A stretch of 64,000 nt of DNA, from positions 972 to 64,971 of the forward strand of contig JAWVEM010000025.1 of the NCBI GenBank assembly GCA_033856735.1, written 5' to 3'. The position numbers and the translations under genes are program-made. Of this stretch, positions 1-64,000 are shown in pieces. Source of the stretch: Blastocatellia bacterium (GTDB lineage Bacteria > Acidobacteriota > Blastocatellia > Pyrinomonadales > Pyrinomonadaceae). The notes below the pieces were generated by a model, which was not told where the DNA came from, ran no database searches, and worked only from the letters and a program-made list of their open reading frames with translations. Positions within the stretch are counted from its first letter, which is position 1, and the number at the start of each line of letters is the position of its first letter.

Positions 1-300
1 AGAGGGCTTCAAAGTCTCTTCTTTCCAGCGTTCCGTGGCTTGGTGTTCAGAAGAGGCTTCTTTAATCTCTTGCATCGTTGGTTGAAGAAGGTCGCACAGT
101 CACCGGCTACCGCCCAAAGTACTCGATTGCTGGGATCTTAGTGGAAGGTTTTGGGTGTGTCAATCTAAACGAAGGCTGCACTGTCATTAGCCCAATGCCG
201 CTCTCATGAGAAGGGGGCGCGGCTGTGATAATTCTAACAGCCGCGCGATTACGGAAGGACCCAAATTCGTGGACACAGCGGCAGGGTAAAGCGGATGCGA

Positions 301-747
301 TTAGCGGACGAACGATAGAGTTCCAAAGTTTGAAACTGGACCAATCGACTCAATAGGCACTACGACGTCGTTCGGCCTCACCATCCCCAACCGTTCTCTC
401 GCGGCCGATTCTATAGTGCTCGGGTCGCTCGCCATGCGGCGAATTTCGACTTGTAATGAAGTATTAGATCGACGGATGGAGGCGATCTCGGAACTTATCC
501 GACCATACTCGGTCGTTGATGCCTTCAGCTCAGCCTTCGATCGGGTGATTACTGTTGAGCATATCCCAAGCGTAGCCATGAGTATCATTGCCAGAAACAT
601 CCACGAAGGAATCATGCGCAACCAGCCAAGTGCTACGGGGAACACTTCGCGGGAAATATCACGCACGGGAAGCATGGGAATCGTTTGCGCCACCCGTTGG
701 GTCGCCTGTCGATTGCTAAGCCAGTAAGTATTTCCTAACCTATTCAA
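301..747 (-). CDS. Septum formation initiator family protein (FtsB/DivIC-like)
   Basis: 148-aa ORF with one TM helix (WMFLAMILMATLGICSTVI). This is followed by a coiled-coil segment and a C-terminal AARERLGMVRPNDVVV motif typical of the family. Confidence 0.6.
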   Translation of the reverse strand: MNRLGNTYWLSNRQATQRVAQTIPMLPVRDISREVFPVALGWLRMIPSWMFLAMILMATLGICSTVITRSKAELKASTTEYGRISSEIASIRRSNTSLQVEIRRMASDPSTIESAARERLGMVRPNDVVVPIESIGPVSNFGTLSFVR

Positions 748-1587
748 GATTCACCTCCTCAGTCTTGTCTTGTCGTCTACGTTAACGTCCGCCCGCAATA
801 CCTCGACGGTCCTGGCGCCCGGCTTAACTATAGATTGGTTCATTTGCGGTCGATTCAGAAGGCCGCGCATTGAAGATCGATGACTTGTCAGTGCAAAGCG
901 GTTCGCTCCGCCGAATACGTCGCCGCTGCGACGAAACACGAAGCGATGCTAGTTTTCTTCGGGTGGTGACAGTTGCGCGAAATTGGCGCAACGTCCGTGC
1001 GGTTGCGTGGGATTTTGCGTTCATCTCCGTTTCTCCTGAGGGCATCTCTGAGACTTGGACGTTTAAACCGTCCCACCACAATATAAACGGCTGCTAAATC
1101 CGCAATACCCAAGATACAGTGGCTGCCGTTCTTTCAATCCCTTGCGCAACAATGATTTACCGCAAGTGCCGCCGACTCTAGCATCTGAGTGGATCTGAGG
1201 CAAGACCATTTCTTTGCAACAATTCAGCAAGCTAACCTCAACAGTTACATCAGGTAGAGCGAATTAAGCGCTTAAATCGGCGTACGTGCGGCGAACGAAA
1301 AGAGGGCCGCGTTAGTGGAGGCCGGCTTTCTTGGGGCGACGACGGCCACGTCGCTATGGGCTTTTTATCAGTCTCCCCCGGAGCACGTCCTTGCGCGTCG
1401 TTATGGGCCACGTGTCGCCGCGTGGGCCGTGTCGATACGCCGAGACCGAGCGCCTCATCCTTGGTTAGTCCGCGTAATGGCCGCTAGGTCAAGCGCTTAA
1501 CGGCTCGGAAGGCCGTCGGCACAGCCATTGCGGTCGGATTGCCAGCCGGATGTGTGCAAATTCACCAGTCTTGGAGCGGAACTCTTT

Positions 1588-3624
1588 ATGAAAGTTATCA
1601 AATACGCCGAGCGAGGCTTAACCGCCGTAGCTGGTGGTCTCTTCGATTCAATTCAAATATTCAACAAGTATAAGCCCAATCCATCATTCACGCCCAAGTG
1701 GTCGGATAAGCCTCTGCTGAAGTCATGGCAGAAGACCAAACCCACGTTGGGGTGGCCTCGCGTTACCGACTCTCTATGTCCGAACTGCGTTATTGAAGCC
1801 CGTGAGGAGATCCTGGCCGGTAAACAAGATGTTTCAGTTCTTTTAAATGAAAAGATCGGAGAAATCAAGGCGCAGATCATAGAGCGCGATGGCGAGATAT
1901 GGATGGTTAAGGATTGCCCGATTCACGGTCATTTTGAAGACATGATGGCGATTGATGCGAAGTTTTTGACCCACATTGAGGCCATGTTTCCGGGACGAGA
2001 CATCCCGGCTCATAATGACGAGAAGCTTCACAACCACGGTACAAGCACGATTAAATATGGCCGCGGTGCGGTGCTTACGGTCGACCTTACCAACCGTTGT
2101 AACATGATGTGTGATCCGTGTTTCATGGATGCGAATCAGGTCGGATTTGTCCACGAGCTGAGCATGGAGGACATCAAAGAGATTCTCGACAACGCGATTT
2201 CCATCAAGCCGCGCCGGCAAATGTCGGTGCAATTTTCTGGAGGTGAGCCGACGATTTCGCCCTACTTTATCGATGCGATTAAGTATTCCCGTAAGGTCGG
2301 CTATAACTCCGTGCAGGCAGCCACGAACGGGATCGAATTCGCAAAGAGCAAAGAGTTCTGCCGTGAGGCGGCGGAAGCAGGATTGCGGTATGTGTATTTC
2401 CAGTTTGACGGAATTGGAAACGACGCTAATAGTCACCGTCAGGTCGGCAATCTCTTTGACGTGAAGTTGCGGGCGATTAACAATCTTCATGAGGCCGGGG
2501 TTGAGATTGTTCTAGTCACCACACTCGTGAACGGGATCAACAATGATCAGGTCGGATCGATTATCCGGTTTGCTTTGGATAATCCGAAGAAGATCGCATT
2601 TCTTTCGTTCCAGCCGGTATCTTTTACCGGCCGTGATGAAGCGATTACACCGGAACGGCGTCTACAGCAGCGATACACCCTTTCTCACCTGGCTCATGAC
2701 GTCAAGAATCAGGTTGGAATCACTGAACCCACTCGCGATTGGTTTCCGCTGTCACTGATGGGTGCGTTCGCAGATTTCGCGGATCTCGTTCACGGGCCGA
2801 ACTCAGAGTGGGGCCAGGTCTCCTGCGGTTGCCACCCGAACTGCGGCGTGGGCACGGCGGTGATGATCGATAAGGAAACGAAAGAAATGAGCCCCGTTCC
2901 GGCGTTTCTCAATATCCCTGGCCTCGTCAAGGATATGCGAAAGATTACGGATGCGGCGCGTGGAAAGTGGTCGTCCAACATCATGATGGGTCTGGCGCTC
3001 TTAAAGCACTACAAGCCAAAGATGGCGCCTTCTGAATTCAATCTGTATGAGCTTTTCAAGAAGTTCGATAAGTCGTTTGGCCTGACCGGAAAGGATTACG
3101 GGAAAGTTGGAGGAGACCGTAATACTGAGGACATCGAGAAGCGCCGATCCGATCGCTGGAACTTTTTGTTTATCGCGGGTATGTGGTTTCAGGATCTGTT
3201 CAACTACGACTTCCGCCGCACCGAGATGTGCATCATTCCTTACGGAACGCAGGAAGGCGAAATCAGTTTCTGCGCTTACAATACCGGTATCGGCTGGCGC
3301 AATATTATCGAGCACATGCACCAGAACGCGACCGTGGCGAAATGGTATGAAGAACATGGACGGCACGAGATTTTTGCCGGCGGCAAGACTGTCGATCTTT
3401 CAGATCCTACTCACGGTCTCAAACTAAACGAAGTGGATTTGATGCGGCCGAATAAGCCGCATATGGAAGGTCCAAAGACCGCACATGAAGAGACCGTGAT
3501 GATGCGCAAGCTGTATCAGGAAATGGTGCTCAAGCAGCAGGAGATCAAATCCGATAACGGTGACAAGCCGGTCAAAATTCAAGGCCTGACCCGTAAGAAG
3601 GACGTAGCTGTTGCCTCGGTGTAA
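1588..3624 (+). CDS. Radical SAM enzyme, MJ0619 / tetraether-lipid-synthase (Tes, GDGT-MAS)-like
   Basis: CNMMCDPCF is a CxxxCxxC radical-SAM cluster motif. The N-terminus has a CPNC...CPIHG zinc-ribbon-like pair. ATG at 1588 follows GGAGCGGA and is preferred over the TTG at 1528. Confidence 0.8.
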   Translation: MKVIKYAERGLTAVAGGLFDSIQIFNKYKPNPSFTPKWSDKPLLKSWQKTKPTLGWPRVTDSLCPNCVIEAREEILAGKQDVSVLLNEKIGEIKAQIIERDGEIWMVKDCPIHGHFEDMMAIDAKFLTHIEAMFPGRDIPAHNDEKLHNHGTSTIKYGRGAVLTVDLTNRCNMMCDPCFMDANQVGFVHELSMEDIKEILDNAISIKPRRQMSVQFSGGEPTISPYFIDAIKYSRKVGYNSVQAATNGIEFAKSKEFCREAAEAGLRYVYFQFDGIGNDANSHRQVGNLFDVKLRAINNLHEAGVEIVLVTTLVNGINNDQVGSIIRFALDNPKKIAFLSFQPVSFTGRDEAITPERRLQQRYTLSHLAHDVKNQVGITEPTRDWFPLSLMGAFADFADLVHGPNSEWGQVSCGCHPNCGVGTAVMIDKETKEMSPVPAFLNIPGLVKDMRKITDAARGKWSSNIMMGLALLKHYKPKMAPSEFNLYELFKKFDKSFGLTGKDYGKVGGDRNTEDIEKRRSDRWNFLFIAGMWFQDLFNYDFRRTEMCIIPYGTQEGEISFCAYNTGIGWRNIIEHMHQNATVAKWYEEHGRHEIFAGGKTVDLSDPTHGLKLNEVDLMRPNKPHMEGPKTAHEETVMMRKLYQEMVLKQQEIKSDNGDKPVKIQGLTRKKDVAVASV

Positions 3625-3649
3625 CCCGAGATTAACCATTTGACGCGTG

Positions 3650-3686
3650 CCCCGCGGATGGTCTGACTGTTCGCGGGGATTTCGTT
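3650..3686 (+). terminator. Possible intrinsic terminator after the radical SAM gene
   Basis: CCCCGCG (3650-3656) pairs with CGCGGGG (3672-3678) and is followed by ATTTCGTT. The loop is long, so the call is weak. Confidence 0.35.
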
Positions 3687-3769
3687 GCCTGCTTGACCAC
3701 GACGCACGAGGACGTGTTAAATAGGGCTTCGCAAAGCGGAAAAGTCAAACTGATCAATTGGAGAAATAG

Positions 3770-3982
3770 ATGGCTGTTGTAAACGTTAACCAGGGCGAGT
3801 CGATTGAAAGCGCGTTGCGTCGCTTCAAGCGCAAGGTCATGACCGAAGAGATAATTAAGGACGCAAAAAAGCACGCCTTTTTCATGCCTCCGGGCCAGAA
3901 GGCGAAACTCAAGTCCGCTCTGGCTCGCAAACGTAACAAGAAGAAGGGCCGCCCGAGGCCCCGTCCCGTTGGCGGACGTTAG
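3770..3982 (+). CDS. rpsU: 30S ribosomal protein S21
   Basis: 70-aa basic protein. MAVVNVNQGESIESALRRFKRKV...KKHAFFMPPGQKAKLK is the canonical S21 sequence pattern. Confidence 0.95.
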   Translation: MAVVNVNQGESIESALRRFKRKVMTEEIIKDAKKHAFFMPPGQKAKLKSALARKRNKKKGRPRPRPVGGR

Positions 3983-4113
3983 TATTTCGTAGCCTTCACT
4001 GCACTAGACTCACCAGGTGGTTACAACTAAACGTGGGTTCGGAAAAGCGTTTAAAACAGCGTGTGTACGTGTGCAAAGCGAGGATGTCTAACCTTCCAAC
4101 GAATTAACCAGCC

Positions 4114-4881
4114 ATGACGCGGATCTTATTAACAAACGACGATGGGATACATTCCGAAGGCTTAGTGAAGCTCGAACAAGTGCTGCAAGAGGTTGCCGAC
4201 GTGTTTGTCATCGCACCCGCGGCCGAGATGAGCGGCGCGTCCCACAGCTTAACGTTGTCGCGGCCGCTTCGTATTCGCCAAATCGATGATCGTCATTGGA
4301 CGGTGGACGGAACTCCGACCGACTGCGTAACGCTGGCGCTTCATCAGATCCTCAAGGAGGATGAACTTCCGGATCTCTGCGTATCGGGAATTAATCATGG
4401 CGGGAATCTGGGAGACGACGCAACTTATTCCGGCACTGTCGCGGGCGCCCTGGAGGCGACCATCCTCGGCGTACCGGGCATCGCCGTGAGCCTCGTCGCC
4501 AGAGAGAACTTTGATTTCACCGAGGCCTCCCGGTTTGCGCTGCTGGCCGTGCGAAAGATCATCGGTGAAGGTTTGCCCTCGGGCACGCTCTTGAATATGA
4601 ACGTGCCGTTAGGTGAGATCAAGGGCGTGAAAGTAACCCGCCAGGGCATCAAGAATGCCCGCCCGGTGATCACCGAACACATAGATCCCCGAGGCAAGCC
4701 CTATTTTTGGATTGGTGAACAGTATTTCCGTTCGAACTCAGAAGACGGCACGGATTATCGAGCCATAGAAGACGGCTATGTCTCAGTCACGCCATTGCGG
4801 AGCGATATGACTGATCACGCGGCGTTGACCGAAATCGGTTCGTGGAATTACCTAGCTTCCGAACTCTTGCATAGTCAATAA
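4114..4881 (+). CDS. surE: 5'/3'-nucleotidase SurE
   Basis: N-terminal ILLTNDDGIHSEGL and SGINHGGNLGDDATYSGTVAGA motifs. The surE-pcm gene order is conserved. Confidence 0.93.
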   Translation: MTRILLTNDDGIHSEGLVKLEQVLQEVADVFVIAPAAEMSGASHSLTLSRPLRIRQIDDRHWTVDGTPTDCVTLALHQILKEDELPDLCVSGINHGGNLGDDATYSGTVAGALEATILGVPGIAVSLVARENFDFTEASRFALLAVRKIIGEGLPSGTLLNMNVPLGEIKGVKVTRQGIKNARPVITEHIDPRGKPYFWIGEQYFRSNSEDGTDYRAIEDGYVSVTPLRSDMTDHAALTEIGSWNYLASELLHSQ

Positions 4882-4910
4882 CAATAGACAGCCTTCCCAG
4901 CGTCAAAGAC

Positions 4911-5594
4911 TTGGGTTCGACACCATCACGTCAACAAGCACTGCAGGCAGAATACCGCATCCCGCGCGAGCGTATGTGCGAACGCTTGCGCGATCATTAC
5001 GGTATCCGCGATCCCAAAGTCCTCGAGGCCATGCGCAGCGTTCCGCGGCATTTCTTTGTTACTGAAGCACTGCGCGGCCGCTCGTATGACGACAACGCTC
5101 TGCCAATCGATTTTAATCAGACGATTTCGCAGCCCTTCATCGTCGCCCGCATGACTGAGTTACTCGAGATGGACAAGAAGAGCCGGGTACTGGAGATCGG
5201 CGCCGGCTCGGGTTATCAAACTGCCGTGCTGGCGCAGTTGGCATCGCAGGTCTATTCAATTGAGCGGATTGGTGAACTAGCTCGACAGGCGCAAAGCCGC
5301 ATTCGCGAGCTGGGAATCTACAATGCTACGGTTAAGGCTTTTGATGGGACGTTAGGCTGGAATGCTTACGGTCCATACGAAGGCATTCTGGTCGCCGCCG
5401 GCGGCCCCCGTATCCCCGCTCCTTTGATCGCGCAATTGAAAGTCGGCGGTCGCCTGGTCATTCCCATCGGAGAAACGCGCGAGGCACAAAAACTTGTCCG
5501 CGTGATAAAGACTGAGGACGGACACAGAGTCGAAGAGCACGGGCCTTGTCAGTTTGTCCCCTTGATTGGCCAGCATGGCTGGTCCGTGAGTTAG
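4911..5594 (+). CDS. pcm: Protein-L-isoaspartate O-methyltransferase
   Basis: VPRHFFV, ISQPFIVARMTELL and the SAM-binding VLEIGAGSGYQTAVLA motif. The start codon is TTG. Confidence 0.9.
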   Translation: MGSTPSRQQALQAEYRIPRERMCERLRDHYGIRDPKVLEAMRSVPRHFFVTEALRGRSYDDNALPIDFNQTISQPFIVARMTELLEMDKKSRVLEIGAGSGYQTAVLAQLASQVYSIERIGELARQAQSRIRELGIYNATVKAFDGTLGWNAYGPYEGILVAAGGPRIPAPLIAQLKVGGRLVIPIGETREAQKLVRVIKTEDGHRVEEHGPCQFVPLIGQHGWSVS

Positions 5595-5617
5595 CGGCGA
5601 GGGACGCGAGTTAGAAA

Positions 5618-6268
5618 ATGATTGGCAAAATAATCGAACTGCTTTCCGTGTTGATCGTCGCGACTATCTCGCGGCTGGGTTATGCGGGAGTCGTCCTGCT
5701 GATGGCGATCGAATCAGCGTGCATACCACTCCCCTCGGAAATAATTATGCCCTTCTCGGGCTATCTCGTTTCCAAGGGGGAATTCAATCTCTGGTTGGTA
5801 GGCCTGGCCGGCGCAGTCGGCTGTGTGCTTGGATCGCTCGTGGCATATTGGGTGGGGATGTATGGAGGCAGGCCGTTCGTTGAGAAATATGGTAAGTACC
5901 TGCTGGTTTCACGTCACGATCTCGACCTGGCTGACCGTTGGTTCGCACGCTTTGGTGAAGTAATCGTCTTCGCCAGCCGCCTGTTACCGGCGATTCGAAC
6001 ATTCATAGCCTTTCCCGCCGGCGTGGCTCGCATGGACATAAAGAAGTTCGTGATCTACACCTTTGCGGGATCGCTCCCCTGGTGCATTGGTTTGGCGTAT
6101 GTGGGTCAGAGGCTCGGCGAGAAGTGGGACAAGGACCCCACGCTGAAGAATCTATTCCATCGGTTCGATTTCATCATCGGTATAATCGTGGCGTTGGCTG
6201 CTGCCTGGTGGATCTGGCGGCACATCAAGCATCTGCGCGAGGATAAAGAAAAAAGCAGGCAGGTTTGA
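5618..6268 (+). CDS. DedA family membrane protein
   Basis: Polytopic membrane protein with ESACIPLPSEIIMPFSGYL, GRPFVEKYGKY and FPAGVARM motifs typical of DedA/SNARE-associated proteins. Confidence 0.85.
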   Translation: MIGKIIELLSVLIVATISRLGYAGVVLLMAIESACIPLPSEIIMPFSGYLVSKGEFNLWLVGLAGAVGCVLGSLVAYWVGMYGGRPFVEKYGKYLLVSRHDLDLADRWFARFGEVIVFASRLLPAIRTFIAFPAGVARMDIKKFVIYTFAGSLPWCIGLAYVGQRLGEKWDKDPTLKNLFHRFDFIIGIIVALAAAWWIWRHIKHLREDKEKSRQV

Positions 6269-6306
6269 CAGTGCCTCAACCGTCACATAGAATTCAGTCC
6301 TGTTAG

Positions 6307-6388
<82 letters not shown>

Positions 6389-6395
6389 GAATCAA

Positions 6396-7487
6396 TTACT
6401 TACGGCTGTCGTCATCGACAGCCGTTTTTTCGTTTGTGTCCAATTTGTGGACATTTTTCACAAAGCCTACTTGTTTGGTGAGTCGAACCGCGCGAATATA
6501 CCGTTCAGTAGTGGTCATGTCGCGGTGTCCCATAATCGTCTTGATGGTGAACGCATCGTAGCCGGCCATTGCCATCCGAGTGCAAAAGGTGGCTCTGAGA
6601 TCGTGCCATTCGAGATCGCGTATTTCCGCTAGTTGGCACGCTGTTGCGAACGCTGTCTTGATGTCAACGTAGGGCTTTTTCGTAGTCGGATTTACGAACA
6701 AATACTCGTCCGCTTTTTTCTTTGCGCAGAGTTTGCCGAGGATTGGTTTTACCCTTTCGTCCAAGACGTCCATTGGTATTTCTCGGTTCCGCTTGCCCTT
6801 TGTTTTGCTGGCGACTACCACACCGCGGACAAAGTCCACCTGGTCGCGTCGTAAATTCAGCTGCTCACGCTTCCTTAGACCTAAACCCAATGCGATGATC
6901 ACCATGTCATAGAGGTGTCGCCTTTTGCCGACTAAGGTGGACATCAGGGTCGTTTCCTCCTCCGGATCGAGAACGCGATAACGCTGATTGTCCAGCTTGA
7001 ACTTTTCTACGTGCGAACATGGATTGCGGTCGGCTTTGCCGAGCGAGATCGCTAGGGTGTATATGCGAGACAGCATCTCGAACTCCCGGTTAACCGATGC
7101 TGGCGCTCGCTCGCTGTCGTGTTTTGTGTTGGTTGCCAACCTTTTCGTTTTGAACCGTTCAATTTCGAGAGGCTGGACTTCCCGTAGTTGCCTGTTGCCG
7201 AAAAACTTTTTCAGAACGACTTTGCCGTACTCGTCGTTTTTCCACGACTTCTTGTTGGACTTGGCCCAGGGCATGTAGATGTCGTCAATGAAGTCATCGA
7301 CTTTCATTGTGCCGGTTTCTAGCATGCCAAAGGTTCCTTGATAGACGTCCTGCTTCAGTTTGTGTTCGGCTTGCTCAGCTTGCCTTTTGGTCCGAGCCTC
7401 AGGAATTGCTCCGCGGTAACGCACGCCACGCACTCTGAAGTAATAATGCCAGTGATTGCCTTTCGTACCCCTTTTGTAAACAGACAT
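6396..7487 (-). CDS. Tyrosine-type site-specific recombinase/integrase
   Basis: Catalytic-type motifs LGLGLRKRE, WHDLRATF (HxxR) and GHRDMTTTERY (His and Tyr). It lies directly inside attL. Confidence 0.9.
   Translation of the reverse strand: MSVYKRGTKGNHWHYYFRVRGVRYRGAIPEARTKRQAEQAEHKLKQDVYQGTFGMLETGTMKVDDFIDDIYMPWAKSNKKSWKNDEYGKVVLKKFFGNRQLREVQPLEIERFKTKRLATNTKHDSERAPASVNREFEMLSRIYTLAISLGKADRNPCSHVEKFKLDNQRYRVLDPEEETTLMSTLVGKRRHLYDMVIIALGLGLRKREQLNLRRDQVDFVRGVVVASKTKGKRNREIPMDVLDERVKPILGKLCAKKKADEYLFVNPTTKKPYVDIKTAFATACQLAEIRDLEWHDLRATFCTRMAMAGYDAFTIKTIMGHRDMTTTERYIRAVRLTKQVGFVKNVHKLDTNEKTAVDDDSRK
6402..6431 (+). terminator. Hairpin plus T-run just downstream of the reconstituted tRNA-Pro
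   Basis: ACGGCTGTCG-TCAT-CGACAGCCGT is a perfect 10-bp stem followed by TTTTTTCG. It overlaps the last codons of the minus-strand integrase. Confidence 0.6.
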
Positions 7488-7944
7488 TTTGTGCTCCTCG
7501 AAGTTGCAGCCACCAAGAAAACAGGCGCATGGTAGCTCTAAGGAAAATCGAGCATCTTTGTCATTCTCACCGCCGTTATTTCTACGCAGGTCTATTCAAC
7601 AATTGAGTCAATGTAAAATTGCAGTGTCGAATCCAAAGGTTACTTCGCGTTTGACATCGAGGCCACGATTTTCATCACGAACCGACAATCTTCGGATGTC
7701 AGCGCTTTCGATCGTTTACTCGCAGCATTACGGCATTATGAAGCGTTCAACAGATCGCGAGAGATCGCGAAACGGGCATGTTCCCGGCGGATACGATCCG
7801 CAAAGAGTGAAGCGTTCGCTTTGTGCTAACTGAAAATTCGGATTGGCGGGAGCAAGAATGTATTGCGCGGCGGCAGCGATTTCCATATTCTATGCAGGCC
7901 TGACGGATTCAGATGTTCACTAACGCTAGAGGTTCTTTCGGTTA

Positions 7945-8271
7945 ATGACCCACGCCCGCACGAAACGGGCGCAGCGGCACTCCTCTAAGGCGGCGCGTAG
8001 TCTAGTACGAACTCGTCCTAATAGCAAGGATAAAACGCGCAAGCGACCTTATCCGCTCAAGCTGGCCGACAAGTTGCGAAGACTAAGAGAGAATCTTGAT
8101 CTGTCTCAGGGCGACCTGGCCGCTAGAATTAGCGTCAAAGATCGGGCGAGTATTTCTGGTTATGAACGCGGGGAGCGCGAACCGCCATTGCCAATATTGC
8201 TTGCCTATGCTCGACTTGGTAAGGTCCGAGTAGAGGTTTTGATTGACGATGAATTAGATCTGCCGAAATGA
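7945..8271 (+). CDS. XRE-family helix-turn-helix transcriptional regulator
   Basis: LRRLRENLDLSQGDLAARISVKDRASISGYERGEREP is a classic Cro/CI-type HTH. The basic N-terminal extension means the true start may lie downstream. Confidence 0.7.
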   Translation: MTHARTKRAQRHSSKAARSLVRTRPNSKDKTRKRPYPLKLADKLRRLRENLDLSQGDLAARISVKDRASISGYERGEREPPLPILLAYARLGKVRVEVLIDDELDLPK

Positions 8272-8370
8272 AAAAATGCGAAGTTTTGCTTGGAGGTCTA
8301 GCAAGTCACCATTCTCAGTATAAGATCGGTTGAAATGTCGTGAGTATTCCGGTTAAAGATCGCGGTCGCT

Positions 8371-8616
8371 CTATGACTTAATTGTTCCGTACCAATACTC
8401 TCCATCAGGTGTGTACACTTCGAGTTTGCCGCCTGGATTCACCTTTCCGTAATAGTAGTTGTTCTTCCCATCATAAAATTCGAGCTTCCCATTGGACTTG
8501 AGTTTTCCGTAATAGTATTCGTTATCGCTGTTGTATAACTCAATATTTCCATTGTCTTTGATCTTGCCATAATAGTAATTGTTCCGAGGATCATAGAGTT
8601 CAAACTTTCTCGGCAT
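8371..8616 (-). CDS. Small Tyr/Gly-rich tandem-repeat protein (4 x ~19-20 aa), unknown function
   Basis: 81 aa with the repeating unit [FL]E[LFV]Y-x3-N-x-YYYGK-[ILV]-K-x-NG-x. GGAAAC lies about 8 nt upstream of the ATG. Confidence 0.5.
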   Translation of the reverse strand: MPRKFELYDPRNNYYYGKIKDNGNIELYNSDNEYYYGKLKSNGKLEFYDGKNNYYYGKVNPGGKLEVYTPDGEYWYGTIKS

Positions 8617-8763
8617 AATGTTTGTTTCCTTTCAATCTCAAGCAGTAACCGAACGCTAATTATCGATGCAGTTATCCCAGACAGCGCACGACCCAAGGCA
8701 TGTTCTGATCATGACGTATTTCTCGATAATCGGATGATGCCGTTCGCAAACGCTCATCGAGCC

Positions 8764-10002
8764 TTAGTTTCTTAAACGATGTACCTGCGCAAGCTGACGG
8801 TTGGGGAGCGAAGCGAGGATCTCGTTGATTCGGGTAGTAACTCCAGCGGTCTGTCTCGCAATGGCGGAATAGTGTTGCTCACGCCGTGTCCAGGAACCTT
8901 CGTGGTTGGACTTTTCTCTTTCCAATTCACCTCGTAATTCCTTTGTTCTGCTATCGATCACTTGTAAGGCGTTCTTGAACTCCTCGCTGCGGAGATAGCG
9001 ATACACTTCCTGGGTTTTTTCTGCTTTGCCCTGTTCGGATAGTTGAACGCGGGAAAGTTCCACAACCGCATCACGCAAAATGGACGCTAGATGATGCGCA
9101 AACTGTGGCGCTGCAACTATGACACCATCGACGATGCATATCCCCGACTGGCTTGGGGGAAGAACACGAGATACTAGGAGCCCACACCGCGTTCCTTGAA
9201 CTTCCATCGCTCGTTTCAGTTGGCGAACAAAGGCCGGCTGCCATTGATTTGTTCTCTTGCACTCATAAACTATGCAACCACAAGGCGCGCGGTCTTCAAT
9301 AATCATCTGGACGATATCGCCACCGCGCCGTTTTCGCTGAATATCGTCCATAGGGAACTGCCTTCGCAGGAGTTTTTCAAGCTCCTCTTCGCCTTCCGGG
9401 CCAAAATGGACACGATCGCGCGACTCCGCTCGTCGTTGCAGTTCCTCAATTTTTCGCTTCCAGATTTCAGCGTCGCGGTCACGACGTTCTTCAATCCTCA
9501 AACGTTTCTCCTCCTCTTTGCGAAGTTGTTGAGCAAAGGTTGCTTGAACCTTCCGAGCCGCCTCACGTTCAATGCGACGCTTCTCTTGGGTCGACATCGA
9601 ACTCTTTTCCGCCAATGCGGCTTTCATCTGTTTAGCACTCGACTGTAGTTCCTCTAATTCTTTACGAAGCTTGATCTCCGCCTTCTTAGCTTTCGCAGTT
9701 TCCTCAGCTGCGATCCGTTCTCGTGCGTTCTTCAACTGATTCCGTTCGCGAGCCAGTTTCTCTTCAGCTTGAGCTAGCTCTTTACGAAGCTTGATCTCCG
9801 CCTTCCTAGCTTTCGCAGTTTCTTCAGCTGCGATTCGTTCTCGCTCGCTCTTCAACTGATTCCGTTCGCGAGCCAATTTTTCTTCAGCTTGTGCAATCTC
9901 GTTTTTACGAGCGTCATCAATATGCAAGACGTTCTCATACTCTCGGCGTGTCAGAGAGGAGCCACAAAGCGGACAGTCGTAGGATTGATTATTATTTAGC
10001 AT
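8764..10002 (-). CDS. DUF2130-like protein: zinc-ribbon, long coiled coil and a C-terminal restriction-endonuclease-like domain
   Basis: CPLCGSSL at the N-terminus, then an ~150-aa charged coiled coil. The C-terminal FPMDDIQRKRRGGDIVQMI...CGCIVYECKRTNQW pattern matches the DUF2130 signature as I remember it. The start lies 2 nt after the upstream helicase stop. Confidence 0.65.
   Translation of the reverse strand: MLNNNQSYDCPLCGSSLTRREYENVLHIDDARKNEIAQAEEKLARERNQLKSERERIAAEETAKARKAEIKLRKELAQAEEKLARERNQLKNARERIAAEETAKAKKAEIKLRKELEELQSSAKQMKAALAEKSSMSTQEKRRIEREAARKVQATFAQQLRKEEEKRLRIEERRDRDAEIWKRKIEELQRRAESRDRVHFGPEGEEELEKLLRRQFPMDDIQRKRRGGDIVQMIIEDRAPCGCIVYECKRTNQWQPAFVRQLKRAMEVQGTRCGLLVSRVLPPSQSGICIVDGVIVAAPQFAHHLASILRDAVVELSRVQLSEQGKAEKTQEVYRYLRSEEFKNALQVIDSRTKELRGELEREKSNHEGSWTRREQHYSAIARQTAGVTTRINEILASLPNRQLAQVHRLRN
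9661..9900. repeat. Tandem 2 x 120-bp duplication inside the DUF2130-like CDS
   Basis: 9661-9780 versus 9781-9900 differ at 11 of 120 positions by my count. Each copy encodes a 40-aa unit: AQAEEKLARERNQLK.ERERIAAEETAKA.KAEIKLRKEL. Confidence 0.9.
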
Positions 10003-10004
10003 CG

Positions 10005-13000
10005 TCAGACCTCCAATTTACCAGCATTCTCCAACAGACCCATCCAATGGGGACATGAAACCCTGTCGGGACAGCGATCGCATGTACGCGATTTCAGTGT
10101 TGTCTTAAAGACGCCTTGTCCAAATTCTCTTAACTGATTAGTAAGACGAGAAGACTCTCTGTTGTAGTCAGCCGCTCTGTTAGTCCATTGATACGGATGT
10201 ACGGTTCCGTCTTCTCCCGAAAAGATAAAGGGTTGAACGTTAGGCTCGATCTCTCTGAGAATGACAAAGCCGACTCGCTGGGGTGGCTTCAGCCCGCCCC
10301 AAAGGAGACCTTGGCTCCGAACATTTTGAGCAATAGACTCCGGTCGGAAATTCAGTGCGATAGGAACGCCGCGCTCGTCGCGATAATGTGCTAACAGATC
10401 GAGACTCAACGGTGCACTGTTCTCACTACCGTCAATTATCAGGGTGAGCACTTCGGCCAATTTCGGCTCGGGCATGTATACTTCGGCGAAATTCAAAATA
10501 TAGCGCTCAGCTAGATTCGAATAAATCCTAGCGTGTGGATGATCGACAATGTCTTCGTCTGTGGGCCATAGTTTTGCGAGAATGGCCTTCGCCTGGACGG
10601 CACTCACTCTTCCTTGCTCTTTATGAGCTAGTTCAAGAATTGCTCTCAAAGCGTTTCGCACGACAGAGAAGAAGATTGGGTAAAGAGGTCTGAAATTCAG
10701 CGGAGGATTAATTTTAAGAAACTGATCTAGGTAGGTTCTTATGGCGCAAGAATCCTTATCGAGTGAACGTGCGGATAGTGGCCGAGCGGGTGAGCCGCCC
10801 CAAACGGGTCCCATAACAATTTCCTCGCTTCGAGGCGGCATTGGATTCAATTGAATAGTTGGAATTCCATGTATCGATTGCCATCGGTGTAATAGCGGTA
10901 CGATCCTTCGCGGCCGTGAATGCTCGGTGCCGCTCGCGGTGCTGGCGTAAGAAACGAAAAGAGCTTGCTGCGCACGAGTTGCGCCAACAAAAAATACTGA
11001 ATTTGATTGAGCCAGATCCGTGTCGGATGACGGCTGCCAAGAAGGGGGCAACCAACCATATTGGTTGGAAACCTGGCTAAGCGTTTGGCCGGCGACCGCG
11101 ACACACGGAAACTCCAGCCCTTTTGACGCGTGACACGTCATTACCCTGACGGCGTCGGACGTGGATCGCGGAGGAATAAGACACGGGGTGCTAGAGCACA
11201 GCGAAGCTCGGAAGTATTCGCCAAAAGCCTTCCTTGATTTCCAAGGCTCGCTTCCGGTATGTGTGAACCTATAAACAGCAGCTCTCGATAGCGAGGTCAC
11301 AATCTCATCCAGCATGAGTGATCGTGAAGCACCGACTTCCTTTTTAAGAATGGCTCGTAAGTAATCTCCTCCATCGAACAGGAAGATACACATCATCGTG
11401 AATGCATCACCACTGAAAGTCGCAGTTCTCAGAGCATTGATAGCGCGCCGGATGTCGGTCACTAACGTTTCACCGTCACCGAAATCGCTGTCAGCGAAGT
11501 TGCCATCCTTTTCGATTGTGCTAAGGACTTCCTTTATTACCTCGTTCGTTGTCGTTGCTCCAAAGCTCTCTAGTCCTAAAGCGCAGGCTAGTCTAGGAAG
11601 AGACGCCCGAGGGCGATTGACAAACGTCACAACCGCCGCAAGATCTCCCGCCGCACCCTCAGCAGTAATCAAGCCGTTCGTAGTTGCGCGAACTCCCAGA
11701 GCACCTAGCGTTAGAACGATATTCCTAACATCGACATTGCGTCTGGCTAACACTGCGATGTCACGAAACGGAATATCGGCGTCAAGCCATGACTTGACCT
11801 GATTTGCGATACCGGCTTGTTCTGCCTGGTCGGAGTCTGCGATCGCAACTATTACTGATGGTTCTCCGATAGCTACATGTTCAACTCCCGGTTTCCACCG
11901 TTCGCTGAAAACGGCATCAGTTCGGTCCGGCTGCTCAATTAACGTTGCCATCTGATTAGCTGCCTTAACGACTTGAGCACTCGAACGGTAGTTCGTGTTG
12001 AGGTAGAAGATCTTGGCTCCGCCAAAGTCACTCTCGAATTCATCAACATTCTCAGGGGCCGCTCCTCGGAATTGGTAGATCGCTTGTCGTGTGTCACCAA
12101 CGACCCAGGGCGGGTTCGTCTTAGCGTCACAAAGCAGGCACAGCAACTTCGAGACACTACGACTTACGTCCTGATACTCATCGACCATAATCCATCGATA
12201 CTTAGTCCTATAGGCTTCAACTATTGCCGGGTGCTGCTCAAGAATCTTTACAGGGAGTGCGATCAGATCTGCGAAGTCGATCAGCTTGGTGCTTTTCTTT
12301 GCCATCTCATACGCTTGAAAAAGCTTAAGAAATTGACTCGCACGTTCGTACTGTTCCACTTCCGCTACTGAGGGTTTCCACTTTTTTAGCTCCTCCGAAA
12401 GGTCTTCAGGAAATCGGACCCTGTCCTTCAGAAAACCAATGTGCTGAACTACTTCCTCGGCGGTTTCCGTAGGGGAATAGAGCTTCAGGATCTTTTCACA
12501 GTCGACGGTTCCCAGTAAGTTGGAAATCAGTTCCTGTTGTCCTGTTTCATCAATTACGGTTGCACTTGCATCGATGTCGAGGAAATGACCATGATGGTGA
12601 ATGAACGAAACGCCTAGTCCGTGAAACGTATTAACCTCTATTCGAGAAGCAATCTCAGACCCGAACTTTCTTTGAATACGATCCATTAATTCTTCAGCGG
12701 CATCATTACTGAAAGTCAATACAAGTATGGTTTCTGGGGAGGCGAAAAGCTCTTCGATCAGGAACTGAATCCTCGCTATCAACGTTGCCGTTTTGCCGGT
12801 GCCAGGACCAGCGTTGACCAATGCTGGGCCAGCAGTATACCGAGCAGCTTCGATCTGACTTGGGTCGGGTGTTACCGGTTTCTTCTCCTCCGGCGCCTCG
12901 CCGCCTAGCGTAATCTCATAAAGTGCCTCAGCCAGCTGAGCTTGAACTAAGTGGACTGGCAGGCCTAAGGCTGTTGCTAATGATATACTGCTACTATTCG

Positions 13001-13451
13001 ATTCGCTCTGCCACTTTTCAAACAGCTCATTGGCCGGACAAAGAAATTCGACCGCAAAACTGTTTGCTTCCGTCTCTTCCCTGCCGTGTCTGTTATATCT
13101 GGCCAGCGAGGGCGCACCATCATTCAGGTACATGGACCCGGCTAGCGTTTCTGGGGCCGTACAGCCGCGACGCAAGCGGGGATGCAACTCCAAATGACCG
13201 AGTTCATGAAGAATTATCATGAGCCGTTCATGCGAATCGCTATCAAGCTGTTTGTCATAGAAGAGAATCCCTTCCGCGGGTGAAACCTCGGCCCTACCTC
13301 CTTCAAGGAACGCCTTTGTCGTGGGCTCCAACTCTATTTCATAAACGTCAGAGAGATAGCGCACGACTCGCTCAAATAACTGGTCGGACGAGGTCCCAAT
13401 TATTTCTCGACATGAACGTGCCCGTTCTCTGGCATACCTAAGTGATCGCAT
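10005..13451 (-). CDS. ImmA/IrrE-type metallopeptidase - UvrD/PcrA-family SF1 helicase - Cas4/AddB-like nuclease fusion
   Basis: HELGHLELH (HExxH). Walker A AGPGTGKT, MVDEYQD, VVGDTRQAIYQFRGA, CHASKGLEFPCV and VGATRAQQ helicase motifs. The C-terminal CDRCPDRVSC (Cx2Cx5C) is typical of Fe-S PD-(D/E)xK nucleases. ATG at 13451 avoids overlap with the upstream gene; the alternative start is 13502. Confidence 0.85.
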   Translation of the reverse strand: MRSLRYARERARSCREIIGTSSDQLFERVVRYLSDVYEIELEPTTKAFLEGGRAEVSPAEGILFYDKQLDSDSHERLMIILHELGHLELHPRLRRGCTAPETLAGSMYLNDGAPSLARYNRHGREETEANSFAVEFLCPANELFEKWQSESNSSSISLATALGLPVHLVQAQLAEALYEITLGGEAPEEKKPVTPDPSQIEAARYTAGPALVNAGPGTGKTATLIARIQFLIEELFASPETILVLTFSNDAAEELMDRIQRKFGSEIASRIEVNTFHGLGVSFIHHHGHFLDIDASATVIDETGQQELISNLLGTVDCEKILKLYSPTETAEEVVQHIGFLKDRVRFPEDLSEELKKWKPSVAEVEQYERASQFLKLFQAYEMAKKSTKLIDFADLIALPVKILEQHPAIVEAYRTKYRWIMVDEYQDVSRSVSKLLCLLCDAKTNPPWVVGDTRQAIYQFRGAAPENVDEFESDFGGAKIFYLNTNYRSSAQVVKAANQMATLIEQPDRTDAVFSERWKPGVEHVAIGEPSVIVAIADSDQAEQAGIANQVKSWLDADIPFRDIAVLARRNVDVRNIVLTLGALGVRATTNGLITAEGAAGDLAAVVTFVNRPRASLPRLACALGLESFGATTTNEVIKEVLSTIEKDGNFADSDFGDGETLVTDIRRAINALRTATFSGDAFTMMCIFLFDGGDYLRAILKKEVGASRSLMLDEIVTSLSRAAVYRFTHTGSEPWKSRKAFGEYFRASLCSSTPCLIPPRSTSDAVRVMTCHASKGLEFPCVAVAGQTLSQVSNQYGWLPPSWQPSSDTDLAQSNSVFFVGATRAQQALFVSYASTASGTEHSRPRRIVPLLHRWQSIHGIPTIQLNPMPPRSEEIVMGPVWGGSPARPLSARSLDKDSCAIRTYLDQFLKINPPLNFRPLYPIFFSVVRNALRAILELAHKEQGRVSAVQAKAILAKLWPTDEDIVDHPHARIYSNLAERYILNFAEVYMPEPKLAEVLTLIIDGSENSAPLSLDLLAHYRDERGVPIALNFRPESIAQNVRSQGLLWGGLKPPQRVGFVILREIEPNVQPFIFSGEDGTVHPYQWTNRAADYNRESSRLTNQLREFGQGVFKTTLKSRTCDRCPDRVSCPHWMGLLENAGKLEV

Positions 13452-13455
13452 ACAT

Positions 13456-14019
13456 TTATTCTTTTTCCAGAAGATCGCGCCAATATCTCTTCGTATCTTC
13501 ACTCATGCCTGAACGTTCCAAGATTTGCTCCCAAGTAGTGGTGTCTTTCTTGTACGCCTCGTCTCTCGATGCGGCCCTTGGTGCTACAAAGGGCTGCTCA
13601 AACGCCCGGAGCGTAACGGTTGTTGGAATGTCCAGAGCTTCTTTTGCAACTTTTGCAAGAGCCTTCCGCCAAGTCTGCGGGACTGTTTTGGCATGACGAT
13701 TCAAATCCGAAATAAAAGTGACGCTAACTCCGAGCGCTCTTGCAATCGCCGCAGGCTTCAGATCGGTCCTCTTTTTATAAACGCCCAAGAGAGGTAGTGG
13801 CTCTTCTGTCAAGACTTCTCCGTCGGCGTCTGAATGAAGCAGCGATTGATTAAGCTGCCTCACCGCAACAATCGCCTTATTTGCGAGCTTGTTCGGATCG
13901 ACACCATTCTGACTAAGCGCTTCGTTCAGTTCTTCATCCGTCCATTCTGCTGACGCGCTAAGCCTTCTGATTCGATCAAGTATTTCTGCACTCGACTCTG
14001 TCCGTTTCTTTCCCATCAT
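13456..14019 (-). CDS. HTH DNA-binding protein (possible ImmR-like partner of the ImmA domain)
   Basis: LKPAAIARALGVSVTFISDLNRH is a helix-turn-helix. The ATG at 14019 follows AGGAAGTGAA and lies 1 nt after the upstream stop. The longer ORF running to 14163 overlaps the upstream gene. Confidence 0.6.
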   Translation of the reverse strand: MMGKKRTESSAEILDRIRRLSASAEWTDEELNEALSQNGVDPNKLANKAIVAVRQLNQSLLHSDADGEVLTEEPLPLLGVYKKRTDLKPAAIARALGVSVTFISDLNRHAKTVPQTWRKALAKVAKEALDIPTTVTLRAFEQPFVAPRAASRDEAYKKDTTTWEQILERSGMSEDTKRYWRDLLEKE

Positions 14020-14020
14020 T

Positions 14021-14692
14021 TCACTTCCTTCTAGCCTTTGTGGCCTGGTTAGCTTCCATTTGGTTGCGGATAGCAGCAGCTTTCCGGTCGAGGCGCTTGG
14101 AAGCGCTGTAAATATCCTTAATTGGTATGCCGGTGGCCTTGGCGATTTCGCCGGGTTGGTCACAACCTGCGCGCATGGCGCGAAGAATTCTGGTCAACTG
14201 GTCGTCTTCGCTGCAGGCTTTGGCCAGTTCATCGAGGACACGTTCTTCGCGCTGAGCCGTTTCCGCATCAATCAATAGCTCCTCCGGCGTTCGAGCGGAC
14301 GCAATGAGCCATTCCCTTTCGGGTCGGCGCTCTTTAGAGCCAGCTTCCCAGTCCATTTCTGTTTGTCCGGTGACATCGAAGGTTGCACTCAAGAGTGTAT
14401 TGTCTTTGCTTGTGGACAAGTGATAGAGGAGGCTATCAATCACGTCCATCAGATACTTCTTGAGGTCGGGGTCTTTTTGCGGTTCCCATTCACGCTCTCC
14501 TGAATAAAGCTTTTCAAATGCCAGAGAAACGATTGAGTCAACGGTCTCTCCTTTTGGTAATTCAACCGAATTACGGGTTCTCCAAAAAAGCTTATTGCTG
14601 ACACTAAGGGCGTACCAGCCGAGTTCTTTGGCTAGGCGACCTATTTGCTCATTAGTTAATTTCGCAAGGTGGGCTCGTGCTTCTTCTTTCAA
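14021..14692 (-). CDS. Sigma-70/ECF-like regulatory protein
   Basis: Region-2-like TVDSIVSLAFEKLYSG...LKKYLMDVIDSLL and region-4-like PGEIAKATGIPIKDIYSASKRLDRK. The assignment is by pattern only. Confidence 0.5.
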   Translation of the reverse strand: MKEEARAHLAKLTNEQIGRLAKELGWYALSVSNKLFWRTRNSVELPKGETVDSIVSLAFEKLYSGEREWEPQKDPDLKKYLMDVIDSLLYHLSTSKDNTLLSATFDVTGQTEMDWEAGSKERRPEREWLIASARTPEELLIDAETAQREERVLDELAKACSEDDQLTRILRAMRAGCDQPGEIAKATGIPIKDIYSASKRLDRKAAAIRNQMEANQATKARRK

Positions 14693-14845
14693 AATATCCT
14701 CCCGCTTCTGTCCTTATTGACTATTGCCGACGAAACGTTTGGTTTTGCCATCTAGAGAGACGGAAAAAACCGCCGAGCCAGCGGCATTAGAGTCCGGGGA
14801 CGAAAGGTCCCTGAATTTTAACTTGAATGTGAGGAACGAGAGCAT

Positions 14846-15211
14846 ATGGAAAACCAAAACGACATCGACAGTAAGGCCGCGACAGCAAACCCGCCTGAAA
14901 CAGAGGTTCTCGACGAACTAATCGACGAGATAATCGACCTTGAAGAATATGCGCAAGCCAATCGCAAGCCGCCGCGCGCCCGCGGTTACCGAATACGCAT
15001 CGACAAAACCAAGTATGAAGTCAAAGTGCCGAGCATGACAGGACGTGAGTTGCTGACGCTTGCAGGTAAATCGCCAGTGAGCAACTACATGTTAACGCAA
15101 AAGCTTCGAGGCGGACAGACACGTCGGATCGAGCTGGATGAAAGCGCCGATTTCACGACGCCCGGCGTTGAGCGATTCATGACTCTGCCTCTTGACCAAA
15201 CAGAGGGCTAG
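14846..15211 (+). CDS. Ubiquitin-like (multiubiquitin-family) protein ending in Gly
   Basis: Acidic N-terminus followed by a beta-grasp-like YRIRIDKTKYEVKVPSMTGRELLTLAG segment. The protein ends ...LDQTEG-stop. It is the first gene of the E2/E1/JAB operon. Confidence 0.65.
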   Translation: MENQNDIDSKAATANPPETEVLDELIDEIIDLEEYAQANRKPPRARGYRIRIDKTKYEVKVPSMTGRELLTLAGKSPVSNYMLTQKLRGGQTRRIELDESADFTTPGVERFMTLPLDQTEG

Positions 15212-15214
15212 CAA

Positions 15215-15613
15215 ATGCGCAGGCAATTCATGCTCCCGGAGACCGACAATGCTTTTCTAGCAACGCTCGGTCTCCCTTGGGAGACCATCATAGAGAACAA
15301 TGCGCGTTGGCTGATCCTGCACGACTATGAACCGCCAGAGGGTTATGACCATAGCCCTGTGTTCCTTGCTATCCGAATCAGCCCAGGATATCCCGACACG
15401 CAGCTTGACATGGTCTACTTTTCACCTGCTCTGGCGCGACTTGATGGGCGAGCGATCGGGGCGCTCTCGACTACCGGTCTTGACGGAAAGACGTATCAAC
15501 AATGGTCGAGACACAGGACTGGACTGAATCCTTGGCGACCTGGGGAAGATGACCTTTCTTCTCATCTTGAATTGGTAAAGCACTGGCTCGAACGCGAGTT
15601 GAGGAAGAACTAA
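15215..15613 (+). CDS. Prokaryotic E2-like protein (Prok-E2_E-like)
   Basis: 132 aa with ...PEGYDHSPVFLAIRISPGYPDTQLDMVYFSP..., which resembles the 6E-system E2 family. It starts 3 nt after the Ubl gene stop. Confidence 0.6.
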   Translation: MRRQFMLPETDNAFLATLGLPWETIIENNARWLILHDYEPPEGYDHSPVFLAIRISPGYPDTQLDMVYFSPALARLDGRAIGALSTTGLDGKTYQQWSRHRTGLNPWRPGEDDLSSHLELVKHWLERELRKN

Positions 15614-15615
15614 AA

Positions 15616-16998
15616 ATGAACACAGTACTTCGATTAACAGCCGACCAACATTCTCAGCTCAACAATCACTTGTTTCCGGGAGACGGAAACGAAGCTGCCG
15701 CCGTAATTCTCTGCGGTCGTCGAGCGGGTAATGAGCGACACTGTCTGACCGCCCGAATGATTTTCCCCATACCGTATGATCAATGCTCGATCCGAACGCC
15801 CTGGCGCATAACTTGGTCGACAGAAACACTCTTGCCAGTTCTCACCGAAGCTGCAAGAGGAGACCTGGCAATCGTTAAGATTCATAGCCACCCAGGGGGA
15901 TTCGAGGAATTCTCTGAAACCGATGACAAGTCCGATCGAGACCTATTCCTCTCAGCATATGGCTGGTTCGATAATGAAGCGCCACACGCCAGCGCCATTA
16001 TGTTGCCTGACGGCCGAATCTTCGGCCGCGTGGTTGGGCCGGCAGGGGAATTCACTTCGTTCTCGTCGATTTCGGTCATCGGCGACGATATCCGATTTCT
16101 CGAACCGCAGCGATGTGAAACAGAGTTGCCAGATTACACTCTAAGACATCGACAAATCTTCGGAGCAGGTACTACTGCCTTGTTGCGCCGGTTGACAGTT
16201 GCAGTAATTGGAGTGTCGGGCACGGGAAGTCCCGTCGTTGAACAGCTCGCGCGTCTCGGCGTTGGCAAACTCATACTTATCGATCCGGATCACATCGAGG
16301 AAAAGAATCTGAACCGAATACTCAACGCCAGAATGGAAGATGCGTGCGAGAAGCGCTTTAAAGTCGACGTGATGGAACGAGCTGTCAGGAAAATGGGGCT
16401 AGGTACTGAAGTCGTTACTTTCTCACGTAACCTCTATGATTCCGACGTGGTTAAAGCGGTCGCTCAGTCCGATGTCATCTTCGGGTGCATGGACGGCGTT
16501 GATGGACGACATCTACTTAACAGACTCGCCACATTTTACCTAATACCCTACTTTGACGTTGGCGTGAAACTCGAGAGCGATGGACGGGGTGGAATCGACC
16601 AGGTCTGTGGCACGGTGCACTATCTACAACCTGGCCGCTCTAGTCTCTTCAGTCGAGGCATGTACACATTAGAGCAGGTACGAGCCGCTGGACTCCGCCG
16701 AACGGATCCGCGGGCGTATGAGGAACAGCTCAAAGAAAAATACATAACCGGCGTTATGGAGGATCGTCCGGCAGTGATTAGTGTCAACATGTTCTTTGCG
16801 AGTCTCGCTGTGAATGAATTTCTCGCAAGACTCCACCCGTATCGTGACGATGAGAACAAGCATTTCTCAACTTACCGCTTTAGTCTGTCACAGGCCCAAA
16901 CCTACAAAGAGGAAGAAGGCGAGGTCTGCCGACTCCTTATGCGGCACGTGGGGCGTGGAGATATTACTCCTCTACTAGACATGCCGGAGCTAGGCTGA
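15616..16998 (+). CDS. JAB/JAMM deubiquitinase-like domain fused to a ThiF/E1-like adenylating domain
   Basis: HSHPGGFEEFSETD matches the JAMM pattern HxHx7SxxD. VAVIGVSGTGSPVVEQLARLGVGKLILIDPDHIEEKNLNR is an E1 Rossmann nucleotide-binding motif. Confidence 0.8.
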   Translation: MNTVLRLTADQHSQLNNHLFPGDGNEAAAVILCGRRAGNERHCLTARMIFPIPYDQCSIRTPWRITWSTETLLPVLTEAARGDLAIVKIHSHPGGFEEFSETDDKSDRDLFLSAYGWFDNEAPHASAIMLPDGRIFGRVVGPAGEFTSFSSISVIGDDIRFLEPQRCETELPDYTLRHRQIFGAGTTALLRRLTVAVIGVSGTGSPVVEQLARLGVGKLILIDPDHIEEKNLNRILNARMEDACEKRFKVDVMERAVRKMGLGTEVVTFSRNLYDSDVVKAVAQSDVIFGCMDGVDGRHLLNRLATFYLIPYFDVGVKLESDGRGGIDQVCGTVHYLQPGRSSLFSRGMYTLEQVRAAGLRRTDPRAYEEQLKEKYITGVMEDRPAVISVNMFFASLAVNEFLARLHPYRDDENKHFSTYRFSLSQAQTYKEEEGEVCRLLMRHVGRGDITPLLDMPELG

Positions 16999-17363
16999 TG
17001 CGCTTGCGATTCGCCAAGCAGATGTTTCGCCGACTCTGGCAACGAGTTTTCGGAGATCCGACGCTACTAAAGGCGAGGGCAGTAGAAGAGTTGCCTGATC
17101 ATTTGAAACCGGGGATTGTGTACGTCGTTGGCGAAGGCGGATATTTGTGGTTTGTCGCCATGATCTGTCCTTGTGGATGCAACGAGACATTGCACATGAA
17201 TCTTATGTCTCACAGTCGGCCTCGATGGGACGTTATCAAGCATAAAGACGGAAGTGTTACGTTAAATCCTTCCATATCGCGATTGACTGGTTGCCATAGC
17301 CATTTTTTTCTCCGACGGGGGCGAATCGTTTGGTGGCACGCTCCGCCAAAAGAGGGCGCGTAG
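16998..17363 (+). CDS. Cys-rich small protein (DUF6527-like), possible metal-binding/E3-like component
   Basis: CPCGC...H...CHSH cluster. The start overlaps the E1 stop (TGATG). Confidence 0.55.
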   Translation: MRLRFAKQMFRRLWQRVFGDPTLLKARAVEELPDHLKPGIVYVVGEGGYLWFVAMICPCGCNETLHMNLMSHSRPRWDVIKHKDGSVTLNPSISRLTGCHSHFFLRRGRIVWWHAPPKEGA

Positions 17364-17547
17364 CCCACTCTATCGCGGTTCTGTCGTTCTCTCATATCAG
17401 GGTTGGCGATCGACGAGGTGGCTTAAGCGGGTGGATTCCGACCCGCGAGGCATCCTGGGGTAGCGCGATCGGCGAAAGGGAAGGGGTGGAAAGACAAACC
17501 GCAGAGCGCAGCACTACATATTGTGGCTTCTCATTTTATTTTCAAAA

Positions 17548-17581
17548 TCGGTTTTTGACGTCAATCGGTTTTTGACGTCAA
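17548..17581. repeat. 2 x 17-nt perfect tandem repeat, each containing palindromic TGACGTCA
   Basis: TCGGTTTTTGACGTCAA occurs at 17548-17564 and again at 17565-17581, inside a ~790-bp intergenic region. Confidence 0.85.
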
Positions 17582-18153
17582 ATTGCCACTTTGCGAACTT
17601 GGTAAGAACACAAGATGTTGTGTTTTGATCGGGAAATCGCTGATCCGTTTTCAAAATCGGGTCTGATAATTACCTATTATGTTAAAAACGCATCATCTGA
17701 GAAGCGCGGGCAATACAAAATCCGATTGATCGGCTTAACAGAAAATCTTCCGACTGTCCGCTAGACCATTTAGTTTTCGGATAGCGTGACGATTTCTTCC
17801 GGCATGGCTTCAGAAGCGTAAATGACAATGAGTCATCTTTAACGCCAAGGTATTGACAGCTCGCACAAAAGATTTTAGCCTCTCGGAGTAGGTTCTACGA
17901 AATGTCGTCCTTGCGGACTTGCATACAAAGCTAATCACAGTACGTTCAGTCTCCTAACCTGCTCTTCAATGGCCCGCAATGACACTTTCTAGCCCTCTCG
18001 GCATGCCGCGAGATCATTAGGGTATTTGTCCACGATACGGCTCGTCTAGTTAGTGCACGCATTCTGTTCACGTTGAGCCTCTGTGCTACGAGACTCGCGG
18101 ATACGGGTAGCCGGGAAGATTGCTGCCGAACACCAGGAGGTAGACATTCACAC

Positions 18154-21100
18154 GTGACTGCCGCTCAGCAGACTATAGCCGCTCTCATTCAGTCGCTAGG
18201 GAGTGCCGACTCACATACTCGTCGACGAGCAGCGGAGGCGCTTGCACGTTTGGGCAAGACTGCCGTGCCGGCTTTGATGAATGCGCTCAAGCATCAGGAT
18301 GCGCGCGTTAGAGCTGGGGCGGCCGACGCTACCAGAAGAATGGGTGCCAAAGCATCGGCGGTAATTCCGCTTCTGGTTGAAAGGTTAAAAGATAGAGATT
18401 CTGAGGTCGCCTCAAACGCGGCTCTTGCCCTAGGCTCTTGTGGTTCAGCGTCACGAGTGGCAATTCCGGCGCTGATCGAATTCCTGAAGACCGACCACAC
18501 TGATTCGGCGATTAAGGCTCTCAAACAACTCCGCCCGCTTTCTGAACCTGCGCTAATCGATGCGATCGGCGATAGCGACTACCTACTGAGCAAACGTGCG
18601 GCACTGGCACTCTGGGGTGAAACCCCGGAACGGGTGTCAATCCTAATTGAGTCTATGCAGAGCCCTGACTTGCGCGTGCGCAGAGGTGCTACCAGTTTCC
18701 TCGGGGCCATACGGGGAATCGGCACAGAAGCGGTATCAGCACTGCTTAATGCGTTGACTGAACCGGATGCAAAAGTTCGTTGTTACGCCGCTCAATCTCT
18801 AATCGGAAGAGAAAACCATTCCGACTTGGTTGTCTCTGCTTTGACAAGCGTTCTTGGCGATGAGAGTGAAAATGTTCAAGTTGCCGTTGTCCAAGCCATT
18901 GGGACCTATGGTACGGCTGCCGAACCTGCTGTTCCTGAGCTCATTAAGCTTCTAGATCGTGAGGCTGGCCCAAAGATTTATCGAGAGGTTGCTCAAGCGC
19001 TCAAGACGCTTGGTCCAGTTGCAGTTCCAGCGCTTATCAACACTCTCAGGGAGCCGGATAATAAAGCAGGGCCTAGGGCAACTGAGGTACTCGAAGAAAT
19101 TGGCGCGCGCGGGAGTGCGGGCATTCCTGCGCTCGTCGAGGCACTTAAGGATGAGAACGCAACCGTACGCAGCAGGGCCTCTACCTGCTTGGCGGCAATT
19201 GGATCGAAGACAGTCCCATTGCTAATCGAGTTGCTAGGCGATCCCCAACAGCCATTCGTCGAAGATGCGAAGGAAGCCCTTCATGCAGTTAAACGCAAAT
19301 TGGCTCGCCAGGAAGAGGATCTGAAGATCGCTACTCTATGGGCGGAAAATCTTCCCTCCCTGGAAGCCCATGACGAAAACCTGAATTATGCTTATTTCGG
19401 GAATCGTGCGTTTGCGGACCCAACTGTTCGACTGGGTCTAGATGCCAAGACTAAGCGCGAACTACTTGAGGAACTAAATCATACTTCCGGGCTCCAGCTC
19501 GAAATTGACCAGGCTTTGGCAACCTCAGAGGAAGCTCGCGCCCGCACTTCGTTGGACCAACCAAAACCCCCTCCGCCCCGTTATACTGATATCAGGTTTT
19601 ACGGAGAGGATAGGTTTCGTGGGAGAATTAAGGAACTCTCGGCGGATCAGCCTCTACAGGTGAAGGGTTGGTACGAGATTGAATTTGCGATTCGCAAGAG
19701 TCCCGTCGGCGATCTTGTAGAGGGAAAACGGGAGCCCCTCCGTGAAACGGGAAAACCTCATGATGTCGAACTTCTGGTTACAGCCGAAAGCCCGGACTTC
19801 ATTATCGAGAAGGCGGTCCAAAGATTGGTGCTGCCGCCGGAAGGAGATTCAACCGCGCCAGCCTACTTCAGGGTTTCTCCAAAAAGAGCCACAGTGAGCG
19901 TGAACAAACGATCACGCATTGATTTTCGGGTATTCTATAAATTCAACCTCCTTGCCGTTACTCGCTCAAGAGTTGAGGTAGTCGAAGAAGGCGAAAATGC
20001 GGCCATTTCAATTTTTGGATCTCCCAACGCCCGCACAGTCGAGCACGTTCGGCTCGAAAGTGATTTGTCAGCTGTTTACGATCTGCTGCCGCGTGAGATG
20101 CACATCGACATCACCCGAAACGACGATAACTCATTCAAATTTACTTTTACCTACTTGAAGGGTTTGGAAGGTGAAAAACAGGACGATGATCTTGTCTTAA
20201 CTGCTTCAATCCATTTGCAGGAACAGGCCCTTAAAGGTGCCGTCTCGAACATCAGAAAAACGTTATTGGGAATAGTGATGACCGGATCGTACGGCGAATT
20301 TGTGGAAGGGACGGATGAAATCGAATTCGCCCGACAGATGAATCTAATCGGTCGTGATGGCGAAGCCTTGTGGACCACTCTCTTCAAGCTCGACAAGAAC
20401 AGTCCAATGTACAAAATCGGCGAATTCCTCGCGGAGAATCCGTTGAAGCCAGGCTCGCTTATTCAGGTATCTACCGCGCCCGAGGCATCAGACCTCGTCT
20501 TTCCGTGGAATCTGCTGTACGACAAGAAGATTCCGGATACCGTAAGCGAGGACGTTGTTCCCGCGCTCGACGGCTTTTGGGGTCTGCGTTATATCATCGA
20601 ACAAAGATTGCCGGATACCTGGGCAAAGGATGAGCCGATTGTTTATGACGACGACTTCGAGGTTACCTTTATGCTTTGGAACTTTGTTCAAGCAAAAGGT
20701 CAAGAGGATTTCCTAAAAGAACTGCTGGCCAAAGATCGAGGAACTCTGAATACTGGCGAGTCGATCAAGAATGCTAAGGTTGCGCGTCGTTGTCTGGCCG
20801 ATTGTAAAAGCCAGATTCTCTATTTTTTCACCCACGGGCACACCAGCATTCCCGCCTCAAACATCGGCGGACTCACTTTAGCGGACGTCAAATCTCTCTG
20901 CAGTGCCATCCCGAACGATTCACCGCAGCATGCGGCTTGGGAAGCTCGCCTTGAAGATTTACAGCAAAATCAGTTTGCTTCTAACGATTCTTGGATCGAG
21001 CTAAGCGTGGGTAGACTGTCTCTCATGGAGAATCTATATAGGGAGGACGTCAACCTGCGAAATAGTCCAATCGTCTTTTTGAACATGTGCGAGTCGGCAC

Positions 21101-21402
21101 AGGTCACGCCCGATCTCTCGAAACCTAGCTTCATACACTTTTTCATCAATCGAGACGCCCGCAGCGTGATCGGGACTGAATGTTCGATCACGCCGCTCTT
21201 TGCGGACAGTTTTGCTCGCAGCCTCTTCCCGTCTCTAATGCGGGGGGATCAGATTGGGAAGATCCTTCTTGATCTCCGCCGGGACTTCATGACCAAAAGA
21301 AATCCTCTCGGGCTGGCGTATACGTTGTTCGGTTCAGCAACAGTAAGACTTGAACCGTCCCCAGTTCAAGATGGAGTCACAGGTTCTGAAAAGGAGCCTT
21401 AG
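18154..21402 (+). CDS. HEAT-repeat / CHAT-domain (caspase-fold) protease
   Basis: About 400 aa of PBS-lyase-type HEAT repeats (D..VR..AA.ALG). The C-terminal CHAT dyad is ILYFFTHGH (His) and VFLNMCESA (Cys). GTG at 18154 lies 13 nt after AGGAGG; the alternative is TTG at 18073. Confidence 0.8.
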   Translation: MTAAQQTIAALIQSLGSADSHTRRRAAEALARLGKTAVPALMNALKHQDARVRAGAADATRRMGAKASAVIPLLVERLKDRDSEVASNAALALGSCGSASRVAIPALIEFLKTDHTDSAIKALKQLRPLSEPALIDAIGDSDYLLSKRAALALWGETPERVSILIESMQSPDLRVRRGATSFLGAIRGIGTEAVSALLNALTEPDAKVRCYAAQSLIGRENHSDLVVSALTSVLGDESENVQVAVVQAIGTYGTAAEPAVPELIKLLDREAGPKIYREVAQALKTLGPVAVPALINTLREPDNKAGPRATEVLEEIGARGSAGIPALVEALKDENATVRSRASTCLAAIGSKTVPLLIELLGDPQQPFVEDAKEALHAVKRKLARQEEDLKIATLWAENLPSLEAHDENLNYAYFGNRAFADPTVRLGLDAKTKRELLEELNHTSGLQLEIDQALATSEEARARTSLDQPKPPPPRYTDIRFYGEDRFRGRIKELSADQPLQVKGWYEIEFAIRKSPVGDLVEGKREPLRETGKPHDVELLVTAESPDFIIEKAVQRLVLPPEGDSTAPAYFRVSPKRATVSVNKRSRIDFRVFYKFNLLAVTRSRVEVVEEGENAAISIFGSPNARTVEHVRLESDLSAVYDLLPREMHIDITRNDDNSFKFTFTYLKGLEGEKQDDDLVLTASIHLQEQALKGAVSNIRKTLLGIVMTGSYGEFVEGTDEIEFARQMNLIGRDGEALWTTLFKLDKNSPMYKIGEFLAENPLKPGSLIQVSTAPEASDLVFPWNLLYDKKIPDTVSEDVVPALDGFWGLRYIIEQRLPDTWAKDEPIVYDDDFEVTFMLWNFVQAKGQEDFLKELLAKDRGTLNTGESIKNAKVARRCLADCKSQILYFFTHGHTSIPASNIGGLTLADVKSLCSAIPNDSPQHAAWEARLEDLQQNQFASNDSWIELSVGRLSLMENLYREDVNLRNSPIVFLNMCESAQVTPDLSKPSFIHFFINRDARSVIGTECSITPLFADSFARSLFPSLMRGDQIGKILLDLRRDFMTKRNPLGLAYTLFGSATVRLEPSPVQDGVTGSEKEP

Positions 21403-21493
21403 CCACCGAACGAGCGCCACGCTTGATCTGATTGATCTCAGCGCGGAGCAGGAGTCATTCAATCAACGTAACTTCACAGACAAAGGAGAAAGC

Positions 21494-21955
21494 ATGAGTG
21501 ATTTAGCACAAGCGCGGTCCGCCGTGGCGGACTTTCTGGAAGCAAACCTCAATGAAGACCAATTGTTTGAAAAACTTGGAGTGCGAGAGAAAGTGAGGGA
21601 ACAAGACCCTGCATTGGTCAGCAGTTATTCCGACGACCCAGCCTGGGACGCCAAGGTTATGGGACCGCTTGACGACGTCCGTAGCTTTGGTCGAATCTTT
21701 TTCAAAAAGCTCAATACCCAGTGTTATGGCATTGCGTGCGGCTCGGATACGGCGGACACTGAAGAAAGGAAACAGTTAATGGCTTCCTTTGGTTTTGGCA
21801 AGACGGAAGTGGCAGCCGCACTGGCGGCGCTTTTGGTCGCTCAGCTCGCACTCGCTCCGGCTGTGGCCACCGTCGTGGCATTGTTAATTGTCAAGCTGGT
21901 TTTCAGAAATGCTTTGGGAGCTATGTGCGAAGTCTGGAAGAGCAAGATATCCTGA
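21494..21955 (+). CDS. Hypothetical protein with a C-terminal TM helix
   Basis: ATG at 21494 is preceded by AAGGAG. The TM segment is VAAALAALLVAQLALAPAVATVVALLIVKLVF. The longer ORF from 21350 overlaps the CHAT gene. Confidence 0.5.
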   Translation: MSDLAQARSAVADFLEANLNEDQLFEKLGVREKVREQDPALVSSYSDDPAWDAKVMGPLDDVRSFGRIFFKKLNTQCYGIACGSDTADTEERKQLMASFGFGKTEVAAALAALLVAQLALAPAVATVVALLIVKLVFRNALGAMCEVWKSKIS

Positions 21956-22278
21956 CCTCCAGGGTATTAGTTCTTGAGTGCGGTAATTTCTTTGTCGCGA
22001 GGGTATTGTCAGATTAAACGTCTGAAGATGGAACGAAACTGTTCGCGCGCCAAACTCCACCAAGAAGTTCTTTCGTAAGCTATAAAGAGGTTGCAGTTTG
22101 TTCCCCGGATGCTCGTTGCAGACAAGCTGCACCTAAATTTTTATAGACCGTTAATCAACCATGACGAGAAGCGGATTCAGCCTTTACTTCATAGTGGGCC
22201 TCCTCCATGAAGTGGACATTACCCTTTGGATCGGCTGATCCATATGTCTTGGCAAAGATCCAAGCAACTCCACCTCTT

Positions 22279-23157
22279 TCATGTTGTGCGGCTTTTGATG
22301 ATCCGGAAGTCATAGAGTGCCACGCTCGCGGCAACGCCGTCCTCTGAAATGCCATACAATTCAATCTGATAATCACCGGTGGAAAGAAACTCCGAGGGAA
22401 TCCGTAATACAACAACGTTCACGCCCGACTCCGATTTCAGATTGTCGATGGTGAACAGTTCACGACCTTCCACGGTACGAACAACAGTACGATACTTGGC
22501 ATACTTGACAGCAGAAGAGAACTCAAGTTGAAGCTTAACAAGCTTGTTCTCTTTATTAAGAACGACCTTTCTTAGTTCGCCTCCCTCTCGTAGACGAGTC
22601 GGCTGAAGTGTCAGTGCCATTGAAACCTGATCAGTTGTGACTAACGGACGACTGTTGAGTTCCGCCAATTGACGTTCGATCCTCGCGCGTTCTTCATCGA
22701 CAGGAGCGGTCGCCTTCGGCAATATCAATCGGGTAATTTGGGGGGCGAAAAAAACAAAGAGGAGAATTGCCGCGAAAGCAAGTGTCACCCAAAACTTGTG
22801 TCTTTGAAAAAAACCTAGTGCGTTTCGCCATCGGTCTGCCACGGCCCAGGATTCGTGGCCAATCATTGGTTGCAGTTCTTTACCTTCAGCCACGTAGACT
22901 TCAAAAGCTTGGGCGATCATTAACTTTTGGCGTCTCTCATCATCTAAGAGAAAATTTTTCTGAAAGTCTTCACGTTCGCTTTCCGAAAGCCCATCAAAGA
23001 CGTAATCATCGATAAGATCGTCCTGAGCAACCCCCAGTCTTTCCGCGAACGCTTTGTCACAGACAATGCGTTCATCGACTTCCTCCTGTAATGGCTCCTC
23101 GAGTTCGGCGAGGAGGTACTTTCTCATTATGGTTTGTTCATTATCCGGCTCGATCAT
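22279..23157 (-). CDS. Anti-sigma factor-like single-pass membrane protein
   Basis: N-terminal YLLAELEEPLQEEVDERIV.D..F...L pattern, as seen downstream of ECF sigma genes, and one TM helix (FWVTLAFAAILLFVFFAP). ATG at 23157 follows GGAGGGA; the alternative start is 23184. Confidence 0.6.
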   Translation of the reverse strand: MIEPDNEQTIMRKYLLAELEEPLQEEVDERIVCDKAFAERLGVAQDDLIDDYVFDGLSESEREDFQKNFLLDDERRQKLMIAQAFEVYVAEGKELQPMIGHESWAVADRWRNALGFFQRHKFWVTLAFAAILLFVFFAPQITRLILPKATAPVDEERARIERQLAELNSRPLVTTDQVSMALTLQPTRLREGGELRKVVLNKENKLVKLQLEFSSAVKYAKYRTVVRTVEGRELFTIDNLKSESGVNVVVLRIPSEFLSTGDYQIELYGISEDGVAASVALYDFRIIKSRTT

Positions 23158-23186
23158 CGACGGTCCCTCCGGCGGGATTCTCATCC

Positions 23187-23753
23187 TTATATGCCAGCAA
23201 GCTCGATAATATTATCCTTGCCCGAGCGGTCAAGACATTGCAGGATGCACTTTGCCAACCGCGTCCTAATGCGAAACACTCGCGCGCGCAAAGCGCCGAC
23301 CTTGAGCCGTAGTTTATCCCCCATTTCCCGGTGGGAAGCGATTTTCGCTCGTTTCTCCTCTTTGTAGTAGCTAAGGATCAATTCCGAATTCCGACGCGGA
23401 AGCTCTGCAAGACACTGATCGAGACACCTTAGATAAGGCTCTAATTCTTCATGCGACGCCACTTCTGGCGGCGCTGGTACCGCTTTTGCTCGTTGACGAA
23501 AATACTCCCGCCTTACGTTTCTCGCCACACCGTAAAAGTAGCGCTCCTTGACTCCGACATAATTGGCCTTTAACCACGTCACCTTCTCGGCCACTCTATT
23601 AATAGTTTCGTCAGCCAGATCTTCGGCTTCGTCGCACTGTCGGTTCAGGAATACCGTTATGAGCCTGCGGCGAATTGCCTCATACTTTTCGCCTGAGTGA
23701 GCCCGATTTGGTTCAAGCCAATCGAGCAATCCGTCGAATTCTTCTTTAGTCAT
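23187..23753 (-). CDS. ECF-type RNA polymerase sigma factor
   Basis: Region 2 (AEDLADETINRVAEKV...YFYGVARNVRREY) and region 4 (ELILSYYKEEK...EMGDKLRLKVGALRARVFRIRTRL). Confidence 0.8.
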   Translation of the reverse strand: MTKEEFDGLLDWLEPNRAHSGEKYEAIRRRLITVFLNRQCDEAEDLADETINRVAEKVTWLKANYVGVKERYFYGVARNVRREYFRQRAKAVPAPPEVASHEELEPYLRCLDQCLAELPRRNSELILSYYKEEKRAKIASHREMGDKLRLKVGALRARVFRIRTRLAKCILQCLDRSGKDNIIELAGI

Positions 23754-23831
23754 TGTTCAGGCAGTGTTCTTTGGTTTCGTGATCGGCCTCGAAACAAGGA
23801 TAGCACCGCAAGCCATAACGGCAACGCGAAT

Positions 23832-26800
23832 TCAGGCCGTCCGCACGGCCCTGTGCCGCGTCGCGAGATAAGTGCCGGCAGCTAGTAACAGCATCACGCC
23901 GGCTATTATTAGTATGTGTTTCCAGTTCAAACGGTGAACACCAACCTCTTTTCTGTACTCACCTTGCAGAATAAATCCGGCCCAATAGAACGGTTCTCGC
24001 CACTGCGGTTGCCGTTGCATCTTAAGCTGGGCGGTCCTCAGCGCCGCGGCGGGCGGTAGACCATCTCGTAACATGGCCGCGTAAAAGTAAGTCATGAACT
24101 CTGCGGTAGCATTGTCATCAACCTTCCAAAGACTGGCAACTACGCTTTTCGCACCTGCGTACATGAAGCCACTTGGAAGACCAACTATTCCTTCCCCGTG
24201 AACGTTCTTGCCAAGACCTGTTCGGCAAGCACTCAATACCACCAGATCCGCGGATAGATCGAGACTATAGACATCGTGCATCCGCAGAAATCCGTTAACA
24301 TTCTGGCCATGCTCGTCAACCATTGAAAGAAGCACGCCGGATAGATCTGGATGCTCAACGTTAAGCAGTCCGTGAGTCGCGACGTGCAGAATTCGGTAAC
24401 CGCTCATTCCGTCGCTAACGAATCTTTGTTTGGTGGCTTCGAAACCAGTAGTAATCACTCCGTCACCAGACGGGACAAATTCCATGATTGCTTTCGCTTC
24501 GCGCAGCGTTGAAGGAAGACGCGGGATATGCAATGGCGTAGCAAAAGCGTTGAAATCTCTCGTTGCTGTAGAAAGATAGACGCCGGAAGTTTCACTTTCG
24601 GTGGAGTCAGTGTTTGCGGCCAAAACTCTGGGGTCGTCTTTCTCAAATACTGGATCAGCTATAACCGCAATTGTTTTGTTTGACGGTTTAAGCTCTTTTC
24701 TTTCACTGCGGAGGGCGGCCAGAGTCATCGCTGACGGAAGCATAACGATTTCGTGCGCCGAGACTAATGGCTGGTTCGACGGCGAGTCAGGCATCGGCAA
24801 TGCTTCAAAAGGAATGTAACGAAGAATCCCGTCGCCAACAATTAGAAGGCGCTTGGTCCCAATTCGCGAAGAAACTTGCCCAAGCAGCATGTTGCTTAGC
24901 ATTGTTGACTGGTTCTTAAATTCGATCGCCGCTTCACCTAATATTTTGTCTCGTTCCGTGGCCCCAAGATCCTCGCTTAGAGACTGTCTTATCGTGAGTG
25001 AGTCGTATACCTCTCTAGCAAGCGCCTCGATTGTGGCCCGATCCGGTAATTCATAACTCGTGATCTCGGTGCCGCTAACCACCCATAGGTAACTATGTTC
25101 ATCACCAAGCGCGAATTCCAGTAGTAGCGCGTCGTCTTCCGTCACGAGACTTTTTAGGTCTTCTGCGCGCAGTTGGTCCGGTTGGGTCAGAACCGCTCGA
25201 CGAGGGCTTTGTATTCGCACTTGTGCGCGTATCGCCTGATAGTCGATAGTAAGCGCATCGAGTTCTCGAGATAACTTGTCGGCGTCCTCTTGGGTGTGTT
25301 TTCCAGCCAACAGCCGTGCCTGGTATTCGGCCTTCTCGTCAAGTGTGCGCAATAGCTCCTGTTGCCGGGACAGGAGATCCGCGTAGGGAACTCCGCGAGA
25401 TTCAATTTTCTCAGTCAGAAGCGAATCCAAAAGCGAACGAGCGCTCGCTTTCTCATTCGCTAACAGTGCCGCCAATGCGTATTCACGATCGGGAAACTGG
25501 CTGTTTAAGTCCATTAACACACTAATATAGAGTTCATATTGATTATGTATTGATGAGAAGTAAGATGTGCGAAGCTGAGAGTTGTTGATCTTGGTACGCA
25601 ACGACTCGCCGATCGCTATCGAGTCTTGAATTAGTGACAGGGCTCCGGTCAAATTCCCCCGATCCCTTTCGGCATTGGCAGTATTGAAAAGCGTCAAAGC
25701 CTCACCATGCCGATCTCCAGTCTCTCGCATAAGAAGAAGCGCCTGCTGAAAGTTGGCGAGTGCTTCGGGTAAGTTATGTGAAGCTGTTTGGATATGTCCG
25801 ATGTCGTTTAGGACATAGGCCTCACTCCGACGATTGCCGAGTTTTCGGTAGATCTGCAAGGCAGCGTCGAACTGTTGGAGCGCAGGCATAACCTTGCCTT
25901 GAGAGAAATAGATCGTACCGAGCCCCTTCATCGCGTGAGCCTCAATTATACGATCGCCAACCTGGCGGCTGAGTTCCAGGCTCTCTTGGTAAAACTTAAG
26001 CGCCTGGGTGTTTTCTCCTTTCTGAAATAAAACCCTGCCAACCAGGAATTTGTTAAGGGCCACGAAATCGCGATTACCAATCGCTTCATAAAGCTGCAAG
26101 GCCCGAGAGTAGTTGTCGAAGGCTGCATCGTAATCATTTAGGTCTTGATACGCGCGAGCAACTCCGTTTAGTGCGGCCGCCGCCCCTTGCTTGTTGCCAA
26201 TTGCCCGAAAGTAGTCACCGGCTTTCTTGTGTAAATCGAGAGCTGTTTGCTCCTCTCCAAGCAATGAATGCACACCGCCCAACACAGTCTGTGCCAGCGC
26301 AGCACCGCGACCGTCATTGATGGATTGGAATAGCGCAAGGGAGCGTTCAAAGTACTCAGAGGCCTTTTGCACATCTCCAAGATCGCTGTGCGAATAACCA
26401 AGGTTTAGGAGTCCAAGCGCCTGGCCGTTACGCTCGCCGATCTCGGCGTATATAGAGTACGCTCGCTCGAACAACTCGATTGACTTACGCAATTCACCTA
26501 AGGAGTAATCAGCCTCACCCGTCGTATTTAACGCCTGTGCCTCCGCTCTCCTATAGGTGGCAGGCTGCCGAGACGCATCGATTCGATCGATCATGTCTAA
26601 CATCCTCTTGGCATATGAAAGCGCCTTTTGGTTTTCACCTAAGTAAATGTTGGTGTAGCCGAGCCCATTGAGCGCCGCGAGAACCCCCAATTCATATACT
26701 TTACCCTCGCTGATCGATAACGCCTTCTCATATTGCGCTAAACTCGCTTGGTATTGACTCAGCCCGAAGTAAACATCTCCCATCACGCAGAGGGCTTCCG

Positions 26801-27410
26801 CCGCTCGGCCAAATTCGCCTGCCGACTTCCACAAACGGACCGCCTCGTCGTATTTGGAGAGTGCGCTCATCTGTGCCGATTCATTATGGTGTTCCTGGAG
26901 TTCGTCTGCTTCTGCCATGAAGCGGTTCGCTTCGTCCGTCAATCGATTTCTCGGTGTCGTCGTCGCAATCTCGGCCACCTGTAATTCATATGCCTTCTCC
27001 CTGGCGTCGGTTTCAATCGACTTGACCTCGATGCGATAGGTCTGTGGGGTGTCAGTCGAAAACGAAAGCTGCAACGTGCCGTAACGTCGACCTAAGACTT
27101 CAAAGCATGACTGAGCTTCTCCACAAAAAGAAGCCACTAGCTGCAAGTCACCTTTGTTGATATCGATGCGTGCATGCTGCCCAGCCAAAAGATTGAGCGC
27201 ATATACTCGCGCTTCGCCGGCAGAAATCACGTCCGAGACTTTTTGTCCCGTGGTCAGGTTGTGTGGCTCCGAGGGAGACGCGGCTTGCGTCAAAGAAGAG
27301 GGCAATGGCGTACGCGTTGGGAATCCAGCGAAGTCGGTCAGAGCGAGGCAAACCGCGCCTAAGGACACCGATGCGAGGGTTCGACATAAAATTCTTGAGA
27401 GGAGTTTCAA
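23832..27410 (-). CDS. Exported TPR-repeat / CHAT-domain protease with a C-terminal membrane anchor
   Basis: Signal-peptide-like N-terminus and many TPR units (A...Y..AL.I....G). The CHAT dyad is ILHVATHGL and VVLSACRTGLG. The C-terminal TM helix is ILIIAGVMLLLAAGTYLA. The TTG start follows AAGGAA. Confidence 0.8.
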   Translation of the reverse strand: MKLLSRILCRTLASVSLGAVCLALTDFAGFPTRTPLPSSLTQAASPSEPHNLTTGQKVSDVISAGEARVYALNLLAGQHARIDINKGDLQLVASFCGEAQSCFEVLGRRYGTLQLSFSTDTPQTYRIEVKSIETDAREKAYELQVAEIATTTPRNRLTDEANRFMAEADELQEHHNESAQMSALSKYDEAVRLWKSAGEFGRAAEALCVMGDVYFGLSQYQASLAQYEKALSISEGKVYELGVLAALNGLGYTNIYLGENQKALSYAKRMLDMIDRIDASRQPATYRRAEAQALNTTGEADYSLGELRKSIELFERAYSIYAEIGERNGQALGLLNLGYSHSDLGDVQKASEYFERSLALFQSINDGRGAALAQTVLGGVHSLLGEEQTALDLHKKAGDYFRAIGNKQGAAAALNGVARAYQDLNDYDAAFDNYSRALQLYEAIGNRDFVALNKFLVGRVLFQKGENTQALKFYQESLELSRQVGDRIIEAHAMKGLGTIYFSQGKVMPALQQFDAALQIYRKLGNRRSEAYVLNDIGHIQTASHNLPEALANFQQALLLMRETGDRHGEALTLFNTANAERDRGNLTGALSLIQDSIAIGESLRTKINNSQLRTSYFSSIHNQYELYISVLMDLNSQFPDREYALAALLANEKASARSLLDSLLTEKIESRGVPYADLLSRQQELLRTLDEKAEYQARLLAGKHTQEDADKLSRELDALTIDYQAIRAQVRIQSPRRAVLTQPDQLRAEDLKSLVTEDDALLLEFALGDEHSYLWVVSGTEITSYELPDRATIEALAREVYDSLTIRQSLSEDLGATERDKILGEAAIEFKNQSTMLSNMLLGQVSSRIGTKRLLIVGDGILRYIPFEALPMPDSPSNQPLVSAHEIVMLPSAMTLAALRSERKELKPSNKTIAVIADPVFEKDDPRVLAANTDSTESETSGVYLSTATRDFNAFATPLHIPRLPSTLREAKAIMEFVPSGDGVITTGFEATKQRFVSDGMSGYRILHVATHGLLNVEHPDLSGVLLSMVDEHGQNVNGFLRMHDVYSLDLSADLVVLSACRTGLGKNVHGEGIVGLPSGFMYAGAKSVVASLWKVDDNATAEFMTYFYAAMLRDGLPPAAALRTAQLKMQRQPQWREPFYWAGFILQGEYRKEVGVHRLNWKHILIIAGVMLLLAAGTYLATRHRAVRTA

Positions 27411-27415
27411 GCTGA

Positions 27416-27691
27416 TTATTCCTTCTTGGAAACCACCGTTTCGGAATCGCGCAGAGTAACGGTGATTGGAGATTCCAGGCGGTCACGACTATCTGCGGGT
27501 TCGGAGAACTTGGGATTCTTATTCCTTAACATATCAAAAATCTCTATCGCTTTCTCCGGGCTTGCTCCTGTGAGTTCTACCTCATACTGCCCGTCGCGAA
27601 TCTTTATGCAGCGGCTGCTCTTACCTCGCAGAAACTCGACCAGAAGTGGACCGGCGGACTTAGAAAGAACGAGGCCCCCGCAGCCGACCAA
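27416..27691 (-). CDS. Small domain resembling an effector-associated constant component (EACC1-like)
   Basis: GGLVLSKSAGPLLVEFLRGKSS.CIKIRDGQYEVELTGASPEKAIEIFDML resembles the EACC1 pattern from memory. It has only a TTG start and overlaps the upstream Ubl ORF by 88 nt in another frame, so it is probably the 3' part of a frameshifted Ubl fusion. Confidence 0.4.
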   Translation of the reverse strand: MVGCGGLVLSKSAGPLLVEFLRGKSSRCIKIRDGQYEVELTGASPEKAIEIFDMLRNKNPKFSEPADSRDRLESPITVTLRDSETVVSKKE

Positions 27692-28020
27692 AACACCATC
27701 TGCCCCAGCTCGAACCAGTTCGAGCCTGGTCCGGCTCCCACCGCGGAGATCCCGATGTCGATACGGTCGCCGCCCACGACCCCGGCCTGTTCAAGAGTCA
27801 TGTTGGGCGAAATCGCCTTCTGCGTCCTTGCTACCAATAGATGATAAGGCTGACCGTCTGGTAACGATCGTAGAAACGATCCCGTGCCGTCGACATCACG
27901 TCCGAGTTCGTTGAGAATCTCTTGACCGGTGCATTGGGTACTCACGTCAGCAACCAGGCTTATCGGCATATCCGTGGGGTGCACAAAAACTATCTCAATT
28001 GCAGGATATCCTTCACTCAT
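27604..28020 (-). CDS. Ubiquitin-like beta-grasp protein (paralog of 34173..34484) with a C-terminal extension
   Basis: About 40% identical over ~90 columns to the Ubl at 34173-34484 by hand alignment. Both have ...[VI]GAG at the end of the fold. ATG follows GAGGGGG. Confidence 0.65.
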   Translation of the reverse strand: MSEGYPAIEIVFVHPTDMPISLVADVSTQCTGQEILNELGRDVDGTGSFLRSLPDGQPYHLLVARTQKAISPNMTLEQAGVVGGDRIDIGISAVGAGPGSNWFELGQMVFWSAAGASFFLSPPVHFWSSFCEVRAAAA

Positions 28021-28311
28021 AAATTCGCCCCCTCATTAAACCTGATTAGAGTATTTGTTAGTAGCTGACGATCAAATACGGAGAGGAGATCTCCCAACTC
28101 GAACGAGTCGCTTCCGGCCGTCGCAAAGCCGAGCCACTATCACCCAGATTGCAAGAAAATGGAAGTCTAAGCCTGAGCGAGGGTTCGTTACCTTAGCAGA
28201 GATTAATGGACGCTTGACTAAAGAGCGGGCTGGCGGTTAAGTCTCAAAGTCAACTTTGCGTAAGATTCGAGAATCAAGCTATTGTCTTGGGAGATTCGTT
28301 AATAGCGCCGT

Positions 28312-28350
28312 CGCAATAAGAAAGCAGCGGTAGGGATGCCCACCGCTGCT
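28312..28350 (-). terminator. Intrinsic terminator for the minus-strand small gene
   Basis: AGCAGCGGT (28323-28331) pairs with ACCGCTGCT (28342-28350). On the minus strand the stem is followed by TTTCTTATT. Confidence 0.6.
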
Positions 28351-28446
28351 TCGAGGTACATGGCTTTAAGGAACTGACGAATCCGCAAAAACAAAAACCG
28401 ACGTCTTCGGTTCGACTGTTGACTATACGATGAACGGACGCAATTT

Positions 28447-28641
28447 CTATCCTTTCAGAGTGTCGTCAGATTCCCCAAGGCTCTTTGATCGGTCGTCACC
28501 GGCTACCCCTCCTCGAGCACGCGTGCTCCCCGCCGCGTCACCCGAGTCGGCGGCTTTGGATCGATCTTCTGGGGTCGCTCCCCCTCGGGTTTTTGATTCT
28601 TTCTCTTTGGAACCTTGTTCGTTAGTGATCTCGGTGCTCAT
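28447..28641 (-). CDS. Small highly charged Gly/Asp/Ser-rich protein (KGG-type stress-protein-like?)
   Basis: 64 aa. AAGGAG lies 8 nt upstream of the ATG and a terminator hairpin lies downstream. The gene is isolated between two divergent operons. Confidence 0.5.
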   Translation of the reverse strand: MSTEITNEQGSKEKESKTRGGATPEDRSKAADSGDAAGSTRARGGVAGDDRSKSLGESDDTLKG

Positions 28642-28914
28642 TTAGAGTTCTCCTTCTGATTATCGGTTGTAAGACCGGTGTCAGCCGCATGAACGCGTAC
28701 CTGCCGGAATCCGCAGATGTCGCGCGTTTTGGAACTTCCACCACTATTTCATGATTTCGCCACGACGAACGTTACGCATGGCCGCGTGAGCCGGTGCGCC
28801 TGCATAACGTTTTGAAGCGGCCGGCATATCAGTTTAGAGATTTGGCATTTTCCAGAATTGGCATTCGGCTTTTGTCCGGAGCGGCTTGGAAGTCTGAATG
28901 CGCCAGGAGAATAA

Positions 28915-31900
28915 ATGGAACTGCCCGAAGAGTTAGCCGAGCAAGAACTATTCGAGGCGCACATCGCTGTCGACCCATCACAACCTATCGATGAGGCTGG
29001 TGCAGATCCTGCATCGCTGGAAGAACAACACAACGAAGACGAGGCAATCGGCGACGAAGAAGGGGAAGCTGACATTCCTGCAGAGCAAGTTGCCGAAGCT
29101 GATCAAGCTGAAGAGGAGGACCAGGAGGAAGAGCGACCAGGAGAAAAAAGACTCAAAGTCTTCATCAGTTACAACCGGAATGACAACGACGGGGCCATCG
29201 CTGATCGAATCTACGACGAGCTGAGCCAACAATATGACGTATTCTTAGACCGACGCACGATCAAGATCGGTGAATCATACGAAAAAGTCACCGAAGACTG
29301 GCTGGACACCTCCGATTTCGTAATCGCCCTGATCTCAGCCAAATCGGTCGAGACTTCCTTCATAAAAGCCGAGTTACAAAGAGCCTACGAGCGCTACAAG
29401 ACTGAGGCGCGTCCGACCGTCATACCCTTGCGCATCAATTATGCCGGCCCCTCCGGGCTGAGATTAGATGCTTACATCGGGCACTTTCAGCGAATCGATT
29501 GGGATAACAGAAACTTCGACTGGTTACTCAGGCAACTACACGCAGGACTTAGCAATAAATTAGCCGCGATCACGAAAGCCGTTATCACCGGCACAGACAT
29601 CATTCCCATAAGCGATACTCTGCGCGAGCGTTATGCTCAAGCCTTTGTCGAGCCACGTGAGTTGATCAGCACCCCCGTGTCGTTCGACGAGAAAAGGTTG
29701 TTGTGGATCAGCGGCGATGCGGCGGTCACAAATTATGTCGCCCTCTCGATTGCCGCGACGATCACAGACAAGTCATTATACGAAATTACGAAACAGCGAA
29801 AATGGTCTGAGATCAACAGCACTTTGATTAGTGACTCAACCATCGTTCTGCGTGACGCCCTGCCAGCCTCTTATCTCCAGGAATCCGGCGCGATCGGTGA
29901 ATGGCACGCTCTCCGCGCAATCATTGAACGAAACAACATCATTATTGCCACTGCTCCTAATGATGAATTCGAAAAGTTGGAGCAGGAACTGCTGAGATAT
30001 CAGTTCACTGACTACCAGCATCGCCAGGTCGATGCCGGCTCGTATAGCGATGACTCAAAGTTGCTGATCTTTTCTCGACTGATTGAGCATCTCTTCAAAA
30101 CCGGTGAGTTAGATGAGGACAAATATGCTTGGGCTACCGATCTAGTAAAAGACCCAAACGAAACAGATTCAGTCGGCGGTCAAGGTCGCGCGCGGGCCAT
30201 CGAAAGACGCCGGCGCGACATGCGTAAGAAGTTCCGCGAAAACCTCGGCCGGTGGTCGCCTGCCGACATAGTACGGTTCGTACTCAGCTTGTCCCAGGTG
30301 GACAGCGAGAGTGATATCACTCGGCTCCTGCAGCGCTCCGCGGCGATTGAGGATGAGATTCGCTCGTGGTTCCTCGCGCTTGACGATTCCACTCGATGTT
30401 TCGTCATGACGGTGGCTCTTTTCGCCAACCTTGATCATCAAGAATTGTGGGAATACTACAAGTCCATAGTCGAACATTTACGTCATCTCGATGCAAATCT
30501 CCGCTTGCTGCCCTTCGGCATTTGCCGTAAGCGTGCTCATCCTTATGTTTCTTTGGATGGGCCGATTGCGCTGGACGAGCGCGTGGCTGATGCCGTCAGA
30601 CAGGAAATAGCTCGTAGCTATCGCGAATACTTCGTTGAGTTGACTCCGAAACTCAAAGACTGGTCCGTGCCACCGGGGCGAAGTCCAAAAACCATCGAAC
30701 AGCGCAATCAGCGCAAGCCGAGGATTGAAGAAACAAGGGAAGCGCGAATGGCGATCGCACGCATGGTTGGTATAGCCGCTAGGCTTGGTCTCGACGACCT
30801 TACAGAGATTCTCGACTACTGGGCCACGGATTCGAATATCCAGATTAGAAAATCAGTCGCGTTCGCTTTTGCGGAAACAGCCAAGAGTCCGACCGGAGTC
30901 AACTATGCCCTTAACCTCCTGGAGCGATGGAGTCTCGACATTAACTCGCACGGTCAAACTAGGTGGCGTGCGTTGGCCGCCGCTCACGCTCTTGGCTTCG
31001 TCACTGCCGCGGCCAATGATGCGTATGTGACGGTGCGAGCGCTCCATTGCCTCCGTACCTTCGCCCGGTCACGGCGACAGGACGCGCGCTTCTACGCTTC
31101 TATCGCCGTCCGCCAAGTCGCACGATATGCACCTTTATCGTCGACTGAAGGAGCGCTCGGCAGGCTGGCGAAAGACGATCGAACTGAAGTCCGCTTGAAT
31201 GTCGCGGCCGCACTCAACGAGGCGCGTGCATACGACGCTGACACGGCCGATGCCTTAATTGAACGATGGGTTCTGTCCGATGATCCCAACCTCCGGTGGG
31301 TCGCGCTTTGCGGGATTGTGACGAGTCGCAAAAGTCAGAATGGTACAAGCCCCAAGAAGTACGAGCGGCTCCTGGACTTTCTCGACAGCGAAGAATCCGC
31401 GTTGAGTCTGGCCAGCGTCCTGAGTGAAACGGTGACGGACGATCATTACGGGCAGGTTGCGAAGGACAGTCTCGGTTTCCTCGCAGAACATGCAAAAGAG
31501 GCGCAGTGGACAAATTTCGCGGCCGGCCTCGCGATTGTCTCCACTAGCAAACTGGACAAGGAAATATTGCCCCTTCTGCGTTTTTCAGACGGCCCACCGT
31601 TCGAGGAACGCGCCGTCGATGTTAGGCGAGAGGTTTTGCGGAGAAAACTAGGCTCGCCGGCGCGATTCCTGGCTACATTGAGAGCCTGGCTTAACGGGAA
31701 AGACACGCAACTTGAACTCTTCAGAGCCCTAACACAATTGCTCGATGTCACCCCGGATAGTTCACGATCTGAGGTTATTGCGGCGATGGCCGAACAGTTT
31801 TGTGCGGAGCCCGCGAGTGTGAACGAAACACTTTCCGCACTTCGAATCCTCGCCCCAGCACACTTTGAAACCCTCGCACAAGGAGTACGCAACGAAGCGT

Positions 31901-32487
31901 TTCGGCGATCACTTGAAGATTCGGCGGGTTTTGTGGCGCTGGCTGGCGCGCAACTTGCTCACGTTGAAACTGCAGACGACACCGCAGAAGCAATTGTGCG
32001 ATTAGCCCGAGATGATCCACCAGGCTCGCGCGAACAGATGATGCGGGCGCTGCTCGAGGCGGATGAGCAAGCTCCGCAAATGACAAAGAACCTCGTTGTA
32101 ATTCTCCGCACCGGGGAACCAGACCTCGTCCGCATCGTCTATGAATTCAACTATCGGCTAATAGAAAAAGCGATGACGGTTCCCGTGACCTTTCCCGCAT
32201 TTGTGCTGGAGACGGTTCGAACCGATGACGACGCCATCAGCTTGTTGAATTACCTGGCTGAGCCTGAGCCGCAGGGGAACCGAAGTACTTTGGTTCGAAC
32301 ACTGGTTGAAGCCAGGCTCCTGGAGGCGAATGGCGTCGACAAGCTCCTGGCCCTGCCGGCCCTGAAGCAGTGGACCAATCTCGCTTCGCTGCAAGCCGAG
32401 GTTGCGCGTTCATATTACCTGCGGAGAATTTTTGCGCCCCGGTTTGTGACAAAGTTGTTCAGCAAGAGGAGCATCGAGAATTGGTAG
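28915..32487 (+). CDS. TIR-domain protein with a degenerate NTPase-like middle region and C-terminal HEAT/ARM repeats
   Basis: About 80-aa acidic low-complexity N-terminus. TIR region: KVFISYNRNDNDGAIADRIYDEL...VFLDRRTIKIGESY...DFVIALISAKSVETSFIKAELQRA. HEAT-like units: D.N..IR..VAFAFAE and DDRTEVRLNVAAALNEA. Confidence 0.75.
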   Translation: MELPEELAEQELFEAHIAVDPSQPIDEAGADPASLEEQHNEDEAIGDEEGEADIPAEQVAEADQAEEEDQEEERPGEKRLKVFISYNRNDNDGAIADRIYDELSQQYDVFLDRRTIKIGESYEKVTEDWLDTSDFVIALISAKSVETSFIKAELQRAYERYKTEARPTVIPLRINYAGPSGLRLDAYIGHFQRIDWDNRNFDWLLRQLHAGLSNKLAAITKAVITGTDIIPISDTLRERYAQAFVEPRELISTPVSFDEKRLLWISGDAAVTNYVALSIAATITDKSLYEITKQRKWSEINSTLISDSTIVLRDALPASYLQESGAIGEWHALRAIIERNNIIIATAPNDEFEKLEQELLRYQFTDYQHRQVDAGSYSDDSKLLIFSRLIEHLFKTGELDEDKYAWATDLVKDPNETDSVGGQGRARAIERRRRDMRKKFRENLGRWSPADIVRFVLSLSQVDSESDITRLLQRSAAIEDEIRSWFLALDDSTRCFVMTVALFANLDHQELWEYYKSIVEHLRHLDANLRLLPFGICRKRAHPYVSLDGPIALDERVADAVRQEIARSYREYFVELTPKLKDWSVPPGRSPKTIEQRNQRKPRIEETREARMAIARMVGIAARLGLDDLTEILDYWATDSNIQIRKSVAFAFAETAKSPTGVNYALNLLERWSLDINSHGQTRWRALAAAHALGFVTAAANDAYVTVRALHCLRTFARSRRQDARFYASIAVRQVARYAPLSSTEGALGRLAKDDRTEVRLNVAAALNEARAYDADTADALIERWVLSDDPNLRWVALCGIVTSRKSQNGTSPKKYERLLDFLDSEESALSLASVLSETVTDDHYGQVAKDSLGFLAEHAKEAQWTNFAAGLAIVSTSKLDKEILPLLRFSDGPPFEERAVDVRREVLRRKLGSPARFLATLRAWLNGKDTQLELFRALTQLLDVTPDSSRSEVIAAMAEQFCAEPASVNETLSALRILAPAHFETLAQGVRNEAFRRSLEDSAGFVALAGAQLAHVETADDTAEAIVRLARDDPPGSREQMMRALLEADEQAPQMTKNLVVILRTGEPDLVRIVYEFNYRLIEKAMTVPVTFPAFVLETVRTDDDAISLLNYLAEPEPQGNRSTLVRTLVEARLLEANGVDKLLALPALKQWTNLASLQAEVARSYYLRRIFAPRFVTKLFSKRSIENW

Positions 32488-32549
32488 AGATTCGACCATA
32501 ACGTTTTCTTCTCAATTTCATAGTAAGACGGAGACGAAGCAAATTCTTA

Positions 32550-32918
32550 ATGTCTGGATGGGAGATCGCGGCAATCGTTGCCTTGGTATTGGCGTTGCTT
32601 ATCGGCGTCGCGGCGATCATCGTTTACGTAGTCGCGGAAGATCGATTGCCTCCGAGCCGGCAGCAGGAAAGGCTGCCGCCGATCGTCTTTCGGCATGAGC
32701 CATTCGGTACGATCACGCCGGGGCTGATTTCATTTAGATCAAGCGAGGCACATCGACGGGTTACGCCACGCCAATTCAACTTTCGGAATGATGGTAATGA
32801 CATCAGGACTAGAGAGATCAAAGAGGACCTCGACTTGTATTGCAAGCTAACCGGTAGACTGGCACGCGATTGCCGATGTGAGTTCTGTAGGAAACTGAAG
32901 GAAAAACTTGGAACCTAA
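32550..32918 (+). CDS. Small membrane-anchored protein with a C-terminal Cys cluster
   Basis: N-terminal TM helix (IAAIVALVLALLIGVAAIIVYVV) and C-terminal CKLTGRLARDCRCEFC. It overlaps the E1 start by 11 nt. Confidence 0.5.
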   Translation: MSGWEIAAIVALVLALLIGVAAIIVYVVAEDRLPPSRQQERLPPIVFRHEPFGTITPGLISFRSSEAHRRVTPRQFNFRNDGNDIRTREIKEDLDLYCKLTGRLARDCRCEFCRKLKEKLGT

Positions 32919-34176
32919 TAACGACAAAGTGTTTTCGCGCGAGCGATTGGCAGGATACGACCCGGAACGCATGAGTCGTAGCTGCGTGTTAGTGGTAGGG
33001 GCTGGCGCTCTTGGACAAAACACCGCAATGAATCTCGCATTGGCGGGCTTAGGGGAACTGCGGATTGTCGACAAGGACATCTTTGAAGAGCACAACCGCA
33101 CGCGTAGCCCGGCCTATCCTCTGCCTGATGAGGTGGACCGCTACGGAACCGACAAAGCCGGTGCCGTCGCTCGTAAACTGCGGCGCCTAATGACGGCAAA
33201 GCACCCTTCGATGTACTACGCAAATAACTGGATTCAAGAATTGGGTGACGGAGCGTTTCGCGGCGTGTCTGTCGTTGTGTCGTGTGTCGACTCGCAACTC
33301 GCGCGTGCTTACCTGTCGGACAAGACGAGACAGCACGGGTTGCCTTTTATTGAAGGCGGCTTTCAGGCTGCGAACATCCGGCTGACCTGCTTTCCCGCGG
33401 CGCGCCCGGAAATCACAAAGACGCTGCCATGCTGGCGGTGTTCTCACCCAACGGTCGAAGGCAGCTTTTCCTGTGCTAACTACGCGCAGCAAGCAGAAGC
33501 GTTGGGCGTGATCCCGGCAATCCAAAATGCGGCCGCGGTATTGGGTGGCCTGCAGGCTGAAGCCGCAATACAAGCTGTTCATCACGAACCGACCGGTAGC
33601 GAGACTGCCCGATGTTTTGAGTTCAACGTAAGAACGTGGAAGGCCCGAACCGTAGAGCTTGCAAAGGATCCGAAGTGCCCGGGCCTCCATCGCCTGCTTG
33701 ATTCGCAGCCGATAATACTACAAACGACCGCGGACGATACGGTGGCGGAACTGCTTGTCGAAATGGGCGAGCACCTGGGAACGCAGGCATGCATCTGGCT
33801 ACCGATGAAAACGTATTCCAAGTATTTGTCGGCGATGCCATGCAGTAACCCCAAGTGCCGGAACATCGTCGCAGTGCGTGGCCCTGAGTGGCGCTGGAAG
33901 ATGAATCCGCGTTGTTCGGACTGTGATGGACCGTTCTTACCGATGCGTGACGGGGCCGGCGTCTCAAGTTACGCGGTACCAGAATTGAGTTTGAGCTCCA
34001 GCCCTGAGGTGTTGGAAGCGACGTGTCGAACAATTGGCCTGGCTCCTCTTGGGCTTGTTGCCGGAGCCGAGGCAGCCTCGACGCAGGCCCACTTTGATGA
34101 CGCCCCCCCGCCGGCCCTATTTCAATTGCCCGGATCGTTGGATGAACTTTATCAATCAGGAGAAAACACACCATGA
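32908..34176 (+). CDS. ThiF/MoeB-type E1-like Ubl-activating enzyme
   Basis: VLVVGAGALGQNTAMNLALAGLGELRIVDKDIFEEHNRTR Rossmann motif, plus paired CxxC motifs (CWRC; CPKCRN...CSDCDG). The stop overlaps the Ubl start (ATGA). Confidence 0.8.
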   Translation: MEPNNDKVFSRERLAGYDPERMSRSCVLVVGAGALGQNTAMNLALAGLGELRIVDKDIFEEHNRTRSPAYPLPDEVDRYGTDKAGAVARKLRRLMTAKHPSMYYANNWIQELGDGAFRGVSVVVSCVDSQLARAYLSDKTRQHGLPFIEGGFQAANIRLTCFPAARPEITKTLPCWRCSHPTVEGSFSCANYAQQAEALGVIPAIQNAAAVLGGLQAEAAIQAVHHEPTGSETARCFEFNVRTWKARTVELAKDPKCPGLHRLLDSQPIILQTTADDTVAELLVEMGEHLGTQACIWLPMKTYSKYLSAMPCSNPKCRNIVAVRGPEWRWKMNPRCSDCDGPFLPMRDGAGVSSYAVPELSLSSSPEVLEATCRTIGLAPLGLVAGAEAASTQAHFDDAPPPALFQLPGSLDELYQSGENTP

Positions 34177-34484
34177 CCGAAGAAACACTCGAGATCCACT
34201 TCATTCATCCTCACACCAGCAAAAGGCTGGTGGCAGATCTCAGTCCGAACTGCACCGGAACCGATGCCTTGCACGCGCTTCTGAGCGCGGACGGCGGCGA
34301 TGGCCCATTTCTAAGTCAGGCCGGCGGCCAAACCTACGAATTGTCTTTGGAAAGAACCGGTACCGCGATTACTCCCAACATGACATTTCGCGAGGCCGGA
34401 GTGATTAACCGCGACATTATCAACATCGCTCCGACCGTAATTGGCGCTGGGTCAGTCTTCAGATCAGGACCGGGACAGACCTAA
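34173..34484 (+). CDS. Ubiquitin-like beta-grasp protein (BilA-like), precursor form
   Basis: 103 aa. The beta-grasp-like fold ends in ...PTVIGAG and is followed by a 13-aa tail, SVFRSGPGQT and preceding residues. It sits between the E1 and E2 genes. Confidence 0.7.
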   Translation: MTEETLEIHFIHPHTSKRLVADLSPNCTGTDALHALLSADGGDGPFLSQAGGQTYELSLERTGTAITPNMTFREAGVINRDIINIAPTVIGAGSVFRSGPGQT

Positions 34485-34567
34485 CGGTCTCACGTTGACC
34501 GTGTGCGAAGAATTGCTTTCCCGGGTCTTGCTGAACCAATGAATTGTTGCCGCAAAGGAGAATGGCC

Positions 34568-35269
34568 ATGACCGAATCGCTGGACGAGAGTGACCGTCGT
34601 TCAAGGCTCACTTACGACTATCAAACCGCGATGATGATGAGGCCTCTAATGGAGGCCGAGGCATACCGCAATCTGGACGACTTGTTGGCGCGCCGCAACC
34701 GCATAGACTCCGTCGCGGACGCGTATTTAGCGACGCACTATCGCGTTCTCTATCGGGTCAGAACGCTGATTGGCCCCGCGCGTTATTGGGATGAAACGAC
34801 AGTGCGCTTTGATCTCTTTGCCAACAATGATTATCCAATGAACGAACCCGCCAGTTGGGTCATCGACGGTCCAATGCCGTGGTCGCCGCATTTTCTGGAG
34901 GGTCGTGAGATCTGTATCGGCCCAATTTGGAAACGAGCCCAAGGCAGGATTCTGCTCTGTGAACTGATGATTCATGTGGCCAGGTTGCTGAATTTCGATG
35001 AGCCCCCCTACGAAGATCCCGAGTATGGAGGCTGGCAACCAGATGCGGTGGAATATTGGGAGACGACGCTTGGCAGACAGCCAATTAGCAAATTGGTGTA
35101 TCCCTCTGTACCACGTCGCGTCCCGCCGCCAGCGGAACCGGAACCTGAACAGCCGACAAGAGCGATCGTCTTCCGTAATACGATTGAATGGAGCCCACCC
35201 AGCATCAGGATTAGACCACAAGCTCCCGCTGAGTCAGCTTCTTCGCTGATCAAAGTCAGGCCTCAATGA
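34568..35269 (+). CDS. E2-like ubiquitin-conjugating enzyme homolog
   Basis: PWSPHFLEGREICIGPIW resembles the E2 HPN...C active-site region. ATG at 34568 lies 7 nt after AAGGAG; the ORF opens at 34544. Confidence 0.6.
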   Translation: MTESLDESDRRSRLTYDYQTAMMMRPLMEAEAYRNLDDLLARRNRIDSVADAYLATHYRVLYRVRTLIGPARYWDETTVRFDLFANNDYPMNEPASWVIDGPMPWSPHFLEGREICIGPIWKRAQGRILLCELMIHVARLLNFDEPPYEDPEYGGWQPDAVEYWETTLGRQPISKLVYPSVPRRVPPPAEPEPEQPTRAIVFRNTIEWSPPSIRIRPQAPAESASSLIKVRPQ

Positions 35270-35293
35270 AATGGCTTAGACCCAACGTTACTT

Positions 35294-42827: not shown

Positions 42828-45257
42828 TTATCGTCCAGGCTCAAAGGTAAGGACATCTTTCGTGGCTGTCTCCACCGCAGACTTCGTAAACGGAAATATG
42901 CGCGGGGTGACATTGCGCCAGTCCTCGAGCTGATCCTTCCAATGCGGATTCGACGGCACTCCCGATTCACCGAGGGTAATTCCGTGTCGGGTCTGGTCCC
43001 AATCGCTTGGGTCCGCGATGAACCGCATCGAAACGTTGCTGCCCACATTGACGGTGGCTCCGAGACTGCCGGTGCCGTTTTGCGGAAACGGTGGAATAGC
43101 GAACTGCAAACCGATGAAAGGCACGCCCGCCAGCGGATGCGCAAATCGAACTTTCTGCATCTCGCCCCATTTCCATTTTGATTCATCCGCACTTGGATTT
43201 CTGGTCAGACTCTGACGCGCGTCGCCGTAGCAGGCGCGCAAGAGTTCGGCATAGCTGTTAAATTCCTTCGGCAGCCATTCCTTCGGCTGCTCAACCAGGA
43301 AACTATCGAGCGTTGTTTCAAAATTGGCCCAGCCGTACACCTTGAACAGATCTGGACCAAGCGCGGCGGTCAGTATCCGCAGGCGAAACGCCGCGCGCAT
43401 TTGAAAAGCCAAGGCCGCTTCGGATGACTCCGCATTAACTTCGCCGTTCCACTTTTCCAAAGCACCGATCGAGTCTCGCAGCTTTTGATCATTACTGAAC
43501 GCCGCTGCTTTGAGTATTTTCGCGCTGTCACGGGCAAACGAGGCCAGCCCAATGGAATACACATCGCCCTGAATCCTGCGAAAGTCATCAATCGTCAGTT
43601 TGGGTTTCTGATTGAGAAGGTCCCAGATACGCCGCGCGCGGTACGGCTGGGCCCACGAGTGCGTCAGGAAGTATGGATAGTCGGTGCCGACAATCCTTTG
43701 ATTTGCCGTAACAATAATTCCGGTCGGTGGATCGTAGAGGTGGGGAAGTTTGTCGAAGGGAATCCAACCGGTCCAGTCGCCCGCGTCAGTAGCGCCGTCG
43801 TAAGGGACGCTGCCGTCACCCGATTTGCGCATGGGAATGATGCCGGCGGCGTAGTAACCGATGTGCCCATCGACATCCGCGTAGACGACGTTCTGTGTCG
43901 GAGCAGTAAACGAGTGCAGCGCCTGGGTGAATTCTTTCCAGTTGCGCGCTTTCGCGACCAGATAGCTGCTGTCAGCGTTATTCGCTTTCGGATCCAACGC
44001 GGTCCATCGCAAAGCATAGCGCTTCGAATCTCTCTCAAGGATGATTGGGCCATGGCGCGTGACCGTTACATCAAGCCTGGTTATGTCGGTTTCCGAATTA
44101 TCGAAGCCCTTGCGGACTTTGATCTCTTCGTGACGCATTTCGGCGTCTCGCCAGCCCTGCGGTGTCAGGTAGCGGCGAGGATTGGCCGGATCAAACTTTT
44201 CGATGTAGAGATCCTGCACATCGGGGCCGACATTGGTGAAGCCCCAGGCTATGCGTTCATTGTGGCCAATCACTACGCCGGGCAGGCCGGGTGCCGTGAC
44301 GCCGGCCACACGGAGGCCGGGCGCGCTGAGTTGCACCATGTGCCAGATTGACGGCGCCGAAGCCGCGAGATGAGGATCGTTTGCCAGAAGAGGCTTGCCC
44401 GACGCGGTGTGTTTGCCGCTCACCACCCAATTGTTACTGGCCGCGAGTCCTTCCGCGTACAGGCCGATTCGTTCCAGGGCTTGGGACGCATTCTCCTGGT
44501 CGTTCGCCAGGGCTGCTAAGAATCCACCCGAAACAATAGTCCCATTTTGCTGAGTAACCGCATTCAGTCTCTTCGTGTCCTTGCCGACGACGAGCACATC
44601 GAGCGCTGATGTTTCGGGCATCAAAGCCGCGCGTTTTTCGGCGGGCAAGACAGCTAGCGCTTCGCGCATCACGTCGAGTCGCCACGTGGTTGAGAGCGCT
44701 TCGGCAAACAGTTTGACGGGCAGCAACGAATCCGCCGGCGTCCATGGCCGGGGCTTATATTTGAGGATTTGAAACTCAGGTGGCAGTGATTTGGGATCGA
44801 GAGAATCGATGTAGGCATTAACGCCGCGCGCATAGGCTGCGAGCACGGCGCGTGTCTGCGGAGATGCCTGGGCCAACTCCGCATCTACCTCCTGGGCAAA
44901 GCCCATCGTGCGGTGTTGCTTGTCTTGCTCAATCACCGCATTGTTCGGCCCTGCTCCCAGAATTTCGGCGAGCTCTCCGCGTGCCGTCCGGCGCATCAGG
45001 TCCATCTGCCACAGTCGATCATTGGCAGTAGCATAGCCTTGCCCAAAATAAAGATCTTCATCATTCGTGGCTTCAATATAGGGAATGCCCCGTTCATCGC
45101 GTCGCACGGTAACGCGCCCGTGAAGCCCGGGGATGGTGATGGTGCGACTTGCCTGTTGGGCGAATGCGCGCGAGAACTGAAAATCGTTGGCTACACCGCA
45201 GAGGCCGATGGCCAGAGCTACCAACAGTATTTTCCCTAATCTGAATCTGATCTTCAT
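42828..45257 (-). CDS. Penicillin acylase / acyl-homoserine-lactone acylase family Ntn hydrolase
   Basis: Signal peptide, an SNNWVVSG autoprocessing and nucleophile site, and NDPHL. ATG at 45257 follows AAGGTGA. Confidence 0.85.
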   Translation of the reverse strand: MKIRFRLGKILLVALAIGLCGVANDFQFSRAFAQQASRTITIPGLHGRVTVRRDERGIPYIEATNDEDLYFGQGYATANDRLWQMDLMRRTARGELAEILGAGPNNAVIEQDKQHRTMGFAQEVDAELAQASPQTRAVLAAYARGVNAYIDSLDPKSLPPEFQILKYKPRPWTPADSLLPVKLFAEALSTTWRLDVMREALAVLPAEKRAALMPETSALDVLVVGKDTKRLNAVTQQNGTIVSGGFLAALANDQENASQALERIGLYAEGLAASNNWVVSGKHTASGKPLLANDPHLAASAPSIWHMVQLSAPGLRVAGVTAPGLPGVVIGHNERIAWGFTNVGPDVQDLYIEKFDPANPRRYLTPQGWRDAEMRHEEIKVRKGFDNSETDITRLDVTVTRHGPIILERDSKRYALRWTALDPKANNADSSYLVAKARNWKEFTQALHSFTAPTQNVVYADVDGHIGYYAAGIIPMRKSGDGSVPYDGATDAGDWTGWIPFDKLPHLYDPPTGIIVTANQRIVGTDYPYFLTHSWAQPYRARRIWDLLNQKPKLTIDDFRRIQGDVYSIGLASFARDSAKILKAAAFSNDQKLRDSIGALEKWNGEVNAESSEAALAFQMRAAFRLRILTAALGPDLFKVYGWANFETTLDSFLVEQPKEWLPKEFNSYAELLRACYGDARQSLTRNPSADESKWKWGEMQKVRFAHPLAGVPFIGLQFAIPPFPQNGTGSLGATVNVGSNVSMRFIADPSDWDQTRHGITLGESGVPSNPHWKDQLEDWRNVTPRIFPFTKSAVETATKDVLTFEPGR

Positions 45258-45563
45258 CGGTTCACCTTTTTGGTCGGGAATCAGCTTTGCAAAAGGCGAG
45301 CATGGTACCACATGGTGCGAAGGTGGTTGCTCAGTGTGAACGGAGGGCACCGTTCTAATTCTGCCTTTCTCAGCGCCTTCCGTCTTTGCTTCGCGCCTTT
45401 GCGCGAAACAAGACGACTGAAGACATATTTCCCCGCAAAGGCGCAGAGTGAGATCGAAAGACGCAAAGGGAAATCAAGAAGTCACTTCGGCGTTGACGGC
45501 GAGGCTTGCGCCCATTACAATCCGCTTACGTTTGAAGTTCCATTGCTGAACTGAGATTTCGGA

Positions 45564-46442
45564 TTGCGTAACCAAATCAAATCGATTGTTGCCGGCGCGG
45601 GTGCGCTGATGTTCGTCCTGAGTGCCGCGTGGGTCGCTTGCGGCCAGCAGCGCCCGCTGCTCACCGAAGATGTGGATATCATCCCGCCCGGCTCGATGCG
45701 GATCGGTGCGGGAATTGATTTTGTGCAAAGGGCGAAGTACCCGGTCTCGGGACTGACCGGCGATCTCACGCGCGCCGGCGTGATCGGCATCAGCATTGGC
45801 CTGGCGCCGAACGTGGAAGTGCAAATCGAAGGCGTGGCTCAGAACTTTGTGAGTATTAATTCCCGCGGGCCGAGCGCGATTCCGCTCAACGTAGCGGCCG
45901 GAGCCAACTCCACCAACGATGTTGGTGACTTTACTCTCTGGACTAAGATTAAGCTGCGCAACGAGACTGCTCATTTGCCGTCGCTGGGTTTTCGTTTTGG
46001 TGTACAACTTCCGAATTCAAACCAGGCCCGCGGCATCGGTTTGAATCAAACCAACGCTTACGGCCAGATACTCTTCGGCAAAAAATTCGGTCCGAACGCG
46101 CGGGTGAATACGTTCGGCAATCTCGGAATTGGAATTCTCACCGCCCCAACGGGGTTGTTCACACAGAACGATGTTTTGACTTATGGTTTCGCCGGGATTG
46201 TGCGGCTAAACAAACAGTTCAGCCTCGCGGGCGAAGTTAACGGGCGCGCGAACACGCGGCCGGGCAGCGGGCCCCTGGGAACTGAATCGCAGGGCGAGGC
46301 CCGCCTCGGGATGCAAGTGCGCGCCTCTGGGCTGCGCTTCGATTTTGCCGGCATCAAAGGAATAACCAGGCTCAGCCCGCGGTCGGGACTCACCGTGGGT
46401 GTTACGTACGATACTCCCTCGATCTTTACGCCAGCCAAATAG
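45564..46442 (+). CDS. Putative outer-membrane beta-barrel protein
   Basis: Signal peptide (AGAGALMFVLSAAWVACGQQ) and an alternating hydrophobic beta-strand pattern throughout. The start codon is TTG. Confidence 0.5.
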   Translation: MRNQIKSIVAGAGALMFVLSAAWVACGQQRPLLTEDVDIIPPGSMRIGAGIDFVQRAKYPVSGLTGDLTRAGVIGISIGLAPNVEVQIEGVAQNFVSINSRGPSAIPLNVAAGANSTNDVGDFTLWTKIKLRNETAHLPSLGFRFGVQLPNSNQARGIGLNQTNAYGQILFGKKFGPNARVNTFGNLGIGILTAPTGLFTQNDVLTYGFAGIVRLNKQFSLAGEVNGRANTRPGSGPLGTESQGEARLGMQVRASGLRFDFAGIKGITRLSPRSGLTVGVTYDTPSIFTPAK

Positions 46443-46558
46443 TTCACGTTAGGAGTTGATTCTTAGCGGACTGAGTGGCGGGCGCAACTAAAGCTAGAAC
46501 TCAAAACTGATCCACTACTGAGAAGTAGAATCTTTCGCGCGAATTCGCCGCTGGTTCT

Positions 46559-47197
46559 ATGTTCGATTGGTTGCATGTTCTCGCCAAGCGTTTGGGGCAC
46601 TTCATCGTGCACGTGCCGATCTTCGTGGCTGGCCCGGCGATGATTTTGATCGGAGCTCTCGACTCGTCGCTGCTGTCGCTGCCGGAAGTGAACGACTACC
46701 TCGTTGTGGCGCGTTGCTACACGCACCCGCGAGCGGTTTTCTTTTTCCCGATGTTCGCGGCAGTCGGATCGGTGCTCGGCTGCTTTCTTCTCTACACGAT
46801 CCTGAGTCGCGGCGGCAGAGCGGTGTTGCATCGCCGCTTCAACGCGGAACATATCCAACGGGTAGAGCGAGCTTATGCTCGCTTTGGCATTTTGGCGCTG
46901 GCCGTGCCCGCTTTGCTTCCGCCGCCAATGCCGTTCAAGATTTTTGTGGCCACCGCCGGCGCTCTGCAGTTTCCGCGGCGCCGGTTTTTGTTGACGATAC
47001 TGCTGGCTCGTTCGCTCCGTTATTATGCTGAAGGCGCGCTGGCGGTTTTCTACGGCGAAAGAGTGCTGCGCTTCTCGAAAGATAATGGGATAGTGATTAT
47101 CAGTATTGTGACCGGGCTTTTTGTGCTGGCCCTTGCCATCTATCTCTTATCGAGTACGGGCCGGGCTGCAGTAAAATCCGCTAAGGAAAATGAGTAG
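46559..47197 (+). CDS. YqaA/DedA-superfamily (VTT domain) membrane protein
   Basis: LPPPMPFKIFVATAGALQF and RSLRYYAEGALAVFYGE motifs. Confidence 0.7.
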   Translation: MFDWLHVLAKRLGHFIVHVPIFVAGPAMILIGALDSSLLSLPEVNDYLVVARCYTHPRAVFFFPMFAAVGSVLGCFLLYTILSRGGRAVLHRRFNAEHIQRVERAYARFGILALAVPALLPPPMPFKIFVATAGALQFPRRRFLLTILLARSLRYYAEGALAVFYGERVLRFSKDNGIVIISIVTGLFVLALAIYLLSSTGRAAVKSAKENE

Positions 47198-47227
47198 TGG
47201 TTCCAGTTTTGAAAGGACACTGATTTA

Positions 47228-47875
47228 TTGAAAACACTCATTCATAAGGTTACCGGAGGGCTGACGAAGCTCTCCCAGTATCTGGTTTCGTTTGGTCCAC
47301 TGGGGCTGTTGGCGATCGCGTTTCTTGATTCACTCTTTATTCCTATGCCGGGTGGCGTGGATGCGGTGCTGTTATTGCTGGCCGCTGCGCGGCCTTCATG
47401 GATGTTGATTTATGTGGCCGCGGCGACGGTCGGCTCGACGGCGGGTTGCGTCGGTCTCTATAAGATTTCTCAGCGGGCGGGGCATCGCGCGTTACGTCGC
47501 TTCTCTGAGAAAAAGCAAAAACGGGTCAAGGATTTGATCGACCGTTACGACGTGCTCTCGGTGCTGGTTGCATCGCTGCTGCCACCGCCTTTTCCCTTCA
47601 AGCTGTTTGTGGTGTCGGCCGGCGTGTTCCGGCTGAACGTGGTGCGCTTTACGATTGCCGTCGCCGCCGGGCGCACTTTTCGTTATTTGCTGGAGGGGTA
47701 TCTTGCCGCGCACTACGGCGAACACGCAAAGGAAATATTGGGCCGGTACTATCCGGCAATCGGCATTGGACTGGCAGTGCTGATTATTATGGTGTTTGTC
47801 GGCAAGAATCTGATGGGCCGCGGCGCGTCGACACAATCCGTATCAGACGTGCCCGTATCAGATGTCGAGAGCTAA
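47228..47875 (+). CDS. YqaA/DedA-superfamily membrane protein (tandem paralog)
   Basis: LPPPFPFKLFVVSAGVFRL and RTFRYLLEGYLAAHYGE are clearly paralogous to the upstream gene. Confidence 0.7.
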   Translation: MKTLIHKVTGGLTKLSQYLVSFGPLGLLAIAFLDSLFIPMPGGVDAVLLLLAAARPSWMLIYVAAATVGSTAGCVGLYKISQRAGHRALRRFSEKKQKRVKDLIDRYDVLSVLVASLLPPPFPFKLFVVSAGVFRLNVVRFTIAVAAGRTFRYLLEGYLAAHYGEHAKEILGRYYPAIGIGLAVLIIMVFVGKNLMGRGASTQSVSDVPVSDVES

Positions 47876-48709
47876 TTGCAGATCAATACCGGCGGCGAGG
47901 GCCTCGGTGTTGGCGCGAAAGCTGCGAGCTTCAAACAGAGTACGCACGCCCTGCGATCCGAGTTGATCCAGCAGACGCAGAAGCAACTCGGCCGTAGCAT
48001 ACGCATCGCTGGCGGCCCGGTGGCGCCCGGTAATCTCAAGACCGAAATGTTCGGCCAGGGCATCGAGGTTATGACTGTCGAGGGAGCGCAGAATTCGCCG
48101 GGCCAGTTTTACCGTGCAGAGTTCCGCGTTGCGCATTCGAGTGCCGGGAAATACCCGTGCGATCTCGCGATTGAGCAGCGCCAGATCAAACTTGGAATCG
48201 TGCGCTACCAGCACGGCGTCGCCGGCAAAATCCAGCCAGGCGTCGGCGATTTCGGCGAACTTCGGGGCGCCCCTGAGCATTTCATCCGAAATACCTGTTA
48301 ACGCAGCTATGAATCGCGGCAGCCGCAGGCCCGGATCGATCAGACTTTGGAACTCGTCGAGAATCTTTCCTGAACGGACCCGGTATGCGCCAATTTCGAT
48401 CATCCGCGCCGGCAGTCCTTTCGAGCCAATCGCCTCGACATCGAGGACGACAAAATCGATTTCATTGAGGGGACGATACTCAACGGGATCGTCAATGATC
48501 GCAAGCTGGCCCGCATCCAGGATGAAACGCGGATCGTCGCGCACCAGATCGTCGATCAGCGAAGCCGCCAATTCATCGTCGGCGTTAGGAAGACGGAAAA
48601 CTACATCGACGATTTCAGTGACTTTCGAGCGCCCGCCGTTTTTGCTCAGCAAGTCAAAAGTTTCCTGGACCAGCGCTGAGTCGGAAATTAGATTACGATG
48701 AGTTTCCAC
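47858..48709 (-). CDS. DnaQ-like 3'-5' exonuclease domain protein
   Basis: Exo motifs VVLDVEAIG, VAHDSKFDLALL and HRAASDAYATA. Confidence 0.8.
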   Translation of the reverse strand: METHRNLISDSALVQETFDLLSKNGGRSKVTEIVDVVFRLPNADDELAASLIDDLVRDDPRFILDAGQLAIIDDPVEYRPLNEIDFVVLDVEAIGSKGLPARMIEIGAYRVRSGKILDEFQSLIDPGLRLPRFIAALTGISDEMLRGAPKFAEIADAWLDFAGDAVLVAHDSKFDLALLNREIARVFPGTRMRNAELCTVKLARRILRSLDSHNLDALAEHFGLEITGRHRAASDAYATAELLLRLLDQLGSQGVRTLFEARSFRANTEALAAGIDLQLALDI

Positions 48710-48774
48710 TGGCAGGCATTGTAGTCTTTGGTAAAGGCTTTTTGAAACCCGGGATATTTGATCCTCTGGAAGCG

Positions 48775-49350
48775 ATGAGCCAAACAGAAGTAATCGAAGA
48801 ATTCAAAAGCTCCGGCGCTTTGCTGGAAGGCCATTTCATTTTGTCGAGCGGCCTGCACAGCCCGGTTTATTTGCAATGCGCGCTCGCACTGGAATCCACG
48901 GCGCGGGCTACAGAATTCGGGGCCGAGCTCGCGCAACATTTTCGTGACAGCCAAATCGAAACCGTCGCTTCTCCGGCCATCGGAGGGATCGTGATTGGAT
49001 ACGAAGTCGCGCGGCAACTGGGCGCGCAATTCATTTGGACGGAACGTGAAGCGGGCCGCATGACTCTGCGGAGGGGCTTTCGGGTCGGGAAAGGGGAACG
49101 AGTGTTGGTAGTCGAAGATGTGATCACCACCGGCGGCTCGACGCGCGAAACAATCGACACCCTGAAGCTTCTGGGAGCAAACGTGGTCGCGGCCGCTTCG
49201 ATCATCGATCGTTCGGGAGGAAAAGCCGACGTGGGCGTACCGCGGGTGTCGCTCGCTACGCTCGATGTTCCTGCCGTTACGCCGGCTGATTGCGAAGCCT
49301 GCCAGCGCGGCGATGAGGCAATCAAGCCCGGCAGCAGAAAAATCGCGTGA
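48775..49350 (+). CDS. pyrE: Orotate phosphoribosyltransferase
   Basis: GHFILSSGLHSPVYLQC and the PRPP loop VLVVEDVITTGGST. ATG at 48775 is preferred over TTG at 48742. Confidence 0.85.
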   Translation: MSQTEVIEEFKSSGALLEGHFILSSGLHSPVYLQCALALESTARATEFGAELAQHFRDSQIETVASPAIGGIVIGYEVARQLGAQFIWTEREAGRMTLRRGFRVGKGERVLVVEDVITTGGSTRETIDTLKLLGANVVAAASIIDRSGGKADVGVPRVSLATLDVPAVTPADCEACQRGDEAIKPGSRKIA

Positions 49351-49488
49351 CTACTGTTTCGCGTGAATACCGTTTAGAGGCGGACTACCGCCCGCCGGTT
49401 TTGTGAGCCTGGAATCTAAAAATCCGGAAGGCGCGCGCCCGCCGCTAAACATCAATACGATTGTAAACACGACGATAGATCGGGTTCG

Positions 49489-50241
49489 ATGAATTTTAAA
49501 CTGCTGATCCAGTATGACGGCACGGAGTTTCATGGCTGGCAGACACAAGCAGGACTGCGCACGGTTCAGGGTGAATTGATCCGCGTGCTTTCGCTGCTCG
49601 ATGATCGCGAAGTCAAGGTTCATGGATCAGGCCGAACTGATGCGGGCGTGCATGCTGAGGGACAGGTCGCCAGCGTCCAGCTCGAGCGCAAAATCACAGC
49701 TCACAAACTACGTAACGCAATCAACGGCAACCTGGCGCGCGATGTGCGCGTACTGTTTGCCGAGATAGCCCATGATGACTTCCACGCCCGCTATTCCGCG
49801 GTCAGCAAGACCTATGTCTATCGCCTGGTCCACGGGCCCGTGATGTCGCCGTTCTGGTCGCGCTTTGCTCATCAGGAAGCCCGCACAGTCGATCTCGATC
49901 GAATGCGCGAAGGCGCCCGGCTCTTCTTAGGCGAGCACGATTGGACGGCGTTTTCAGCCGCGGAGTCGGATGCTGAGTCTCGCGTACGAACGATTACACA
50001 ACTCGATATCAGCGCGGGATGGGACGGGCGGGGCCTCTGTCATCTGATTGAATTTACCCCAACTGCCAACGGTTTTCTGCGGTACATGGTTCGGTCGATC
50101 GTGGGAACTTTGCTGGCCGTGGGCCGCGGTGAGATCGATCTCGATACGGTGAGACGCGCGATTGCGGAAGGGAACCGCGAGCTGGCCGGCCCAACCGCGC
50201 CGGCGTGCGGCCTGACGCTGCTGCGGGTGCAGTATGATTGA
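49489..50241 (+). CDS. truA: tRNA pseudouridine(38-40) synthase
   Basis: YDGTEFHGWQ.Q and GSGRTDAGVHA (catalytic Asp) motifs. Confidence 0.92.
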   Translation: MNFKLLIQYDGTEFHGWQTQAGLRTVQGELIRVLSLLDDREVKVHGSGRTDAGVHAEGQVASVQLERKITAHKLRNAINGNLARDVRVLFAEIAHDDFHARYSAVSKTYVYRLVHGPVMSPFWSRFAHQEARTVDLDRMREGARLFLGEHDWTAFSAAESDAESRVRTITQLDISAGWDGRGLCHLIEFTPTANGFLRYMVRSIVGTLLAVGRGEIDLDTVRRAIAEGNRELAGPTAPACGLTLLRVQYD

Positions 50242-50383
50242 CAGTGCCTCCTTCAGCAGTAAGAATGAAACAGCTTTCGATTTGTAACCCTGATTCCTTG
50301 TATTGAGGTGAGTTCGGAGTCAACCTTCAGGTTGCACCTGAGTGAAGCAAGCTGAAGCTTGAACTCTGAACTCGGATAAAATA

Positions 50384-51175
50384 TTGCTTGCTGACTTCGC
50401 AGACGTTGTAGCCAAAGGCACTCCTGACGAACGCTTGCTAACAGCGGTTGATTGGGATCGCCTGCCTCGCCATGTGGCCGTGATTATGGACGGCAATGGG
50501 CGTTGGGCGGCGCAACGCGGGCAGCCCAGGATCGCAGGGCACCGGGCCGGCGTGGAGGCGGTGCGCGCCGCGGTTGATACCGGCGCCCGTTTAGGACTAG
50601 GGGCCCTGACGCTATACGCCTTCTCAACCGAAAACTGGAAGCGTCCGCGTTACGAAGTTGATGCTCTGATGCGGATGCTCAGGAAGTACCTGCGATTAGA
50701 GCTGGACGAGATCAATCGCCAAAATATTCGCTTTCAGACGATTGGCCGCATCGAGGCTTTGGCGCCGACTGTCAGAAACGAGATCGCGCGGGCCTCTGAA
50801 CGCACGGCCACGAACACCGGCATGGTTCTGAGTGTGGCGTTGAACTATGGCGGACGCGCCGAGATTGTCGATGCCTGTCGCGCTGCGATGCGGAAATTGC
50901 AGGCCGAGGGACGATCGGCGGATGAGCTAAGCGAAGCGGACATCGAGCGGGAGTTGTACACCAAAAACCTGCCGGAGTTAGATCTGCTGGTGCGCACGAG
51001 TGGTGAATTGCGGATCTCGAACTTCTTGCTCTGGCAGAGCGCTTACGCCGAGATTTACGTGACCGAAACTCTGTGGCCTGATTTCCGGCGCTTGCATCTG
51101 CTCGAGGCCGTTGTCGATTACCAGCAGCGCAGCCGGCGGTTTGGTGGACTCAAACTCGTCGCAAACGCCAAGTGA
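50384..51175 (+). CDS. uppS: Undecaprenyl diphosphate synthase (isoprenyl transferase)
   Basis: HVAVIMDGNGRWA, FSTENWKRP and DLLVRTSGELRISNFLLWQSAYAE motifs. Confidence 0.93.
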   Translation: MLADFADVVAKGTPDERLLTAVDWDRLPRHVAVIMDGNGRWAAQRGQPRIAGHRAGVEAVRAAVDTGARLGLGALTLYAFSTENWKRPRYEVDALMRMLRKYLRLELDEINRQNIRFQTIGRIEALAPTVRNEIARASERTATNTGMVLSVALNYGGRAEIVDACRAAMRKLQAEGRSADELSEADIERELYTKNLPELDLLVRTSGELRISNFLLWQSAYAEIYVTETLWPDFRRLHLLEAVVDYQQRSRRFGGLKLVANAK

Positions 51176-51183
51176 CGCGCCAA

Positions 51184-51278
51184 GTCAGAACCGCCTGCGG
51201 TAGCGGGCGGACTCGGTTACCCGAGTCGCATCTTGAAGATGAACGGTAAGACCGCCCGCTACCGCAGGCGGTTCTGAC
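51184..51278. repeat. Perfect 27-bp inverted repeat (REP/MITE-like intergenic element)
   Basis: GTCAGAACCGCCTGCGGTAGCGGGCGG (51184-51210) is the exact reverse complement of 51252-51278. An inner hairpin ACTCGG-TTAC-CCGAGT lies at 51211-51226. Confidence 0.85.
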
Positions 51279-51301
51279 AAGGCAGAAACTTCGCGATTCC
51301 T

Positions 51302-52189
51302 TTGAAAACCAAAACACCAAAACCAAACTCTAAGGCGTTCCTGGGGAATCTTCCGCCCGCGCTGGCGCGGGTGGTGACCGCGGCGGTGCTGCTGCCGATT
51401 CTGGTCGTTTCGATTATCTTTGCAAAGCTAGCACTCTTGTTTGTGGTGCTGGCGGCAGCGGCGCTGATTGTGGCGCTTTTTGAATTCTGGTTGCTGGCTC
51501 GGAAACAACAGATTCGCGCGGACGCCGCGGCGGGACTGTTGGGCGCCGTCGCGCTCTTGACCGCTTTCTATTTTACGCGGCCGGGCAAGTTGCCTGATCT
51601 GCTAATGATTCAGATCATACTGATCCTGCTTACCATCGGGTCCCTCGTGGCCGCGATGCTGCGGGGTGCGCCCTTCGACCGAATGATCACTTCGGCTGGG
51701 GTCACGGTCCTGGGCGTGATGTACATCTTTCTACTCGGAGGACATCTGGTCGCTTTGCGCGTGGGTTTTGCGCCCCAACTTTCAAAACATCTGCTGGCGT
51801 TTTTCTTTTTGGTGATCATGGGCGCGGACGCGGCGGCCTATTACGGCGGCAGAGCTTTCGGGAAACACAAACTGGCCGCCGGCATTAGTCCGGGCAAAAC
51901 GTGGGAAGGCGCGGTGGCGGGAATGCTGGGCAGTCTACTGCTCGCATCCGCGGCCCACTATTGGTTCTTTTTCGAATTGCCGACGAAGTTTGCCCTCGGT
52001 CTGGCGGCGCTAATGAACGTAATCAGCGTCATCGGCGATTTAACGGAAAGTGCGCTGAAGCGCAGTGCCGGCGCGAAAGATACTGCACAAATCCTGCCGG
52101 GTCATGGCGGCGTTCTCGATCGGATCGACAGCTTGCTGTTCAATGCGCCGGTCATCTACTATTTTGCCAGGTTGTATTTCAACTCATAA
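51302..52189 (+). CDS. cdsA: Phosphatidate cytidylyltransferase
   Basis: Polytopic protein with SPGKTWEGAVAG and the C-terminal signature SALKRSAGAKD...LPGHGGVLDRIDSLLF. Confidence 0.9.
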   Translation: MKTKTPKPNSKAFLGNLPPALARVVTAAVLLPILVVSIIFAKLALLFVVLAAAALIVALFEFWLLARKQQIRADAAAGLLGAVALLTAFYFTRPGKLPDLLMIQIILILLTIGSLVAAMLRGAPFDRMITSAGVTVLGVMYIFLLGGHLVALRVGFAPQLSKHLLAFFFLVIMGADAAAYYGGRAFGKHKLAAGISPGKTWEGAVAGMLGSLLLASAAHYWFFFELPTKFALGLAALMNVISVIGDLTESALKRSAGAKDTAQILPGHGGVLDRIDSLLFNAPVIYYFARLYFNS

Positions 52190-52612
52190 ATGAGTACGAA
52201 GAAAATAATTTTGATCATCGCGGGAATTATGGCGGTGCTGGCGTTGATCGTAGCGCTGTTCGTCGGCGGGATCGCCTGGTTTGCGTTTCACACCATCGCC
52301 AACAGCGAAGCTGCGGATGAGGCCCGTACCTTTCTTCGAAAAAACGAAATCTTGAAACAGGACATCGGCGAAGTGAAAGACTTTGGATCTTTTATTACCG
52401 GGAACGTCAACGTACACAACACCGACGGTGAAGCGACGCTGAATCTGAAAGTCATCGGCGAGAAACGTACCGTGAATGCGACGGTGAACCTTTCGTACCG
52501 CAGCAATCGATCGTGGCGCGTCACGGGCGCGACCTATGATCGCGATGGGCAAACGATCGATTTAGTGCAGGGCTATGGCCCGCCCCCGACACCAACGCCT
52601 CCGGCAGATTAA
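52190..52612 (+). CDS. Membrane-anchored hypothetical protein
   Basis: N-terminal TM helix (IILIIAGIMAVLALIVALFVGGIAWF) and a beta-rich ectodomain. The ATG lies directly after the cdsA stop. Confidence 0.55.
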   Translation: MSTKKIILIIAGIMAVLALIVALFVGGIAWFAFHTIANSEAADEARTFLRKNEILKQDIGEVKDFGSFITGNVNVHNTDGEATLNLKVIGEKRTVNATVNLSYRSNRSWRVTGATYDRDGQTIDLVQGYGPPPTPTPPAD

Positions 52613-52623
52613 TTTCAAATCTT

Positions 52624-53826
52624 ATGTCAGCACGCGGCGTCGCCATCTTAGGTTCAACCGGGTCGATCGGGTGCAACACGTTCAGGGTGCTGGAAGCGCT
52701 CGGCCCGGAAAAGTTTAGGGTCGTGGCGCTGGGCGCCGGACGTAATCTTACGAAGTTGGTCGAACAAATCTCTCGGCACCAGCCCCATCTGGTTTCAGTC
52801 GAAAACGAAAACCTCAGTGAACAACTGAAGGCTGAGTTGAGCAAACGCCGCCTCCCGATCCCACGCATCGTGACCGGTGGAGAGGGGCTGGTTGAAGTCG
52901 CCACGCATCCTGATGCCGACTGCGTCGTTTCGGCCACGGTGGGAGCGGTGGGCTTTGTGCCTACGCTGCGGGCTCTGGAAGCAGGCAAGCGCGTTGCGTT
53001 AGCCAATAAGGAAACGCTCGTGATGGCCGGCGAGCTGATGACCCGCGCCGCTGAGAGGGCTGGCGCAGAGCTCTTGCCCGTTGATTCGGAACACAACGCT
53101 CTGCATCAATGTCTGCGCGGAGAGACGCGCGCCGAGGTGCGCCGCATAATTCTGACGGCGTCAGGCGGGCCCTTTCGCACTCGCGACAAGGCTGCGATCG
53201 AATCGGCAACGGTGGCCGAAGCTCTGCAGCACCCCACGTGGAGCATGGGCGCAAAGATCACAATCGACTCGGCCACCCTGATGAATAAAGGGTTGGAAGT
53301 AATCGAAGCACGCTGGCTGTTCGGCTTCGGCGCCGACGAGATCAGCATCGTCGTGCATCCCGAATCCATCGTGCATTCGATGATTGAAATGGTAGACGGC
53401 TCAGTCATCGCTCAGATGGGTATCACGGATATGCGTCATGCAATTCAATACGCGCTGACTTACCCCGAGCGTCATGATTCTGACTTGCCGGCGCTCGATC
53501 TGGCGCGACTTTCTTCGCTGCATTTTGAAGAACCCGACCTGGAACGGTTCCCGTGCATTTCGCTCGCTTATCGGGCCTTGCGAACCGGTGGAACTTTGCC
53601 GGCAGCCATGAACGCTGCGAACGAAGAGGCGGTTCAGGCTTTTATCGATGAACGGATTTCCTTCGCTGATATACCAGCAGTTATCAAGCGAGCGATGGAT
53701 GAACATCGAACCAGCGATGTTAAGGATCTTGACACTGTGATTGAGGCCGATCGATCAGCTCGTGCCGGAGCCCATGTGGCCATTGCGGAATACGCGCGGG
53801 AAAGTCAGGTTACCGGCGTCGCTTGA
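52624..53826 (+). CDS. dxr: 1-deoxy-D-xylulose 5-phosphate reductoisomerase
   Basis: ILGSTGSIG, LANKE, DSEHNA and NKGLEVIEA motifs. Confidence 0.95.
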   Translation: MSARGVAILGSTGSIGCNTFRVLEALGPEKFRVVALGAGRNLTKLVEQISRHQPHLVSVENENLSEQLKAELSKRRLPIPRIVTGGEGLVEVATHPDADCVVSATVGAVGFVPTLRALEAGKRVALANKETLVMAGELMTRAAERAGAELLPVDSEHNALHQCLRGETRAEVRRIILTASGGPFRTRDKAAIESATVAEALQHPTWSMGAKITIDSATLMNKGLEVIEARWLFGFGADEISIVVHPESIVHSMIEMVDGSVIAQMGITDMRHAIQYALTYPERHDSDLPALDLARLSSLHFEEPDLERFPCISLAYRALRTGGTLPAAMNAANEEAVQAFIDERISFADIPAVIKRAMDEHRTSDVKDLDTVIEADRSARAGAHVAIAEYARESQVTGVA

Positions 53827-53968
53827 TATGGGAACGCAGCGCCACCACCGAACCATCCTACCTGTTTGACCCTTTCCCTATGGGCCACGTAAACTCACTC
53901 TTGTAAATCCGGTATCGGTTAGCAAGAGACGCGTTTTAGTTCGATAGGAGCTTTTAATCTAATAAGCG

Positions 53969-55387
53969 ATGGGCATATTCCAAAATCCTACTGTTATTGG
54001 CATTCTCGCTTTTATTTTCATTCTGGGCGCGGCAGTGACGCTGCATGAGTTCGGCCATTTCATAGTTGCCAAGCTCTTCAAAATCCGGGTTGAGACTTTC
54101 TCGTTCGGCTTCGGCCCGAGACTGTTTGGCCGCAAGATCGGCACGACCGATTATCGCGTCTCACTGGTACCGCTCGGTGGTTACGTAAAGTTGGGCGGCG
54201 ACGAATCCAACGCGCCTATCGAGGGCGAGGGCGCCTCAGACATCCCCGCGAATGAACGATTTGATCTGCGTCCGCGCTGGCAACGAATTCTGGTTGCGCT
54301 CGCCGGACCGGTAATGAACATTCTCACGGCGTTGACCATTCCTTTTGCAGCCGGCTTGATTTACGGGGTGCCGGCGACACCGGCCCCGGTAGTCAGTTCC
54401 GTCTCCGCGAGCGGTGCGGCGCAGCTGGCCGGTCTGCAACCGGGTGATCGCATTATTTCATTCAACGGTACGGAGAATCCTGATTGGGACTCGATCAGCG
54501 GCGATGCTTTGCTTTCGCCGAACGAGCCGTTGCCGATGGTAATAGAGCGCAATGGCCAGCGAATTAACCTGACCATCAAACCGACTCCGCACACTGAGCA
54601 GGGTGAGACAGCTGGATTCCTCGACTTTGTCCCTGATTATGGCGACGTGACTGTCTCAATCAGCGATGTGGCCCCTGGCAGTCCGGCCGCTGCCGCAGGT
54701 TTGCAGGGTGGCGACCGCGTCCTGGCGATCGGAGGACAGAACGTAAAGAGTTCCGAGCAAGTCGTTCAGTACATCCGTCAACATAAGTCCGAACCCATCG
54801 CCCTGGACGTCGAGCGCGGTGGCCGCCGATTGCAACTCACGGTAAACATACCGCCCGGCGAACAGGTCATGGGCGTTCATGTGGGCCAGAAACTGCCGAT
54901 GCAGAAAAGCGGCGCGATCACCGCAGTCCGCTATGCCTTCGATTCAAACCTCCGCATTATGCGGTTGACTGGCAAGGCGTTTAGCCAGCTATTTACCGGT
55001 AAGCGATCGGTGCGTAACACCGTGTCTGGTCCGATCGGCATCTACCGAGTGGCTGCCACGTCCGCGAATGAGCTTGGTTGGGCAGGCGTTTTTACTATGC
55101 TGGGATTTTTGAGTTTGAATCTCGGCGTCTTCAATCTGTTCCCGATCCCGGTCCTCGATGGCGGCGCCATATTCTTGTTATTGGTTGAGGGGCTCCTGGC
55201 CCTGGTGGGGATGAAAATCTCAATGGCCGTGCGCGAGCGAATTCAGCAAGTTGGTTTTGTCGTGGTAATTCTATTAATGGTTTTTGTAATCACCAACGAT
55301 TTATTGAAGCAGGCTTCCATCTGGCGCGGCAGTAGTCCGCCAGCCGCAGCCTCGCCCGCGCCTACGACGACAACGCCTCCGAAATAG
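53969..55387 (+). CDS. rseP: RIP metalloprotease RseP (site-2 protease, M50)
   Basis: HEFGHF zinc motif, PDZ-like segments (GLQPGDRI and GLQGGDRV), and the C-terminal NLFPIPVLDGG. Confidence 0.92.
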   Translation: MGIFQNPTVIGILAFIFILGAAVTLHEFGHFIVAKLFKIRVETFSFGFGPRLFGRKIGTTDYRVSLVPLGGYVKLGGDESNAPIEGEGASDIPANERFDLRPRWQRILVALAGPVMNILTALTIPFAAGLIYGVPATPAPVVSSVSASGAAQLAGLQPGDRIISFNGTENPDWDSISGDALLSPNEPLPMVIERNGQRINLTIKPTPHTEQGETAGFLDFVPDYGDVTVSISDVAPGSPAAAAGLQGGDRVLAIGGQNVKSSEQVVQYIRQHKSEPIALDVERGGRRLQLTVNIPPGEQVMGVHVGQKLPMQKSGAITAVRYAFDSNLRIMRLTGKAFSQLFTGKRSVRNTVSGPIGIYRVAATSANELGWAGVFTMLGFLSLNLGVFNLFPIPVLDGGAIFLLLVEGLLALVGMKISMAVRERIQQVGFVVVILLMVFVITNDLLKQASIWRGSSPPAAASPAPTTTTPPK

Positions 55388-55449
55388 ACCGTTTAGAGGC
55401 GGGCTACTCCTCGCCGATTCATAAGCGGGCGGTCTAAACGAGAAAAAAC

Positions 55450-56562
55450 GTGACCATGAGAAAGTCCAAAGCGGTACAGGTTAAGAACGTTCAAATCGGC
55501 GGCGGCGCGCCGTGTGTCATCCAGTCGATGACCAAGACTGACACGTCCGACGTAGGCGCAACCGTAGCTCAGATCGAAGAGATGGTCAGCGCCGGCTGTG
55601 AGATCGTGCGGTTGGCTGTGCCCGATAACGACGCCGCGATCGCGCTGAAAGAGATTCGCAAGCGTGTTCCCGAAGTACCGATCGTTGCCGACATTCATTT
55701 CCACTACAAGCTTGCTCTGCTGGCCCTCGAAGCCGGCATCGACAAGCTGCGTTTGAATCCGGGAAACATTGGTAAGCACGAACGGATAGTTGAGGTGGTT
55801 CGCGCCGCGCAAGCTCAGAAAGTCCCGATTCGCATCGGTGTCAACGGTGGATCGCTGGAAAAAGATCTCTTGCAAAAGTACGGCACAGCTACACCCGTAG
55901 CGATGGTTGAATCGGCGCTGCGCCACATTCGAATTCTCGAGGAACTCGACTTTACCGACATCATTATCTCGCTGAAAGCTTCTGACGTGCAGCGAACGGT
56001 CGCTGCCTATCGCCTCCTGGCTGAAAAAGTTGACTATCCATTTCATCTGGGCGTGACCGAAGCCGGCACCGCGTTTACCGGGACGGTGAAATCGGCGATC
56101 GGTCTCGGCATTCTGTTGCATGAAGGAATCGGCGACACGATTCGCGTTTCGCTCGCGGCGGAACCGCAGGAAGAAGTGCGTGTGGCTTGGGAGATAGTGA
56201 AGTCTCTGGGTTTGCGCACGCGCGGCGTCACCGTCGTTGCTTGCCCCACCTGCGGGCGACTGGATGTCGATAACTTTGTCGAGATCGTCACCGAGATTGA
56301 ACGCCGGCTGGCTCACGTCGAAGAGCCTTTGCATCTTTCGATTATGGGTTGTGCCGTCAACGGCCCCGGCGAAGCGCATGATTCGCAGCTCGGAATCACG
56401 TTTGGCCGCGGCGTGGGAATGATTTTCAAAGACGGCGTGCCGATGCGCAAAGTGGCCGGTGAAGATATCGTCGAGGCGTTTGTTAAAGAAACCGAGAAAC
56501 TATTGGCGGAAGGCGCCGCGGCAAAACCCGAAACGCGGCACGAACTGGTGACAATTACTTAG
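55450..56562 (+). CDS. ispG: 4-hydroxy-3-methylbut-2-en-1-yl diphosphate synthase
   Basis: VQIGGGAPCVIQSMT, RLNPGN, and CPTCGR plus GCAVNGPGE Fe-S ligand motifs. The start is GTG 55450 or ATG 55456. Confidence 0.93.
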   Translation: MTMRKSKAVQVKNVQIGGGAPCVIQSMTKTDTSDVGATVAQIEEMVSAGCEIVRLAVPDNDAAIALKEIRKRVPEVPIVADIHFHYKLALLALEAGIDKLRLNPGNIGKHERIVEVVRAAQAQKVPIRIGVNGGSLEKDLLQKYGTATPVAMVESALRHIRILEELDFTDIIISLKASDVQRTVAAYRLLAEKVDYPFHLGVTEAGTAFTGTVKSAIGLGILLHEGIGDTIRVSLAAEPQEEVRVAWEIVKSLGLRTRGVTVVACPTCGRLDVDNFVEIVTEIERRLAHVEEPLHLSIMGCAVNGPGEAHDSQLGITFGRGVGMIFKDGVPMRKVAGEDIVEAFVKETEKLLAEGAAAKPETRHELVTIT

Positions 56563-56641
56563 TACGGCGGCGCGAAGTCAAACACCCTGCCGACGGGTAG
56601 CCACGTGGCTAACTCATTTTGCATAACCGGCGAGGAGAAAT

Positions 56642-58519
56642 ATGAACCGCTCGCGTTTGATCGTCATTGCCTGGCTCGGCTTAATCTTATTTTCTCACCC
56701 AGTTTCTGCTCAACTAGCGGCGCGGGAGCCAAAAACACCTCTCGACGATGCCGCCGTCCGAAATAAATCCAATTCCCGAATAGAATCTGAACGCATCGCC
56801 AGAGAGCGACGTGCCCAGGCCCGTGCGCTTTTGATTTCATTGGCCAGTGATGCGCGGAGCTTTCGCGATCAGACGTTGCGGGCTCGGTCCCTGGCCAGAA
56901 TTGCGGACGCCTTGTGGGCCGTTGACGCCGACGAAGGGCGCGCACTTTTCCGAAAGGCCTGGGAAGCCGCTGAGACAGCCGACGAAAACCCCGCGCCTTA
57001 TAACTTGGGCCAGACGCCTCCTAACCTCCGTGGAGAAGTTTTGCAACTAGCAGCCAGCCGTGACCATCGACTAGCTGAGCAGTTTCTTGAAAAGCTAAAG
57101 ATAGATCAAAAACTCGACGAGTCCGCAAACTCGAGCCCTGACTTATACGCGCTTCCCGACGCCTTGCAGCAAAGATTGAGACTGGCCGGCTCCTTGCTGC
57201 GTTCAGGCGATGTAGCCAGTGCGCTGCAATTTGCCGATCCAGTGCTGGGCAGTGTAACCCTGTCAACGGTGGATTTTCTGACTCTGTTGCGCGAGAAAGA
57301 TCCCGCTGCCGCCGACCGTCGTTATGCGGCAATGCTGGCTAATACTGGCGCCAATATGCTGTCGGACCCTAACACTATATCGTTGCTCTCATCCTATGTT
57401 TTCACTCCGCACATGTACGTAATCTTCGCCACTGATGGGGGTGCCGGGTGGACAATGCCGGCCTCTGTCTCTCCGCCAGCTAGTGTCGACCCGCAGTTGC
57501 GATTGGCCTTTTTTCAAACCGCCGCCAGCGTATTGCTGCGGCCGACCGAACCTCCTCCAGAACCGGATCCGGGTAAGGCGGGAATTGCCGGGAAGTTTAT
57601 GGTCGTCAAACGCCTGATGCCGCTCTTTGAACAATACGCGCCGAGAGAAATCACGGAAGCAATGCGCGGGCAATTTGAGGCTCTGAATTCTCTTGTCAGC
57701 GACGGCGTTCGTCAGGGCGAAAAGGAATGGACGCAGAAAGGGATTAGCCCTGAGACGTCACTGGCGGACCAGGAGCAATCGCTGCTCGATCAGATTGATC
57801 ATGCCAGGACTTCAGACGAGCGCGACCAGCTCTATTTTAAGTTGGCTTTACTCGCGCTCAGCAAAGATGATCTGAAAGCTCGCGACTATGTTAGCAAGAT
57901 TGACGAAAGCTGGTTCCGCAAACAAGCGCAAGCATGGATTGATTGGGGCTTGGCCATCGGAGCCGTCAGGAAGAAGAAGATTGAGACGGCCCTGGAACTG
58001 GCTCGCATCGGAGAGTTAACTCACATCCAGCGGCTATGGCTCCTGACACAGACAGCGAAACTGCTGGTGAAAACTGATCGCGACAAGGCTTTATCGTTGC
58101 TGGACGATGCGACGTCTGAGGCTCGCCGTATCGAGGGCGTTGATCTGGATAGACCTCGTGGGTTACTGGGAATCGCCAATGCTCTCAGCGTGATCGAGCC
58201 GTCGCGCGCGTGGGACGCCGTCTTCGACTCGATCAAGGCAGCAAACTCGACCGAAGGCTTTACCGGCGAAGACGCAATGCTTAGCCAGACTATAAGCAGC
58301 AAAGACGCGATCAGAGTGAGTCCAAACGCCGTTCCCGATTTCGACATAGAAGGAATCTTCGGCAAGCTGGCCAACGAGGACTACGATCGGGTCGTCCAGT
58401 TGGCCCGCGGCTACCAGGGTGAAGCGCCCCGCGCCAACGCCACAATCGCCATAGCGCGCTCCGTGCTCAACCATAAGAGCCCGCCAGTTCCTGTTCCACA
58501 ACCGGCAACGAAAAACTAA
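56642..58519 (+). CDS. Secreted hypothetical protein (helical-repeat-like)
   Basis: Signal peptide (IVIAWLGLILFSHPVSAQ) and GGAGAAA upstream of the ATG. No motif was recognised. Confidence 0.6.
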   Translation: MNRSRLIVIAWLGLILFSHPVSAQLAAREPKTPLDDAAVRNKSNSRIESERIARERRAQARALLISLASDARSFRDQTLRARSLARIADALWAVDADEGRALFRKAWEAAETADENPAPYNLGQTPPNLRGEVLQLAASRDHRLAEQFLEKLKIDQKLDESANSSPDLYALPDALQQRLRLAGSLLRSGDVASALQFADPVLGSVTLSTVDFLTLLREKDPAAADRRYAAMLANTGANMLSDPNTISLLSSYVFTPHMYVIFATDGGAGWTMPASVSPPASVDPQLRLAFFQTAASVLLRPTEPPPEPDPGKAGIAGKFMVVKRLMPLFEQYAPREITEAMRGQFEALNSLVSDGVRQGEKEWTQKGISPETSLADQEQSLLDQIDHARTSDERDQLYFKLALLALSKDDLKARDYVSKIDESWFRKQAQAWIDWGLAIGAVRKKKIETALELARIGELTHIQRLWLLTQTAKLLVKTDRDKALSLLDDATSEARRIEGVDLDRPRGLLGIANALSVIEPSRAWDAVFDSIKAANSTEGFTGEDAMLSQTISSKDAIRVSPNAVPDFDIEGIFGKLANEDYDRVVQLARGYQGEAPRANATIAIARSVLNHKSPPVPVPQPATKN

Positions 58520-58622
58520 GCGATTAGTTGGTTATCTCTTTTTGAGGGTTGGCCAGAGTGGCACGGGCGTCCCGCCCGCGAATCACGCGCAAGATGCGCG
58601 CGCCATAACCACACTGCCGCGA

Positions 58623-59663
58623 TCAGGATGCTGCCATCGCCATGAAAAGCGCGTCGCTGGCGATCTTTCGATTGATATTGACTTCGAGCGTCCCGCGCAA
58701 TTCTTCAATCTGCTTGAGCCAGGCTGCCGCTTGTGCACTCTTCATTTCGGAGGCGATTTGTTGCAGCGGCGCCAGCAGGTCCTCGTTCACGATGGTTCCG
58801 CTCGGCCGGCCCAGCGCCAGAGCCCACGCGTCCCGAATCAATATCTCCAACGCTTCCAGCCTGTGCTCAAACTCCTGGCGGTCCTTTGCTGCCGCCAGGT
58901 GTTCAGCCGAATGCAGTAGCTCCACTCGATCGTTTGTAAGCGTTAGGGCCCTGAGAACGCCCAGCATCAGGTCGCGTCGATCGCGATAAGTCTCGATATC
59001 GCCCGCCAGCGCGCGCCCAATGCTGCCCTGCGCAGTGCGGGCCAGTAACCGCGCATCTTCGGCGTCGACGTTCTTTTCTTCGATCAGGAATCTCTCGACT
59101 TCTTCTGCCGCAATGGGCGCAAACCGGATTACCTGACAACGCGATCGAATCGTTGCCAACAGGGCAGTCGGATTACAAGTAGTCAGGATTAGGTGCGAAG
59201 TGGCCGGGGGCTCTTCGAGCGTCTTCAGCAAAGCATTAGCCGCCTGGTCATTCATCGTATCGGCGTCTTCGACGATGAACACGCGCGCGGCGCCTTCAAA
59301 CGGGCGAAAGTTAGCTTCGCGTTCCAACTCGCGCATTGGCTTGACCCGAATGATCTGCTTGTGCGGACGGACCATGGCAAGGTCAGCGTGCTCGCTCCAA
59401 ATGATTCTTTCCTTGTTGTCATCATCGCTGCTGAAAGGCGGAAACGTCGAGCGCGAGATTCGCTTGCACGAAGAGCATTCATCGCAGGCTTCGACGCCGA
59501 TGCGTTGACGACAGTTCAGGGCCTTGGCTAACTCAAGCGCGAAGAGTTTCTTGCCGATCCCTTCCTCCCCCGTGAAAAGCATCGAGCCGGGAAGCCTGCC
59601 GCCGGACAACAAACGCCCCAGCGAGTCTTTTACTTCATCATTGCCGATAAGCCTGGAAAACAT
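58623..59663 (-). CDS. holB: DNA polymerase III subunit delta'
   Basis: GRLPGSMLFTGEEGIGKKLFALELAKALNC, a Cys cluster CDECSSC, and LLKTLEEPP. Confidence 0.88.
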   Translation of the reverse strand: MFSRLIGNDEVKDSLGRLLSGGRLPGSMLFTGEEGIGKKLFALELAKALNCRQRIGVEACDECSSCKRISRSTFPPFSSDDDNKERIIWSEHADLAMVRPHKQIIRVKPMRELEREANFRPFEGAARVFIVEDADTMNDQAANALLKTLEEPPATSHLILTTCNPTALLATIRSRCQVIRFAPIAAEEVERFLIEEKNVDAEDARLLARTAQGSIGRALAGDIETYRDRRDLMLGVLRALTLTNDRVELLHSAEHLAAAKDRQEFEHRLEALEILIRDAWALALGRPSGTIVNEDLLAPLQQIASEMKSAQAAAWLKQIEELRGTLEVNINRKIASDALFMAMAAS

Positions 59664-59732
59664 TTCAGTATAAGGGTGGCACAGGCTTCAGCCTGTGATT
59701 CCGGTCCCGAACTCACGGATTTAAAGTCCATG

Positions 59733-60386
59733 CTACTCGAGAAATCCGCGTTCTTTCAAAAACGGTAGCACGATGTCCATCACCAACGCGTGCGTCTCAT
59801 TGGTAGAGTTTCGTGCATCTACAACACGGAACCGCGCCGGCTCGGATTTGGCGATCTCGAGGTAGGCGTTGCGCACGCGAGCGTGAAATTCGGCGTCTTC
59901 GCTATCGAGGCGATCCGTGTTCTTGCTGGCCACACGACGACGGGTTCGGACTGCGGACTCGGTCACCGACAAATCAAACAACAAGGTAAGATCTGGGGAC
60001 AATCCTCCGGTCGCCAGTTGAACAATTTCCCCGATTAATTTTGGGTCGAAGCCGCGTCCGGCGCCCTGATACGCCACCGTCGCGTCGGCATAGCGATCAG
60101 ACAATACGATTTGATTTGCCGCCAGCGCGGGCGTCAACAGCGTCCGCACGTGATGCGCGCGATCGGCAGCAAAGACCAGCAATTCGGCCAGCGGGTCGAC
60201 CTGCTCCTGCACGTCGAGCAAAGCGGCGCGGAGCCTCCGCCCCAACGAGGTCCCGCCTGGTTCTCGCGTAGCCACGATTTCCAGACCGCGAAGACGCAGT
60301 TGGCTTGCCAGGAGTCGCAGTTGCGTGGATTTCCCGCAACCGTCAATCCCTTCGAAGGTGATGAAAGCGCCGGCCATGTCTTGCAA
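59733..60386 (-). CDS. tmk: Thymidylate kinase
   Basis: FITFEGIDGCGKSTQ P-loop and DRY motif. Confidence 0.93.
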   Translation of the reverse strand: MQDMAGAFITFEGIDGCGKSTQLRLLASQLRLRGLEIVATREPGGTSLGRRLRAALLDVQEQVDPLAELLVFAADRAHHVRTLLTPALAANQIVLSDRYADATVAYQGAGRGFDPKLIGEIVQLATGGLSPDLTLLFDLSVTESAVRTRRRVASKNTDRLDSEDAEFHARVRNAYLEIAKSEPARFRVVDARNSTNETHALVMDIVLPFLKERGFLE

Positions 60387-60407
60387 AATTGTGCTTAGGA
60401 AATGCCT

Positions 60408-60695
60408 TCAAGTGACGGGCGACTCAACAGTTTGATCAGGCTGGTTCTCGGTGGTGGTTTGCTGCCGCAGCTCGCCAGTCGCCCGGCGCGCCTGCGAGAT
60501 GGTCGAGATGGCATGCTTGAAAATCAGTTGCTCTTGCGAGCCTGATTCCAGAATCAGCGAAAACTTGTCGAAGCTCTTAATCCGTCCCAACAGTTTCGCG
60601 CCGTTGACCAGATAGATCGTGACCGTGATCTTTTCCCGCCGCGCGAGATTGAGGAAACCGTCTTGAATATTTTGTGACGCTGGCTTTGAATCCAC
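60408..60695 (-). CDS. hfq: RNA chaperone Hfq
   Basis: Sm motifs: NIQDGFLN...[25 protein letters not shown]......[11 protein letters not shown]. Confidence 0.95.
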
Positions 60696-60968
60696 TAAGC
60701 GATAGTCCTTGAAATTAAGCTGACTAATATTAGCCTCAGAGTATAACAGCAGTTCAATGCTGACAAGGCTTTTCTTAAAACAAATTCAGCTTGAAGTGAA
60801 ATGATTTTATGGTCCCCGGGTTTCATTCAGCGCTTACCGAGGCCTCGATCTCTCAAACACTACCTTGGCGCAGAATGAAAACCCTTGAAAAGATTCACGT
60901 CAAATAATTATCTCGCCGTCACTCTTCGAAGCGGCGCGATGATCCTTCGGGAGCCCGCACTCTTTCTT

Positions 60969-61973
60969 CTAAGCAAAATCTTCCTGCGCCAAAACGAAGG
61001 CGTCCGCCTGCACCGTAGGATCGTCCCCAAATCCTGCCAGCCATTGCACGCCGGGCTCGTGGCGAAACCATGACAACTGGCGCTTGGCATAATGACGCAC
61101 GTCGAGTTTCGTTTGTTCGATCGCGCCGGCGAGATTACGTTGGCCGCGCAGCAACTCGATCACCCGACGATAGCCGTGCGCGCCCAGTGCGTTTGAGTTT
61201 GGGGGCACGCCTTCGTCGAGCAGGCGGCGAACTTCTTCGACCAATCCATTAGCGAAATGGTTTTCAGCGCGTTCATTGATACGCGCATACAGTTCCGCAC
61301 GCGGCGGGCTCAAACCGATGATTCGAATGCGGGAAGCCAGGGCCGGCGGCTCGGGCCGCAGCGGTTTTTGTTGTGAAATCGGCGCGCCGGTTTGCAAACA
61401 AACTTCAATCGCCCGATGCACGCGCGGCCAGTCGCGCGGGCTTAGCCTGGCAGCCTCAACTGCATCGAGCCTTTTCAGGATGCGATGAAGGTATTCGGGG
61501 CCGCGCCGTTCCCGCATACGTGTTAGTCGCCCCCGCAGGTCTTCGTCGGTCGACGGGCTGTCAAAGAAAGGCCGGCGCAGGGCGCGGAGATAAAATCCCG
61601 TACCGCCGACCAGTAAAGCCGGGTGCCCGCGCGCTTCGATTTCAGCGATCGTTTCAATTGCAACTCGGGCCCAGTCCGCGGCGGTGTAATTTATTAGCGG
61701 GGAGACAAAGTCGATCAAGTGGTGCGGGACGCCGCGACGCTCGGCCATCGGCACTTTCGCCGTGGCTATCTGAATGCCCTGATAGACTTGCACCGAATCA
61801 CAATTGACGATCTCGCCGCCGACGCGTCGGGCCAGCTCGATTCCTAACTCACTCTTACCAGAAGCAGTGGGGCCAACAATGGCAATGATGCTGCGACCGC
61901 GCTCTCTCTTTGGAGAGCGGGCCTCCTGCCCGCATTCACTCGTGTTCGGTTGGTTCACTCGGGCTTCGCTCAT
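60969..61973 (-). CDS. miaA: tRNA dimethylallyltransferase
   Basis: IVGPTASGKSELGIELA P-loop, DSVQVYQG and HHLID motifs. It lies upstream of hfq, as in many bacteria. Confidence 0.92.
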   Translation of the reverse strand: MSEARVNQPNTSECGQEARSPKRERGRSIIAIVGPTASGKSELGIELARRVGGEIVNCDSVQVYQGIQIATAKVPMAERRGVPHHLIDFVSPLINYTAADWARVAIETIAEIEARGHPALLVGGTGFYLRALRRPFFDSPSTDEDLRGRLTRMRERRGPEYLHRILKRLDAVEAARLSPRDWPRVHRAIEVCLQTGAPISQQKPLRPEPPALASRIRIIGLSPPRAELYARINERAENHFANGLVEEVRRLLDEGVPPNSNALGAHGYRRVIELLRGQRNLAGAIEQTKLDVRHYAKRQLSWFRHEPGVQWLAGFGDDPTVQADAFVLAQEDFA

Positions 61974-62072
61974 CAGCGAGAGATGATAAGCCGAATCCCA
62001 ATCACTAGCCAGATGAGCAGCAGTACGCAGATGGCGCCGATGATTTGATTGCGAGAGAAACGCATCGATTAA

Positions 62073-62330
62073 TCACAAACAAAACTCTGCCAGCTCTGCG
62101 TCACTTGGACGCACCAGCGGTCGCCCTCTCACTTCAAATACGGGAACGAATCGCTGGCGCGTTAATTTGTACATCGCACGCAGTGCTCCAAAATCGTTCG
62201 CGATGTCGCGTTCGAGAAAGGGAACGTCGTGCTCGTTTAGCCAGGCTCGCGCATGCTCGCACAAGGGACACCCCGGGACAACGTACAACATCACCGGATC
62301 GTTTCGAGCAATCATAGTTACCGACGCCAT
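62073..62330 (-). CDS. Glutaredoxin-family small protein
   Basis: CPLC redox motif after a beta-strand (MLYVVPGCPLCEHARAWL), and a ...VPVFEV.G motif. Confidence 0.7.
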   Translation of the reverse strand: MASVTMIARNDPVMLYVVPGCPLCEHARAWLNEHDVPFLERDIANDFGALRAMYKLTRQRFVPVFEVRGRPLVRPSDAELAEFCL

Positions 62331-62357
62331 CCAGAACTCAATCGAAGTATGAAGGTC

Positions 62358-62693
62358 CTACCTCGTCAGAACAAAAAGTCGCAAGAACAATCCCACTCCC
62401 CAAAGCGCGATATCGATGATGCTGATCACTTTGGCGGTCATGGCCATGCCGCGTTTGTCTTCCGCAACCCCATAGATGTTTATTGTTTCGAGCGCCGTAT
62501 TCGCCTTGCGAAAGGCGAGCAGGCCGAAGATAAATCCGAAACAAAAGACGCCCACGATACTAAGCAGCAAAGCGTTCTTGGCCTCACTGGCTGCATATGT
62601 CGCTTGCCTGGCAAGCACATCAGGCGGATAAAGTGAGCTTCCCGTGGGCGGTGGCGGCGGAACAAAAGGATCGTCAGTCGGTGTTTGTGACAC
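62358..62693 (-). CDS. DUF4190-like small membrane protein
   Basis: Pro-rich N-terminus and two TM helices (LLLSIVGVFCFGFIFGLLAF and VISIIDIALWGVGLFLRLFV). Confidence 0.6.
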   Translation of the reverse strand: MSQTPTDDPFVPPPPPTGSSLYPPDVLARQATYAASEAKNALLLSIVGVFCFGFIFGLLAFRKANTALETINIYGVAEDKRGMAMTAKVISIIDIALWGVGLFLRLFVLTR

Positions 62694-62759
62694 GGCTGGA
62701 TCCTCCTTATCGAGAGAGATGGGCGAACGTGTTTTACTGCGAGAACACCCCGGAGATCG

Positions 62760-64000
62760 TTAGTACATTCTGGTAAGTTCAATGCCGGTGTAATAGGTCT
62801 TCAAAATCTGTTCGACCGTCAGGCCCTGTTTAGCCAAACCATAGGCGCCAAACTGGCACATGCCCACGCCATGTCCCCAGCCGCGTCCAATGAATATGAA
62901 TCCGGCGACGCGATCATTTTCGTTGTAGACCCGATCGATGACGAACAGTTGTTCCTTCAAACCCAGGGCCGAGCGAATGCGTCCACCGCGAATATGTCCG
63001 ACGCCCTGTGTACCCAGGACTTCGAGGTCGATAGCGCGGCGGGACGAGCCCTGGGCGGCGATGCGCAGGTCGGTGATCGCGCCGATGCCTCTTACGGAAC
63101 GTCCCAGACGCGCCTGCACTGCGCCGAGCGATAGTTCTGCGGTCCAGTTCGTCACGGATGAAAAGCGGTCGGCGGCAGCGCCATTGGCAGCGGGCCGGAC
63201 CTCGAGGTAATCGACTTCGCCCTTCGGATTCACGTGAAAGACTACCGGCTCGCCGCCCACCAGTGCCAGGGATTTCATTTGAAAGAGATTCTCACCGAAC
63301 TCGCGGAAGAGAAAAGCTTCCCGGCTCACGACGATCGGCAGGTCCTTACCCTTGTTAGAGCGCAGCATCATCACGCCGCTCGCGGCGGGCCGTGATGTGC
63401 CTTTCTGAAGCGCGAGCAAATTCCGCGATTCCGACACGCGGCCAATCGTATGCAGGACGCGCGCGCGCGACATTGTTTCCTTCGGGCGCAGCGTGGCGTC
63501 AGCGAACAGTGAAAGGGCACCGTCGCGCAGGAGCATGGCGACATCCGCGCGATTCGCTGTGGGTACTTGCTCTCCGTCACGAAAACTGAGCAGATAGTCG
63601 ACGTCCGCACTATTCAACAGAGTGTCCGCGCGGCCACCGCCATACACCGCCGCAGCCAGAGCCGTACTGAACGCCGGCGGCCGGACAGCTTCATCAGGCA
63701 ACTTGAATGACGCGTTGCGCGCCAGCCGAGCTACGACGCTGAGCCACTCTCGCACTTCTGATTCCGTTACGCGCGACGCTAACCATGAGCTGGAAACTTT
63801 GTCCGCCGGTACAGCGAGACCGTTTATGGCCAGCAAGGCGGCGTCACGCGCCAACGCCAGATCCTTTTCATCTTTGATATCAAACAGATCGCGCGACGTC
63901 TTGATAGTGAAGGGCGCGAAGGCTGCCTTCCCTTCAACCGCGCATTCCCGGCCCCGCAGATAGGGCGACGCGTCTTTGAAAATATTCTCTGCGTCTTCAG
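62760..64000 (-). CDS. SpoIID/LytB domain protein (5'-partial; ORF stays open to the window edge)
   Basis: C-terminal GRGWGHGVGMCQFGAYGLAKQG motif. I read the frame from 63855 to 64000 and found no stop codon, so the TTG at 63854 is probably not the true start. Confidence 0.8.
   Translation of the reverse strand, partial: EDAENIFKDASPYLRGRECAVEGKAAFAPFTIKTSRDLFDIKDEKDLALARDAALLAINGLAVPADKVSSSWLASRVTESEVREWLSVVARLARNASFKLPDEAVRPPAFSTALAAAVYGGGRADTLLNSADVDYLLSFRDGEQVPTANRADVAMLLRDGALSLFADATLRPKETMSRARVLHTIGRVSESRNLLALQKGTSRPAASGVMMLRSNKGKDLPIVVSREAFLFREFGENLFQMKSLALVGGEPVVFHVNPKGEVDYLEVRPAANGAAADRFSSVTNWTAELSLGAVQARLGRSVRGIGAITDLRIAAQGSSRRAIDLEVLGTQGVGHIRGGRIRSALGLKEQLFVIDRVYNENDRVAGFIFIGRGWGHGVGMCQFGAYGLAKQGLTVEQILKTYYTGIELTRMY

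Follow-up and report, generated by a model that had tools for sequence, protein, structure and literature searches.

The window analysed here, a stretch of 64,000 nucleotides from a Blastocatellia bacterium, carries a compact minus-strand block of four genes (g1–g4), and raises the question of whether these genes constitute a defence system of their own or serve the operon that is transcribed away from them. The initial annotation had favoured the former and was right about the defence-related character of the block.

Gene layout and domain architecture

The four open reading frames were found at the coordinates originally assigned to them. The tight linkage claimed for the block is borne out by the junctions, which were read directly from the sequence and leave gaps of 1, 4 and 2 nt, and the divergent spacer was correctly sized at 153 bp, the ATG of the next operon lying at 14846. 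The domain guesses made for the four proteins were also largely correct, except that the nuclease assigned to g3 lacks its catalytic acid. The block comprises:

14021..14692, minus strand: g1, divergent sigma-70-family protein, 223 aa, with a TTG start at 14692 and a GGAGG Shine-Dalgarno sequence upstream
13456..14019, minus strand: g2, XRE-type HTH protein, 187 aa, HTH at residues 77–141
12897..13451, minus strand: g3 residues 1–185, CapP/IrrE-like M78 zinc peptidase followed by a three-helix linker
10902..12869, minus strand: g3 residues ~195–850, UvrD/PcrA-type SF1 helicase
10005..10799, minus strand: g3 residues ~885–1148, RecB/AdnA-type Fe-S "iron-staple" nuclease-fold domain
8764..10002, minus strand: g4, DUF2130 coiled-coil protein with a PD-(D/E)xK motif, 412 aa

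The TGA stop of g1 (14023–14021) is separated by 1 nt from the ATG of g2 (14019), which is preceded by AGGAAG, and the TAA stop of g2 (13458–13456) lies 4 nt from the ATG of g3 (13451), a start (MRSL) in agreement with 20/20 aligned homologs. At the g3/g4 junction, the TGA stop (10007–10005) and the ATG (10002) are 2 nt apart, with GGAGG 7 nt upstream.

The product of g3, 1148 aa in length, joins an M78 peptidase of CapP/IrrE type to a UvrD helicase and an Fe-S RecB-type domain. As in the CapH+CapP, IrrE/DdrO and ImmA/ImmR pairs, the peptidase is an M78 HExxH zinc enzyme with a Glu as third ligand; its Pfam Peptidase_M78 score is barely over the cut-off (23 bits), and the residues H82-E83-x-x-H86 and E126 are invariant across 35 diverse g3 homologs. 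CapP was the top PDB match of the N-terminal profile (7t5t_A, E = 4.2e-6), with IrrE next, and the helical linker after the peptidase is a further likeness to CapP. So is a Cys-bearing loop after the HExxH motif in part of the g3 family: Cys97 of the window protein, 11 residues past the second His, lies in a loop modelled with low confidence (pLDDT < 50 for residues 97–118) which by analogy resembles a cysteine switch.

The helicase matches Pfam UvrD-helicase (3.7e-61) and UvrD_C (4.9e-22), its Walker A (GPGTGKT, 215–221) and motif II (DEYQD, 424–428) are intact and invariant in aligned homologs, and Foldseek ranked UvrD, PcrA and Rep highest (E ~1e-31), followed by AdnAB, AddAB and RecBCD. 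The order of an SF1 UvrD-type motor and a C-terminal RecB-fold domain is shared with the latter three complexes, as is the stapling of this domain by an Fe-S cluster with a 1+3 arrangement of cysteines (C902, C1124, C1127 and C1133, 98–100% conserved in 70 g3 homologs), and the C-terminal profile matches the AdnA nuclease domain (E = 1.3e-6). Unlike these complexes, g3 is a single polypeptide without a partner subunit, has a peptidase fused N-terminally to the motor, and is found in a regulatory or immune context instead of a recombination-repair locus. It also departs from them at the acidic catalytic residue: the AdnA segment VVVDLKTGK (D934) aligned with vvrrvRtgk in the g3 family and with N1034-F-R1036 in the window, so that the Asp of the (D/E)xK motif is replaced by Arg in most family members and by Asn in the window protein. 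The nuclease label initially given to g3 is doubtful because the RecB/AdnA-like domain lacks the catalytic acid, and from this alignment the domain is probably not a nuclease.

Pfam searches with single sequences were insufficient to identify g1 and g2, for which family profiles were needed. The HTH of g2 lies between an N-terminal helical region and a C-terminal two-helix element; its HTH_31 match was weak and not significant (0.008). The AF2 model of g2 had a mean pLDDT of 74.9, with HTH block means of ~89–95 and low confidence for a conserved motif at residues 146–156, and Foldseek retrieved XRE HTH proteins only, including DdrO and the N-terminal domain of CapH, at non-significant E-values (0.15 to 3). 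The window g2 is homologous to g2 of the distant clades (hhalign 96.9%, E = 1.5e-10), and a natural g2–g3 fusion is found in P0053 (BLASTP 6e-11). Like CapH and DdrO, g2 is a small protein in which an XRE HTH is followed by a C-terminal helical pair, and it is encoded alongside a peptidase, an analogy that makes it a candidate substrate of the g3 peptidase. It differs from CapH in an extra N-terminal region of ~70 residues, with the HTH central and not N-terminal.

The window's own g1 gave no significant Pfam match. A search of protein representatives returned 689 g1 homolog clusters, Sigma70_r2 was matched by 9/60 aligned g1 homologs (best 3e-7), and the top PDB match of the family profile was sigma-H (3mzy_A, E = 2.6e-4, profile positions 48–212). 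By sequence, g1 is predicted to be sigma-like in both the window's clade and the proteobacterial one; hhalign detected no homology between the window g1 and proteobacterial g1 (probability 5%). At one locus (L082) a canonical ECF sigma factor holds the g1 position.

Conservation of g1–g3 beside Bub and Bil operons

The genes on the other side of the 153-bp spacer are:

14846..17363, plus strand: Bub operon, divergent from g1–g3 (Pfam)
14846–15211, plus strand: BubA (Pfam Multi_ubiq, 1.8e-17)
15215–15613, plus strand: BubB E2 (Pfam Prok-E2_E, 1.7e-35)
15616–16998, plus strand: BubCD JAB-E1 (Pfam Prok-JAB plus ThiF)
16998–17363, plus strand: BubE/DUF6527 (Pfam DUF6527, 1.6e-20)

Conservation was assessed in a non-redundant set of 60 loci with full-length g3 and sufficient flanking sequence, representing at least 10 phyla. 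Genes similar to g1 and g2 were found directly upstream of g3 on the same strand in 57/60 loci, and g2 alone in 3/60. A Bub operon neighboured 32 of the 60 loci and BilABCD another 20 (BilA–D identities confirmed by PADLOC models, E 1e-53 to 1e-168), amounting to an adjacent bacterial ubiquitin-like (Ubl) conjugation operon in 52/60 and none in 8/60. Nine UvrD-only matches without the M78 domain showed no g1, g2 or Ubl neighbour features. The g1–g3 trio is a widely conserved cassette that almost always stands beside a Bil or Bub operon, and what had been treated as a separate neighbour, a "6E-type operon", is its conserved partner. The divergent arrangement of the window recurs in L081, L082, L088 and L091, while the proteobacterial trio shares the strand of the Ubl gene, lies ~80 bp ahead of it and, on plasmids, forms one six- or seven-gene cassette with the Ubl operon. 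In the window's clade the trio is sometimes divergent from a non-Ubl operon, or stands alone. No description of the trio cassette was found in the literature searched.

The fourth gene behaves differently, and the conserved unit is g1–g3 only, not the four genes proposed. The initial assignment of g4 to DUF2130 with a PD-(D/E)xK-like motif holds (Pfam E = 9.4e-30): the family is classed as PD-(D/E)XK (PMC3424549), and the D229, E247 and K249 of the intact motif are conserved in 37 homologs. A DUF2130 gene occurs near the trio in only 3/~70 loci (the window itself, a close relative and a single distant locus), so the co-occurrence of all four genes elsewhere, on which the initial annotation had let its proposal depend, fails for g4. 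In relatives 47–78% identical, its place is taken by NOV_C, YdjM or nothing, and g4 homologs 51–66% identical are located in unrelated defence islands. This distribution suggests that g4 is a variable accessory, a separately mobile predicted nuclease gene appended to the cassette transcript in the window lineage.

These data bear directly on the proposal of an autonomous anti-phage or anti-plasmid system of four genes, with g3 and the DUF2130 protein as effectors and g1 and g2 as regulators. The short gaps with their Shine-Dalgarno sequences, the intact DUF2130 motif, the location in a 35.6-kb defence-type island and a Gabija-like ATPase-plus-UvrD pair that precedes one DUF2130 homolog all speak for it, and the g1–g4 order is repeated in L088. 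We nevertheless give it little credence, given the rarity of DUF2130 beside the trio, a 125-bp gap between g3 and DUF2130 in L088, the loss of the catalytic acid from the g3 nuclease fold, and the absence of a GajA-like partner. As the initial annotation had noted, no named system matches: PADLOC returned only generic GajB/UvrD hits for g3, and none for g1 and g2. Although g3 scores well on GajB UvrD-helicase models (E = 3e-69), the match covers the generic helicase core only, GajB has neither M78 nor Fe-S domains, and the GajA OLD-family ATPase/TOPRIM nuclease is absent from the trio locus.

The island itself is delimited by:

6309..7487: island boundary, with tRNA-Pro at 6309–6385 (plus strand; ARAGORN) and a tyrosine integrase at 6396–7487 (minus strand; Pfam Phage_integrase)
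41957–41979: partner attachment repeat, an exact 23-bp direct repeat (0 expected by chance)

The trio might also be read as an ImmR/ImmA-type module of the integrative island itself that controls its excision or transfer upon DNA damage, with an incidental Bub adjacency. An M78 peptidase with an HTH protein is typical of ImmA/ImmR, the integrase at tRNA-Pro lies 1.3 kb from the block on an island bounded by 23-bp repeats, and L088 and L089 also have integrases close to the trio. This reading is nonetheless highly improbable: the tie to Bil or Bub holds on chromosomes and across 86 plasmid records with or without an integrase nearby, excisionase or transfer genes are not adjacent to the window's trio, and a promoter-like element faces the Ubl operon.

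Promoter-like elements upstream of the Ubl operons

This element lies within the 153-bp spacer:

14724..14751, plus strand: bipartite promoter-like element TTGCCGA-N16-GCCAT, facing bubA

A consensus, TGCCR-N14-TTTNGCCRT, with identical spacing was found in the window, L081 (three copies), L088 (two copies), L091, L085 and L090, based on visual alignment of seven sites from six related loci; a looser pattern searched within the window alone was not significant (2 matches vs 1.2 expected). The fixed-spacing motif of this clade faces the divergent operon, be it Bub or an unrelated 250-aa-plus-SSB pair. A proteobacterial counterpart, TTWCCGG-N15-17-CGAT, is present in 37/52 g3–Ubl spacers, at 4.6 per kb vs 0.16 per kb across the loci. 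In 12 loci a second copy is located upstream of g1, and both copies agree in -10 variants peculiar to the locus (GGTTAT in L030, GGGAT in L018, GCGAC in L065). In the window's 153-bp spacer, no second copy was found for a promoter of g1 itself.

A recurring bipartite promoter before the target operon, and at some loci also before the sigma gene, is reminiscent of ECF sigma/anti-sigma modules, as are a small sigma-70-family gene immediately upstream of its partner gene and a protease in the circuit. In contrast to such modules, the partner g2 is an XRE HTH protein without a recognisable anti-sigma domain, the g3 protease is cytoplasmic, M78-type and helicase-fused and not a site-1/site-2 membrane protease, and no transmembrane segment was identified.

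A putative DNA-sensing regulator of Ubl operons

CapW, CapH+CapP or CapK+CapS, encoded beside the promoters of Bub and Bil operons, are known regulators of these operons (PMC11601596, PMC13373217), and CapP is an ssDNA-activated peptidase that cleaves the HTH repressor CapH (10.1101/2022.04.27.489752; 10.64898/2026.05.16.725639). The domain identities, the conserved trio and its association with Bil and Bub, the promoter-like motifs, the g2–g3 fusion and the loss of the catalytic acid are directly supported, and on balance we favour the reading that g1–g3 are a DNA-sensing, protease-coupled regulator of the adjacent Ubl operon, a version of CapH+CapP in which the peptidase is fused to a helicase and a dedicated sigma factor is added. 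The trio resembles CapH+CapP in being placed next to the promoters of immune operons, of types already known to use that pair. It differs in that the ssDNA-binding GAF domain of CapP is replaced by ~960 residues of UvrD helicase and apparently dead Fe-S RecB-like domain, in having a sigma-like protein as constant third member, and in that the trio genes of most clades precede the regulated operon in the same orientation, and are not divergent from it.

In such a circuit, the UvrD motor and the presumably inactive Fe-S domain of g3 would engage ssDNA or DNA ends arising from phage replication or DNA damage, which would lift the auto-inhibition of the peptidase, possibly exerted in the window's clade by the cysteine-switch loop around Cys97. 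The peptidase would then cut g2, plausibly at the conserved, predicted-flexible motif before the C-terminal two-helix element, and thereby inactivate it as a repressor or anti-sigma factor. Subsequently, g1 would guide RNA polymerase to the bipartite promoter before bubA and, at co-directional loci, also to that before g1 itself.

Alternatively, the trio could be an integral working part of the Bil/Bub systems. The helicase and Fe-S domain would then have as their substrate phage DNA, or replication or repair intermediates that have stalled, and Ubl conjugation would be brought to these sites or licensed there by the peptidase together with the sigma-like and HTH proteins; in another version, a component of the system would be processed by the M78 domain. 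The near-obligate linkage, the shared, co-directional plasmid cassette of Proteobacteria and the family-wide conservation of the g3 ATPase motifs are consistent with this, and what Bub does biologically is not yet known (PMC13373217). We consider it rather unlikely, however, as BilABCD by itself protects E. coli when expressed from an inducible promoter, so that the effector chemistry does not depend on the trio. Moreover, a separate conserved promoter-like element lies between g3 and the Ubl gene, two of the three trio proteins are of DNA-binding or transcription type, the window-clade trio also occurs away from Ubl operons, and Ubl processing is already performed by JAB peptidases (PMC10557695). 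With regard to the favoured regulatory reading, an ATP-driven motor of 1148 aa would be a heavy investment for a pure sensor, and g3 may do more.

The 5' leader of bubA contains one further element:

14795..14813, plus strand: conserved 7-bp hairpin, flagged as terminator-like

RNAalifold on three orthologous leaders supported its 7 pairs, one of which is compensatory.

Gene organization and genomic setting

The initial annotation had placed four ORFs on the minus strand, separated by gaps of 1, 4 and 2 nt, with the next operon (ATG at 14846) lying divergent across a 153-bp spacer. Both descriptions were found to be correct, the former from ORF calls and from junctions that were read directly:

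14692-14021, minus strand: g1, sigma-like protein; start codon TTG at 14692 behind GGAGG, ending AAG TGA (TGA at 14023-14021)
14019-13456, minus strand: g2, HTH protein; ATG ATG GGA one base past the g1 stop, AGGAAG upstream, TAA at 13458-13456
13451-10005, minus strand: g3, peptidase-helicase of 1148 aa; ATG at 13451, ending GTC TGA at 10007-10005
10002-8764, minus strand: g4, DUF2130 protein; ATG at 10002, GGAGG 7 nt before it

The N-terminal sequence 'MRSL' of g3 is common to all aligned homologs. Elsewhere in the window, an island boundary is marked by:

6309-6385: tRNA-Pro gene
6396-7487, minus strand: tyrosine integrase gene, next to the tRNA-Pro gene

The 3' end of the tRNA gene (23 bp, 6363-6385) is exactly repeated at 41957-41979 (direct repeat; 0 expected by chance), and the G+C content is ~0.50 within the repeat-bounded interval vs 0.56 outside. 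Based on the tRNA-Pro gene, the integrase, the 23-bp repeat and the lower G+C content, the four genes, the first three of which (g1, g2 and g3) are hereafter called the trio, were placed within a 35.6-kb integrative island.

The trio is conserved beside ubiquitin-like operons

In the neighbourhoods of close g3 relatives, covering seven contigs, a g1-like and a g2-like gene were found directly upstream of g3 in all cases, while the gene following g3 varied: DUF2130 in the window and L088, a NOV_C protein in L081, YdjM in L091, and none in L082 and L085. In the window, L081, L082, L088 and L091, a Bub operon, which is of a bacterial ubiquitin-like (Ubl) type, is transcribed divergently from the trio. 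The Bub operon of the window (14846-17363) encodes Ubl (multiubiquitin), E2, JAB-E1 and DUF6527/BubE proteins, with all four Pfam families above their cut-offs, and this set resembles Type I, although BubA and BubB are unfused (definition in PMC11601596). L085 (7315-8559) and L090 (7437-8598) carry the trio without a Ubl operon, divergent from a conserved pair encoding a ~250-aa uncharacterised protein and SSB, which may represent another client operon of the cassette.

For more distant relatives, one genome per species was scanned, giving 80 loci in which ORFs were called and searched with profiles, and counts were taken on the 60 that were full-length, non-redundant and sufficiently flanked. 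Both upstream genes were present in 57 of these, and g2 only in the other three. The trio adjoined a Bub operon in 32/60 loci, a four-gene operon in 20/60 and neither in 8/60, and the four-gene operon was identified with PADLOC models as BilABCD (E from 1e-53 to 1e-168). As an internal control, nine UvrD-only matches (~720 aa, no M78 domain) showed none of these neighbours. One trio-linked Bil locus (L014, 10982-11422) has an HNH endonuclease gene directly 3' of bilD.

The trio loci are spread over Acidobacteriota, Alpha-, Beta- and Gammaproteobacteria, Chloroflexota, Gemmatimonadota, Latescibacterota, Patescibacteria, Planctomycetota, Verrucomicrobiota and others, and a full-length g3 homolog was found in 86 further plasmid records. 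In RefSeq, the three genes are labelled 'hypothetical', 'response regulator' and 'UvrD-helicase domain-containing', the first two being either 'hypothetical' or 'response regulator' on plasmids; the cassette is therefore invisible to current annotation and PADLOC.

The DUF2130 gene is an occasional neighbour

The product of g4 is a DUF2130 protein (Pfam 9.4e-30), a family assigned to the PD-(D/E)XK superfamily (PMC3424549). The D...(D/E)xK motif is present, and D229 (100%), E247 (86%) and K249 (100%) are conserved in 37 homologs. The protein is 412 aa long vs ~371 aa for most relatives, and residues 37-116 hold a 40-residue tandem duplication in the coiled coil, 'AQAEEKLARERNQLK' beginning at both 37 and 77.

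The initial annotation had proposed that all four genes constitute a self-contained defence or anti-mobile-element module, a reading with which the tight spacing and the nuclease motif of g4 are in keeping. Loci with DUF2130 close to the trio were limited to the window, L088 and L036, and homologs 51–66% identical to g4 occur in other contexts. In L092 (3892-9539), the 66% identical homolog directly follows a Gabija-like ATPase-plus-UvrD pair and precedes AbiTii; in L093, a homolog is near RmuC, WYL-domain and helicase genes; and in L094, a solitary homolog neighbours an nSTAND protein and a ParE toxin. L092 thus has DUF2130 again beside a UvrD helicase, yet in a different system. When compared to Gabija itself, no PADLOC match to GajA (OLD ATPase-TOPRIM nuclease) was obtained among g1, g2 and g4, and g3 matches the helicase core of GajB only. 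An autonomous four-gene system is accordingly considered very unlikely.

The peptidase-helicase combines an M78 peptidase, a UvrD motor and an Fe-S domain

The g3 product matched Peptidase_M78 in Pfam at residues 62-170 with 23.2 bits (cut-off 22 bits), as well as UvrD-helicase (3.7e-61) and UvrD_C; NCBIfam and PHROGs added just generic helicase and metalloprotease matches. The search for homologs gave >1000, many of full length (~1140 aa), and HELGH, GPGTGKT, VDEYQD, C902, C1124, C1127 and C1133 were invariant in an alignment of 21 of them. The AlphaFold model (pLDDT 85.4, pTM 0.86) retrieved UvrD, PcrA and Rep first with Foldseek, followed by AdnAB, AddAB and RecBCD. Single-sequence PDB searches with g1, g4, and the g3 N- and C-termini returned nothing useful, and family profiles alone worked.

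A profile of the last 300 residues of g3 matched the mycobacterial AdnA nuclease domain (E = 1.3e-6). An SF1 motor and a RecB-fold domain with a four-Cys Fe-S cluster are thus shared with AddAB/AdnAB, the four Cys being 98–100% conserved over 70 homologs, whereas the intact D...(D/E)xK motif of those enzymes is not found in g3. In the profile alignment, AdnA 'VVVDLKTGK', which contains D934, lies opposite the 'vvrrvRtgk' of the family, so that D934 corresponds to Arg in the family consensus. D934 is the residue changed in the nuclease-dead AdnA(D934A) structures. Since the (D/E)xK acid is Arg in the family, and the window has N1034-F-R1036, the C-terminus is an Fe-S RecB fold and very probably not a nuclease.

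At the other end of the protein, a profile of the N-terminal 200 residues built from 35 homologs gave CapP (7t5t_A) as best PDB match (E = 4.2e-6), followed by IrrE. The M78 HExxH motif and the downstream Glu ligand known from CapH+CapP and IrrE-DdrO are present, as H82, E83, H86 and E126, all invariant in 35 diverse homologs. Both the clade of the window and the Bil-linked clade have a Cys ~8-11 residues past the second His of HExxH, which in the window lies in a loop of pLDDT <50 (residues 97-118). As modelled, this loop recalls the 'cysteine switch loop' of CapP, which is present in only about one third of CapP proteins (10.1101/2022.04.27.489752).

The upstream genes encode predicted sigma-like and HTH proteins

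The window g1 had no Pfam match. An exhaustive search found relatives in 689 clusters, and among 60 aligned homologs, Sigma70_r2 was detected in 9 and r4_2 in 2. The best PDB match of the family profile was sigma-H (3mzy_A, E = 2.6e-4), aligned almost end to end. In a broad g1 alignment, Sigma70_r4_2 was found in 27/40 members, and the profile matched FliA and sigma-E at ~1e-7. Homology between the window-clade g1 and the proteobacterial g1 was rejected (hhalign probability 5%); judged from sequence profiles, each is sigma-like independently. A canonical ECF sigma factor (Sigma70_r2) occupies the g1 position in L082.

The window-clade g2 is homologous to that of the distant clades (hhalign 96.9%); its scores against known families are weak (HTH_31 in Pfam, 0.008; the XRE protein 3kxa with the family profile, 0.04). 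The AlphaFold model (pLDDT 74.9) has a confident five-helix core (77-141) and two C-terminal helices (163-185), and between these a conserved yet low-confidence stretch (146-156, PRAASRDEAYK). Foldseek exclusively retrieved XRE-type HTH proteins, including HigA, C.BclI, DdrO and the CapH N-terminal domain, none significant. Natural g2-g3 fusions were found in P0053, a g3 homolog, and its relatives (~1370 aa; BLASTP 6e-11).

Promoter-like elements at the cassette and its neighbouring operon

In co-directional loci, the sequence TTWCCGG-N15-17-CGAT was found in 37/52 of the spacers (~80 bp) between g3 and the Ubl gene, at 4.6 per kb vs 0.16 per kb across whole loci. In 12 loci, the sequence recurs upstream of g1, and the two copies carry the same locus-specific -10 variants (GGTTAT in L030, GGGAT in L018, GCGAC in L065), as would be expected from a private sigma factor recognising its own and its target promoter. 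An extra match ~215 bp before g2, recurring within g1 in many loci, was considered as an internal promoter and discarded; on inspection alone, it was attributed to conserved 'LP(D/E)' codons in the stretch that encodes sigma region 4.

The clade of the window has a bipartite intergenic element with fixed spacing, defined by visual alignment of seven sites:

14724-14751, pointing at bubA: TGCCR-N14-TTTNGCCRT, window-clade intergenic element, putative promoter

This element is common to the window, L081 (triplicated), L088 and L091, and was also found in L085 and L090, where it points at the ~250-aa protein and SSB and not at Bub. A looser pattern was not significant within the window alone, a loose TTGCC-N17-19-GCCRT was uninformative outside intergenic regions, and a sigma-70 consensus scan of 8300-15000 gave no more sites than shuffled sequence. 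In L081 (8368-8760; g3 78% identical), a ~130-bp segment bearing the promoter-like element occurs as three tandem copies between g1 and bubA. Instead of the bipartite motif of the clade, the L082 spacer (8420-8580) contains the palindrome CGTGACA-N17-TGTCACG, which suggests that the sigma factor and its site have both been non-orthologously replaced. In the bubA 5' leader (14795-14813), past the promoter-like element and ahead of the ribosome-binding site, a conserved hairpin of 7 bp precedes a T-rich run; the hairpin has one compensatory pair across three orthologous leaders and could be an attenuator or RNA stability element.

A proposed DNA-sensing switch for the neighbouring operon

ssDNA activates the M78 peptidase CapP, which cuts the HTH repressor CapH and switches on the immune operon alongside (10.1101/2022.04.27.489752; 10.64898/2026.05.16.725639). 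The position beside the promoter of an immune operon is shared by the trio, which lies 153 bp from bubA in the window and is adjacent to Bil or Bub in 52/60 loci, and g2, with weak scores against XRE proteins, would by the layout of its AlphaFold model be the CapH-like partner. The GAF domain of CapP, which forms an ssDNA groove with the peptidase, was not detected in g3, where a UvrD helicase and a RecB-like domain follow from residue 195. In the cassette, the GAF sensor is replaced by a UvrD motor and a dead Fe-S nuclease fold, and a sigma-like protein is added. An M78-HTH pair inside an integrative island also brings to mind an island switch of the ImmR/ImmA type; set beside the recurrent Bil and Bub neighbours, this is regarded as highly improbable.

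The most economical model, and probably the correct one, is that the trio senses DNA and, through its protease, switches the neighbouring operon. In a more tentative version, the ATP-driven SF1 helicase, together with its dead Fe-S nuclease domain, would survey aberrant DNA or be loaded onto it, and the encounter with DNA would lead to proteolysis of the HTH partner and in turn to activation of the private sigma factor. The recurrent adjacency could also be read as the trio being an integral mechanistic part of Bil or Bub function. BilABCD protects alone when driven by an inducible promoter (10.1101/2022.05.11.491447) and the Bil papers make no mention of any upstream genes, and both observations fit the switch model. 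An integral role is judged unlikely.

That the cassette represents a kind of immune-operon controller not described before, one that natively triggers Bil as well as Bub across many phyla and many plasmids, is likewise put forward more tentatively. In full-text literature searches, no paper was found that connects Bil, Bub or 6E operons with either a sigma factor or an M78 peptidase fused to a helicase. A UvrD-like helicase is implicated in plasmid cost for PA1371/PA1372 of P. aeruginosa (PMC4410645), and nothing in that paper ties these genes to the g3 family. The Bub preprint lists 168 'CapH+CapP'-associated operons, assigned by manual inspection (PMC11601596), some of which may be unlabelled trio cassettes.

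The ubiquitin-like conjugation machinery of Bil has proven anti-phage activity but has been examined only when expressed from artificial promoters; for Bub operons, no function has been demonstrated and no trigger is known (PMC13373217). The cassette, found in front of both, is a concrete candidate for their native control, and supplies a candidate promoter element and a candidate protease-substrate pair, each defined. If the model is true, the controller would give Bub operons their missing activating signal, and the cassette offers a route to the conditions that switch Bub on. The principle of DNA-activated repressor proteolysis known from CapP/IrrE would moreover be extended to an ATP-dependent motor as sensor and to an alternative sigma factor.

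Other genes of the island

The island further encodes HEAT-repeat, TPR-CHAT, TIR, ThiF and DUF4407 proteins, which is conflict-system cargo. Several large conflict-type genes lie in the rest of the island (18073-34176), among them those for the HEAT-repeat protein (1109 aa) and the TIR protein (1190 aa). Next to the TPR-CHAT protein (1192 aa) is a small protein (23187-23753) with a domain resembling sigma region 4, and 32908-34176 holds a second ThiF/E1-like gene. Downstream of g4, an 81-aa ORF on the minus strand (8371-8616) is made of repeated 'N-x-YYYGK' units and matched no family.

Follow-up and report, generated by a model that had tools for sequence, protein, structure and literature searches.

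A split-form Bub operon assigned by sequence to the Type I lineage in a tRNA-Pro island of a Blastocatellia bacterium

The 64,000-nucleotide stretch of Blastocatellia bacterium DNA analysed here (the window) carries a locus which, judged by its sequence, is an intact Type I-lineage operon of the Bub/6E class. The locus is an ordinary representative of this already described class and no new kind of system; its ubiquitin-like protein (Ubl) and its E2 are encoded by two separate genes, bubA and bubB. The reading that best explains the whole, to which we give a probability of roughly 0.85, is a Type I-lineage Bub operon that is carried as cargo of an island, that would work by a mechanism of the Citrobacter type, and whose regulation and role are probably those proposed below.

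The operon comprises four coupled genes on the plus strand (14846-17363; Table 1), for which the list of open reading frames gives products of 121, 132, 460 and 121 aa. The genes are spaced by 3 nt (TAG-CAA-ATG), by 2 nt, and by a 1-nt overlap (TGATG) between bubCD and bubE, and reading of the sequence revealed a purine-rich, Shine-Dalgarno-like stretch 5' of each of them. An initial annotation of the DNA had called this layout a 6E/Bub operon containing a JAB-E1 fusion, and the coordinates and spacings that it gave proved exact. The profile searches suggested there recovered the predicted Pfam families, namely Multi_ubiq, Prok-E2_E, Prok-JAB together with ThiF, and DUF6527 (now named BubE), with the matches of all four proteins lying far above the curated cut-offs, and the E1 and E2 are homologous to BubCD and BubB of Citrobacter. 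Furthermore, a residue check found every published catalytic and structural Bub residue in the four proteins of the window.

Table 1 Features of the bub operon, the divergent genes beside it and the island that carries them.
Feature	Position	Strand	Description
tRNA-Pro (CGG)	6309-6385	+	Island integration site; 3' half lies in the left att repeat (6341-6388); ARAGORN, Rfam
Tyrosine integrase	6396-7487	-	Pfam Phage_integrase, E = 3e-24
DUF2130 gene	8764-10002	-	Last gene of the closely packed minus-strand unit, 2-nt gap; Pfam DUF2130, E = 9.4e-30
M78-UvrD fusion	10005-13502	-	M78 (IrrE/ImmA-type, HELGH) metallopeptidase plus UvrD/GajB-like SF1 helicase; likely true start ATG 13451
XRE-type HTH gene	13456-14019	-	187 aa, predicted repressor; starts 1 nt past the stop of the sigma-like gene
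ECF-sigma-like gene	14021-14692	-	223 aa, divergent from bubA; assigned by fold matches
Divergent control region	14693-14845		153 nt between the sigma-like gene and bubA; putative control function
bubA	14846-15211	+	Ubl, 121 aa, single beta-grasp domain (residues 48-114); Pfam Multi_ubiq, E = 1.8e-17
bubA-bubB junction	15212-15214	+	In-frame TAG (15209-15211) directly after the Gly codon, then CAA and the bubB ATG
bubB	15215-15613	+	UBC-fold E2, 132 aa; predicted catalytic Ser98 with His100 and Asp65; Pfam Prok-E2_E, E = 1.7e-35
bubCD	15616-16998	+	N-terminal JAB/JAMM plus ThiF-type E1, 460 aa; Pfam ThiF, E = 8e-30, Prok-JAB, E = 5.5e-8
bubE	16998-17363	+	DUF6527/BubE protein, 121 aa, predicted BubA-specific deconjugating peptidase; Pfam E = 1.6e-20
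Right att repeat	41935-41982	+	48 bp, identical to the 3' half of tRNA-Pro

BubCD matched its Citrobacter counterpart (9ea4_A) over residues 5-460 with E = 1.3e-94. Its JAMM site consists of E26, H90, H92, S100 and D103, and the motif H90-S-H92-P-x6-S100-E-T-D103 corresponds to the canonical HxHx7Sx2D; the JAMM and ThiF/E1 parts of the fusion had been recognized initially, with the motif written one residue too long (HSHPx7SETD). In the E1 part, the adenylation residue R234 and the crossover-loop residue Y376 align with Citrobacter R227 and Y370, and both were invariant in 73 of 73 relatives. BubB matched Citrobacter BubB (9eae_C, E = 5.9e-29), with which it shares roughly half of the aligned residues, and its S98, H100 and D65 align with S333, H335 and D299; across an alignment of 129 E2 sequences, D65 and S98 were each present in 128 and H100 in all 129. 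Cys residues are entirely missing from the window BubB. The lack of a catalytic Cys had been put forward as an observation that would count against a conjugation system, and while the Cys is truly absent, its absence is one of the traits that define the family and no refutation: the active residue of Bub E2s is an invariant Ser, accompanied by His and Asp, and that of the E1 is a Tyr in the crossover loop (Ye et al. 2024). For Citrobacter Bub, oxyester chemistry was reported together with the phenotypes of Y370F and S333A/H335A (Ye et al. 2024). Because the family works by Tyr and Ser oxyesters, the Ubl~E1 and Ubl~E2 thioesters anticipated in the initial annotation are not expected, and oxyesters would take their place.

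The Cys-rich fourth protein, for which a RING-like or treble-clef E3 analog had been considered, is BubE, in the characterized homologue a Ser-His peptidase with a C4 zinc site. The window protein has a basic-hydrophobic N-terminal extension, a C4 site formed by C57, C59, C61 and C99, and a Ser92/His102 dyad, the CPCGC motif corresponding to residues 57-61 and CHSH to residues 99-102. The zinc and dyad residues carry identical numbers in Citrobacter BubE, where the four Cys bind a structural zinc and S92/H102 form the peptidase dyad that strips conjugates (Ye et al. 2024).

BubA begins with an acidic extension of some 45 residues and ends exactly at Gly121 (...LPLDQTEG, then TAG), in agreement with the initial description of a 121-aa beta-grasp Ubl with a mature-type terminal Gly. 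The LPLDQTEG motif is common to fused and split relatives, and the PDB matches of the protein are Ubls of Bub and Type II Bil systems (Citrobacter BubA, E = 0.007). Overlooked initially was that bubA and bubB share one reading frame and are parted by TAG-CAA alone. The GAGGGC at the end of bubA, encoding Glu-Gly, doubles as a Shine-Dalgarno-like sequence for bubB, and the position of the TAG coincides both with the site after G229 at which BubCD cleaves the Citrobacter BubAB fusion and with the Gly-linker-RRxF junction of fused relatives. The split is genuine. Of the 120 closest homologues of BubB that were listed, 118 are full-length, and all of these were stand-alone (~130-156 aa, mostly 131-135), as were 46 of 126 complete representatives of 50%-identity clusters. 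The two genes were split in 60 of the 84 loci examined, and BubA ends exactly at Gly in 42 of those 60. Fused and split forms interleave in a noisy neighbour-joining tree built from 129 sequences of the E2 domain, with no fewer than 32 changes of state. Moreover, separate polyUbl and E2-like genes were already described for row 6e (Iyer et al. 2006, Genome Biol 7:R60).

Several other readings of these genes were weighed against an intact split operon. A recent nonsense mutation or a sequencing error in a fused bubAB gene, and hence a damaged operon, would fit the single frame interrupted by TAG-CAA, but the stop comes directly behind the Gly of the processing site, bubB starts at an ATG of its own with GAGGG before it, the split recurs in many phyla among the homologues and loci counted above and in the 2006 description of row 6e, and split relatives mostly have their genes in different frames or with a stop/start overlap; we regard such damage as very improbable. 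Programmed read-through of the TAG, still yielding a fused BubAB as substrate for the JAB domain, seems to us no more credible. It would account for the retention of that domain, and the genes of the closest relative, L001, are in frame as well (TAG ACC ATG); however, only 11 of the 60 split relatives are in frame, fewer than the third that chance would give (p = 0.013), many have TAATG or TGATG junctions that are unable to give a fusion, and TAG is an ordinary stop in the window, where it ends 11 of 42 ORFs. Sulfur-carrier cofactor metabolism (ThiS/MoaD with ThiF/MoeB), which the initial annotation had named as the placement that would overturn its call, has a negligible probability and on sequence grounds is ruled out as the identity of the operon. 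The E1 does contain a ThiF-family adenylation domain, and its homologues are often annotated 'ThiF' in public records, but the NCBIfam scores, 73.2 bits for ThiF and 55.8 for MoeB, stay far below the equivalog cut-offs (275 and 266), BubCD ranks first among the PDB matches (E = 1e-94, against 1e-8 for ThiF), the E1 carries a fused JAB peptidase and is flanked by an E2 and BubE, and neither a rhodanese domain nor thiamine or molybdopterin genes were found nearby. Finally, the DUF6527 protein could act as an E3-like ligase or Ubl-transfer factor, instead of or besides being a peptidase. The Cys4 zinc site would suit this role, an E3-like adaptor was the early guess for the zinc-binding protein (Iyer et al. 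2006), the Ser/His pair by the BubA C-terminus fits either Ubl transfer or proteolysis, and the peptidase activity measured in vitro was extremely weak, requiring 48 h (Ye et al. 2024). Peptidase and deconjugation data are available for S92A/H102A mutants of BubE (Ye et al. 2024), and we consider a ligase or transfer function improbable.

Two of the Type I traits (Ye et al. 2024) are present in the window, a JAB/JAMM domain with an intact JAMM site fused to the E1, and an E2 Ser accompanied by the invariant His and Asp. The third, the Ubl-E2 fusion BubAB, is absent, with bubB starting 3 nt after the stop that follows Gly121. Since fused and split forms interleave in the E2 tree and the split form is part of the original 6e description, the Ubl-E2 fusion is a variable trait and a poor defining feature, and the locus is filed as a split form within the Type I lineage. 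The crystallized reference system is the Type I Bub of Citrobacter sp. RHBSTW-00271 (Ye, Gong, Chambers, Corbett 2024; PDB 9ea4, 9eae, 9eav), which has in common with the window the JAB-E1 fusion with its JAMM residues, adenylation Arg and crossover-loop Tyr, a Cys-free E2 with the Type I-typical Asp/Ser/His set, a Ubl with a conserved terminal Gly, the equally numbered zinc site and dyad of BubE, and an operon located on a tRNA-inserted mobile element. In contrast to the window, Citrobacter has a BubAB fusion that must be cleaved by BubCD, three beta-grasp domains in its Ubl instead of one with an acidic N-terminal tail, and CapW or CapH+CapP as regulators in place of ECF-like sigma, XRE and M78-UvrD neighbours. 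Compared with class '6e' as first tabulated (Iyer, Burroughs, Aravind 2006, Table 1), the E2 has since proved to be Ser-active, not inactive, and protein Y to be the BubE peptidase. Type II Bub (E. coli ZDHYS365) resembles the window operon in its free-standing BubA and its BubE, and it uses the oxyester chemistry that is predicted for the window operon; however, it has a BubBD E2-E1 fusion, no JAB, and Lys and His by the E2 Ser, whereas the window encodes an N-terminal JAB on the E1, a separate 132-aa E2, and Asp and His. Bil systems likewise have separate Ubl, E2, JAB and E1 functions and a defence-island location, and the window Ubl belongs to the same Multi_ubiq family as the Type II Bil protein BilA (E = 2.9e-10). 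The window locus differs from them by its E2 without Cys and by its E1, a single adenylation domain plus JAB, for which no Bil chain was found among the PDB matches and BubCD was the best match.

The JAB domain has been proposed to act mainly or solely on the BubAB precursor (Ye et al. 2024). Because bubA and bubB are separate genes, the JAB domain of the window BubCD has no such precursor to cut. The JAMM site was intact in 34 of the 36 operons whose BubA ends at Gly, the window included, which suggests that a precursor-only role is hard to maintain; degenerate sites were found in 2 of these 36 operons versus 0 of 37 others, a difference that is not significant (p = 0.24). The intact active site suggests a further job for the window JAB domain, most likely deconjugation or editing.

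The bub operon lies in a 35.6-kb island (6389-41982) bounded by the att repeats, with a GC content of 51.5% compared with 56.8% in the right flank, and its neighbours in the island, which is rich in defence-type genes, include CHAT, TIR, caspase and ThsB-like genes. The second, Bil-like system reported initially is partly confirmed: a second Ubl/E1/JAB cluster is present at ~32.9-36.4 kb, but its E1 matched generic E1s only and no Bil chain. BubCD homologues were found on 108 plasmids, and none among 50,697 phage records.

Within the region between bubA and the sigma-like gene, a GC hairpin/palindrome (14795-14813, CGGGGACGAAAGGTCCCTG) is conserved, and the 10-nt sequence GACGAAA(C/G)GT occurs as a direct repeat at 14729-14738 and 14799-14808. 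The related locus L001 shares conserved blocks of this region, which is present there in full as a tandem duplication. The sigma-like protein had no match in a Pfam search; the top Foldseek matches of its AF2 model (mean pLDDT 73) were nearly all ECF sigma factors (SigH, SigE, CnrH, AlgU), with probabilities up to 1.0 and weak E-values of 2e-3 to 1. JGI annotates one homologue as 'sigma24 family', and the same-position genes of loci L005, L008, L018 and L049 exceed the Pfam cut-off for Sigma70_r2, that for Sigma70_r4 being reached only in L005. For the XRE-type protein (AF2 mean pLDDT 75), the confident core at residues 77-141 matched the folds of HigA, GraA, C-proteins, ClgR and the N-terminal HTH of DdrO (probability up to 0.91, weak E-values of 0.1-2), and JGI names one homologue 'XRE-family HTH'. 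Sequence profiles of both proteins retrieved nothing significant from the PDB. The M78-UvrD fusion scored 23.2 bits for Peptidase_M78, barely over the cut-off of 22, and matched UvrD-helicase (E = 3.8e-61) and UvrD_C, with the helicase part also matching the PADLOC models of GajB-type helicases.

The sigma-like family adjoins bubA in ~13 of 82 loci, the XRE-type protein is also encoded beside Bub operons in L005, L007, L008, L018 and L049, and the M78-UvrD fusion is present in ~9 of 84 Bub loci. Full-length homologues of the fusion occupy the same position in L005, L018, L049 and L032, and partial ones were found in L007, L008 and the close relative L001, where the fusion is truncated and the Bub operon intact. 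The sigma/XRE/M78-UvrD order recurs beside Bub operons in Acidobacteriota, in Gemmatimonadota and on an Abditibacteriota plasmid. The M78-UvrD and DUF2130 genes may instead constitute an independent module and not a Bub regulator. In CapH+CapP, DdrO+IrrE and ImmR+ImmA, an XRE-type HTH gene adjoins a gene for an M78 (COG2856) metallopeptidase, divergent from an immune-type operon, an arrangement that the cassette beside the bub operon may share. Unlike in these pairs, the predicted peptidase of the cassette is the N-terminal domain of a ~1150-aa UvrD-type helicase and an ECF-like sigma gene is part of the unit; the word 'helicase' does not occur in either of two CapP/CapH-centred papers, each of which mentions CapP more than 100 times.

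By analogy with the Citrobacter and E. coli systems, the only ones in which ATP-dependent oxyester conjugation was demonstrated biochemically, homology suggests the following course for the window operon. BubA would be made with its reactive C-terminal Gly121 exposed from the outset; the E1 half of BubCD would adenylate this Gly (R234, ATP), and BubA would be loaded on the crossover-loop Tyr376 as an oxyester. It would then be handed to Ser98 of BubB, with the assistance of His100 and Asp65, as a second oxyester, and BubB would move it onto target lysines. BubE, as a zinc-stabilized Ser92/His102 peptidase, would remove the conjugates and restrain the pathway. The neighbouring cassette probably controls bub expression from the 153-nt divergent region: on meeting abnormal DNA, the M78-UvrD fusion would inactivate the XRE repressor, and the ECF-like sigma factor would then drive transcription. 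Such regulation would be an elaboration of CapH/CapP and DdrO/IrrE logic.

Defence against phages or mobile elements, or a response to DNA stress, is the most likely role of the operon. No Bub operon was found to protect E. coli from phage (Ye et al. 2024), so that defence is not an established role of any member of the Bub class. The same observation would agree with a functional Bub system outside defence, one that modifies proteins of the host or of the island when the cell responds to stress or develops, next to sigma, XRE and M78-UvrD genes that form an unrelated module; the absence of the cassette from most Bub loci, given the counts above, and the resemblance of the UvrD part to GajB-type defence helicases acting on their own point the same way. 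We consider this rather unlikely, as CHAT, TIR, caspase and ThsB-like genes surround the operon in its integrative island, the cassette stays adjacent and strictly divergent even in distant phyla, and the DNA-damage-responsive regulators CapW or CapH+CapP accompany 39% of other Bub operons (CapH+CapP, 31%).

To our knowledge, the biochemistry of only three ubiquitin-like conjugation pathways of bacteria has been worked out, and among them Bub is the sole oxyester-based one. To describe every Type I Bub operon as fused, as has been published, is too narrow according to our survey, the split form making up roughly one third to two thirds of relatives, depending on the sample. In the window operon, the ready-made BubA lets the JAB domain be studied apart from precursor processing, and the recurrent sigma, XRE and M78-UvrD neighbours suggest a testable trigger, namely DNA sensed by a helicase-protease. 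As a tentative possibility, an undescribed helicase-coupled protease switch made up of these three proteins would turn Bub on at foreign or damaged DNA, with the JAB domain of split operons being a second deconjugase or editing enzyme and not a precursor processor. If true, the switch and the editing role would provide the first defined trigger and a revised enzyme logic for the Bub pathway, on which the natural split of tag and E2 and the conserved neighbouring regulators offer useful handles.

Table. Features of the window and of related Bub loci (coordinates of the latter refer to the respective locus).
Feature	Coordinates	Strand	Details
tRNA-Pro (CGG)	6309-6385		Rfam
Tyrosine integrase	6396-7487	-	directly after tRNA-Pro
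att-type repeat	6341-6388 and 41935-41982		exact 48-bp copy of tRNA-Pro 3' half
DUF2130 protein	10002-8764	-	final gene listed of tightly packed unit
M78 peptidase-UvrD helicase fusion	13502 or 13451 to 10005	-	Pfam; HELGH and GPGTGKT motifs; GajB-like helicase models
XRE-type HTH protein	14019-13456	-	187 aa; fold search
ECF-sigma-like protein	14692-14021	-	223 aa; fold search; upstream of bubA
bubA	14846-15211	+	121 aa, ends ...LPLDQTEG then TAG; Pfam Multi_ubiq, E = 1.8e-17
bubB	15215-15613	+	132 aa; Pfam Prok-E2_E, E = 1.7e-35
bubCD	15616-16998	+	460 aa; Pfam ThiF, E = 8e-30; Prok-JAB, E = 5.5e-8
bubE	16998-17363	+	121 aa; Pfam DUF6527, E = 1.6e-20
HEAT-repeat protein	18073-21402		1109 aa, HEAT repeats N-terminal
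TPR-CHAT protein	23832-27410	-	1192 aa
TIR protein	28915-32487		1190 aa
Second Ubl/E1/JAB cluster	32908-36448		inside island
DUF4407, ThsB-like TIR, caspase-like peptidase (PADLOC 'caspase'), weak SLOG/YpsA-like protein	36710-40034
Cassette order, L005	555-5435		Chloracidobacterium
Cassette order, L018	633-5567		Pyrinomonadaceae
Cassette order, L049	174-5050		Gemmatimonadetes
Cassette order, L032	524-5260		Abditibacteriota plasmid
Cassette order, L008			Pyrinomonadaceae
Cassette order, in part, L007

The initial annotation had described four tightly coupled plus-strand open reading frames, the first encoding a ubiquitin-like protein (Ubl) that ends in glycine, and had assigned them to the 6E/Bub class. 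All four are present at those positions, separated by 3 nt and 2 nt and finally sharing one base between bubCD and bubE in a TGATG overlap, and BubA does end at glycine. Profile searches returned exactly the families predicted (Multiubiquitin, Prok-E2_E, Prok-JAB/ThiF and DUF6527), with the matches of all four proteins far above cut-off, and PF20137 is already labelled 'BubE' in precomputed Pfam labels. In the PDB, BubCD matched its Citrobacter counterpart over the whole length (E = 1.3e-94), with ThiF and MoeB following at only 1e-8 and 3e-7, BubB matched Citrobacter BubB (E = 5.9e-29), and BubA matched Ubls of Bub and Type II Bil systems. Together with the catalytic residues, these matches bear out the class assignment. 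A sulfur-carrier identity (ThiS/MoaD with ThiF/MoeB) is excluded, since the NCBIfam equivalog scores of 73 bits for ThiF and 56 for MoeB lie far below the cut-offs of 275 and 266. NCBIfam holds no models for BubA, BubB or BubE, and PADLOC 2.0, which has no Bub models, returned generic CBASS E1-E2 and JAB matches only. Among the matches listed, the nearest named relatives belong to Acidobacteriota (Chloracidobacterium, Pyrinomonadaceae) and Planctomycetota, with a BubB identity of at most 66%.

The '6E/DUF6527' operons were renamed Bub by Ye et al. 2024 (bioRxiv 10.1101/2024.11.21.623953), who found that in Citrobacter the E1 uses a crossover-loop tyrosine (Y370) and the E2 a serine (S333, with His335 and Asp299), that the pathway intermediates are oxyesters, and that the DUF6527 protein BubE, which has a C57/C59/C61/C99 zinc site, acts as a Ser92/His102 peptidase and strips conjugates in cells. 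The corresponding residues are complete in the window. BubCD carries the JAB residues E26, H90, H92, S100 and D103 (H90-S-H92-P-x6-S100-E-T-D103, the canonical HxHx7Sx2D motif) as well as R234 and Y376; BubB carries D65, S98 and H100; and BubE carries C57, C59, C61, C99, S92 and H102 in numbering identical to the Citrobacter homologue, with CPCGC at 57-61 and CHSH at 99-102. At least 128 of 129 relatives conserve the E2 residues, and all 73 E1 relatives conserve R234 and Y376. The earlier expectations of a catalytic cysteine in the E2-like protein and of thioester intermediates followed eukaryotic precedent and have no bearing on this family, which runs on oxyesters; the entire BubB of the window is free of cysteine. 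Likewise, the idea that the DUF6527 protein is an E3 analogue is contradicted by the published data on its Citrobacter homologue. By analogy with the Citrobacter system, BubA Gly121 would be adenylated, oxyesters would form at BubCD Tyr376 and BubB Ser98, BubA would be passed on to target lysines, and BubE would act in deconjugation.

In contrast to the published Type I Bub definition, in which BubA and BubB are fused, the window has a TAG stop directly after the BubA glycine and a separate bubB, whose own ATG lies 3 nt further on and is preceded by GAGGG, a sequence of Shine-Dalgarno type. Both genes lie in one frame with only TAG-CAA between them, and the junction of the closest fused representative (...LPLDQTDG-E-LRKQF) aligns with that of the window (...LPLDQTEG-stop-Q-MRRQF), so that the split falls exactly at the processing site. 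The TAG could be read as a nonsense lesion in a decaying fusion gene, a reading rejected on the distribution of stand-alone forms, which dominate among close homologues and recur among cluster representatives and loci. All 118 full-length sequences within the best 120 listed BubB homologues are stand-alone, with lengths of about 130-156 aa that mostly fall at 131-135 aa. Among the best 150 cluster representatives at 50% identity, an unbiased sample, 46 are stand-alone and 77 fused. The 84 loci, drawn from many phyla, comprise 24 fused and 60 split ones; in 42 of the latter BubA ends at glycine, and in 18 it ends otherwise (in 17 a tail of 1-8 residues extends past the glycine, in one the C-terminus is unrelated). 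For the locus scan, a mixed alignment of 66 sequences proved too diverse, and the 16-sequence alignment used instead skews the 80 loci toward kin of a stand-alone query, so the split-to-fused ratio of 60:24 is an upper estimate. The two states are intermixed on a neighbour-joining tree built from the E2 domain, with at least 32 changes on what is a noisy tree. Programmed read-through of the TAG, for which the shared frame would be suited, is unlikely, because in-frame bubA/bubB junctions occur in 11 of 60 split loci, rarer than chance (p = 0.013), and 11 of the 42 ORFs in the window use TAG as an ordinary stop. The split form is in fact already known: in Table 1 of Iyer et al. 2006, row 6e comprises a polyUbl, an 'inactive E2/RWD-like' protein separate from it, a JAB-E1 protein and the metal-binding protein Y, and a Ubl-E2 fusion is noted 'in some species'.

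Ye et al. 2024 suggested that the BubAB precursor may be the main or sole substrate of the JAB domain of BubCD; this precursor is absent from operons in which BubA already ends at glycine. The JAMM residues are nevertheless intact in 34 of 36 such operons, the window included, versus 37 of 37 fused or tailed ones, a difference that is not significant (p = 0.24). Their retention in operons that have no precursor favours, without proving either, a putative second role of the JAB domain or frequent switching between the fused and the split state. The sole degenerate sites among 73 BubCD proteins were observed in a Pirellulales MAG (L020) and an Obscuribacterales MAG (L060), both with BubA ending at glycine, where KF-SA and QQRFD stand in place of EHHSD.

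Divergently from bubA lies a tightly packed unit of regulator-like genes. Sequence and profile searches of Pfam, NCBIfam and the PDB gave nothing significant for its 223-aa and 187-aa proteins, and structure prediction with fold search was the sole informative approach. AlphaFold2 models built with homologue alignments (mean pLDDT 73 and 75, respectively) matched mostly ECF sigma factors (SigH, SigE, CnrH, AlgU; probability up to 1.0, E = 2e-3 to 1) for the 223-aa protein and, for the confident core (77-141) of the 187-aa protein, mostly XRE/Cro-type HTH proteins (HigA, GraA, C-proteins, ClgR, DdrO). The E-values are weak for both, the match lists are very consistent, and the source annotations of homologues agree with them ('sigma24 family' and 'XRE-family HTH').

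The order of an M78-UvrD gene, an XRE gene and a gene for a protein of about 225-257 aa, divergent from bubA-bubB-bubCD-bubE, was found again in other loci (Table). The protein of about 225-257 aa scores above the Pfam cut-off for Sigma70_r2 in L005, L008, L018 and L049, and among these Sigma70_r4 reaches its cut-off in L005 only. A profile search places the sigma-like family of the window immediately next to bubA, in divergent orientation, in about 13 of 82 loci, including Planctomycetota, Bacteroidota and Desulfobacterota. Using hhalign, this family was compared with the canonical ECF sigma factors that occupy its position in the same four loci and no relationship was detected, so the likeness demonstrated is one of fold class and position.

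The 153 nt between the two units (14693-14845) contain a GC hairpin or palindrome (14795-14813) and a 10-nt direct repeat, and blocks of this region are conserved in the closest long relative, L001. There, the control region is present twice in tandem (9266-9631), in copies of about 170 nt that both terminate in a start-like ATGGA... sequence; the hairpin, CGGGGACGAAAGGTCCC, is kept, one copy showing a change compatible with G-U pairing. In 14500-18200, simple scans for promoters and terminators gave no more than expected by chance, and ECF-type promoter motifs are not assignable by eye.

The arrangement suggests that the divergent cassette controls bub. Upon sensing DNA, the helicase-tethered M78 peptidase would remove the XRE repressor, and the sigma factor would then drive bub transcription, in a switch that may be related to CapH/CapP and DdrO/IrrE. 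Ye et al. 2024 reported CapW/BrxR beside 8% and CapH with CapP beside 31% of Bub operons; the CapP/CapH-centred papers found never mention 'helicase', and an M78-helicase fusion in such a role is absent from them. Alternatively, the cassette may be a module independent of bub. L001 has an intact Bub operon and a truncated M78-UvrD gene.

Both units lie on a 35.6-kb integrative island at tRNA-Pro, delimited by the 48-bp repeats. Its GC content is 51.5% versus 56.8% in the right flank, and housekeeping genes stand outside it (surE and pcm to the left; truA, uppS, cdsA, dxr, rseP and ispG to the right), as do three genes for VTT/DedA-domain membrane proteins (5618-6268 just left; 46559-47197 and 47228-47875 right). 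The tRNA is the sole Rfam match. At the level of sequence, the window holds an intact operon of the Bub family, with the full set of catalytic residues, in a mobile-island context.

The 709 nt between bubE and the HEAT-repeat gene hold no convincing ORF or Rfam match. The C-terminal FTHGH and NMCES motifs of the HEAT-repeat protein resemble a CHAT/caspase His-Cys dyad, and Pfam CHAT gave no match. The minus-strand TPR-CHAT unit (22279-27410) continues with a 188-aa Sigma70 region 4 protein, another sigma-like regulator in the island, and a 301-aa protein without assigned family; a 523-aa protein likewise without assigned family lies within 36710-41569.

The second Ubl cluster encodes a ThiF-type E1 (422 aa, CxxC pairs), a JAB peptidase that carries a hydrophobic segment at its C-terminus, a protein of 241 aa for which no family was detected, and a 103-aa protein (34173-34484) ending in ...VIGAG plus a 10-residue tail, likely a Ubl that needs processing. 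Its earlier description as 'Bil-like' is not demonstrated, the E1 matching generic E1 proteins but no Bil chain in the PDB.

In the published view, mobile elements and defence loci are the vehicles of Bub operons (Ye et al. 2024). BubCD homologues were found on 108 plasmids, of which 55 are conjugative, and in none of 50,697 phage records, a distribution that fits this view. In another Pyrinomonadaceae contig (L003/L004, 1-20408), a split Bub operon adjoins an integrase fragment amid defence-type genes encoding TIR, AAA+/VWA, a Lon-like protease-RNase HII fusion, and a bacterial gasdermin with a caspase-like peptidase. The Bub operon of the window may serve in defence or in the response to DNA stress, and what this locus adds is the argument on the JAB domain in split-gene operons, together with the conserved sigma / XRE / M78-UvrD neighbourhood.

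Follow-up and report, generated by a model that had tools for sequence, protein, structure and literature searches.

Can a TPR-CHAT protease, an ECF sigma factor and an anti-sigma factor encoded side by side form a single switch, and which genes would such a switch control? The locus that raises this question lies in the window, by which we mean the whole 64,000-nt stretch analysed (Blastocatellia bacterium, a soil acidobacterium, assembly GCA_033856735.1, contig JAWVEM010000025.1, positions 972 to 64,971). A first-pass annotation described five minus-strand open reading frames here, for a Ubl, an EACC1-like protein, a TPR-CHAT protein, an ECF sigma factor and an anti-sigma factor, and all five were recovered at their coordinates. 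The last three genes have the following features.

23832..27410, minus strand: TPR-CHAT cysteine protease, 1192 aa, predicted exported and C-terminally anchored (Pfam, hydropathy, PDB match)
27410-27321, minus strand: signal-like segment of the TPR-CHAT protein
24374-24372, minus strand: His1013 codon of the TPR-CHAT gene
24227-24225, minus strand: Cys1062 codon of the TPR-CHAT gene
23921-23856, minus strand: TM anchor of the TPR-CHAT protein
23187..23753, minus strand: ECF-type sigma factor, 188 aa, 78 nt downstream of the CHAT gene (profile matches)
22279..23157, minus strand: single-pass anti-sigma factor, 292 aa (family zf-HC2 matches, TM call, structure model)

The description of the protease as a TPR-bearing CHAT protein with an intact His/Cys dyad was borne out by a PF12770 match (E 1.6e-72, residues 836-1150), by many TPR matches between residues of about 180 and 620, and by the catalytic motifs ATH(1013)G and LSAC(1062). 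All five orthologues checked share the Cys motif unchanged, and three of them have the exact His pattern. At the N-terminus a basic n-region precedes a hydrophobic segment (residues 6-30), while the C-terminus carries a TM segment (1164-1185) followed by a basic, Arg/Lys-rich tail; both end features recur in the orthologues inspected. Signal-peptide and topology calls were made by hydropathy and the positive-inside rule. These conserved termini support the proposed export, and the TPR-CHAT protein is predicted to sit outside the cytoplasm. Among PDB entries the CHAT domain matches DdvA (8rot_B) best, and the alignment takes in the catalytic ATHG and AC motifs of the two proteins.

The labels given to the two genes downstream also hold. 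The sigma factor scored just below the cut-off against TIGR02937 (41.1 bits, cut-off 42.9) and Sigma70_r4_2 (21.8 bits, cut-off 25.7), and a five-sequence sigma profile retrieved the ECF sigma factors SigE and SigW in the PDB. The anti-sigma factor begins at ATG 23157 (292 aa) in public collections, with ATG 23184 also open. The window's protein has no Pfam match of its own and its anti-sigma domain lacks the zinc ligands of the H-x3-C-x2-C motif; zf-HC2 is matched by 19/26 members of its family. Its layout consists of a helical N-terminal anti-sigma domain and one TM segment (about 22803-22717), beyond which an Ig/CopC-like beta-sandwich lies on the extracytoplasmic side; this sandwich was modelled confidently (pLDDT 80.7). 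The sigma and anti-sigma genes are separated by about 30 nt, and a search between the CHAT, sigma and anti-sigma genes found no terminator-like site. Together with the short gaps, this argues that the three genes would be co-transcribed.

Wherever a locus shows the region (13 loci besides the window), the three genes keep one order and spacing, and all named hosts are Acidobacteriota (Pyrinomonadaceae/Blastocatellia). No PADLOC model covers this triad. The full five-gene order is not conserved: the CHAT-sigma-anti-sigma order is present throughout, whereas the Ubl-EACC1 portion is absent from most loci, so that there is no conserved five-gene operon. Since the sigma/anti-sigma pair is always accompanied by the TPR-CHAT gene in the same order and spacing, and was never found without it, the unrelated neighbours that would speak against a link did not appear. 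Defence islands are mosaic and the flanking cargo differs from locus to locus, as it would if the genes were chance neighbours with no functional link. That explanation is nevertheless very improbable and already contradicted by the conservation data, because the order of the triad plus a small RGG-repeat ORF is invariant across 26-88% protein identity and the loci share a promoter motif far above chance.

A search for an ECF-type promoter motif upstream of 28020 and elsewhere in the island had been proposed. The motif sites found in the window and the genes around them are given below.

28748..28775, minus strand: ECF-type motif GTAACGTT-N14-CATGAA, upstream of the small RGG-repeat ORF (pattern search)
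28447..28641, minus strand: small hydrophilic RGG-repeat ORF, 64 aa, with two copies of RGG-x3-[DE]DRSK; first gene downstream of the motif
28315..28413, minus strand: pair of terminator-like hairpins following the small ORF (28413-28395; GCAGCGG...CCGCTGC plus T-run, 28349-28315)
28804..28830, plus strand: divergent motif copy ATAACGTT-N13-CATATC, upstream of the TIR gene (pattern search)
28915-32487, plus strand: large TIR gene, 1190 aa, downstream of the preceding motif
32498..32524, plus strand: motif ATAACGTT-N13-CATAGT, upstream of the operon starting at 32550 (pattern search)
32550..36448, plus strand: operon with E1-Ubl-JAB, probable regulon member, preceded by the motif at 32498..32524
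Within this operon, plus strand: 122-aa TM protein
32908-34176, plus strand: E1 (ThiF)
34173-34484, plus strand: standalone Ubl, ending in VIGAG and a 10-aa tail
Within this operon, plus strand: 241-aa protein, no domain assigned
35294-36448, plus strand: JAB peptidase
36710-38089, plus strand: DUF4407
38105-38491, plus strand: ThsB-like TIR
38512-39519, plus strand: C14 caspase

The two-block ECF-like motif C[GA]TAAC[GA]TT-N13-15-CAT was matched 30 times in 253 kb against 1.17 expected, with a maximum of 4 matches in 100 simulations, and a flanking C that had been left unconstrained in the search is conserved at 26/30 sites. Nearly all sites are intergenic and directed at the RGG ORF, the TIR gene, the E1 operon, the caspase or other cargo. 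Even with one mismatch allowed, 28748..28775 is the only match to a stricter pattern in the 64-kb window. A site stands at the equivalent place before the RGG ORF in ten further loci (L001, L003, L008, L009, L011, L012, L014, L015, L016, L021); sites before the TIR gene also occur in L008, L009, L014, L018, L019 and L021, and before the E1 operon in L008, L009, L018, L019, L020 and L021. The motif is missing from L017, whose sigma factor is only 37% identical; this co-variation speaks in favour of a sigma-motif pairing as far as sequence can indicate. From these associations we infer that the window's sigma factor reads the motif, and the operon at 32550..36448 is a probable member of its regulon.

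The small ORF, with 1-8 copies of the RGG motif, is present at the same place in every locus where the region was examined; in L018-L020 its repeat is a tandem PRGGGDASGKDLT. The terminator-like hairpins, of which GCAGCGG..CCGCTGCTTTT is kept in L001, L003, L008 and L009, stand between this motif-driven ORF and the CHAT operon. In window-type loci no clean motif copy was found immediately ahead of the Ubl-EACC1/CHAT operon. A related element, AAC[GA]TTG-N14-C[GA]TG, lies upstream of CHAT in loci without the fusion, where autoregulation of the CHAT operon is possible. The suggestion that the sigma factor switches on island genes thus gains direct sequence support from an ECF-like motif before the TIR gene, the E1 operon and the small ORF, both here and in related loci.

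The cargo lies in an island with a tRNA and an integrase at 6.3-7.5 kb of the window and lower GC up to about 42 kb. DUF4407, the ThsB-like TIR and the C14 caspase are recurrent partners of the triad (L001, L003, L011, L012, L015, L016, L018-L021), and the caspase matches the NCBIfam 'caspase, EACC1-associated type' below its cut-off (E 4.8e-28). The E1 and JAB proteins match the PADLOC E1-E2 and JAB models. As in bacterial Ubl conjugation operons (E1-E2-JAB plus small Ubl; Bil/Bub/CBASS Cap2-Cap3 type), one operon encodes an E1 (ThiF), a JAB peptidase and a small beta-grasp protein whose C-terminal Gly is followed by a short tail. Unlike those systems, the window's operon has no recognised E2 domain, carries an ECF-type promoter motif, and is accompanied by a second Ubl copy fused to an EACC1-like toxin half. 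The nature of this cargo bears on whether the locus is an ordinary envelope-stress ECF system, in which host site-1/site-2 proteases act in response to a cell-envelope cue and TPR-CHAT is a regulon product, sensor or scaffold, perhaps with other exported substrates. Such a system is the typical mode of most ECF/anti-sigma pairs; TPR arrays often serve as binding platforms, and the ECF54 context holds CHAT, subtilase and carboxypeptidase genes with an unproven mechanism (PMC8999054). We nevertheless regard it as unlikely: the motif-bearing cargo comprises TIR, E1/Ubl/JAB, caspase and ThsB-like genes rather than envelope-maintenance genes, the three genes stay strictly linked, dyad intact, even where anti-sigma identity falls to 26%, and in DdvA a protease of this fold sits on the periplasmic side of an anti-sigma factor (PMC11506125).

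The remaining part of the locus concerns the Ubl and EACC1-like frames, which had been taken for two genes. They are one gene, split by a 1-nt deletion at 27661/27662.

27416..28020, minus strand: Ubl-EACC1-like fusion gene, about 201 aa if repaired, frameshifted here (intact homologues)
28020 to about 27730, minus strand: Ubl domain of the fusion, ending in a GAG junction (residues 95-97)
about 27720 to 27416, minus strand: hydrophobic helix and EACC1-like C-terminal half of the fusion

This break explains why the 'Ubl' (28020-27604) and 'EACC1-like' (27691-27416) frames overlap by 88 nt in different frames. The joined reading and the intact homologues P0037 (195 aa) and P0036 (229 aa) align over their whole lengths, P0168 is a further intact homologue, and an intact allele in a contig of an unrelated soil run (X3) has one extra base after 27661 that restores the frame exactly. 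Judged by its reading frame, the gene is inactivated in the window's strain by the deletion. The Ubl family is matched by YukD (23/40 members) and Rad60-SLD (11/40), its PDB profile matches are ubiquitin and SUMO, and the standalone Ubl of the E1 operon is a paralogue (HMM E 5e-33). The window's fusion protein itself reached no Pfam EACC1 score; a profile built on its C-terminal half extends to P0133, a protein scoring above the Pfam EACC1 threshold. Like proteins passing that threshold, the C-terminal half has a hydrophobic helix and shares F[LI]K-x-A-x-P-x-L-x-E[WF]L[KR]-x-[RK]-x-SRS...G-x-x-E.

The fusion gene recalls EACC1-cysteine protease modules (Kaur et al. 2020, PMC7159879; Evans et al. 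2025, bioRxiv 10.1101/2025.11.14.688446), in which a small gene also stands immediately upstream of a caspase-fold protease. The reported spacing was confirmed: the upstream stop (TAA 27418-27416) and the CHAT start (TTG 27410) are 5 nt apart, and the AAGGA Shine-Dalgarno of the CHAT gene lies within the final codons of the upstream frame. The gap is 21 nt in L008 and a 4-nt overlap replaces it in L021. A canonical protease-effector module would have TPR-CHAT cut an N-terminal cap off Ubl-EACC1 and free a pore-forming fragment, leaving the sigma/anti-sigma pair only to regulate expression. This abutment, the distant EACC1 relationship of the C-terminal half, and the position of EACC1 genes just ahead of the gene for the cleaving cysteine protease (bioRxiv 10.1101/2025.11.14.688446) are what such a module would show. 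However, the adjoining protease is predicted outside the cytoplasm, whereas the fusion protein, as first noted for the Ubl, has no export signal, nor any segment reaching the TM hydropathy threshold. The fusion gene is accessory, adjoining CHAT in 3-4 loci, lying elsewhere in the cluster in 3 others (L018-L020) and missing from most triad loci; in L018-L020 the TIR gene parts it from CHAT and it faces the E1 operon. The cluster also offers alternative activators in the cytoplasmic 'EACC1-associated type' caspase and the JAB peptidase. In further departures from the published modules, a ubiquitin-like domain ending in G-x-G replaces the N-terminal autoinhibitory part, and the gene is frameshifted in the window's genome. 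We therefore consider this module improbable here. The supposed tie of the Ubl to the protease gives way to one with the E1-Ubl-JAB operon, with which the fusion co-occurs in 7/7 loci. The best explanation of these sequences is that the fusion may be a toxin-like accessory effector, a ubiquitin-like domain capping an EACC1-type pore-forming half, which belongs functionally with the E1/JAB/caspase operon.

The wiring of protease, sigma factor and Ubl had been called an unusual regulatory logic; it is less unusual than first assumed, because DdvA/DdvS, craspase/Csx30/RpoE and EACC1-protease modules exist. In type III-E craspase (Cas7-11-Csx29 TPR-CHAT, Csx30, RpoE) and CalpL/CalpT/CalpS, a protease likewise controls the release of an ECF-type sigma factor in an immune context. 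A craspase-like arrangement, with TPR-CHAT (Csx29) cleaving a Csx30-like protein to release an RpoE-type sigma factor under CRISPR effector control, would use the same ingredients, and the window's sigma factor weakly matches NCBIfam CAS_III-E_sigma (E 3.8e-4, 20.5 bits vs a cut-off of 100). The window, however, holds no CRISPR array and no Cas7-11-sized ORF, all four ORFs above 1000 aa having other identities; its protease carries export and anchor signals and is predicted extracytoplasmic, whereas Csx29 is cytoplasmic; and the inhibitor is a transmembrane protein of anti-sigma-domain type rather than soluble Csx30 or CalpT. Because the window and related loci contain no CRISPR-Cas component, this alternative is effectively refuted. 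ECF54, compared by description, resembles the locus in having a CHAT-domain gene conserved nearby and a proposed proteolytic control, but is described as lacking an anti-sigma factor (PMC8999054), which is always present in window-type loci.

DdvA/DdvS of Myxococcus is an experimental precedent for protease-sigma logic (PMC11506125, PMC6061681), although CHAT-mediated cleavage by DdvA is still a hypothesis (PMC11506125). In both systems an ECF sigma factor is paired with an anti-sigma factor that crosses the membrane once and has its anti-sigma domain at the N-terminus, and a TPR-CHAT bearing a His/Cys dyad lies, in the window by prediction, outside the cytoplasm; DdvA is the best solved-structure match of the window's CHAT domain. 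In both, several sigma-type promoters with a GTAA(C) -35 block precede neighbouring defence operons, and the window's motif resembles the experimentally mapped DdvS promoters (GTAA-N16-CGT; PMC6061681), apart from a -10 block of CAT rather than CGT. The window differs in that TPR-CHAT is encoded as a polypeptide of its own, which has a signal-like N-terminus and a C-terminal anchor, its anti-sigma factor has only a small Ig/CopC-like outer domain and no zinc ligands, and its gene order is CHAT-sigma-anti-sigma. Its cargo is TIR, E1/Ubl/JAB and caspase, not CBASS or CRISPR, and its host phylum is Acidobacteriota, whereas the DdvA study reported proteins like DdvA from Myxococcota and one Comamonas only. 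By this analogy we favour, with moderate confidence, a split analogue of DdvA/DdvS in which an extracytoplasmic TPR-CHAT gates an ECF sigma factor that switches on the defence island.

The conserved unit of this split analogue would be the RGG-repeat gene behind an ECF-type promoter together with the exported TPR-CHAT, the ECF sigma factor and the single-pass anti-sigma factor, whose Ig-like domain would lie on the same extracytoplasmic side as the protease. At rest the sigma factor would be held at the membrane by the anti-sigma factor. On sensing an envelope or phage-derived signal, TPR-CHAT would bring about loss of the outer domain of the anti-sigma factor; in the simplest version CHAT, which we infer cleaves the anti-sigma factor, would itself be the site-1 protease, and intramembrane proteolysis would follow. 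Once released, the sigma factor would transcribe flanking defence genes from C[GA]TAAC[GA]TT-N13-15-CAT promoters, including the small RGG-repeat gene, the large TIR gene and the E1-Ubl-JAB operon, which may extend to DUF4407 and the caspase. The island would appear to have an anti-phage role, and the three-gene switch probably turns on the neighbouring anti-phage genes.

All five minus-strand open reading frames proposed in the first-pass annotation are present, and three of them make up a triad of protease, sigma factor and anti-sigma factor genes:

27410-23832, minus strand: TPR-CHAT protein, 1192 aa (CHAT PF12770 and TPR matches)
23753-23187, minus strand: probable ECF-type sigma factor, 188 aa (TIGR02937 and Sigma70_r4_2 matches, both below cut-off)
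from ATG 23157, minus strand: probable anti-sigma factor, 292 aa (zf-HC2 matches in its family, one transmembrane segment, structural model)

The CHAT family model PF12770 matches residues 836-1150 of the TPR-CHAT protein with an E-value of 1.6e-72 (244.8 bits against a cut-off of 24), and many TPR matches lie between residues ~180 and ~620. The His/Cys dyad is intact, as had been claimed, with the motifs ATH(1013)G and LSAC(1062), and the Cys motif is kept in all five orthologues checked. Kyte-Doolittle scans revealed a hydrophobic stretch at residues 6-30 after the basic sequence MKLLSRILCR and a second hydrophobic segment at residues 1164-1185, followed by TRHRAVRTA. The signal-like N-terminus and C-terminal transmembrane segment previously attributed to this protein are thus both predicted by hydropathy, and the signal-like N-terminus and the transmembrane segment with its Arg/Lys-rich tail were seen again in the orthologues inspected. 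Based upon these conserved features, the protease is predicted to lie outside the cytoplasmic membrane. Its TTG start is located 5 nt beyond the stop of the upstream ORF and its AAGGA Shine-Dalgarno sequence falls within the final codons of that ORF, both as originally described; the related locus L008 is arranged alike. The best, though weak, solved-structure match of the CHAT domain was DdvA, the Myxococcus anti-sigma factor, in an alignment covering the ATHG and AC motifs in which the catalytic H862 and C907 of DdvA sit (PMC11506125). A single-sequence search of the PDB with the full-length protein returned TPR matches only.

The sigma factor falls below the cut-offs of both TIGR02937 (residues 29-169, 41.1 bits versus 42.9) and Sigma70_r4_2 (21.8 bits versus 25.7). 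A profile built from five orthologues matched ECF SigE (E 0.001) and SigW in the PDB; single-sequence PDB searches with the sigma and with the anti-sigma gave nothing useful. The cognate anti-sigma gene begins 3-30 nt past the sigma stop in every locus. In the window, the anti-sigma ORF extends to 301 aa at its longest and the gene was called from the next ATG. The protein has no Pfam match of its own, and zf-HC2 (PF13490) is matched by 19 of 26 relatives (E up to 1; best 8.4e-6). The stretch corresponding to the H-x3-C-x2-C zinc motif is VDERIVCDKAFAERL; because it has a single Cys and no His, the domain is a non-zinc variant. The structural model (pLDDT 80.7) displays an N-terminal helical bundle, a transmembrane helix (residues 121-145, within the single hydrophobic segment at 119-147) and an Ig/CopC-like beta-sandwich. 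A fold search with this model matched the outer domain to Ig/CopC-like structures only and gave no anti-sigma domain match. The outer domain also carries a near-invariant Arg (Arg190) within LLR-EGGE; the loop containing it and a juxtamembrane helix at residues 152-169 are candidate cleavage sites.

Comparison with related loci elsewhere (L001-L021) demonstrated that the TPR-CHAT, sigma and anti-sigma genes retain the same order and spacing in every locus showing the region (L001, L003, L005, L008, L011, L012, L014-L019 and L021), and the order is kept down to 26% anti-sigma identity. A sigma/anti-sigma pair with unrelated neighbours in homologous loci, which had been named as the finding that would speak against a link to the protease, did not occur among the loci located through the anti-sigma, as the CHAT gene adjoins the pair in every locus showing the region. 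Chance juxtaposition of the triad genes was rejected. Where the organism is named, the anti-sigma family turned up in Acidobacteriota only (Pyrinomonadaceae, Blastocatellia), according to a genome scan with a 13-sequence alignment.

[quoted passage not shown] This system combines an ECF sigma with a transmembrane anti-sigma bearing a periplasmic TPR-CHAT and controls a CBASS-CRISPR island via four sigma-dependent promoters; CHAT self-cleavage in DdvA has been proposed as the site-1 step ahead of RseP (PMC11506125). DdvA holds anti-sigma domain, transmembrane segment and TPR-CHAT in one chain, whereas here the CHAT and anti-sigma are encoded by separate genes in all loci. Because of this separation, we regard the triad as DdvA-like in its likely working and not as a member of the DdvA family, and propose that it represents a split version of DdvA/DdvS. 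CHAT genes near ECF54 sigmas without anti-sigmas have been noted in a review (PMC8999054). A type III-E craspase was excluded as an alternative identity, because the window contains neither a CRISPR array nor a Cas7-11-sized ORF; its ORFs above 1000 aa encode a UvrD-like helicase, a HEAT protein, the CHAT protein and a TIR protein. Neither the triad nor the gene upstream of it is represented by a PADLOC model, and our literature searches found no description of a split CHAT/ECF sigma/anti-sigma module in Acidobacteria, of the RGG-repeat peptide or of the Ubl-EACC1 fusion described below.

The gene upstream of the triad (27416-28020, minus strand) had been annotated as two, a "Ubl" and an "EACC1-like" ORF, which overlap by 88 nt in different frames. 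These are two parts of one broken gene, with intact homologues in the proteins P0036, P0037 and P0168 and in an allele from X3, an unrelated soil metagenome run. The joined reading aligns end to end with the intact P0037 (195 aa) and P0036 (229 aa), and also aligns with P0168 (220 aa, 74% identical). The frame changes after Leu120 (codon 27663-27661). Alleles at 27661/27662 were compared using Logan contigs; the X3 contig has one extra base after 27661, is otherwise the same over 150 nt, and its extra base restores ...ASFFLKSAGPLLVEFLRGK... exactly. The homologous protein P0035 (98% identical) carries a different frameshift at ~27692, with one T fewer in a TTTT run a few codons upstream. Two public copies of the window contig are 100% identical and possibly come from the same sample. 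Programmed -1 frameshifting was rejected: the shift site has no canonical X-XXY-YYZ slippery heptamer, an intact allele differs by one base, and P0035 is shifted elsewhere. We read the break as a probable recent inactivating deletion, and the two separate frameshifts in near-identical strains may reflect either selection against a toxic gene or decay.

An exhaustive profile search with P0036 and P0037 gathered 130 relatives. The N-terminal 100 residues of the fusion belong to a family of mostly standalone 83-100-aa proteins whose conserved G-A or GAG is either terminal or followed by a short tail; in the fusion, GAG occupies residues 95-97. YukD is matched by 23 of 40 standalone proteins of this type (best E 3.7e-8) and Rad60-SLD by 11 of 40, and the best solved matches of the family profile are ubiquitin and SUMO in the PDB. 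Since the relatives match these beta-grasp families and the profile matches ubiquitin and SUMO, the Ubl label stands. An AlphaFold model of P0037, computed from a two-sequence alignment, shows the order beta-beta-alpha-beta-beta with a pLDDT of 42, too poor for a fold search.

In the C-terminal half, a hydrophobic helix leads into a small alpha/beta unit; this half is also found alone and at the C-terminus of the proteins P0133 and P0140, both of which the P0036/P0037 profile reaches (E 6e-5 for P0133) and with which it shares motifs that are plain in the alignment. P0133 scores 23.9 bits against Pfam EACC1 (PF19953; threshold 23.6, model positions 38-103), and P0140 scores 19.9 bits, just under threshold. 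PF19953 does not match the 91-aa ORF, the joined protein, P0036 or P0037, even at E up to 10. The "EACC1-like" label is therefore probably right as to remote homology, traced through P0133 and P0140, but the window protein itself has no EACC1 score. A toxic, pore-forming fragment of EACC1 has been demonstrated by Evans et al. (bioRxiv 10.1101/2025.11.14.688446), and by these profile relationships the C-terminal half is a predicted remote homologue of that fragment. EACC1 usually carries an autoinhibitory N-terminus, in the place of which the fusion carries a Ubl.

The position of this gene is variable, and the suggested check of the five-gene order did not show it to be conserved; among the five, the triad genes are invariant. 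The fusion immediately precedes the CHAT gene in the window as well as in L008 and L021, and probably does so in L009, where the contig ends. It is absent from eight loci (L001, L003, L011, L012 and L014-L017), and in L018-L020 it faces the E1 operon, with a TIR gene between it and the CHAT gene; L005 starts inside the CHAT gene, so that its upstream region is not included. In seven of seven loci the fusion occurs together with an E1-Ubl-(~250 aa)-JAB operon. A metagenome scan with the fusion alignment confirmed no locus.

In the window this operon and its Ubl gene are located as follows:

32908-36448: E1 (ThiF), paralogous Ubl and JAB peptidase genes
34173-34484: Ubl paralogous to the fusion domain (HMM E 5e-33), directly after E1 and two genes before JAB, ending in VIGAG plus ten residues

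The 241-aa protein of the operon received no E2 assignment, and a DUF4407 gene follows JAB in each contig long enough to show it. Around the triad, the variable genes belong to a small set that recurs between loci and comprises a large TIR protein, the E1 operon, a C14 caspase, ThsB-like TIR proteins, kinases and BrxC/BrxD-type proteins. The C14 caspase of the window (38512-39519, plus strand) matches the NCBIfam model "caspase, EACC1-associated type" with an E-value of 4.8e-28 (98 bits versus a cut-off of 140). No canonical EACC1 gene lies alongside it. In L001, L003, L011, L012 and L015 the divergent gene next to the triad encodes an orthologue of this caspase (65-75% identical), and in several of these loci a copy of the promoter motif described below is directed at the caspase gene.

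The setting of these genes in an island, as the first-pass annotation had called it, is consistent with two features at its edge and with base composition:

6309-6382: tRNA, the sole Rfam match
6396-7487: tyrosine-recombinase gene, directly after the tRNA

The term fits because the region starts at the tRNA and recombinase and its GC content (50-53% in the cluster region) is lower than beyond ~42 kb (56-58%). The tRNA/recombinase and ~42 kb are likely the limits of a ~35 kb integrated island. Core-like genes (LigT, penicillin amidase) begin near 42 kb, where GC rises.

Several other genes of the window deserve mention in their own right. The plus-strand gene at 18073-21402 encodes a 1109-aa HEAT-repeat protein for which Pfam reports HEAT only, and its C-terminal third reads as caspase/CHAT-like (YFFTHGH ... 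IVFLNMCESA). It is followed on the plus strand by a gene for a 201-aa protein that ends in a long hydrophobic stretch (21350-21955); both converge on the anti-sigma gene, and the two proteins could be a second protease-effector pair. The plus-strand operon at 14846-17363 encodes Multi_ubiq (121 aa), Prok-E2_E (132 aa), a JAB-ThiF fusion (460 aa) and BubE (121 aa), which makes it a Bub/6E-type system separate from the E1-Ubl-JAB operon located at 32.5-36.4 kb. A UvrD-type helicase of 1165 aa with an N-terminal M78/IrrE-like peptidase region (8764-13502, minus strand) adjoins a DUF2130 protein, whose gene contains a 120-nt tandem duplication (9659-9891); these two may be another defence-type pair.

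A small hydrophilic ORF precedes the triad in every locus where the region was examined. It encodes one to eight copies of RGG-x3-[DE]DRSK, with tandem PRGGGDASGKDLT in L018-L020, and the product is acidic or charged without a signal peptide. Its positions are:

Window: 28641-28447, minus strand
L001: 5232-5432
L003: 4952-5140
L008: 9058-9315
L009: 6982-7236
L018: 14651-14995
L019: 14807-15052
L021: 9450-9716

The RGG ORF always lies after an ECF-like promoter and before the CHAT operon, and its product might serve as substrate or pseudosubstrate of a protease, or as a regulator. The same RGG-x3-[DE]DRSK repeat is also present within the tail of P0039, a Ubl-EACC1 homologue. Conserved hairpins with T-runs follow the RGG ORF, and no terminator-like sites were found between the CHAT, sigma and anti-sigma genes.

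The promoter-like sequence in question is a two-block motif, C[GA]TAAC[GA]TT-N13-15-CAT, placed about 100 nt 5' of the RGG ORF. A second, divergent copy is directed at the TIR or caspase gene, further sites lie ahead of the E1 operon and of other cargo, and in L011, L012 and L014 copies also precede the genes just downstream of the anti-sigma. In the window the matches are:

28775-28748, minus strand: promoter motif upstream of the RGG ORF
28804-28830, plus strand: promoter motif upstream of the TIR gene
32498-32524, plus strand: promoter motif upstream of the E1 operon
35294-35254: fourth match, with a 15-nt spacer, over the 241-aa/JAB gene junction, which looks like chance

Across 253 kb the motif was counted 30 times, whereas 100 second-order Markov simulations gave an expectation of 1.17 and at most 4; at 26 of the 30 sites, one position that the search had left unconstrained is C. 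It is missing from L017, the most divergent locus (sigma 37% identical). The architecture, with an AAC-containing -35 element, is similar to that of the experimentally mapped DdvS promoters, GTAA-N16-CGT (PMC6061681). From its form and placement, we infer that these sites are candidate targets of the ECF sigma. The suggested search for an ECF-type promoter thus succeeded before the RGG ORF, the TIR gene and the E1 operon, but in the window no clean copy was found immediately before the fusion/CHAT operon. Loci without the fusion have a related element, AAC[GA]TTG-N14-C[GA]TG, 110-150 nt upstream of CHAT; in L003, L011, L012 and L015 it reads AAC[GA]TTGTATCTCC-N-C[CG]TGTTAAATAA, ~110-150 nt before the start. 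We take it for a likely variant of this promoter class, with autoregulation as a possible function; the window showed no clear counterpart. A block of ~42 nt, CTTCC-TTTT---CAATCTG-GTGATA-TG-CTC-GC, is located 110-150 nt ahead of the Ubl-EACC1 start in the window (28128-28169, minus strand), L008 (~9690-9735) and L009 (~7555-7600). It is nearly identical in these three loci, where the flanking intergenic DNA is otherwise unalignable, falls on the opposite strand within a 61-aa ORF (28055-28240), and has no Rfam match.

In the mechanism that we propose for the split DdvA/DdvS arrangement, the exported and anchored TPR-CHAT protein would sense a cue and remove the outer domain of the separately encoded anti-sigma. 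The freed sigma would then switch on the genes for the RGG and TIR proteins, the E1/Ubl/JAB operon and other cargo, with a presumed role against phage. For the fusion, CHAT is disfavoured as an activator because of the topology mismatch and the alternative placement of the fusion gene; speculatively, JAB acting at the G-x-G junction, or a cytoplasmic caspase, would be the better candidate. A more ambitious reading, which we consider improbable as a whole, treats the 25-30 kb cluster as one sigma-gated immune regulon with two keys, CHAT trans-cleavage and a Ubl-capped effector. The first key would be the extracytoplasmic TPR-CHAT, which would sense an envelope or phage cue and cut the anti-sigma in trans, whereupon the freed ECF sigma would induce the TIR, Ubl-conjugation and caspase genes and the RGG-repeat protein. 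The second would be an effector of a novel type, in which a ubiquitin-like domain caps an EACC1-type pore-former until the co-regulated JAB, which is deubiquitinase-like and not a caspase, cuts the G-x-G junction and unleashes it; alternatively, the E1 system might conjugate Ubl-EACC1. If the two-key reading were true, the repeated independent frameshifts in near-identical strains would represent the cost of the toxin.

Because protease and anti-sigma are separate proteins, trans-cleavage is directly testable by co-expression. This split of protease and substrate makes the DdvA-type hypothesis testable, with catalytic residues and candidate target loops mapped. The universal RGG-repeat peptide is a new component, and the Ubl-EACC1 fusion suggests that ubiquitin-like processing is linked to pore-forming toxins in bacteria. 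The shared motif predicts a regulon of TIR, Ubl-conjugation and caspase genes, and such a regulon would extend sigma-controlled "inducible immunity" beyond Myxococcus.

Follow-up and report, generated by a model that had tools for sequence, protein, structure and literature searches.

The open reading frame at 27604-28020 on the minus strand is very probably the front of a gene of about 200 codons that is intact elsewhere as a single protein. The window, which is the whole 64,000-nucleotide stretch of DNA analysed here, carries a frameshifted version of this gene. The intact gene encodes an N-terminal ubiquitin-like (Ubl) domain followed by a C-terminal module that resembles EACC1. The architecture of the homologues, the frameshift and the synteny of related loci together lead to this conclusion. 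A sequence-only reading of the same DNA had described an orphan free Ubl. What it saw is the N-terminal domain of a Ubl/EACC1-like fusion, and the annotation proper to this genome is a disrupted fusion of that kind, not a 138-aa Ubl. The reading as a whole, in which the disrupted gene also represents a latent effector cut by a JAB protease, is evenly balanced between right and wrong.

The intact protein joins two themes in one chain: bacterial ubiquitin-like conjugation in antiviral defence (Bil, Bub) and protease-activated small pore formers (EACC1). In the window its parts are laid out as follows.

27730..28020, minus strand: Ubl (beta-grasp) domain, residues 1-97, ending in the G-A-G junction (BLASTP, joint profile, AF2 model of P0006)
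27661..27729, minus strand: linker P-G-S-N-W-F-E-L-G-Q and first half of the helix (...FWSAAGASFFL), in the Ubl frame (profile A6 positions 2-21; homologue colinearity)
27659..27663, minus strand: frameshift site ...TTT CTA/AG..., one base short of the intact orthologues, which read L-K
27604..27658, minus strand: out-of-frame tail S-P-P-V-H-F-W... to the stop, with a counterpart in no homologue
27416..27661, minus strand: remaining EACC1-like module, in the other frame (profile A6 positions 19-99, E 3.6e-22)

Intact homologues are 190-235 aa long, or about 270 aa where there is an N-terminal extension. Their order is Ubl, G-[AG]-G, a long helix rich in small residues, and strand-strand-helix(-strand). 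The two frames of the window are colinear with the intact proteins P0006, P0009, P0011, P0019 and P0034. In the AF2 model of P0006, the beta-grasp domain (residues 7-90, pLDDT >90) is followed by a disordered junction (94-111), the helix (101-131), two strands (136-142 and 145-150), a second helix (154-169) and a last strand (186-192). The long helix has the pattern ...F-W-S-A-A-A-A-S-x-F-L-K..., with no K or R from the junction to the helix and four to five immediately after it. In the close subfamily an additional C-terminal strand lies behind a variable linker. The second frame of the window (27416..27661) reads K-S-A-G-P-L-L-V-E-F-L-R-G-K and, after a beta hairpin, a helix and a variable linker, closes with the strand P-I-T-V-T-L-R-D-S. 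It is 56-60% identical to its equivalents in the related loci L008 and L011 (tblastn), and the stop codon of the fusion gene is at 27416-27418.

Profile A6 matches the window twice, in frame A and in frame B, with an overlap at 27661-27670. The second half lies in another frame because one base has been lost at about 27661. The end of the 27604-28020 frame is unnatural, and its last 19 or so codons are out-of-frame read-through past the frameshift. A single open reading frame crosses the same point in L008, L011 and L009. A run of T at 27690-27693 was considered as the site of the break and rejected, because the Ubl frame still matches the family through ...FWSAAGASFFL.

One explanation for the missing base is an assembly or sequencing error, with the gene intact in the organism. 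The genome is a metagenome-assembled genome of 544 contigs, and single-base indels do occur in such assemblies. However, that base is also missing from an independent JGI contig, which is otherwise separated from the window by two further indels and 54 substitutions, 53 of which fall in the CHAT gene. There is also no long homopolymer at the site, and an error is extremely improbable.

Alternatively, the gene may have been split into two functional parts, a Ubl of 138 aa whose tail is hydrophobic and a C-module of 91 aa made either from a TTG at 27691 or by ribosomal frameshifting. Both halves are still open, and a second haplotype (L001) has the same break at about 27661. Yet L001 alone has a further deletion at 27694 that stops the frame still earlier. 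The 91-aa frame would start within the helix, and no ribosome-binding site was seen for it. The sequence TTC TTT CTA AGT is not an X-XXY-YYZ slippery heptamer, and programmed frameshifting was rejected on this ground. Finally, the intact orthologues are single frames, and the independent locus L024 has its fusion gene disrupted elsewhere. A functional split is therefore very improbable.

Most likely, the effector half is no longer made as one protein in this genome, and any product that remains is no more than a Ubl carrying a junk tail. The bacteria can do without the fusion gene, which is disrupted in the window, L001 and L024 and missing from the otherwise syntenic locus L032.

The window contains a second Ubl of the same family at 34173-34484 on the plus strand. 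Aligned by BLASTP, the two products share 41 of 90 positions (46%) with 2 gaps and an E-value of 9e-21. The similarity first seen by hand (some 39 identities over about 90 columns) is thus statistically significant, and every block named there (EI.F.HP, LVAD.S..CTG, FL, RT..AI.PNMT...AGV and [VI]GAG) is present in the alignment. A six-frame search of the whole 4.8-Mb assembly found these two copies only (E 3.6e-92 and 3.6e-15), and neither occurs in 60 relatives, 36 of them from the same genus. When the 138-aa frame was used as query in a word-index homology search, its sole match was its own near-copy. Searches of Pfam, NCBIfam and PADLOC assigned neither the Ubls nor the C-module to a family.

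The sequence-only reading had counted three Ubls in the island. A third does exist at 14846, where a Pfam Multi_ubiq protein is encoded, but its sequence is unrelated to the other two (hhalign probability 1%).

A joint profile of the two Ubl domains retrieves 108 representative proteins, and both window Ubls fall inside one starred clade of 29 rows on the resulting tree. On this tree (93 columns, quick search, most forks open) fused and free Ubls are interleaved. The starred branches force at least three changes of label, with 14 in the most parsimonious case, and a division of fused and free Ubls into two old clades was rejected. Fusions of other kinds also occur in the family, such as the Ubl-JAB protein P0010.

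The predicted fold is that of ubiquitin. The Ubl domain of P0006, which is 55% identical to the window domain, is modelled as a beta-grasp, and its Foldseek matches include Caldiarchaeum ubiquitin, YukD, SUMO and the Ubl of EccD. Normalised by target, the TM scores against ubiquitin, SUMO and YukD are 0.7-0.8.

The C-terminal module resembles EACC1, to judge from its sequence and predicted structure, and is probably membrane-damaging. EACC1 is encoded 5' of a caspase gene (PMC7159879). It is activated when the partner caspase-like protease cuts between the inhibitory N-terminal part and the helix; toxicity belongs to the C-terminal fragment only, and this fragment permeabilises liposomes (bioRxiv 10.1101/2025.11.14.688446).

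When profile A6 was compared with 37-38 PF19953 proteins by hhalign, the match had a P-value of 5.9e-4 and a probability of 29% over 66 colinear columns. None of 60 block shuffles reached its score of 26.3 (the highest had 16.9), and reversing the profile gave 15.2. The best three feature matches in the ESM Atlas are EACC1 clusters (0.84-0.85), which is a lead only. In AF2 models, P0006 and the true EACC1 P0111 show the same order of elements, helix-strand-strand-helix after a disordered linker. Direct family searches were negative: PF19953 had no hmmscan match up to an E-value of 1 in five intact close fusions and three members of the 270-aa subfamily, and a search of the whole genome gave none in the window. 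Profile A6 misses the true EACC1 of genome G409, and tblastn of true EACC1 against plasmids returned no match.

The fusion and the EACC1-caspase pair (Kaur et al. 2020, PMC7159879; Evans et al. 2025) have several features in common. Each has a small 5' gene whose lone hydrophobic helix, with a central patch of small residues, is flanked by alpha and beta elements, as in the description of Kaur et al. 2020, and is followed by strand-strand-helix. A disordered linker precedes the helix, where EACC1 is cut, and a caspase-superfamily protease gene lies tightly downstream. The Peptidase_C14 gene of G409 starts 5 nt after its EACC1. The gap from the fusion stop to the CHAT gene is 5 nt in the window, 21 nt in L008, 6 nt in L011 and 7 nt in L009; the pairing is not retained in L027 or L012.

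There are also differences. A 95-residue Ubl stands in place of the strand-helix-strand inhibitory part of EACC1. The junction is G-A-G-P, unlike the Asp site of EACC1. The partner is an exported TPR-CHAT protein, whereas that of EACC1 has a cytoplasmic N-terminal caspase domain. The module has no PF19953 match, and the close subfamily has the extra C-terminal strand.

The fusion gene belongs to an arm of genes on the minus strand.

28447..28641, minus strand: small disordered frame of 64 aa with the conserved motif R-G-G-x3-D-D-R-S-K
28131..28165, minus strand: 35-nt block upstream of the fusion gene, a candidate promoter/operator conserved in the window, L008, L011 and L024
23832..27410, minus strand: TPR-CHAT protease (Pfam CHAT 1.6e-72, TPR_12 2.8e-50), starting 5 nt past the fusion stop
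23187..23753, minus strand: ECF-type sigma factor (Sigma70_r4_2; TIGR02937 E 1.4e-10, just below cut-off)
22279..23184, minus strand: single-pass membrane protein of 301 aa, presumed anti-sigma factor (one transmembrane helix at 133-151)

The earlier description of the minus-strand Ubl as lying upstream of genes for a predicted exported TPR-CHAT protease, an ECF-type sigma factor and a single-pass membrane protein holds. The TPR-CHAT product has hydrophobic segments at residues 7-25 (N-terminal signal/anchor) and 1161-1179 (C-terminal transmembrane helix), and the bulk of it is predicted to lie outside the cytoplasm. The 301-aa protein is presumed to be an anti-sigma factor from its gene position; it adjoins the sigma gene in L008, L011, L027 and L032. 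Orthologues of the 64-aa frame occupy the same position in L001, L008, L009, L011 and L024, and its motif recurs inside this system only. The 35-nt block occurs once in the window, where zero chance matches are expected, and no further copies were found there as a sign of shared regulation. In a sigma-70 promoter scan, shuffled sequences scored equally well.

This arm can be compared with the DdvA-DdvS system of Myxococcus xanthus, as described in PMC11506125. There, and by prediction here, an extracytoplasmic TPR-CHAT goes with an ECF sigma factor beside defence genes. The DdvA anti-sigma factor carries the TPR-CHAT as its own periplasmic domain, with an incomplete active site. Here the CHAT protein (23832-27410) and the 301-aa membrane protein (22279-23184) are encoded by separate genes, and the former has a His and Cys dyad.

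A second arm runs divergently on the plus strand.

28915..32487, plus strand: TIR-HEAT protein (TIR_2 3.2e-19), divergent from the fusion arm and kept in all related loci
32550..32918, plus strand: 122-aa protein with an N-terminal transmembrane helix and the cluster C-x-L-T-G-x5-C-x-C-x2-C
32908..34176, plus strand: E1 of the ThiF family (ThiF 4.2e-29)
34173..34484, plus strand: free pro-Ubl paralog, ending ...G-A-G plus a 10-residue tail
34544..35269, plus strand: E2-like (UBC-fold) protein of 241 aa (ESM Atlas)
35294..36448, plus strand: JAB/MPN metalloprotease with a transmembrane helix at residues 233-251 (Prok-JAB 8.8e-9, JAB 1.1e-7)

E1, E2-like and JAB genes are adjacent to the plus-strand Ubl only, as had been noted from the sequence. 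Of 30 feature matches of the E2-like protein in the ESM Atlas, 25 are UQ_con clusters (score 0.93; structure TM 0.59/0.80), and the protein matches the central part of the Ubl-E2-TIR fusion P0027 at 47% identity. No E2 is encoded at 32550-32918, whose 122-aa product has a transmembrane helix and a Cys cluster. The JAB and the Cys-cluster protein each carry one predicted transmembrane helix. PADLOC 2.0, whose library may predate the Bil models, gives weak CBASS-type E1-E2 and JAB matches for the E1 and the JAB, and none for the Ubls or the E2.

The two arms stand back to back, the fusion, exported TPR-CHAT, ECF sigma and membrane protein on one side and the TIR-HEAT, Cys-cluster protein, E1, Ubl, E2 and JAB on the other. 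The cassette begins 4.5 kb from the fusion gene and is not adjacent to it, and both belong to the same conserved two-arm locus. L008 and L011 have the complete layout with the fusion gene intact. L009/L010 and L024 show the TIR-HEAT, the small frame, the fusion and the CHAT gene. In L027 the order is fusion, Ubl, small JAB, TIR-HEAT, E1, Ubl, E2 and JAB, with the CHAT gene about 8 kb from the fusion on the opposite strand. The syntenic Pyrinomonadaceae locus L032 keeps the CHAT, the sigma and the anti-sigma candidate and has no fusion gene. Thus one island type offers natural controls in intact, frameshifted and fusion-less versions.

Both paralogs, the E1/E2/JAB cassette, the TPR-CHAT and the sigma/anti-sigma pair occur in all four loci that are long enough to be judged (window, L008, L011 and L027), which come from one acidobacterial-type lineage. 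A minus-strand copy that was missing or degenerate in every related island would have refuted the earlier reading; this objection fails, because the paralogs co-occur in these four. The window is 90-99% identical to L008 in the conjugation arm, 50-65% in the CHAT arm and 71% in TIR-HEAT; its two arms have different histories. With the close fusion alignment as query, genome contigs gave no match, and only three short metagenome contigs were found.

Fused and free Ubls of the same locus tend to resemble each other and have the C-terminal strand and tail in common. Their identity is 81% in L027, 57% in L011, 54% in L008 and 45% in the window, where the pair is the least alike of the four. This likeness within loci fits a single machinery that handles both. 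The earlier suggestion that one machinery may serve two Ubls keeps this support, since the paralogy is real, but the minus-strand partner is the head of a fusion and not a free Ubl.

The junction suggests how such a head could be released. The conserved C-terminal G-A of the family (HMM position 89-90) is present in the minus-strand Ubl as ...V-G-A-G, residues 94-97. There is no free C-terminus or short removable tail: past G-A, intact orthologues run on for about 100 residues and the window's frame for 42. Fifteen free Ubls of the family end exactly in ...G-A (HMM position 90), and others have tails of 1-36 residues. Every EACC1-like fusion runs on from position 90 with G-P or G-x, and the G-x-G junction is invariant in 20/20 of them. 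E1 could charge the minus-strand Ubl only after a cut at the G-A-G junction.

In the proposed mechanism, the fusion would be a latent effector under a Ubl cap. The membrane-anchored JAB would normally trim the C-terminal tail from the free pro-Ubl, and it would cut the fusion at the same G-A/G position. One product would be a Ubl with a free C-terminus, which E1 and E2 could conjugate. The other would be an EACC1-like fragment with a short acidic N-terminus and a basic C-flank, and because of these ends it could insert N-out in the membrane. There it may oligomerise into a pore, like the cleaved C-terminal fragment of EACC1. The exported TPR-CHAT and the sigma/anti-sigma pair would act as an envelope-facing switch that induces the fusion arm.

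Cleavage by the JAB is offered as a tentative mechanism. Against the reading as a whole stand the missing PF19953 match and the hhalign probability of 29%, the dispensability of the fusion gene, the window's Ubl pair being the least alike, the different histories of its arms, and the small number of loci, from a single lineage, in which co-occurrence could be scored. That such deubiquitinase-type cleavage licenses a membrane pore former, arming cell killing while supplying a second conjugatable Ubl, is possible but doubtful. More speculatively still, the linear fusion might serve as a tripwire that is also cut by a phage-encoded anti-Ubl protease.

Another model keeps the canonical logic of EACC1 and changes only the cap. 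The adjacent TPR-CHAT, or the cytoplasmic C14 caspase of the island, would do the cutting, and the Ubl would be an autoinhibitory or adaptor head that is never conjugated. The fusion gene lies directly 5' of the CHAT gene in five loci, much as EACC1 lies 5' of its caspase gene (PMC7159879), and the known activator of EACC1 is its partner caspase-like protease (bioRxiv 10.1101/2025.11.14.688446). The translated CHAT sequence has the dyad His and Cys (...A-T-H-G... and ...S-A-C-R-T-G...). Both the small neighbouring frame and the linker of the P0009 C-module have a motif containing D-D-R, and in 4/8 modules D-R-L stands before the last strand; such sites would suit a clan-CD protease with Arg at P1. 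However, the CHAT proteins of the window and L032 have an N-terminal signal/anchor and a C-terminal transmembrane helix. Because of these, the catalytic domain should be extracytoplasmic and the Ubl/helix junction inside. Moreover, G-[AG]-G-P is a site of the deubiquitinase type, not of the caspase type, and it falls where the free Ubls naturally end. In L027 a Ubl gene and a JAB gene come after the fusion and the CHAT gene is distant, and L032 retains its CHAT arm with no fusion for it to cut. On this evidence activation by CHAT or caspase is rather unlikely. Still, canonical EACC1 is cut by a neighbouring caspase-family protease, and the immediate neighbour here is the CHAT gene, an observation that stands against the JAB.

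The Ubl may instead be an uncleaved docking domain, comparable to the effector-associated domains of conflict systems, that brings E1/E2/JAB or Ubl-binding partners to a membrane protein and is never released. A non-conjugated adaptor domain was already a possible alternative in the earlier reading. The same Ubl domain is fused to CHAT without a G-A-G junction in P0105, and to SLATT-like modules of two transmembrane helices with poor junction motifs in P0063 and P0076. The best Foldseek matches (E 3.5e-5) are to EccD of type VII secretion (PDB 7b9f, 6umm), in which an N-terminal cytoplasmic Ubl is permanently joined to membrane helices. The likeness to EccD is limited to fold and layout. EccD has 11 transmembrane helices, and we know of no processing motif in it. 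Against pure docking, the invariant G-x-G of the fusions lies at the end position of the free Ubls, the linker after it is predicted to be disordered, and a processing motif would be needless and is nevertheless kept. Permanent docking is decidedly unlikely.

If the junction is cut by the cassette's JAB, ubiquitin-type processing would arm a bacterial death effector. To our knowledge, there is no earlier case of this in bacteria. The ubiquitin-fusion genes of eukaryotes would then also have a prokaryotic parallel. In Ub-L40, Ub-S27a and polyubiquitin, a Ubl is in frame with a C-terminal partner, the junction is at the mature C-terminus, and a deubiquitinase yields two functional products. The bacterial fusion likewise joins a Ubl in frame to an unrelated C-terminal protein at the mature end of the Ubl. 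Its partner differs, being a putative membrane-active effector and not a ribosomal protein, and its processing is inferred. For a poorly understood cassette, the fusion supplies an output that can be assayed as cleavage and membrane leakage.

The cassette itself resembles the Bil (bioRxiv 10.1101/2023.09.04.556158; 10.1101/2023.09.26.559546) and Bub/6E (PMC11601603) systems, in which Ubl, E1, E2 and JAB also occur together in a defence-type island and the Ubl precursor needs C-terminal trimming. Compared by description, it differs in a Ubl family that has no Pfam, NCBIfam or PADLOC model and in a mature end of G-A where theirs is G-G or G. In addition, the JAB and the Cys-cluster protein are predicted to be membrane-anchored, and the C-terminus of a second Ubl copy is joined to a membrane module. 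In PMC11601603 the Ubl fusions described involve domains at the N-terminus or an E2 domain at the C-terminus, and its text nowhere uses "transmembrane". A further link between the two arms is the Cys motif of the 122-aa protein, which P0034 and P0043, both Ubl/EACC1-like, carry as an N-terminal fusion (E 4e-4 and 0.004).

The products of 27604-28020(-) and 34173-34484(+) are paralogous ubiquitin-like proteins (Ubls), as the sequence-only reading had proposed. In a formal pairwise alignment they share 41 identities over 90 columns (46%, E 9e-21), with all of the conserved blocks named in that reading. Searched in all six frames, the complete assembly (4.8 Mb, 544 contigs) contains only these two copies, and no Pfam, NCBIfam or PADLOC model matches either. 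The Ubl at 14846, the island's third, belongs to a 6E/Bub-type operon and is a Multi_ubiq protein; no sequence relationship was found between it and the two paralogs. The plus-strand copy is a free Ubl within a conjugation cassette:

32550-32918, plus strand: Cys-cluster protein of 122 aa, with a TM helix and C-x-L-T-G-x5-C-x-C-x2-C
32908-34176, plus strand: ThiF-type E1, directly 5' of the free Ubl
34544-35269, plus strand: E2 of 241 aa, 3' of the free Ubl
35294-36448, plus strand: JAB peptidase, next after the E2

The 122-aa protein had been labelled as the E2, a label its TM helix and Cys cluster displace. The E2 is the 241-aa protein: UQ_con clusters account for 25 of its 30 feature matches in the ESM Atlas (score 0.93), and the model stored there matches UBC-fold clusters at TM 0.59/0.80.

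The minus-strand copy had been taken for an orphan free Ubl. It is instead the front part of a gene that fuses a Ubl to a module resembling EACC1, a protease-activated pore former (Pfam PF19953), and the continuation lies in another frame. EACC1 has been described as a standalone protein or joined to EAD1/EAD2 (PMC7159879), and bacterial Ubl fusions as N-terminal domains or C-terminal E2 domains (PMC11601603). No description of a Ubl/EACC1-like fusion was found in the searchable literature on EACC1 and bacterial Ubls. The fusion joins two known kinds of module in a new combination.

A profile of both Ubl domains, searched against 1.84 billion representative proteins (E up to 1e-3), recovered 108 relatives. 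Many are free Ubls of 80-130 aa, and about 20 have a second half. In these two-part proteins the Ubl terminates in G-[AG]-G and is followed by a short acidic linker and then by a hydrophobic segment with many small residues (…E-L-G-x-M-L-F-W-S-A-A-A-A-S-I-F-L-K-S-A-A-P-I-L-V-E-F-L…). A basic turn then leads into two strands and a helix, to which a variable acidic linker and a final strand, …P-I-T-I-T-L-R-D-S, are added in the closest subfamily.

P0006, an intact orthologue of 195 aa, was modelled with AF2 from a 20-row alignment. The model has a confident beta-grasp at residues 7-90 (pLDDT mostly >90), a disordered junction at 94-111 and a 31-residue helix at 101-131. Its second half continues with a hairpin (136-142 and 145-150), a helix (154-169) and a terminal strand (186-192). 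Foldseek matches of this model in the PDB include EccD of type VII secretion, in which a Ubl is followed by TM helices, as well as Caldiarchaeum ubiquitin, YukD, SUMO-1 and the bacterial Ubl in a Ubl-deubiquitinase complex (PDB 8tyx).

In the window the gene is broken. The open reading frame agrees with the fusion pattern up to …F-W-S-A-A-G-A-S-F-F-L, followed by unrelated residues and a stop; the continuation, K-S-A-G-P-L-L-V-E-F-L-R-G-K…, runs in a different frame down to a stop at 27416. A profile of the fusions' C-terminal module (A6) has two matches here. Positions 2-21 match the Ubl frame at 27661-27720 (-), and positions 19-99 match the other frame at 27434-27670 (-) with E 3.6e-22. The break therefore lies at …TTT CTA|AG…, about 27661, where one base is missing and intact genes read L-K. 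The JGI contig L001 has the same break and lacks one further base at 27694. L001 is a different haplotype: of the 54 substitutions that separate it from the window, 53 fall in the TPR-encoding part of CHAT. An accident of assembly therefore does not explain the shared frameshift. An independent break, inside the Ubl domain, is seen in the more distant locus L024, from which P0061 comes. The related loci L008, L009/L010, L011, L012, L013 and L027 encode the fusion as an intact single ORF. To judge from its sequence, the window's product would at best comprise the Ubl, the junction, two thirds of the helix and 19 unrelated residues; owing to the frameshift, the hairpin-helix part would not be joined to it.

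Is the second half EACC1? PF19953 matches neither the fusions nor anything in the window, and A6 does not find the true EACC1 of G409, a genome of the same family (Pyrinomonadaceae). On the other side, the three best matches of the C-module in an ESM Atlas feature search are EACC1 clusters (0.84-0.85, a lead only). When compared, profile against profile, with 38 PF19953 proteins gathered by starting from a true EACC1 of a same-family genome, the C-module aligns colinearly over 66 columns (helix, hairpin, helix; P 5.9e-4, probability 29%). The score of 26.3 greatly exceeds the maximum of 16.9 in 60 block-shuffled controls and the 15.2 of the reversed profile. An AF2 model of the true EACC1 shows strand-helix-strand, a disordered linker (40-52), then helix, two strands and helix, so that the element order of its second half is that of the C-module.

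Gene order is similar as well. The EACC1 system is defined by a two-gene layout, EACC1 followed by a caspase-family gene (PMC7159879), and in G409 a Peptidase_C14 gene begins 5 nt after the true EACC1 gene. The fusion is followed by a TPR-CHAT gene, likewise of the caspase superfamily, with gaps of 5 nt in the window, 21 in L008, 6 in L011 and 7 in L009. The relationship is statistical and structural, with no model match, and because the evidence is split the module is called EACC1-like rather than a demonstrated member of PF19953. The module is probably related, remotely, to EACC1's membrane-active half, a Ubl having taken the place of the N-terminal inhibitory part. The canonical pair in G409 (L039:5439-7357) combines an EACC1 (PF19953, 36.6 bits) with an N-terminal C14 caspase; canonical and Ubl-capped versions are therefore both present in this bacterial family.

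EACC1 is cut by its partner protease between the N-terminal inhibitory part and the helix, and the C-terminal fragment alone is toxic and permeabilises liposomes (bioRxiv 10.1101/2025.11.14.688446). By analogy, the equivalent cut position in the fusions would be the G-A|G-P junction, a deubiquitinase-type site. The main rival to a deubiquitinase-type cut is cleavage of the EACC1-like module by CHAT or by the island's C14 caspase. The fusion helix has no K/R before it and four or five after it, so by the positive-inside rule it should insert N-terminus out. A short new N-terminus could be placed outside in this way; a folded 95-residue Ubl could not. Together, the junction type and the insertion argument favour a capped module. 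The Ubl would cap the EACC1-like module until JAB takes it off, as it would when trimming free pro-Ubl. The released C-terminal fragment would then enter the membrane and oligomerise, and the released Ubl would become a second substrate of E1/E2.

TPR-CHAT is predicted, in the window and in L032, to have a signal or anchor segment and a C-terminal TM helix, and the bulk of it should therefore lie outside the cytoplasm. A similarly placed TPR-CHAT domain belongs to DdvA, an anti-sigma factor that acts through an ECF sigma factor to control a defence island (PMC11506125). CHAT, sigma and membrane protein may form the inducing switch of the fusion arm.

Several features point to shared handling of fused and free Ubls. 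In 15 free Ubls of the family …G-A is the very C-terminus, and others have tails of 1-36 residues (10 in the window's free copy). All EACC1-like fusions continue from this same position, so the module takes the place of the removable tail. Last strand and tail, fused against free, read I-N-I-A-P-S-V-V-G-A-G and I-N-I-A-P-T-V-I-G-A-G in L008, and R-L-G-G-L-G-G-G and R-L-G-G-Q-G-G-A in L027. Overall identity between the two Ubls of one locus is 81% (L027), 57% (L011), 54% (L008) or 45% (window). A quick tree, poorly resolved, intermingles fused with free domains instead of separating them into two clades. JAB and the Cys-cluster protein have one TM helix each, which would place these enzymes at the membrane, the expected site of action of the fusion. 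The same Cys cluster occurs N-terminal to Ubl/EACC1-like proteins in P0034 (residues 84-111, with a TM helix) and P0043 (46-62); the Cys-cluster protein is possibly a membrane zinc-ribbon or E3-like adaptor. The family also includes a Ubl-JAB fusion (P0010) and a Ubl-E2-TIR fusion (P0027).

Effector-type partners are joined to the same Ubl family in P0010, P0021, P0027, P0035, P0063, P0076, P0089, P0105, P0004 and P0060. They appear to be JAB, E2-TIR, CHAT, SLATT-like two-TM modules and, in front of a conjugatable Ubl, a DUF4062/TIR-like domain. Tandem poly-Ubl arrays also occur, some in proteins >2000 aa.

Two small elements lie upstream of the fusion gene:

28447-28641, minus strand: conserved small disordered ORF, 64 aa, between TIR-HEAT and the fusion gene, with a motif near 28497
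28131-28165, minus strand: 35-nt conserved block about 110 nt upstream of the fusion gene, found in four loci and unique in the window

The block does not resemble a standard sigma-70 or typical ECF promoter. The motif, [SA]-R-G-G-x3-D-D-R-S-K-[SDG], recurs only inside this system: at L008:9274, L009:754, 826 and 2186 (the small ORF of L009 has two copies), L011:9586 and L024:1762, in the variable C-module linker of P0009 (residue 197), and just before the Ubl domains of P0005 (181) and P0044 (23). All matches to D-D-R-S-K in 665,306 six-frame residues belong to the Ubl/EACC1-like system. The motif may serve as a cleavage site for a clan-CD protease or provide an acceptor lysine.

Window proteins were compared by tblastn with the related loci, a handful of metagenomic contigs from one lineage. 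L008 and L011 have the full layout, with the small disordered ORF, fusion, TPR-CHAT, sigma and membrane protein on one strand and TIR-HEAT, Cys-cluster protein, E1, Ubl, E2, JAB and DUF4407 on the other. The short contigs L009/L010 and L024 hold TIR-HEAT, small ORF, fusion and CHAT. In L027 the fusion belongs to a ~270-aa subfamily, only about 35% identical. Downstream of it on that strand come another free Ubl, a small JAB, TIR-HEAT, E1, Ubl, E2, JAB and DUF4407. Sigma and its membrane partner are oriented divergently from the fusion, and CHAT and C14 caspase lie about 8 kb upstream. All four loci of sufficient length contain the two paralogs as well as the conjugation cassette.

The conjugation arm of L008 is 90-99% identical to that of the window in protein sequence (E1, Ubl, E2 and Cys-cluster protein 97-99%, JAB 90%), compared with 50-65% for fusion, CHAT, sigma and membrane protein and 71% for TIR-HEAT. 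The two arms have separate histories, in a mosaic island whose arms are exchanged as modules. Among named genomes the cassette occurs in two Pyrinomonadaceae, three Solirubrobacterales and one Planctomycetota MAG, with a partial E1 match only in a Gemmatimonadetes MAG; in the other phyla it stands alone. L032 (Pyrinomonadaceae) has no fusion gene; there the cassette and TIR-HEAT stand back to back with CHAT, sigma and membrane protein. The fusion is thus an accessory of one cassette lineage, often lost or broken. Three independent disruptions (27661, 27694 in L001, and L024) and this one absence would be consistent with relaxed or negative selection on a gene that is costly or toxic.

The CHAT that follows the fusion gene (window, L008, L009, L011, L024) has an extra domain of ~130 residues after the signal segment, at residues about 40-170 (window 27410-26990 (-)). 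It has no model match and looks like a pre-peptidase C-terminal-type beta-sandwich. The CHAT of L032 (L032:1518-4850), which has no fusion gene, is without this domain, its tblastn match beginning at residue 143, a single anecdotal case. Between the window (24495-26900 (-)) and L001, 53 substitutions all fall within the TPR-encoding part of CHAT, and the remaining ~2.7 kb of the 5.1-kb overlap has one substitution and two indels. Such a pattern points to recombination, or to diversifying selection acting on the repeats as the presumed sensor.
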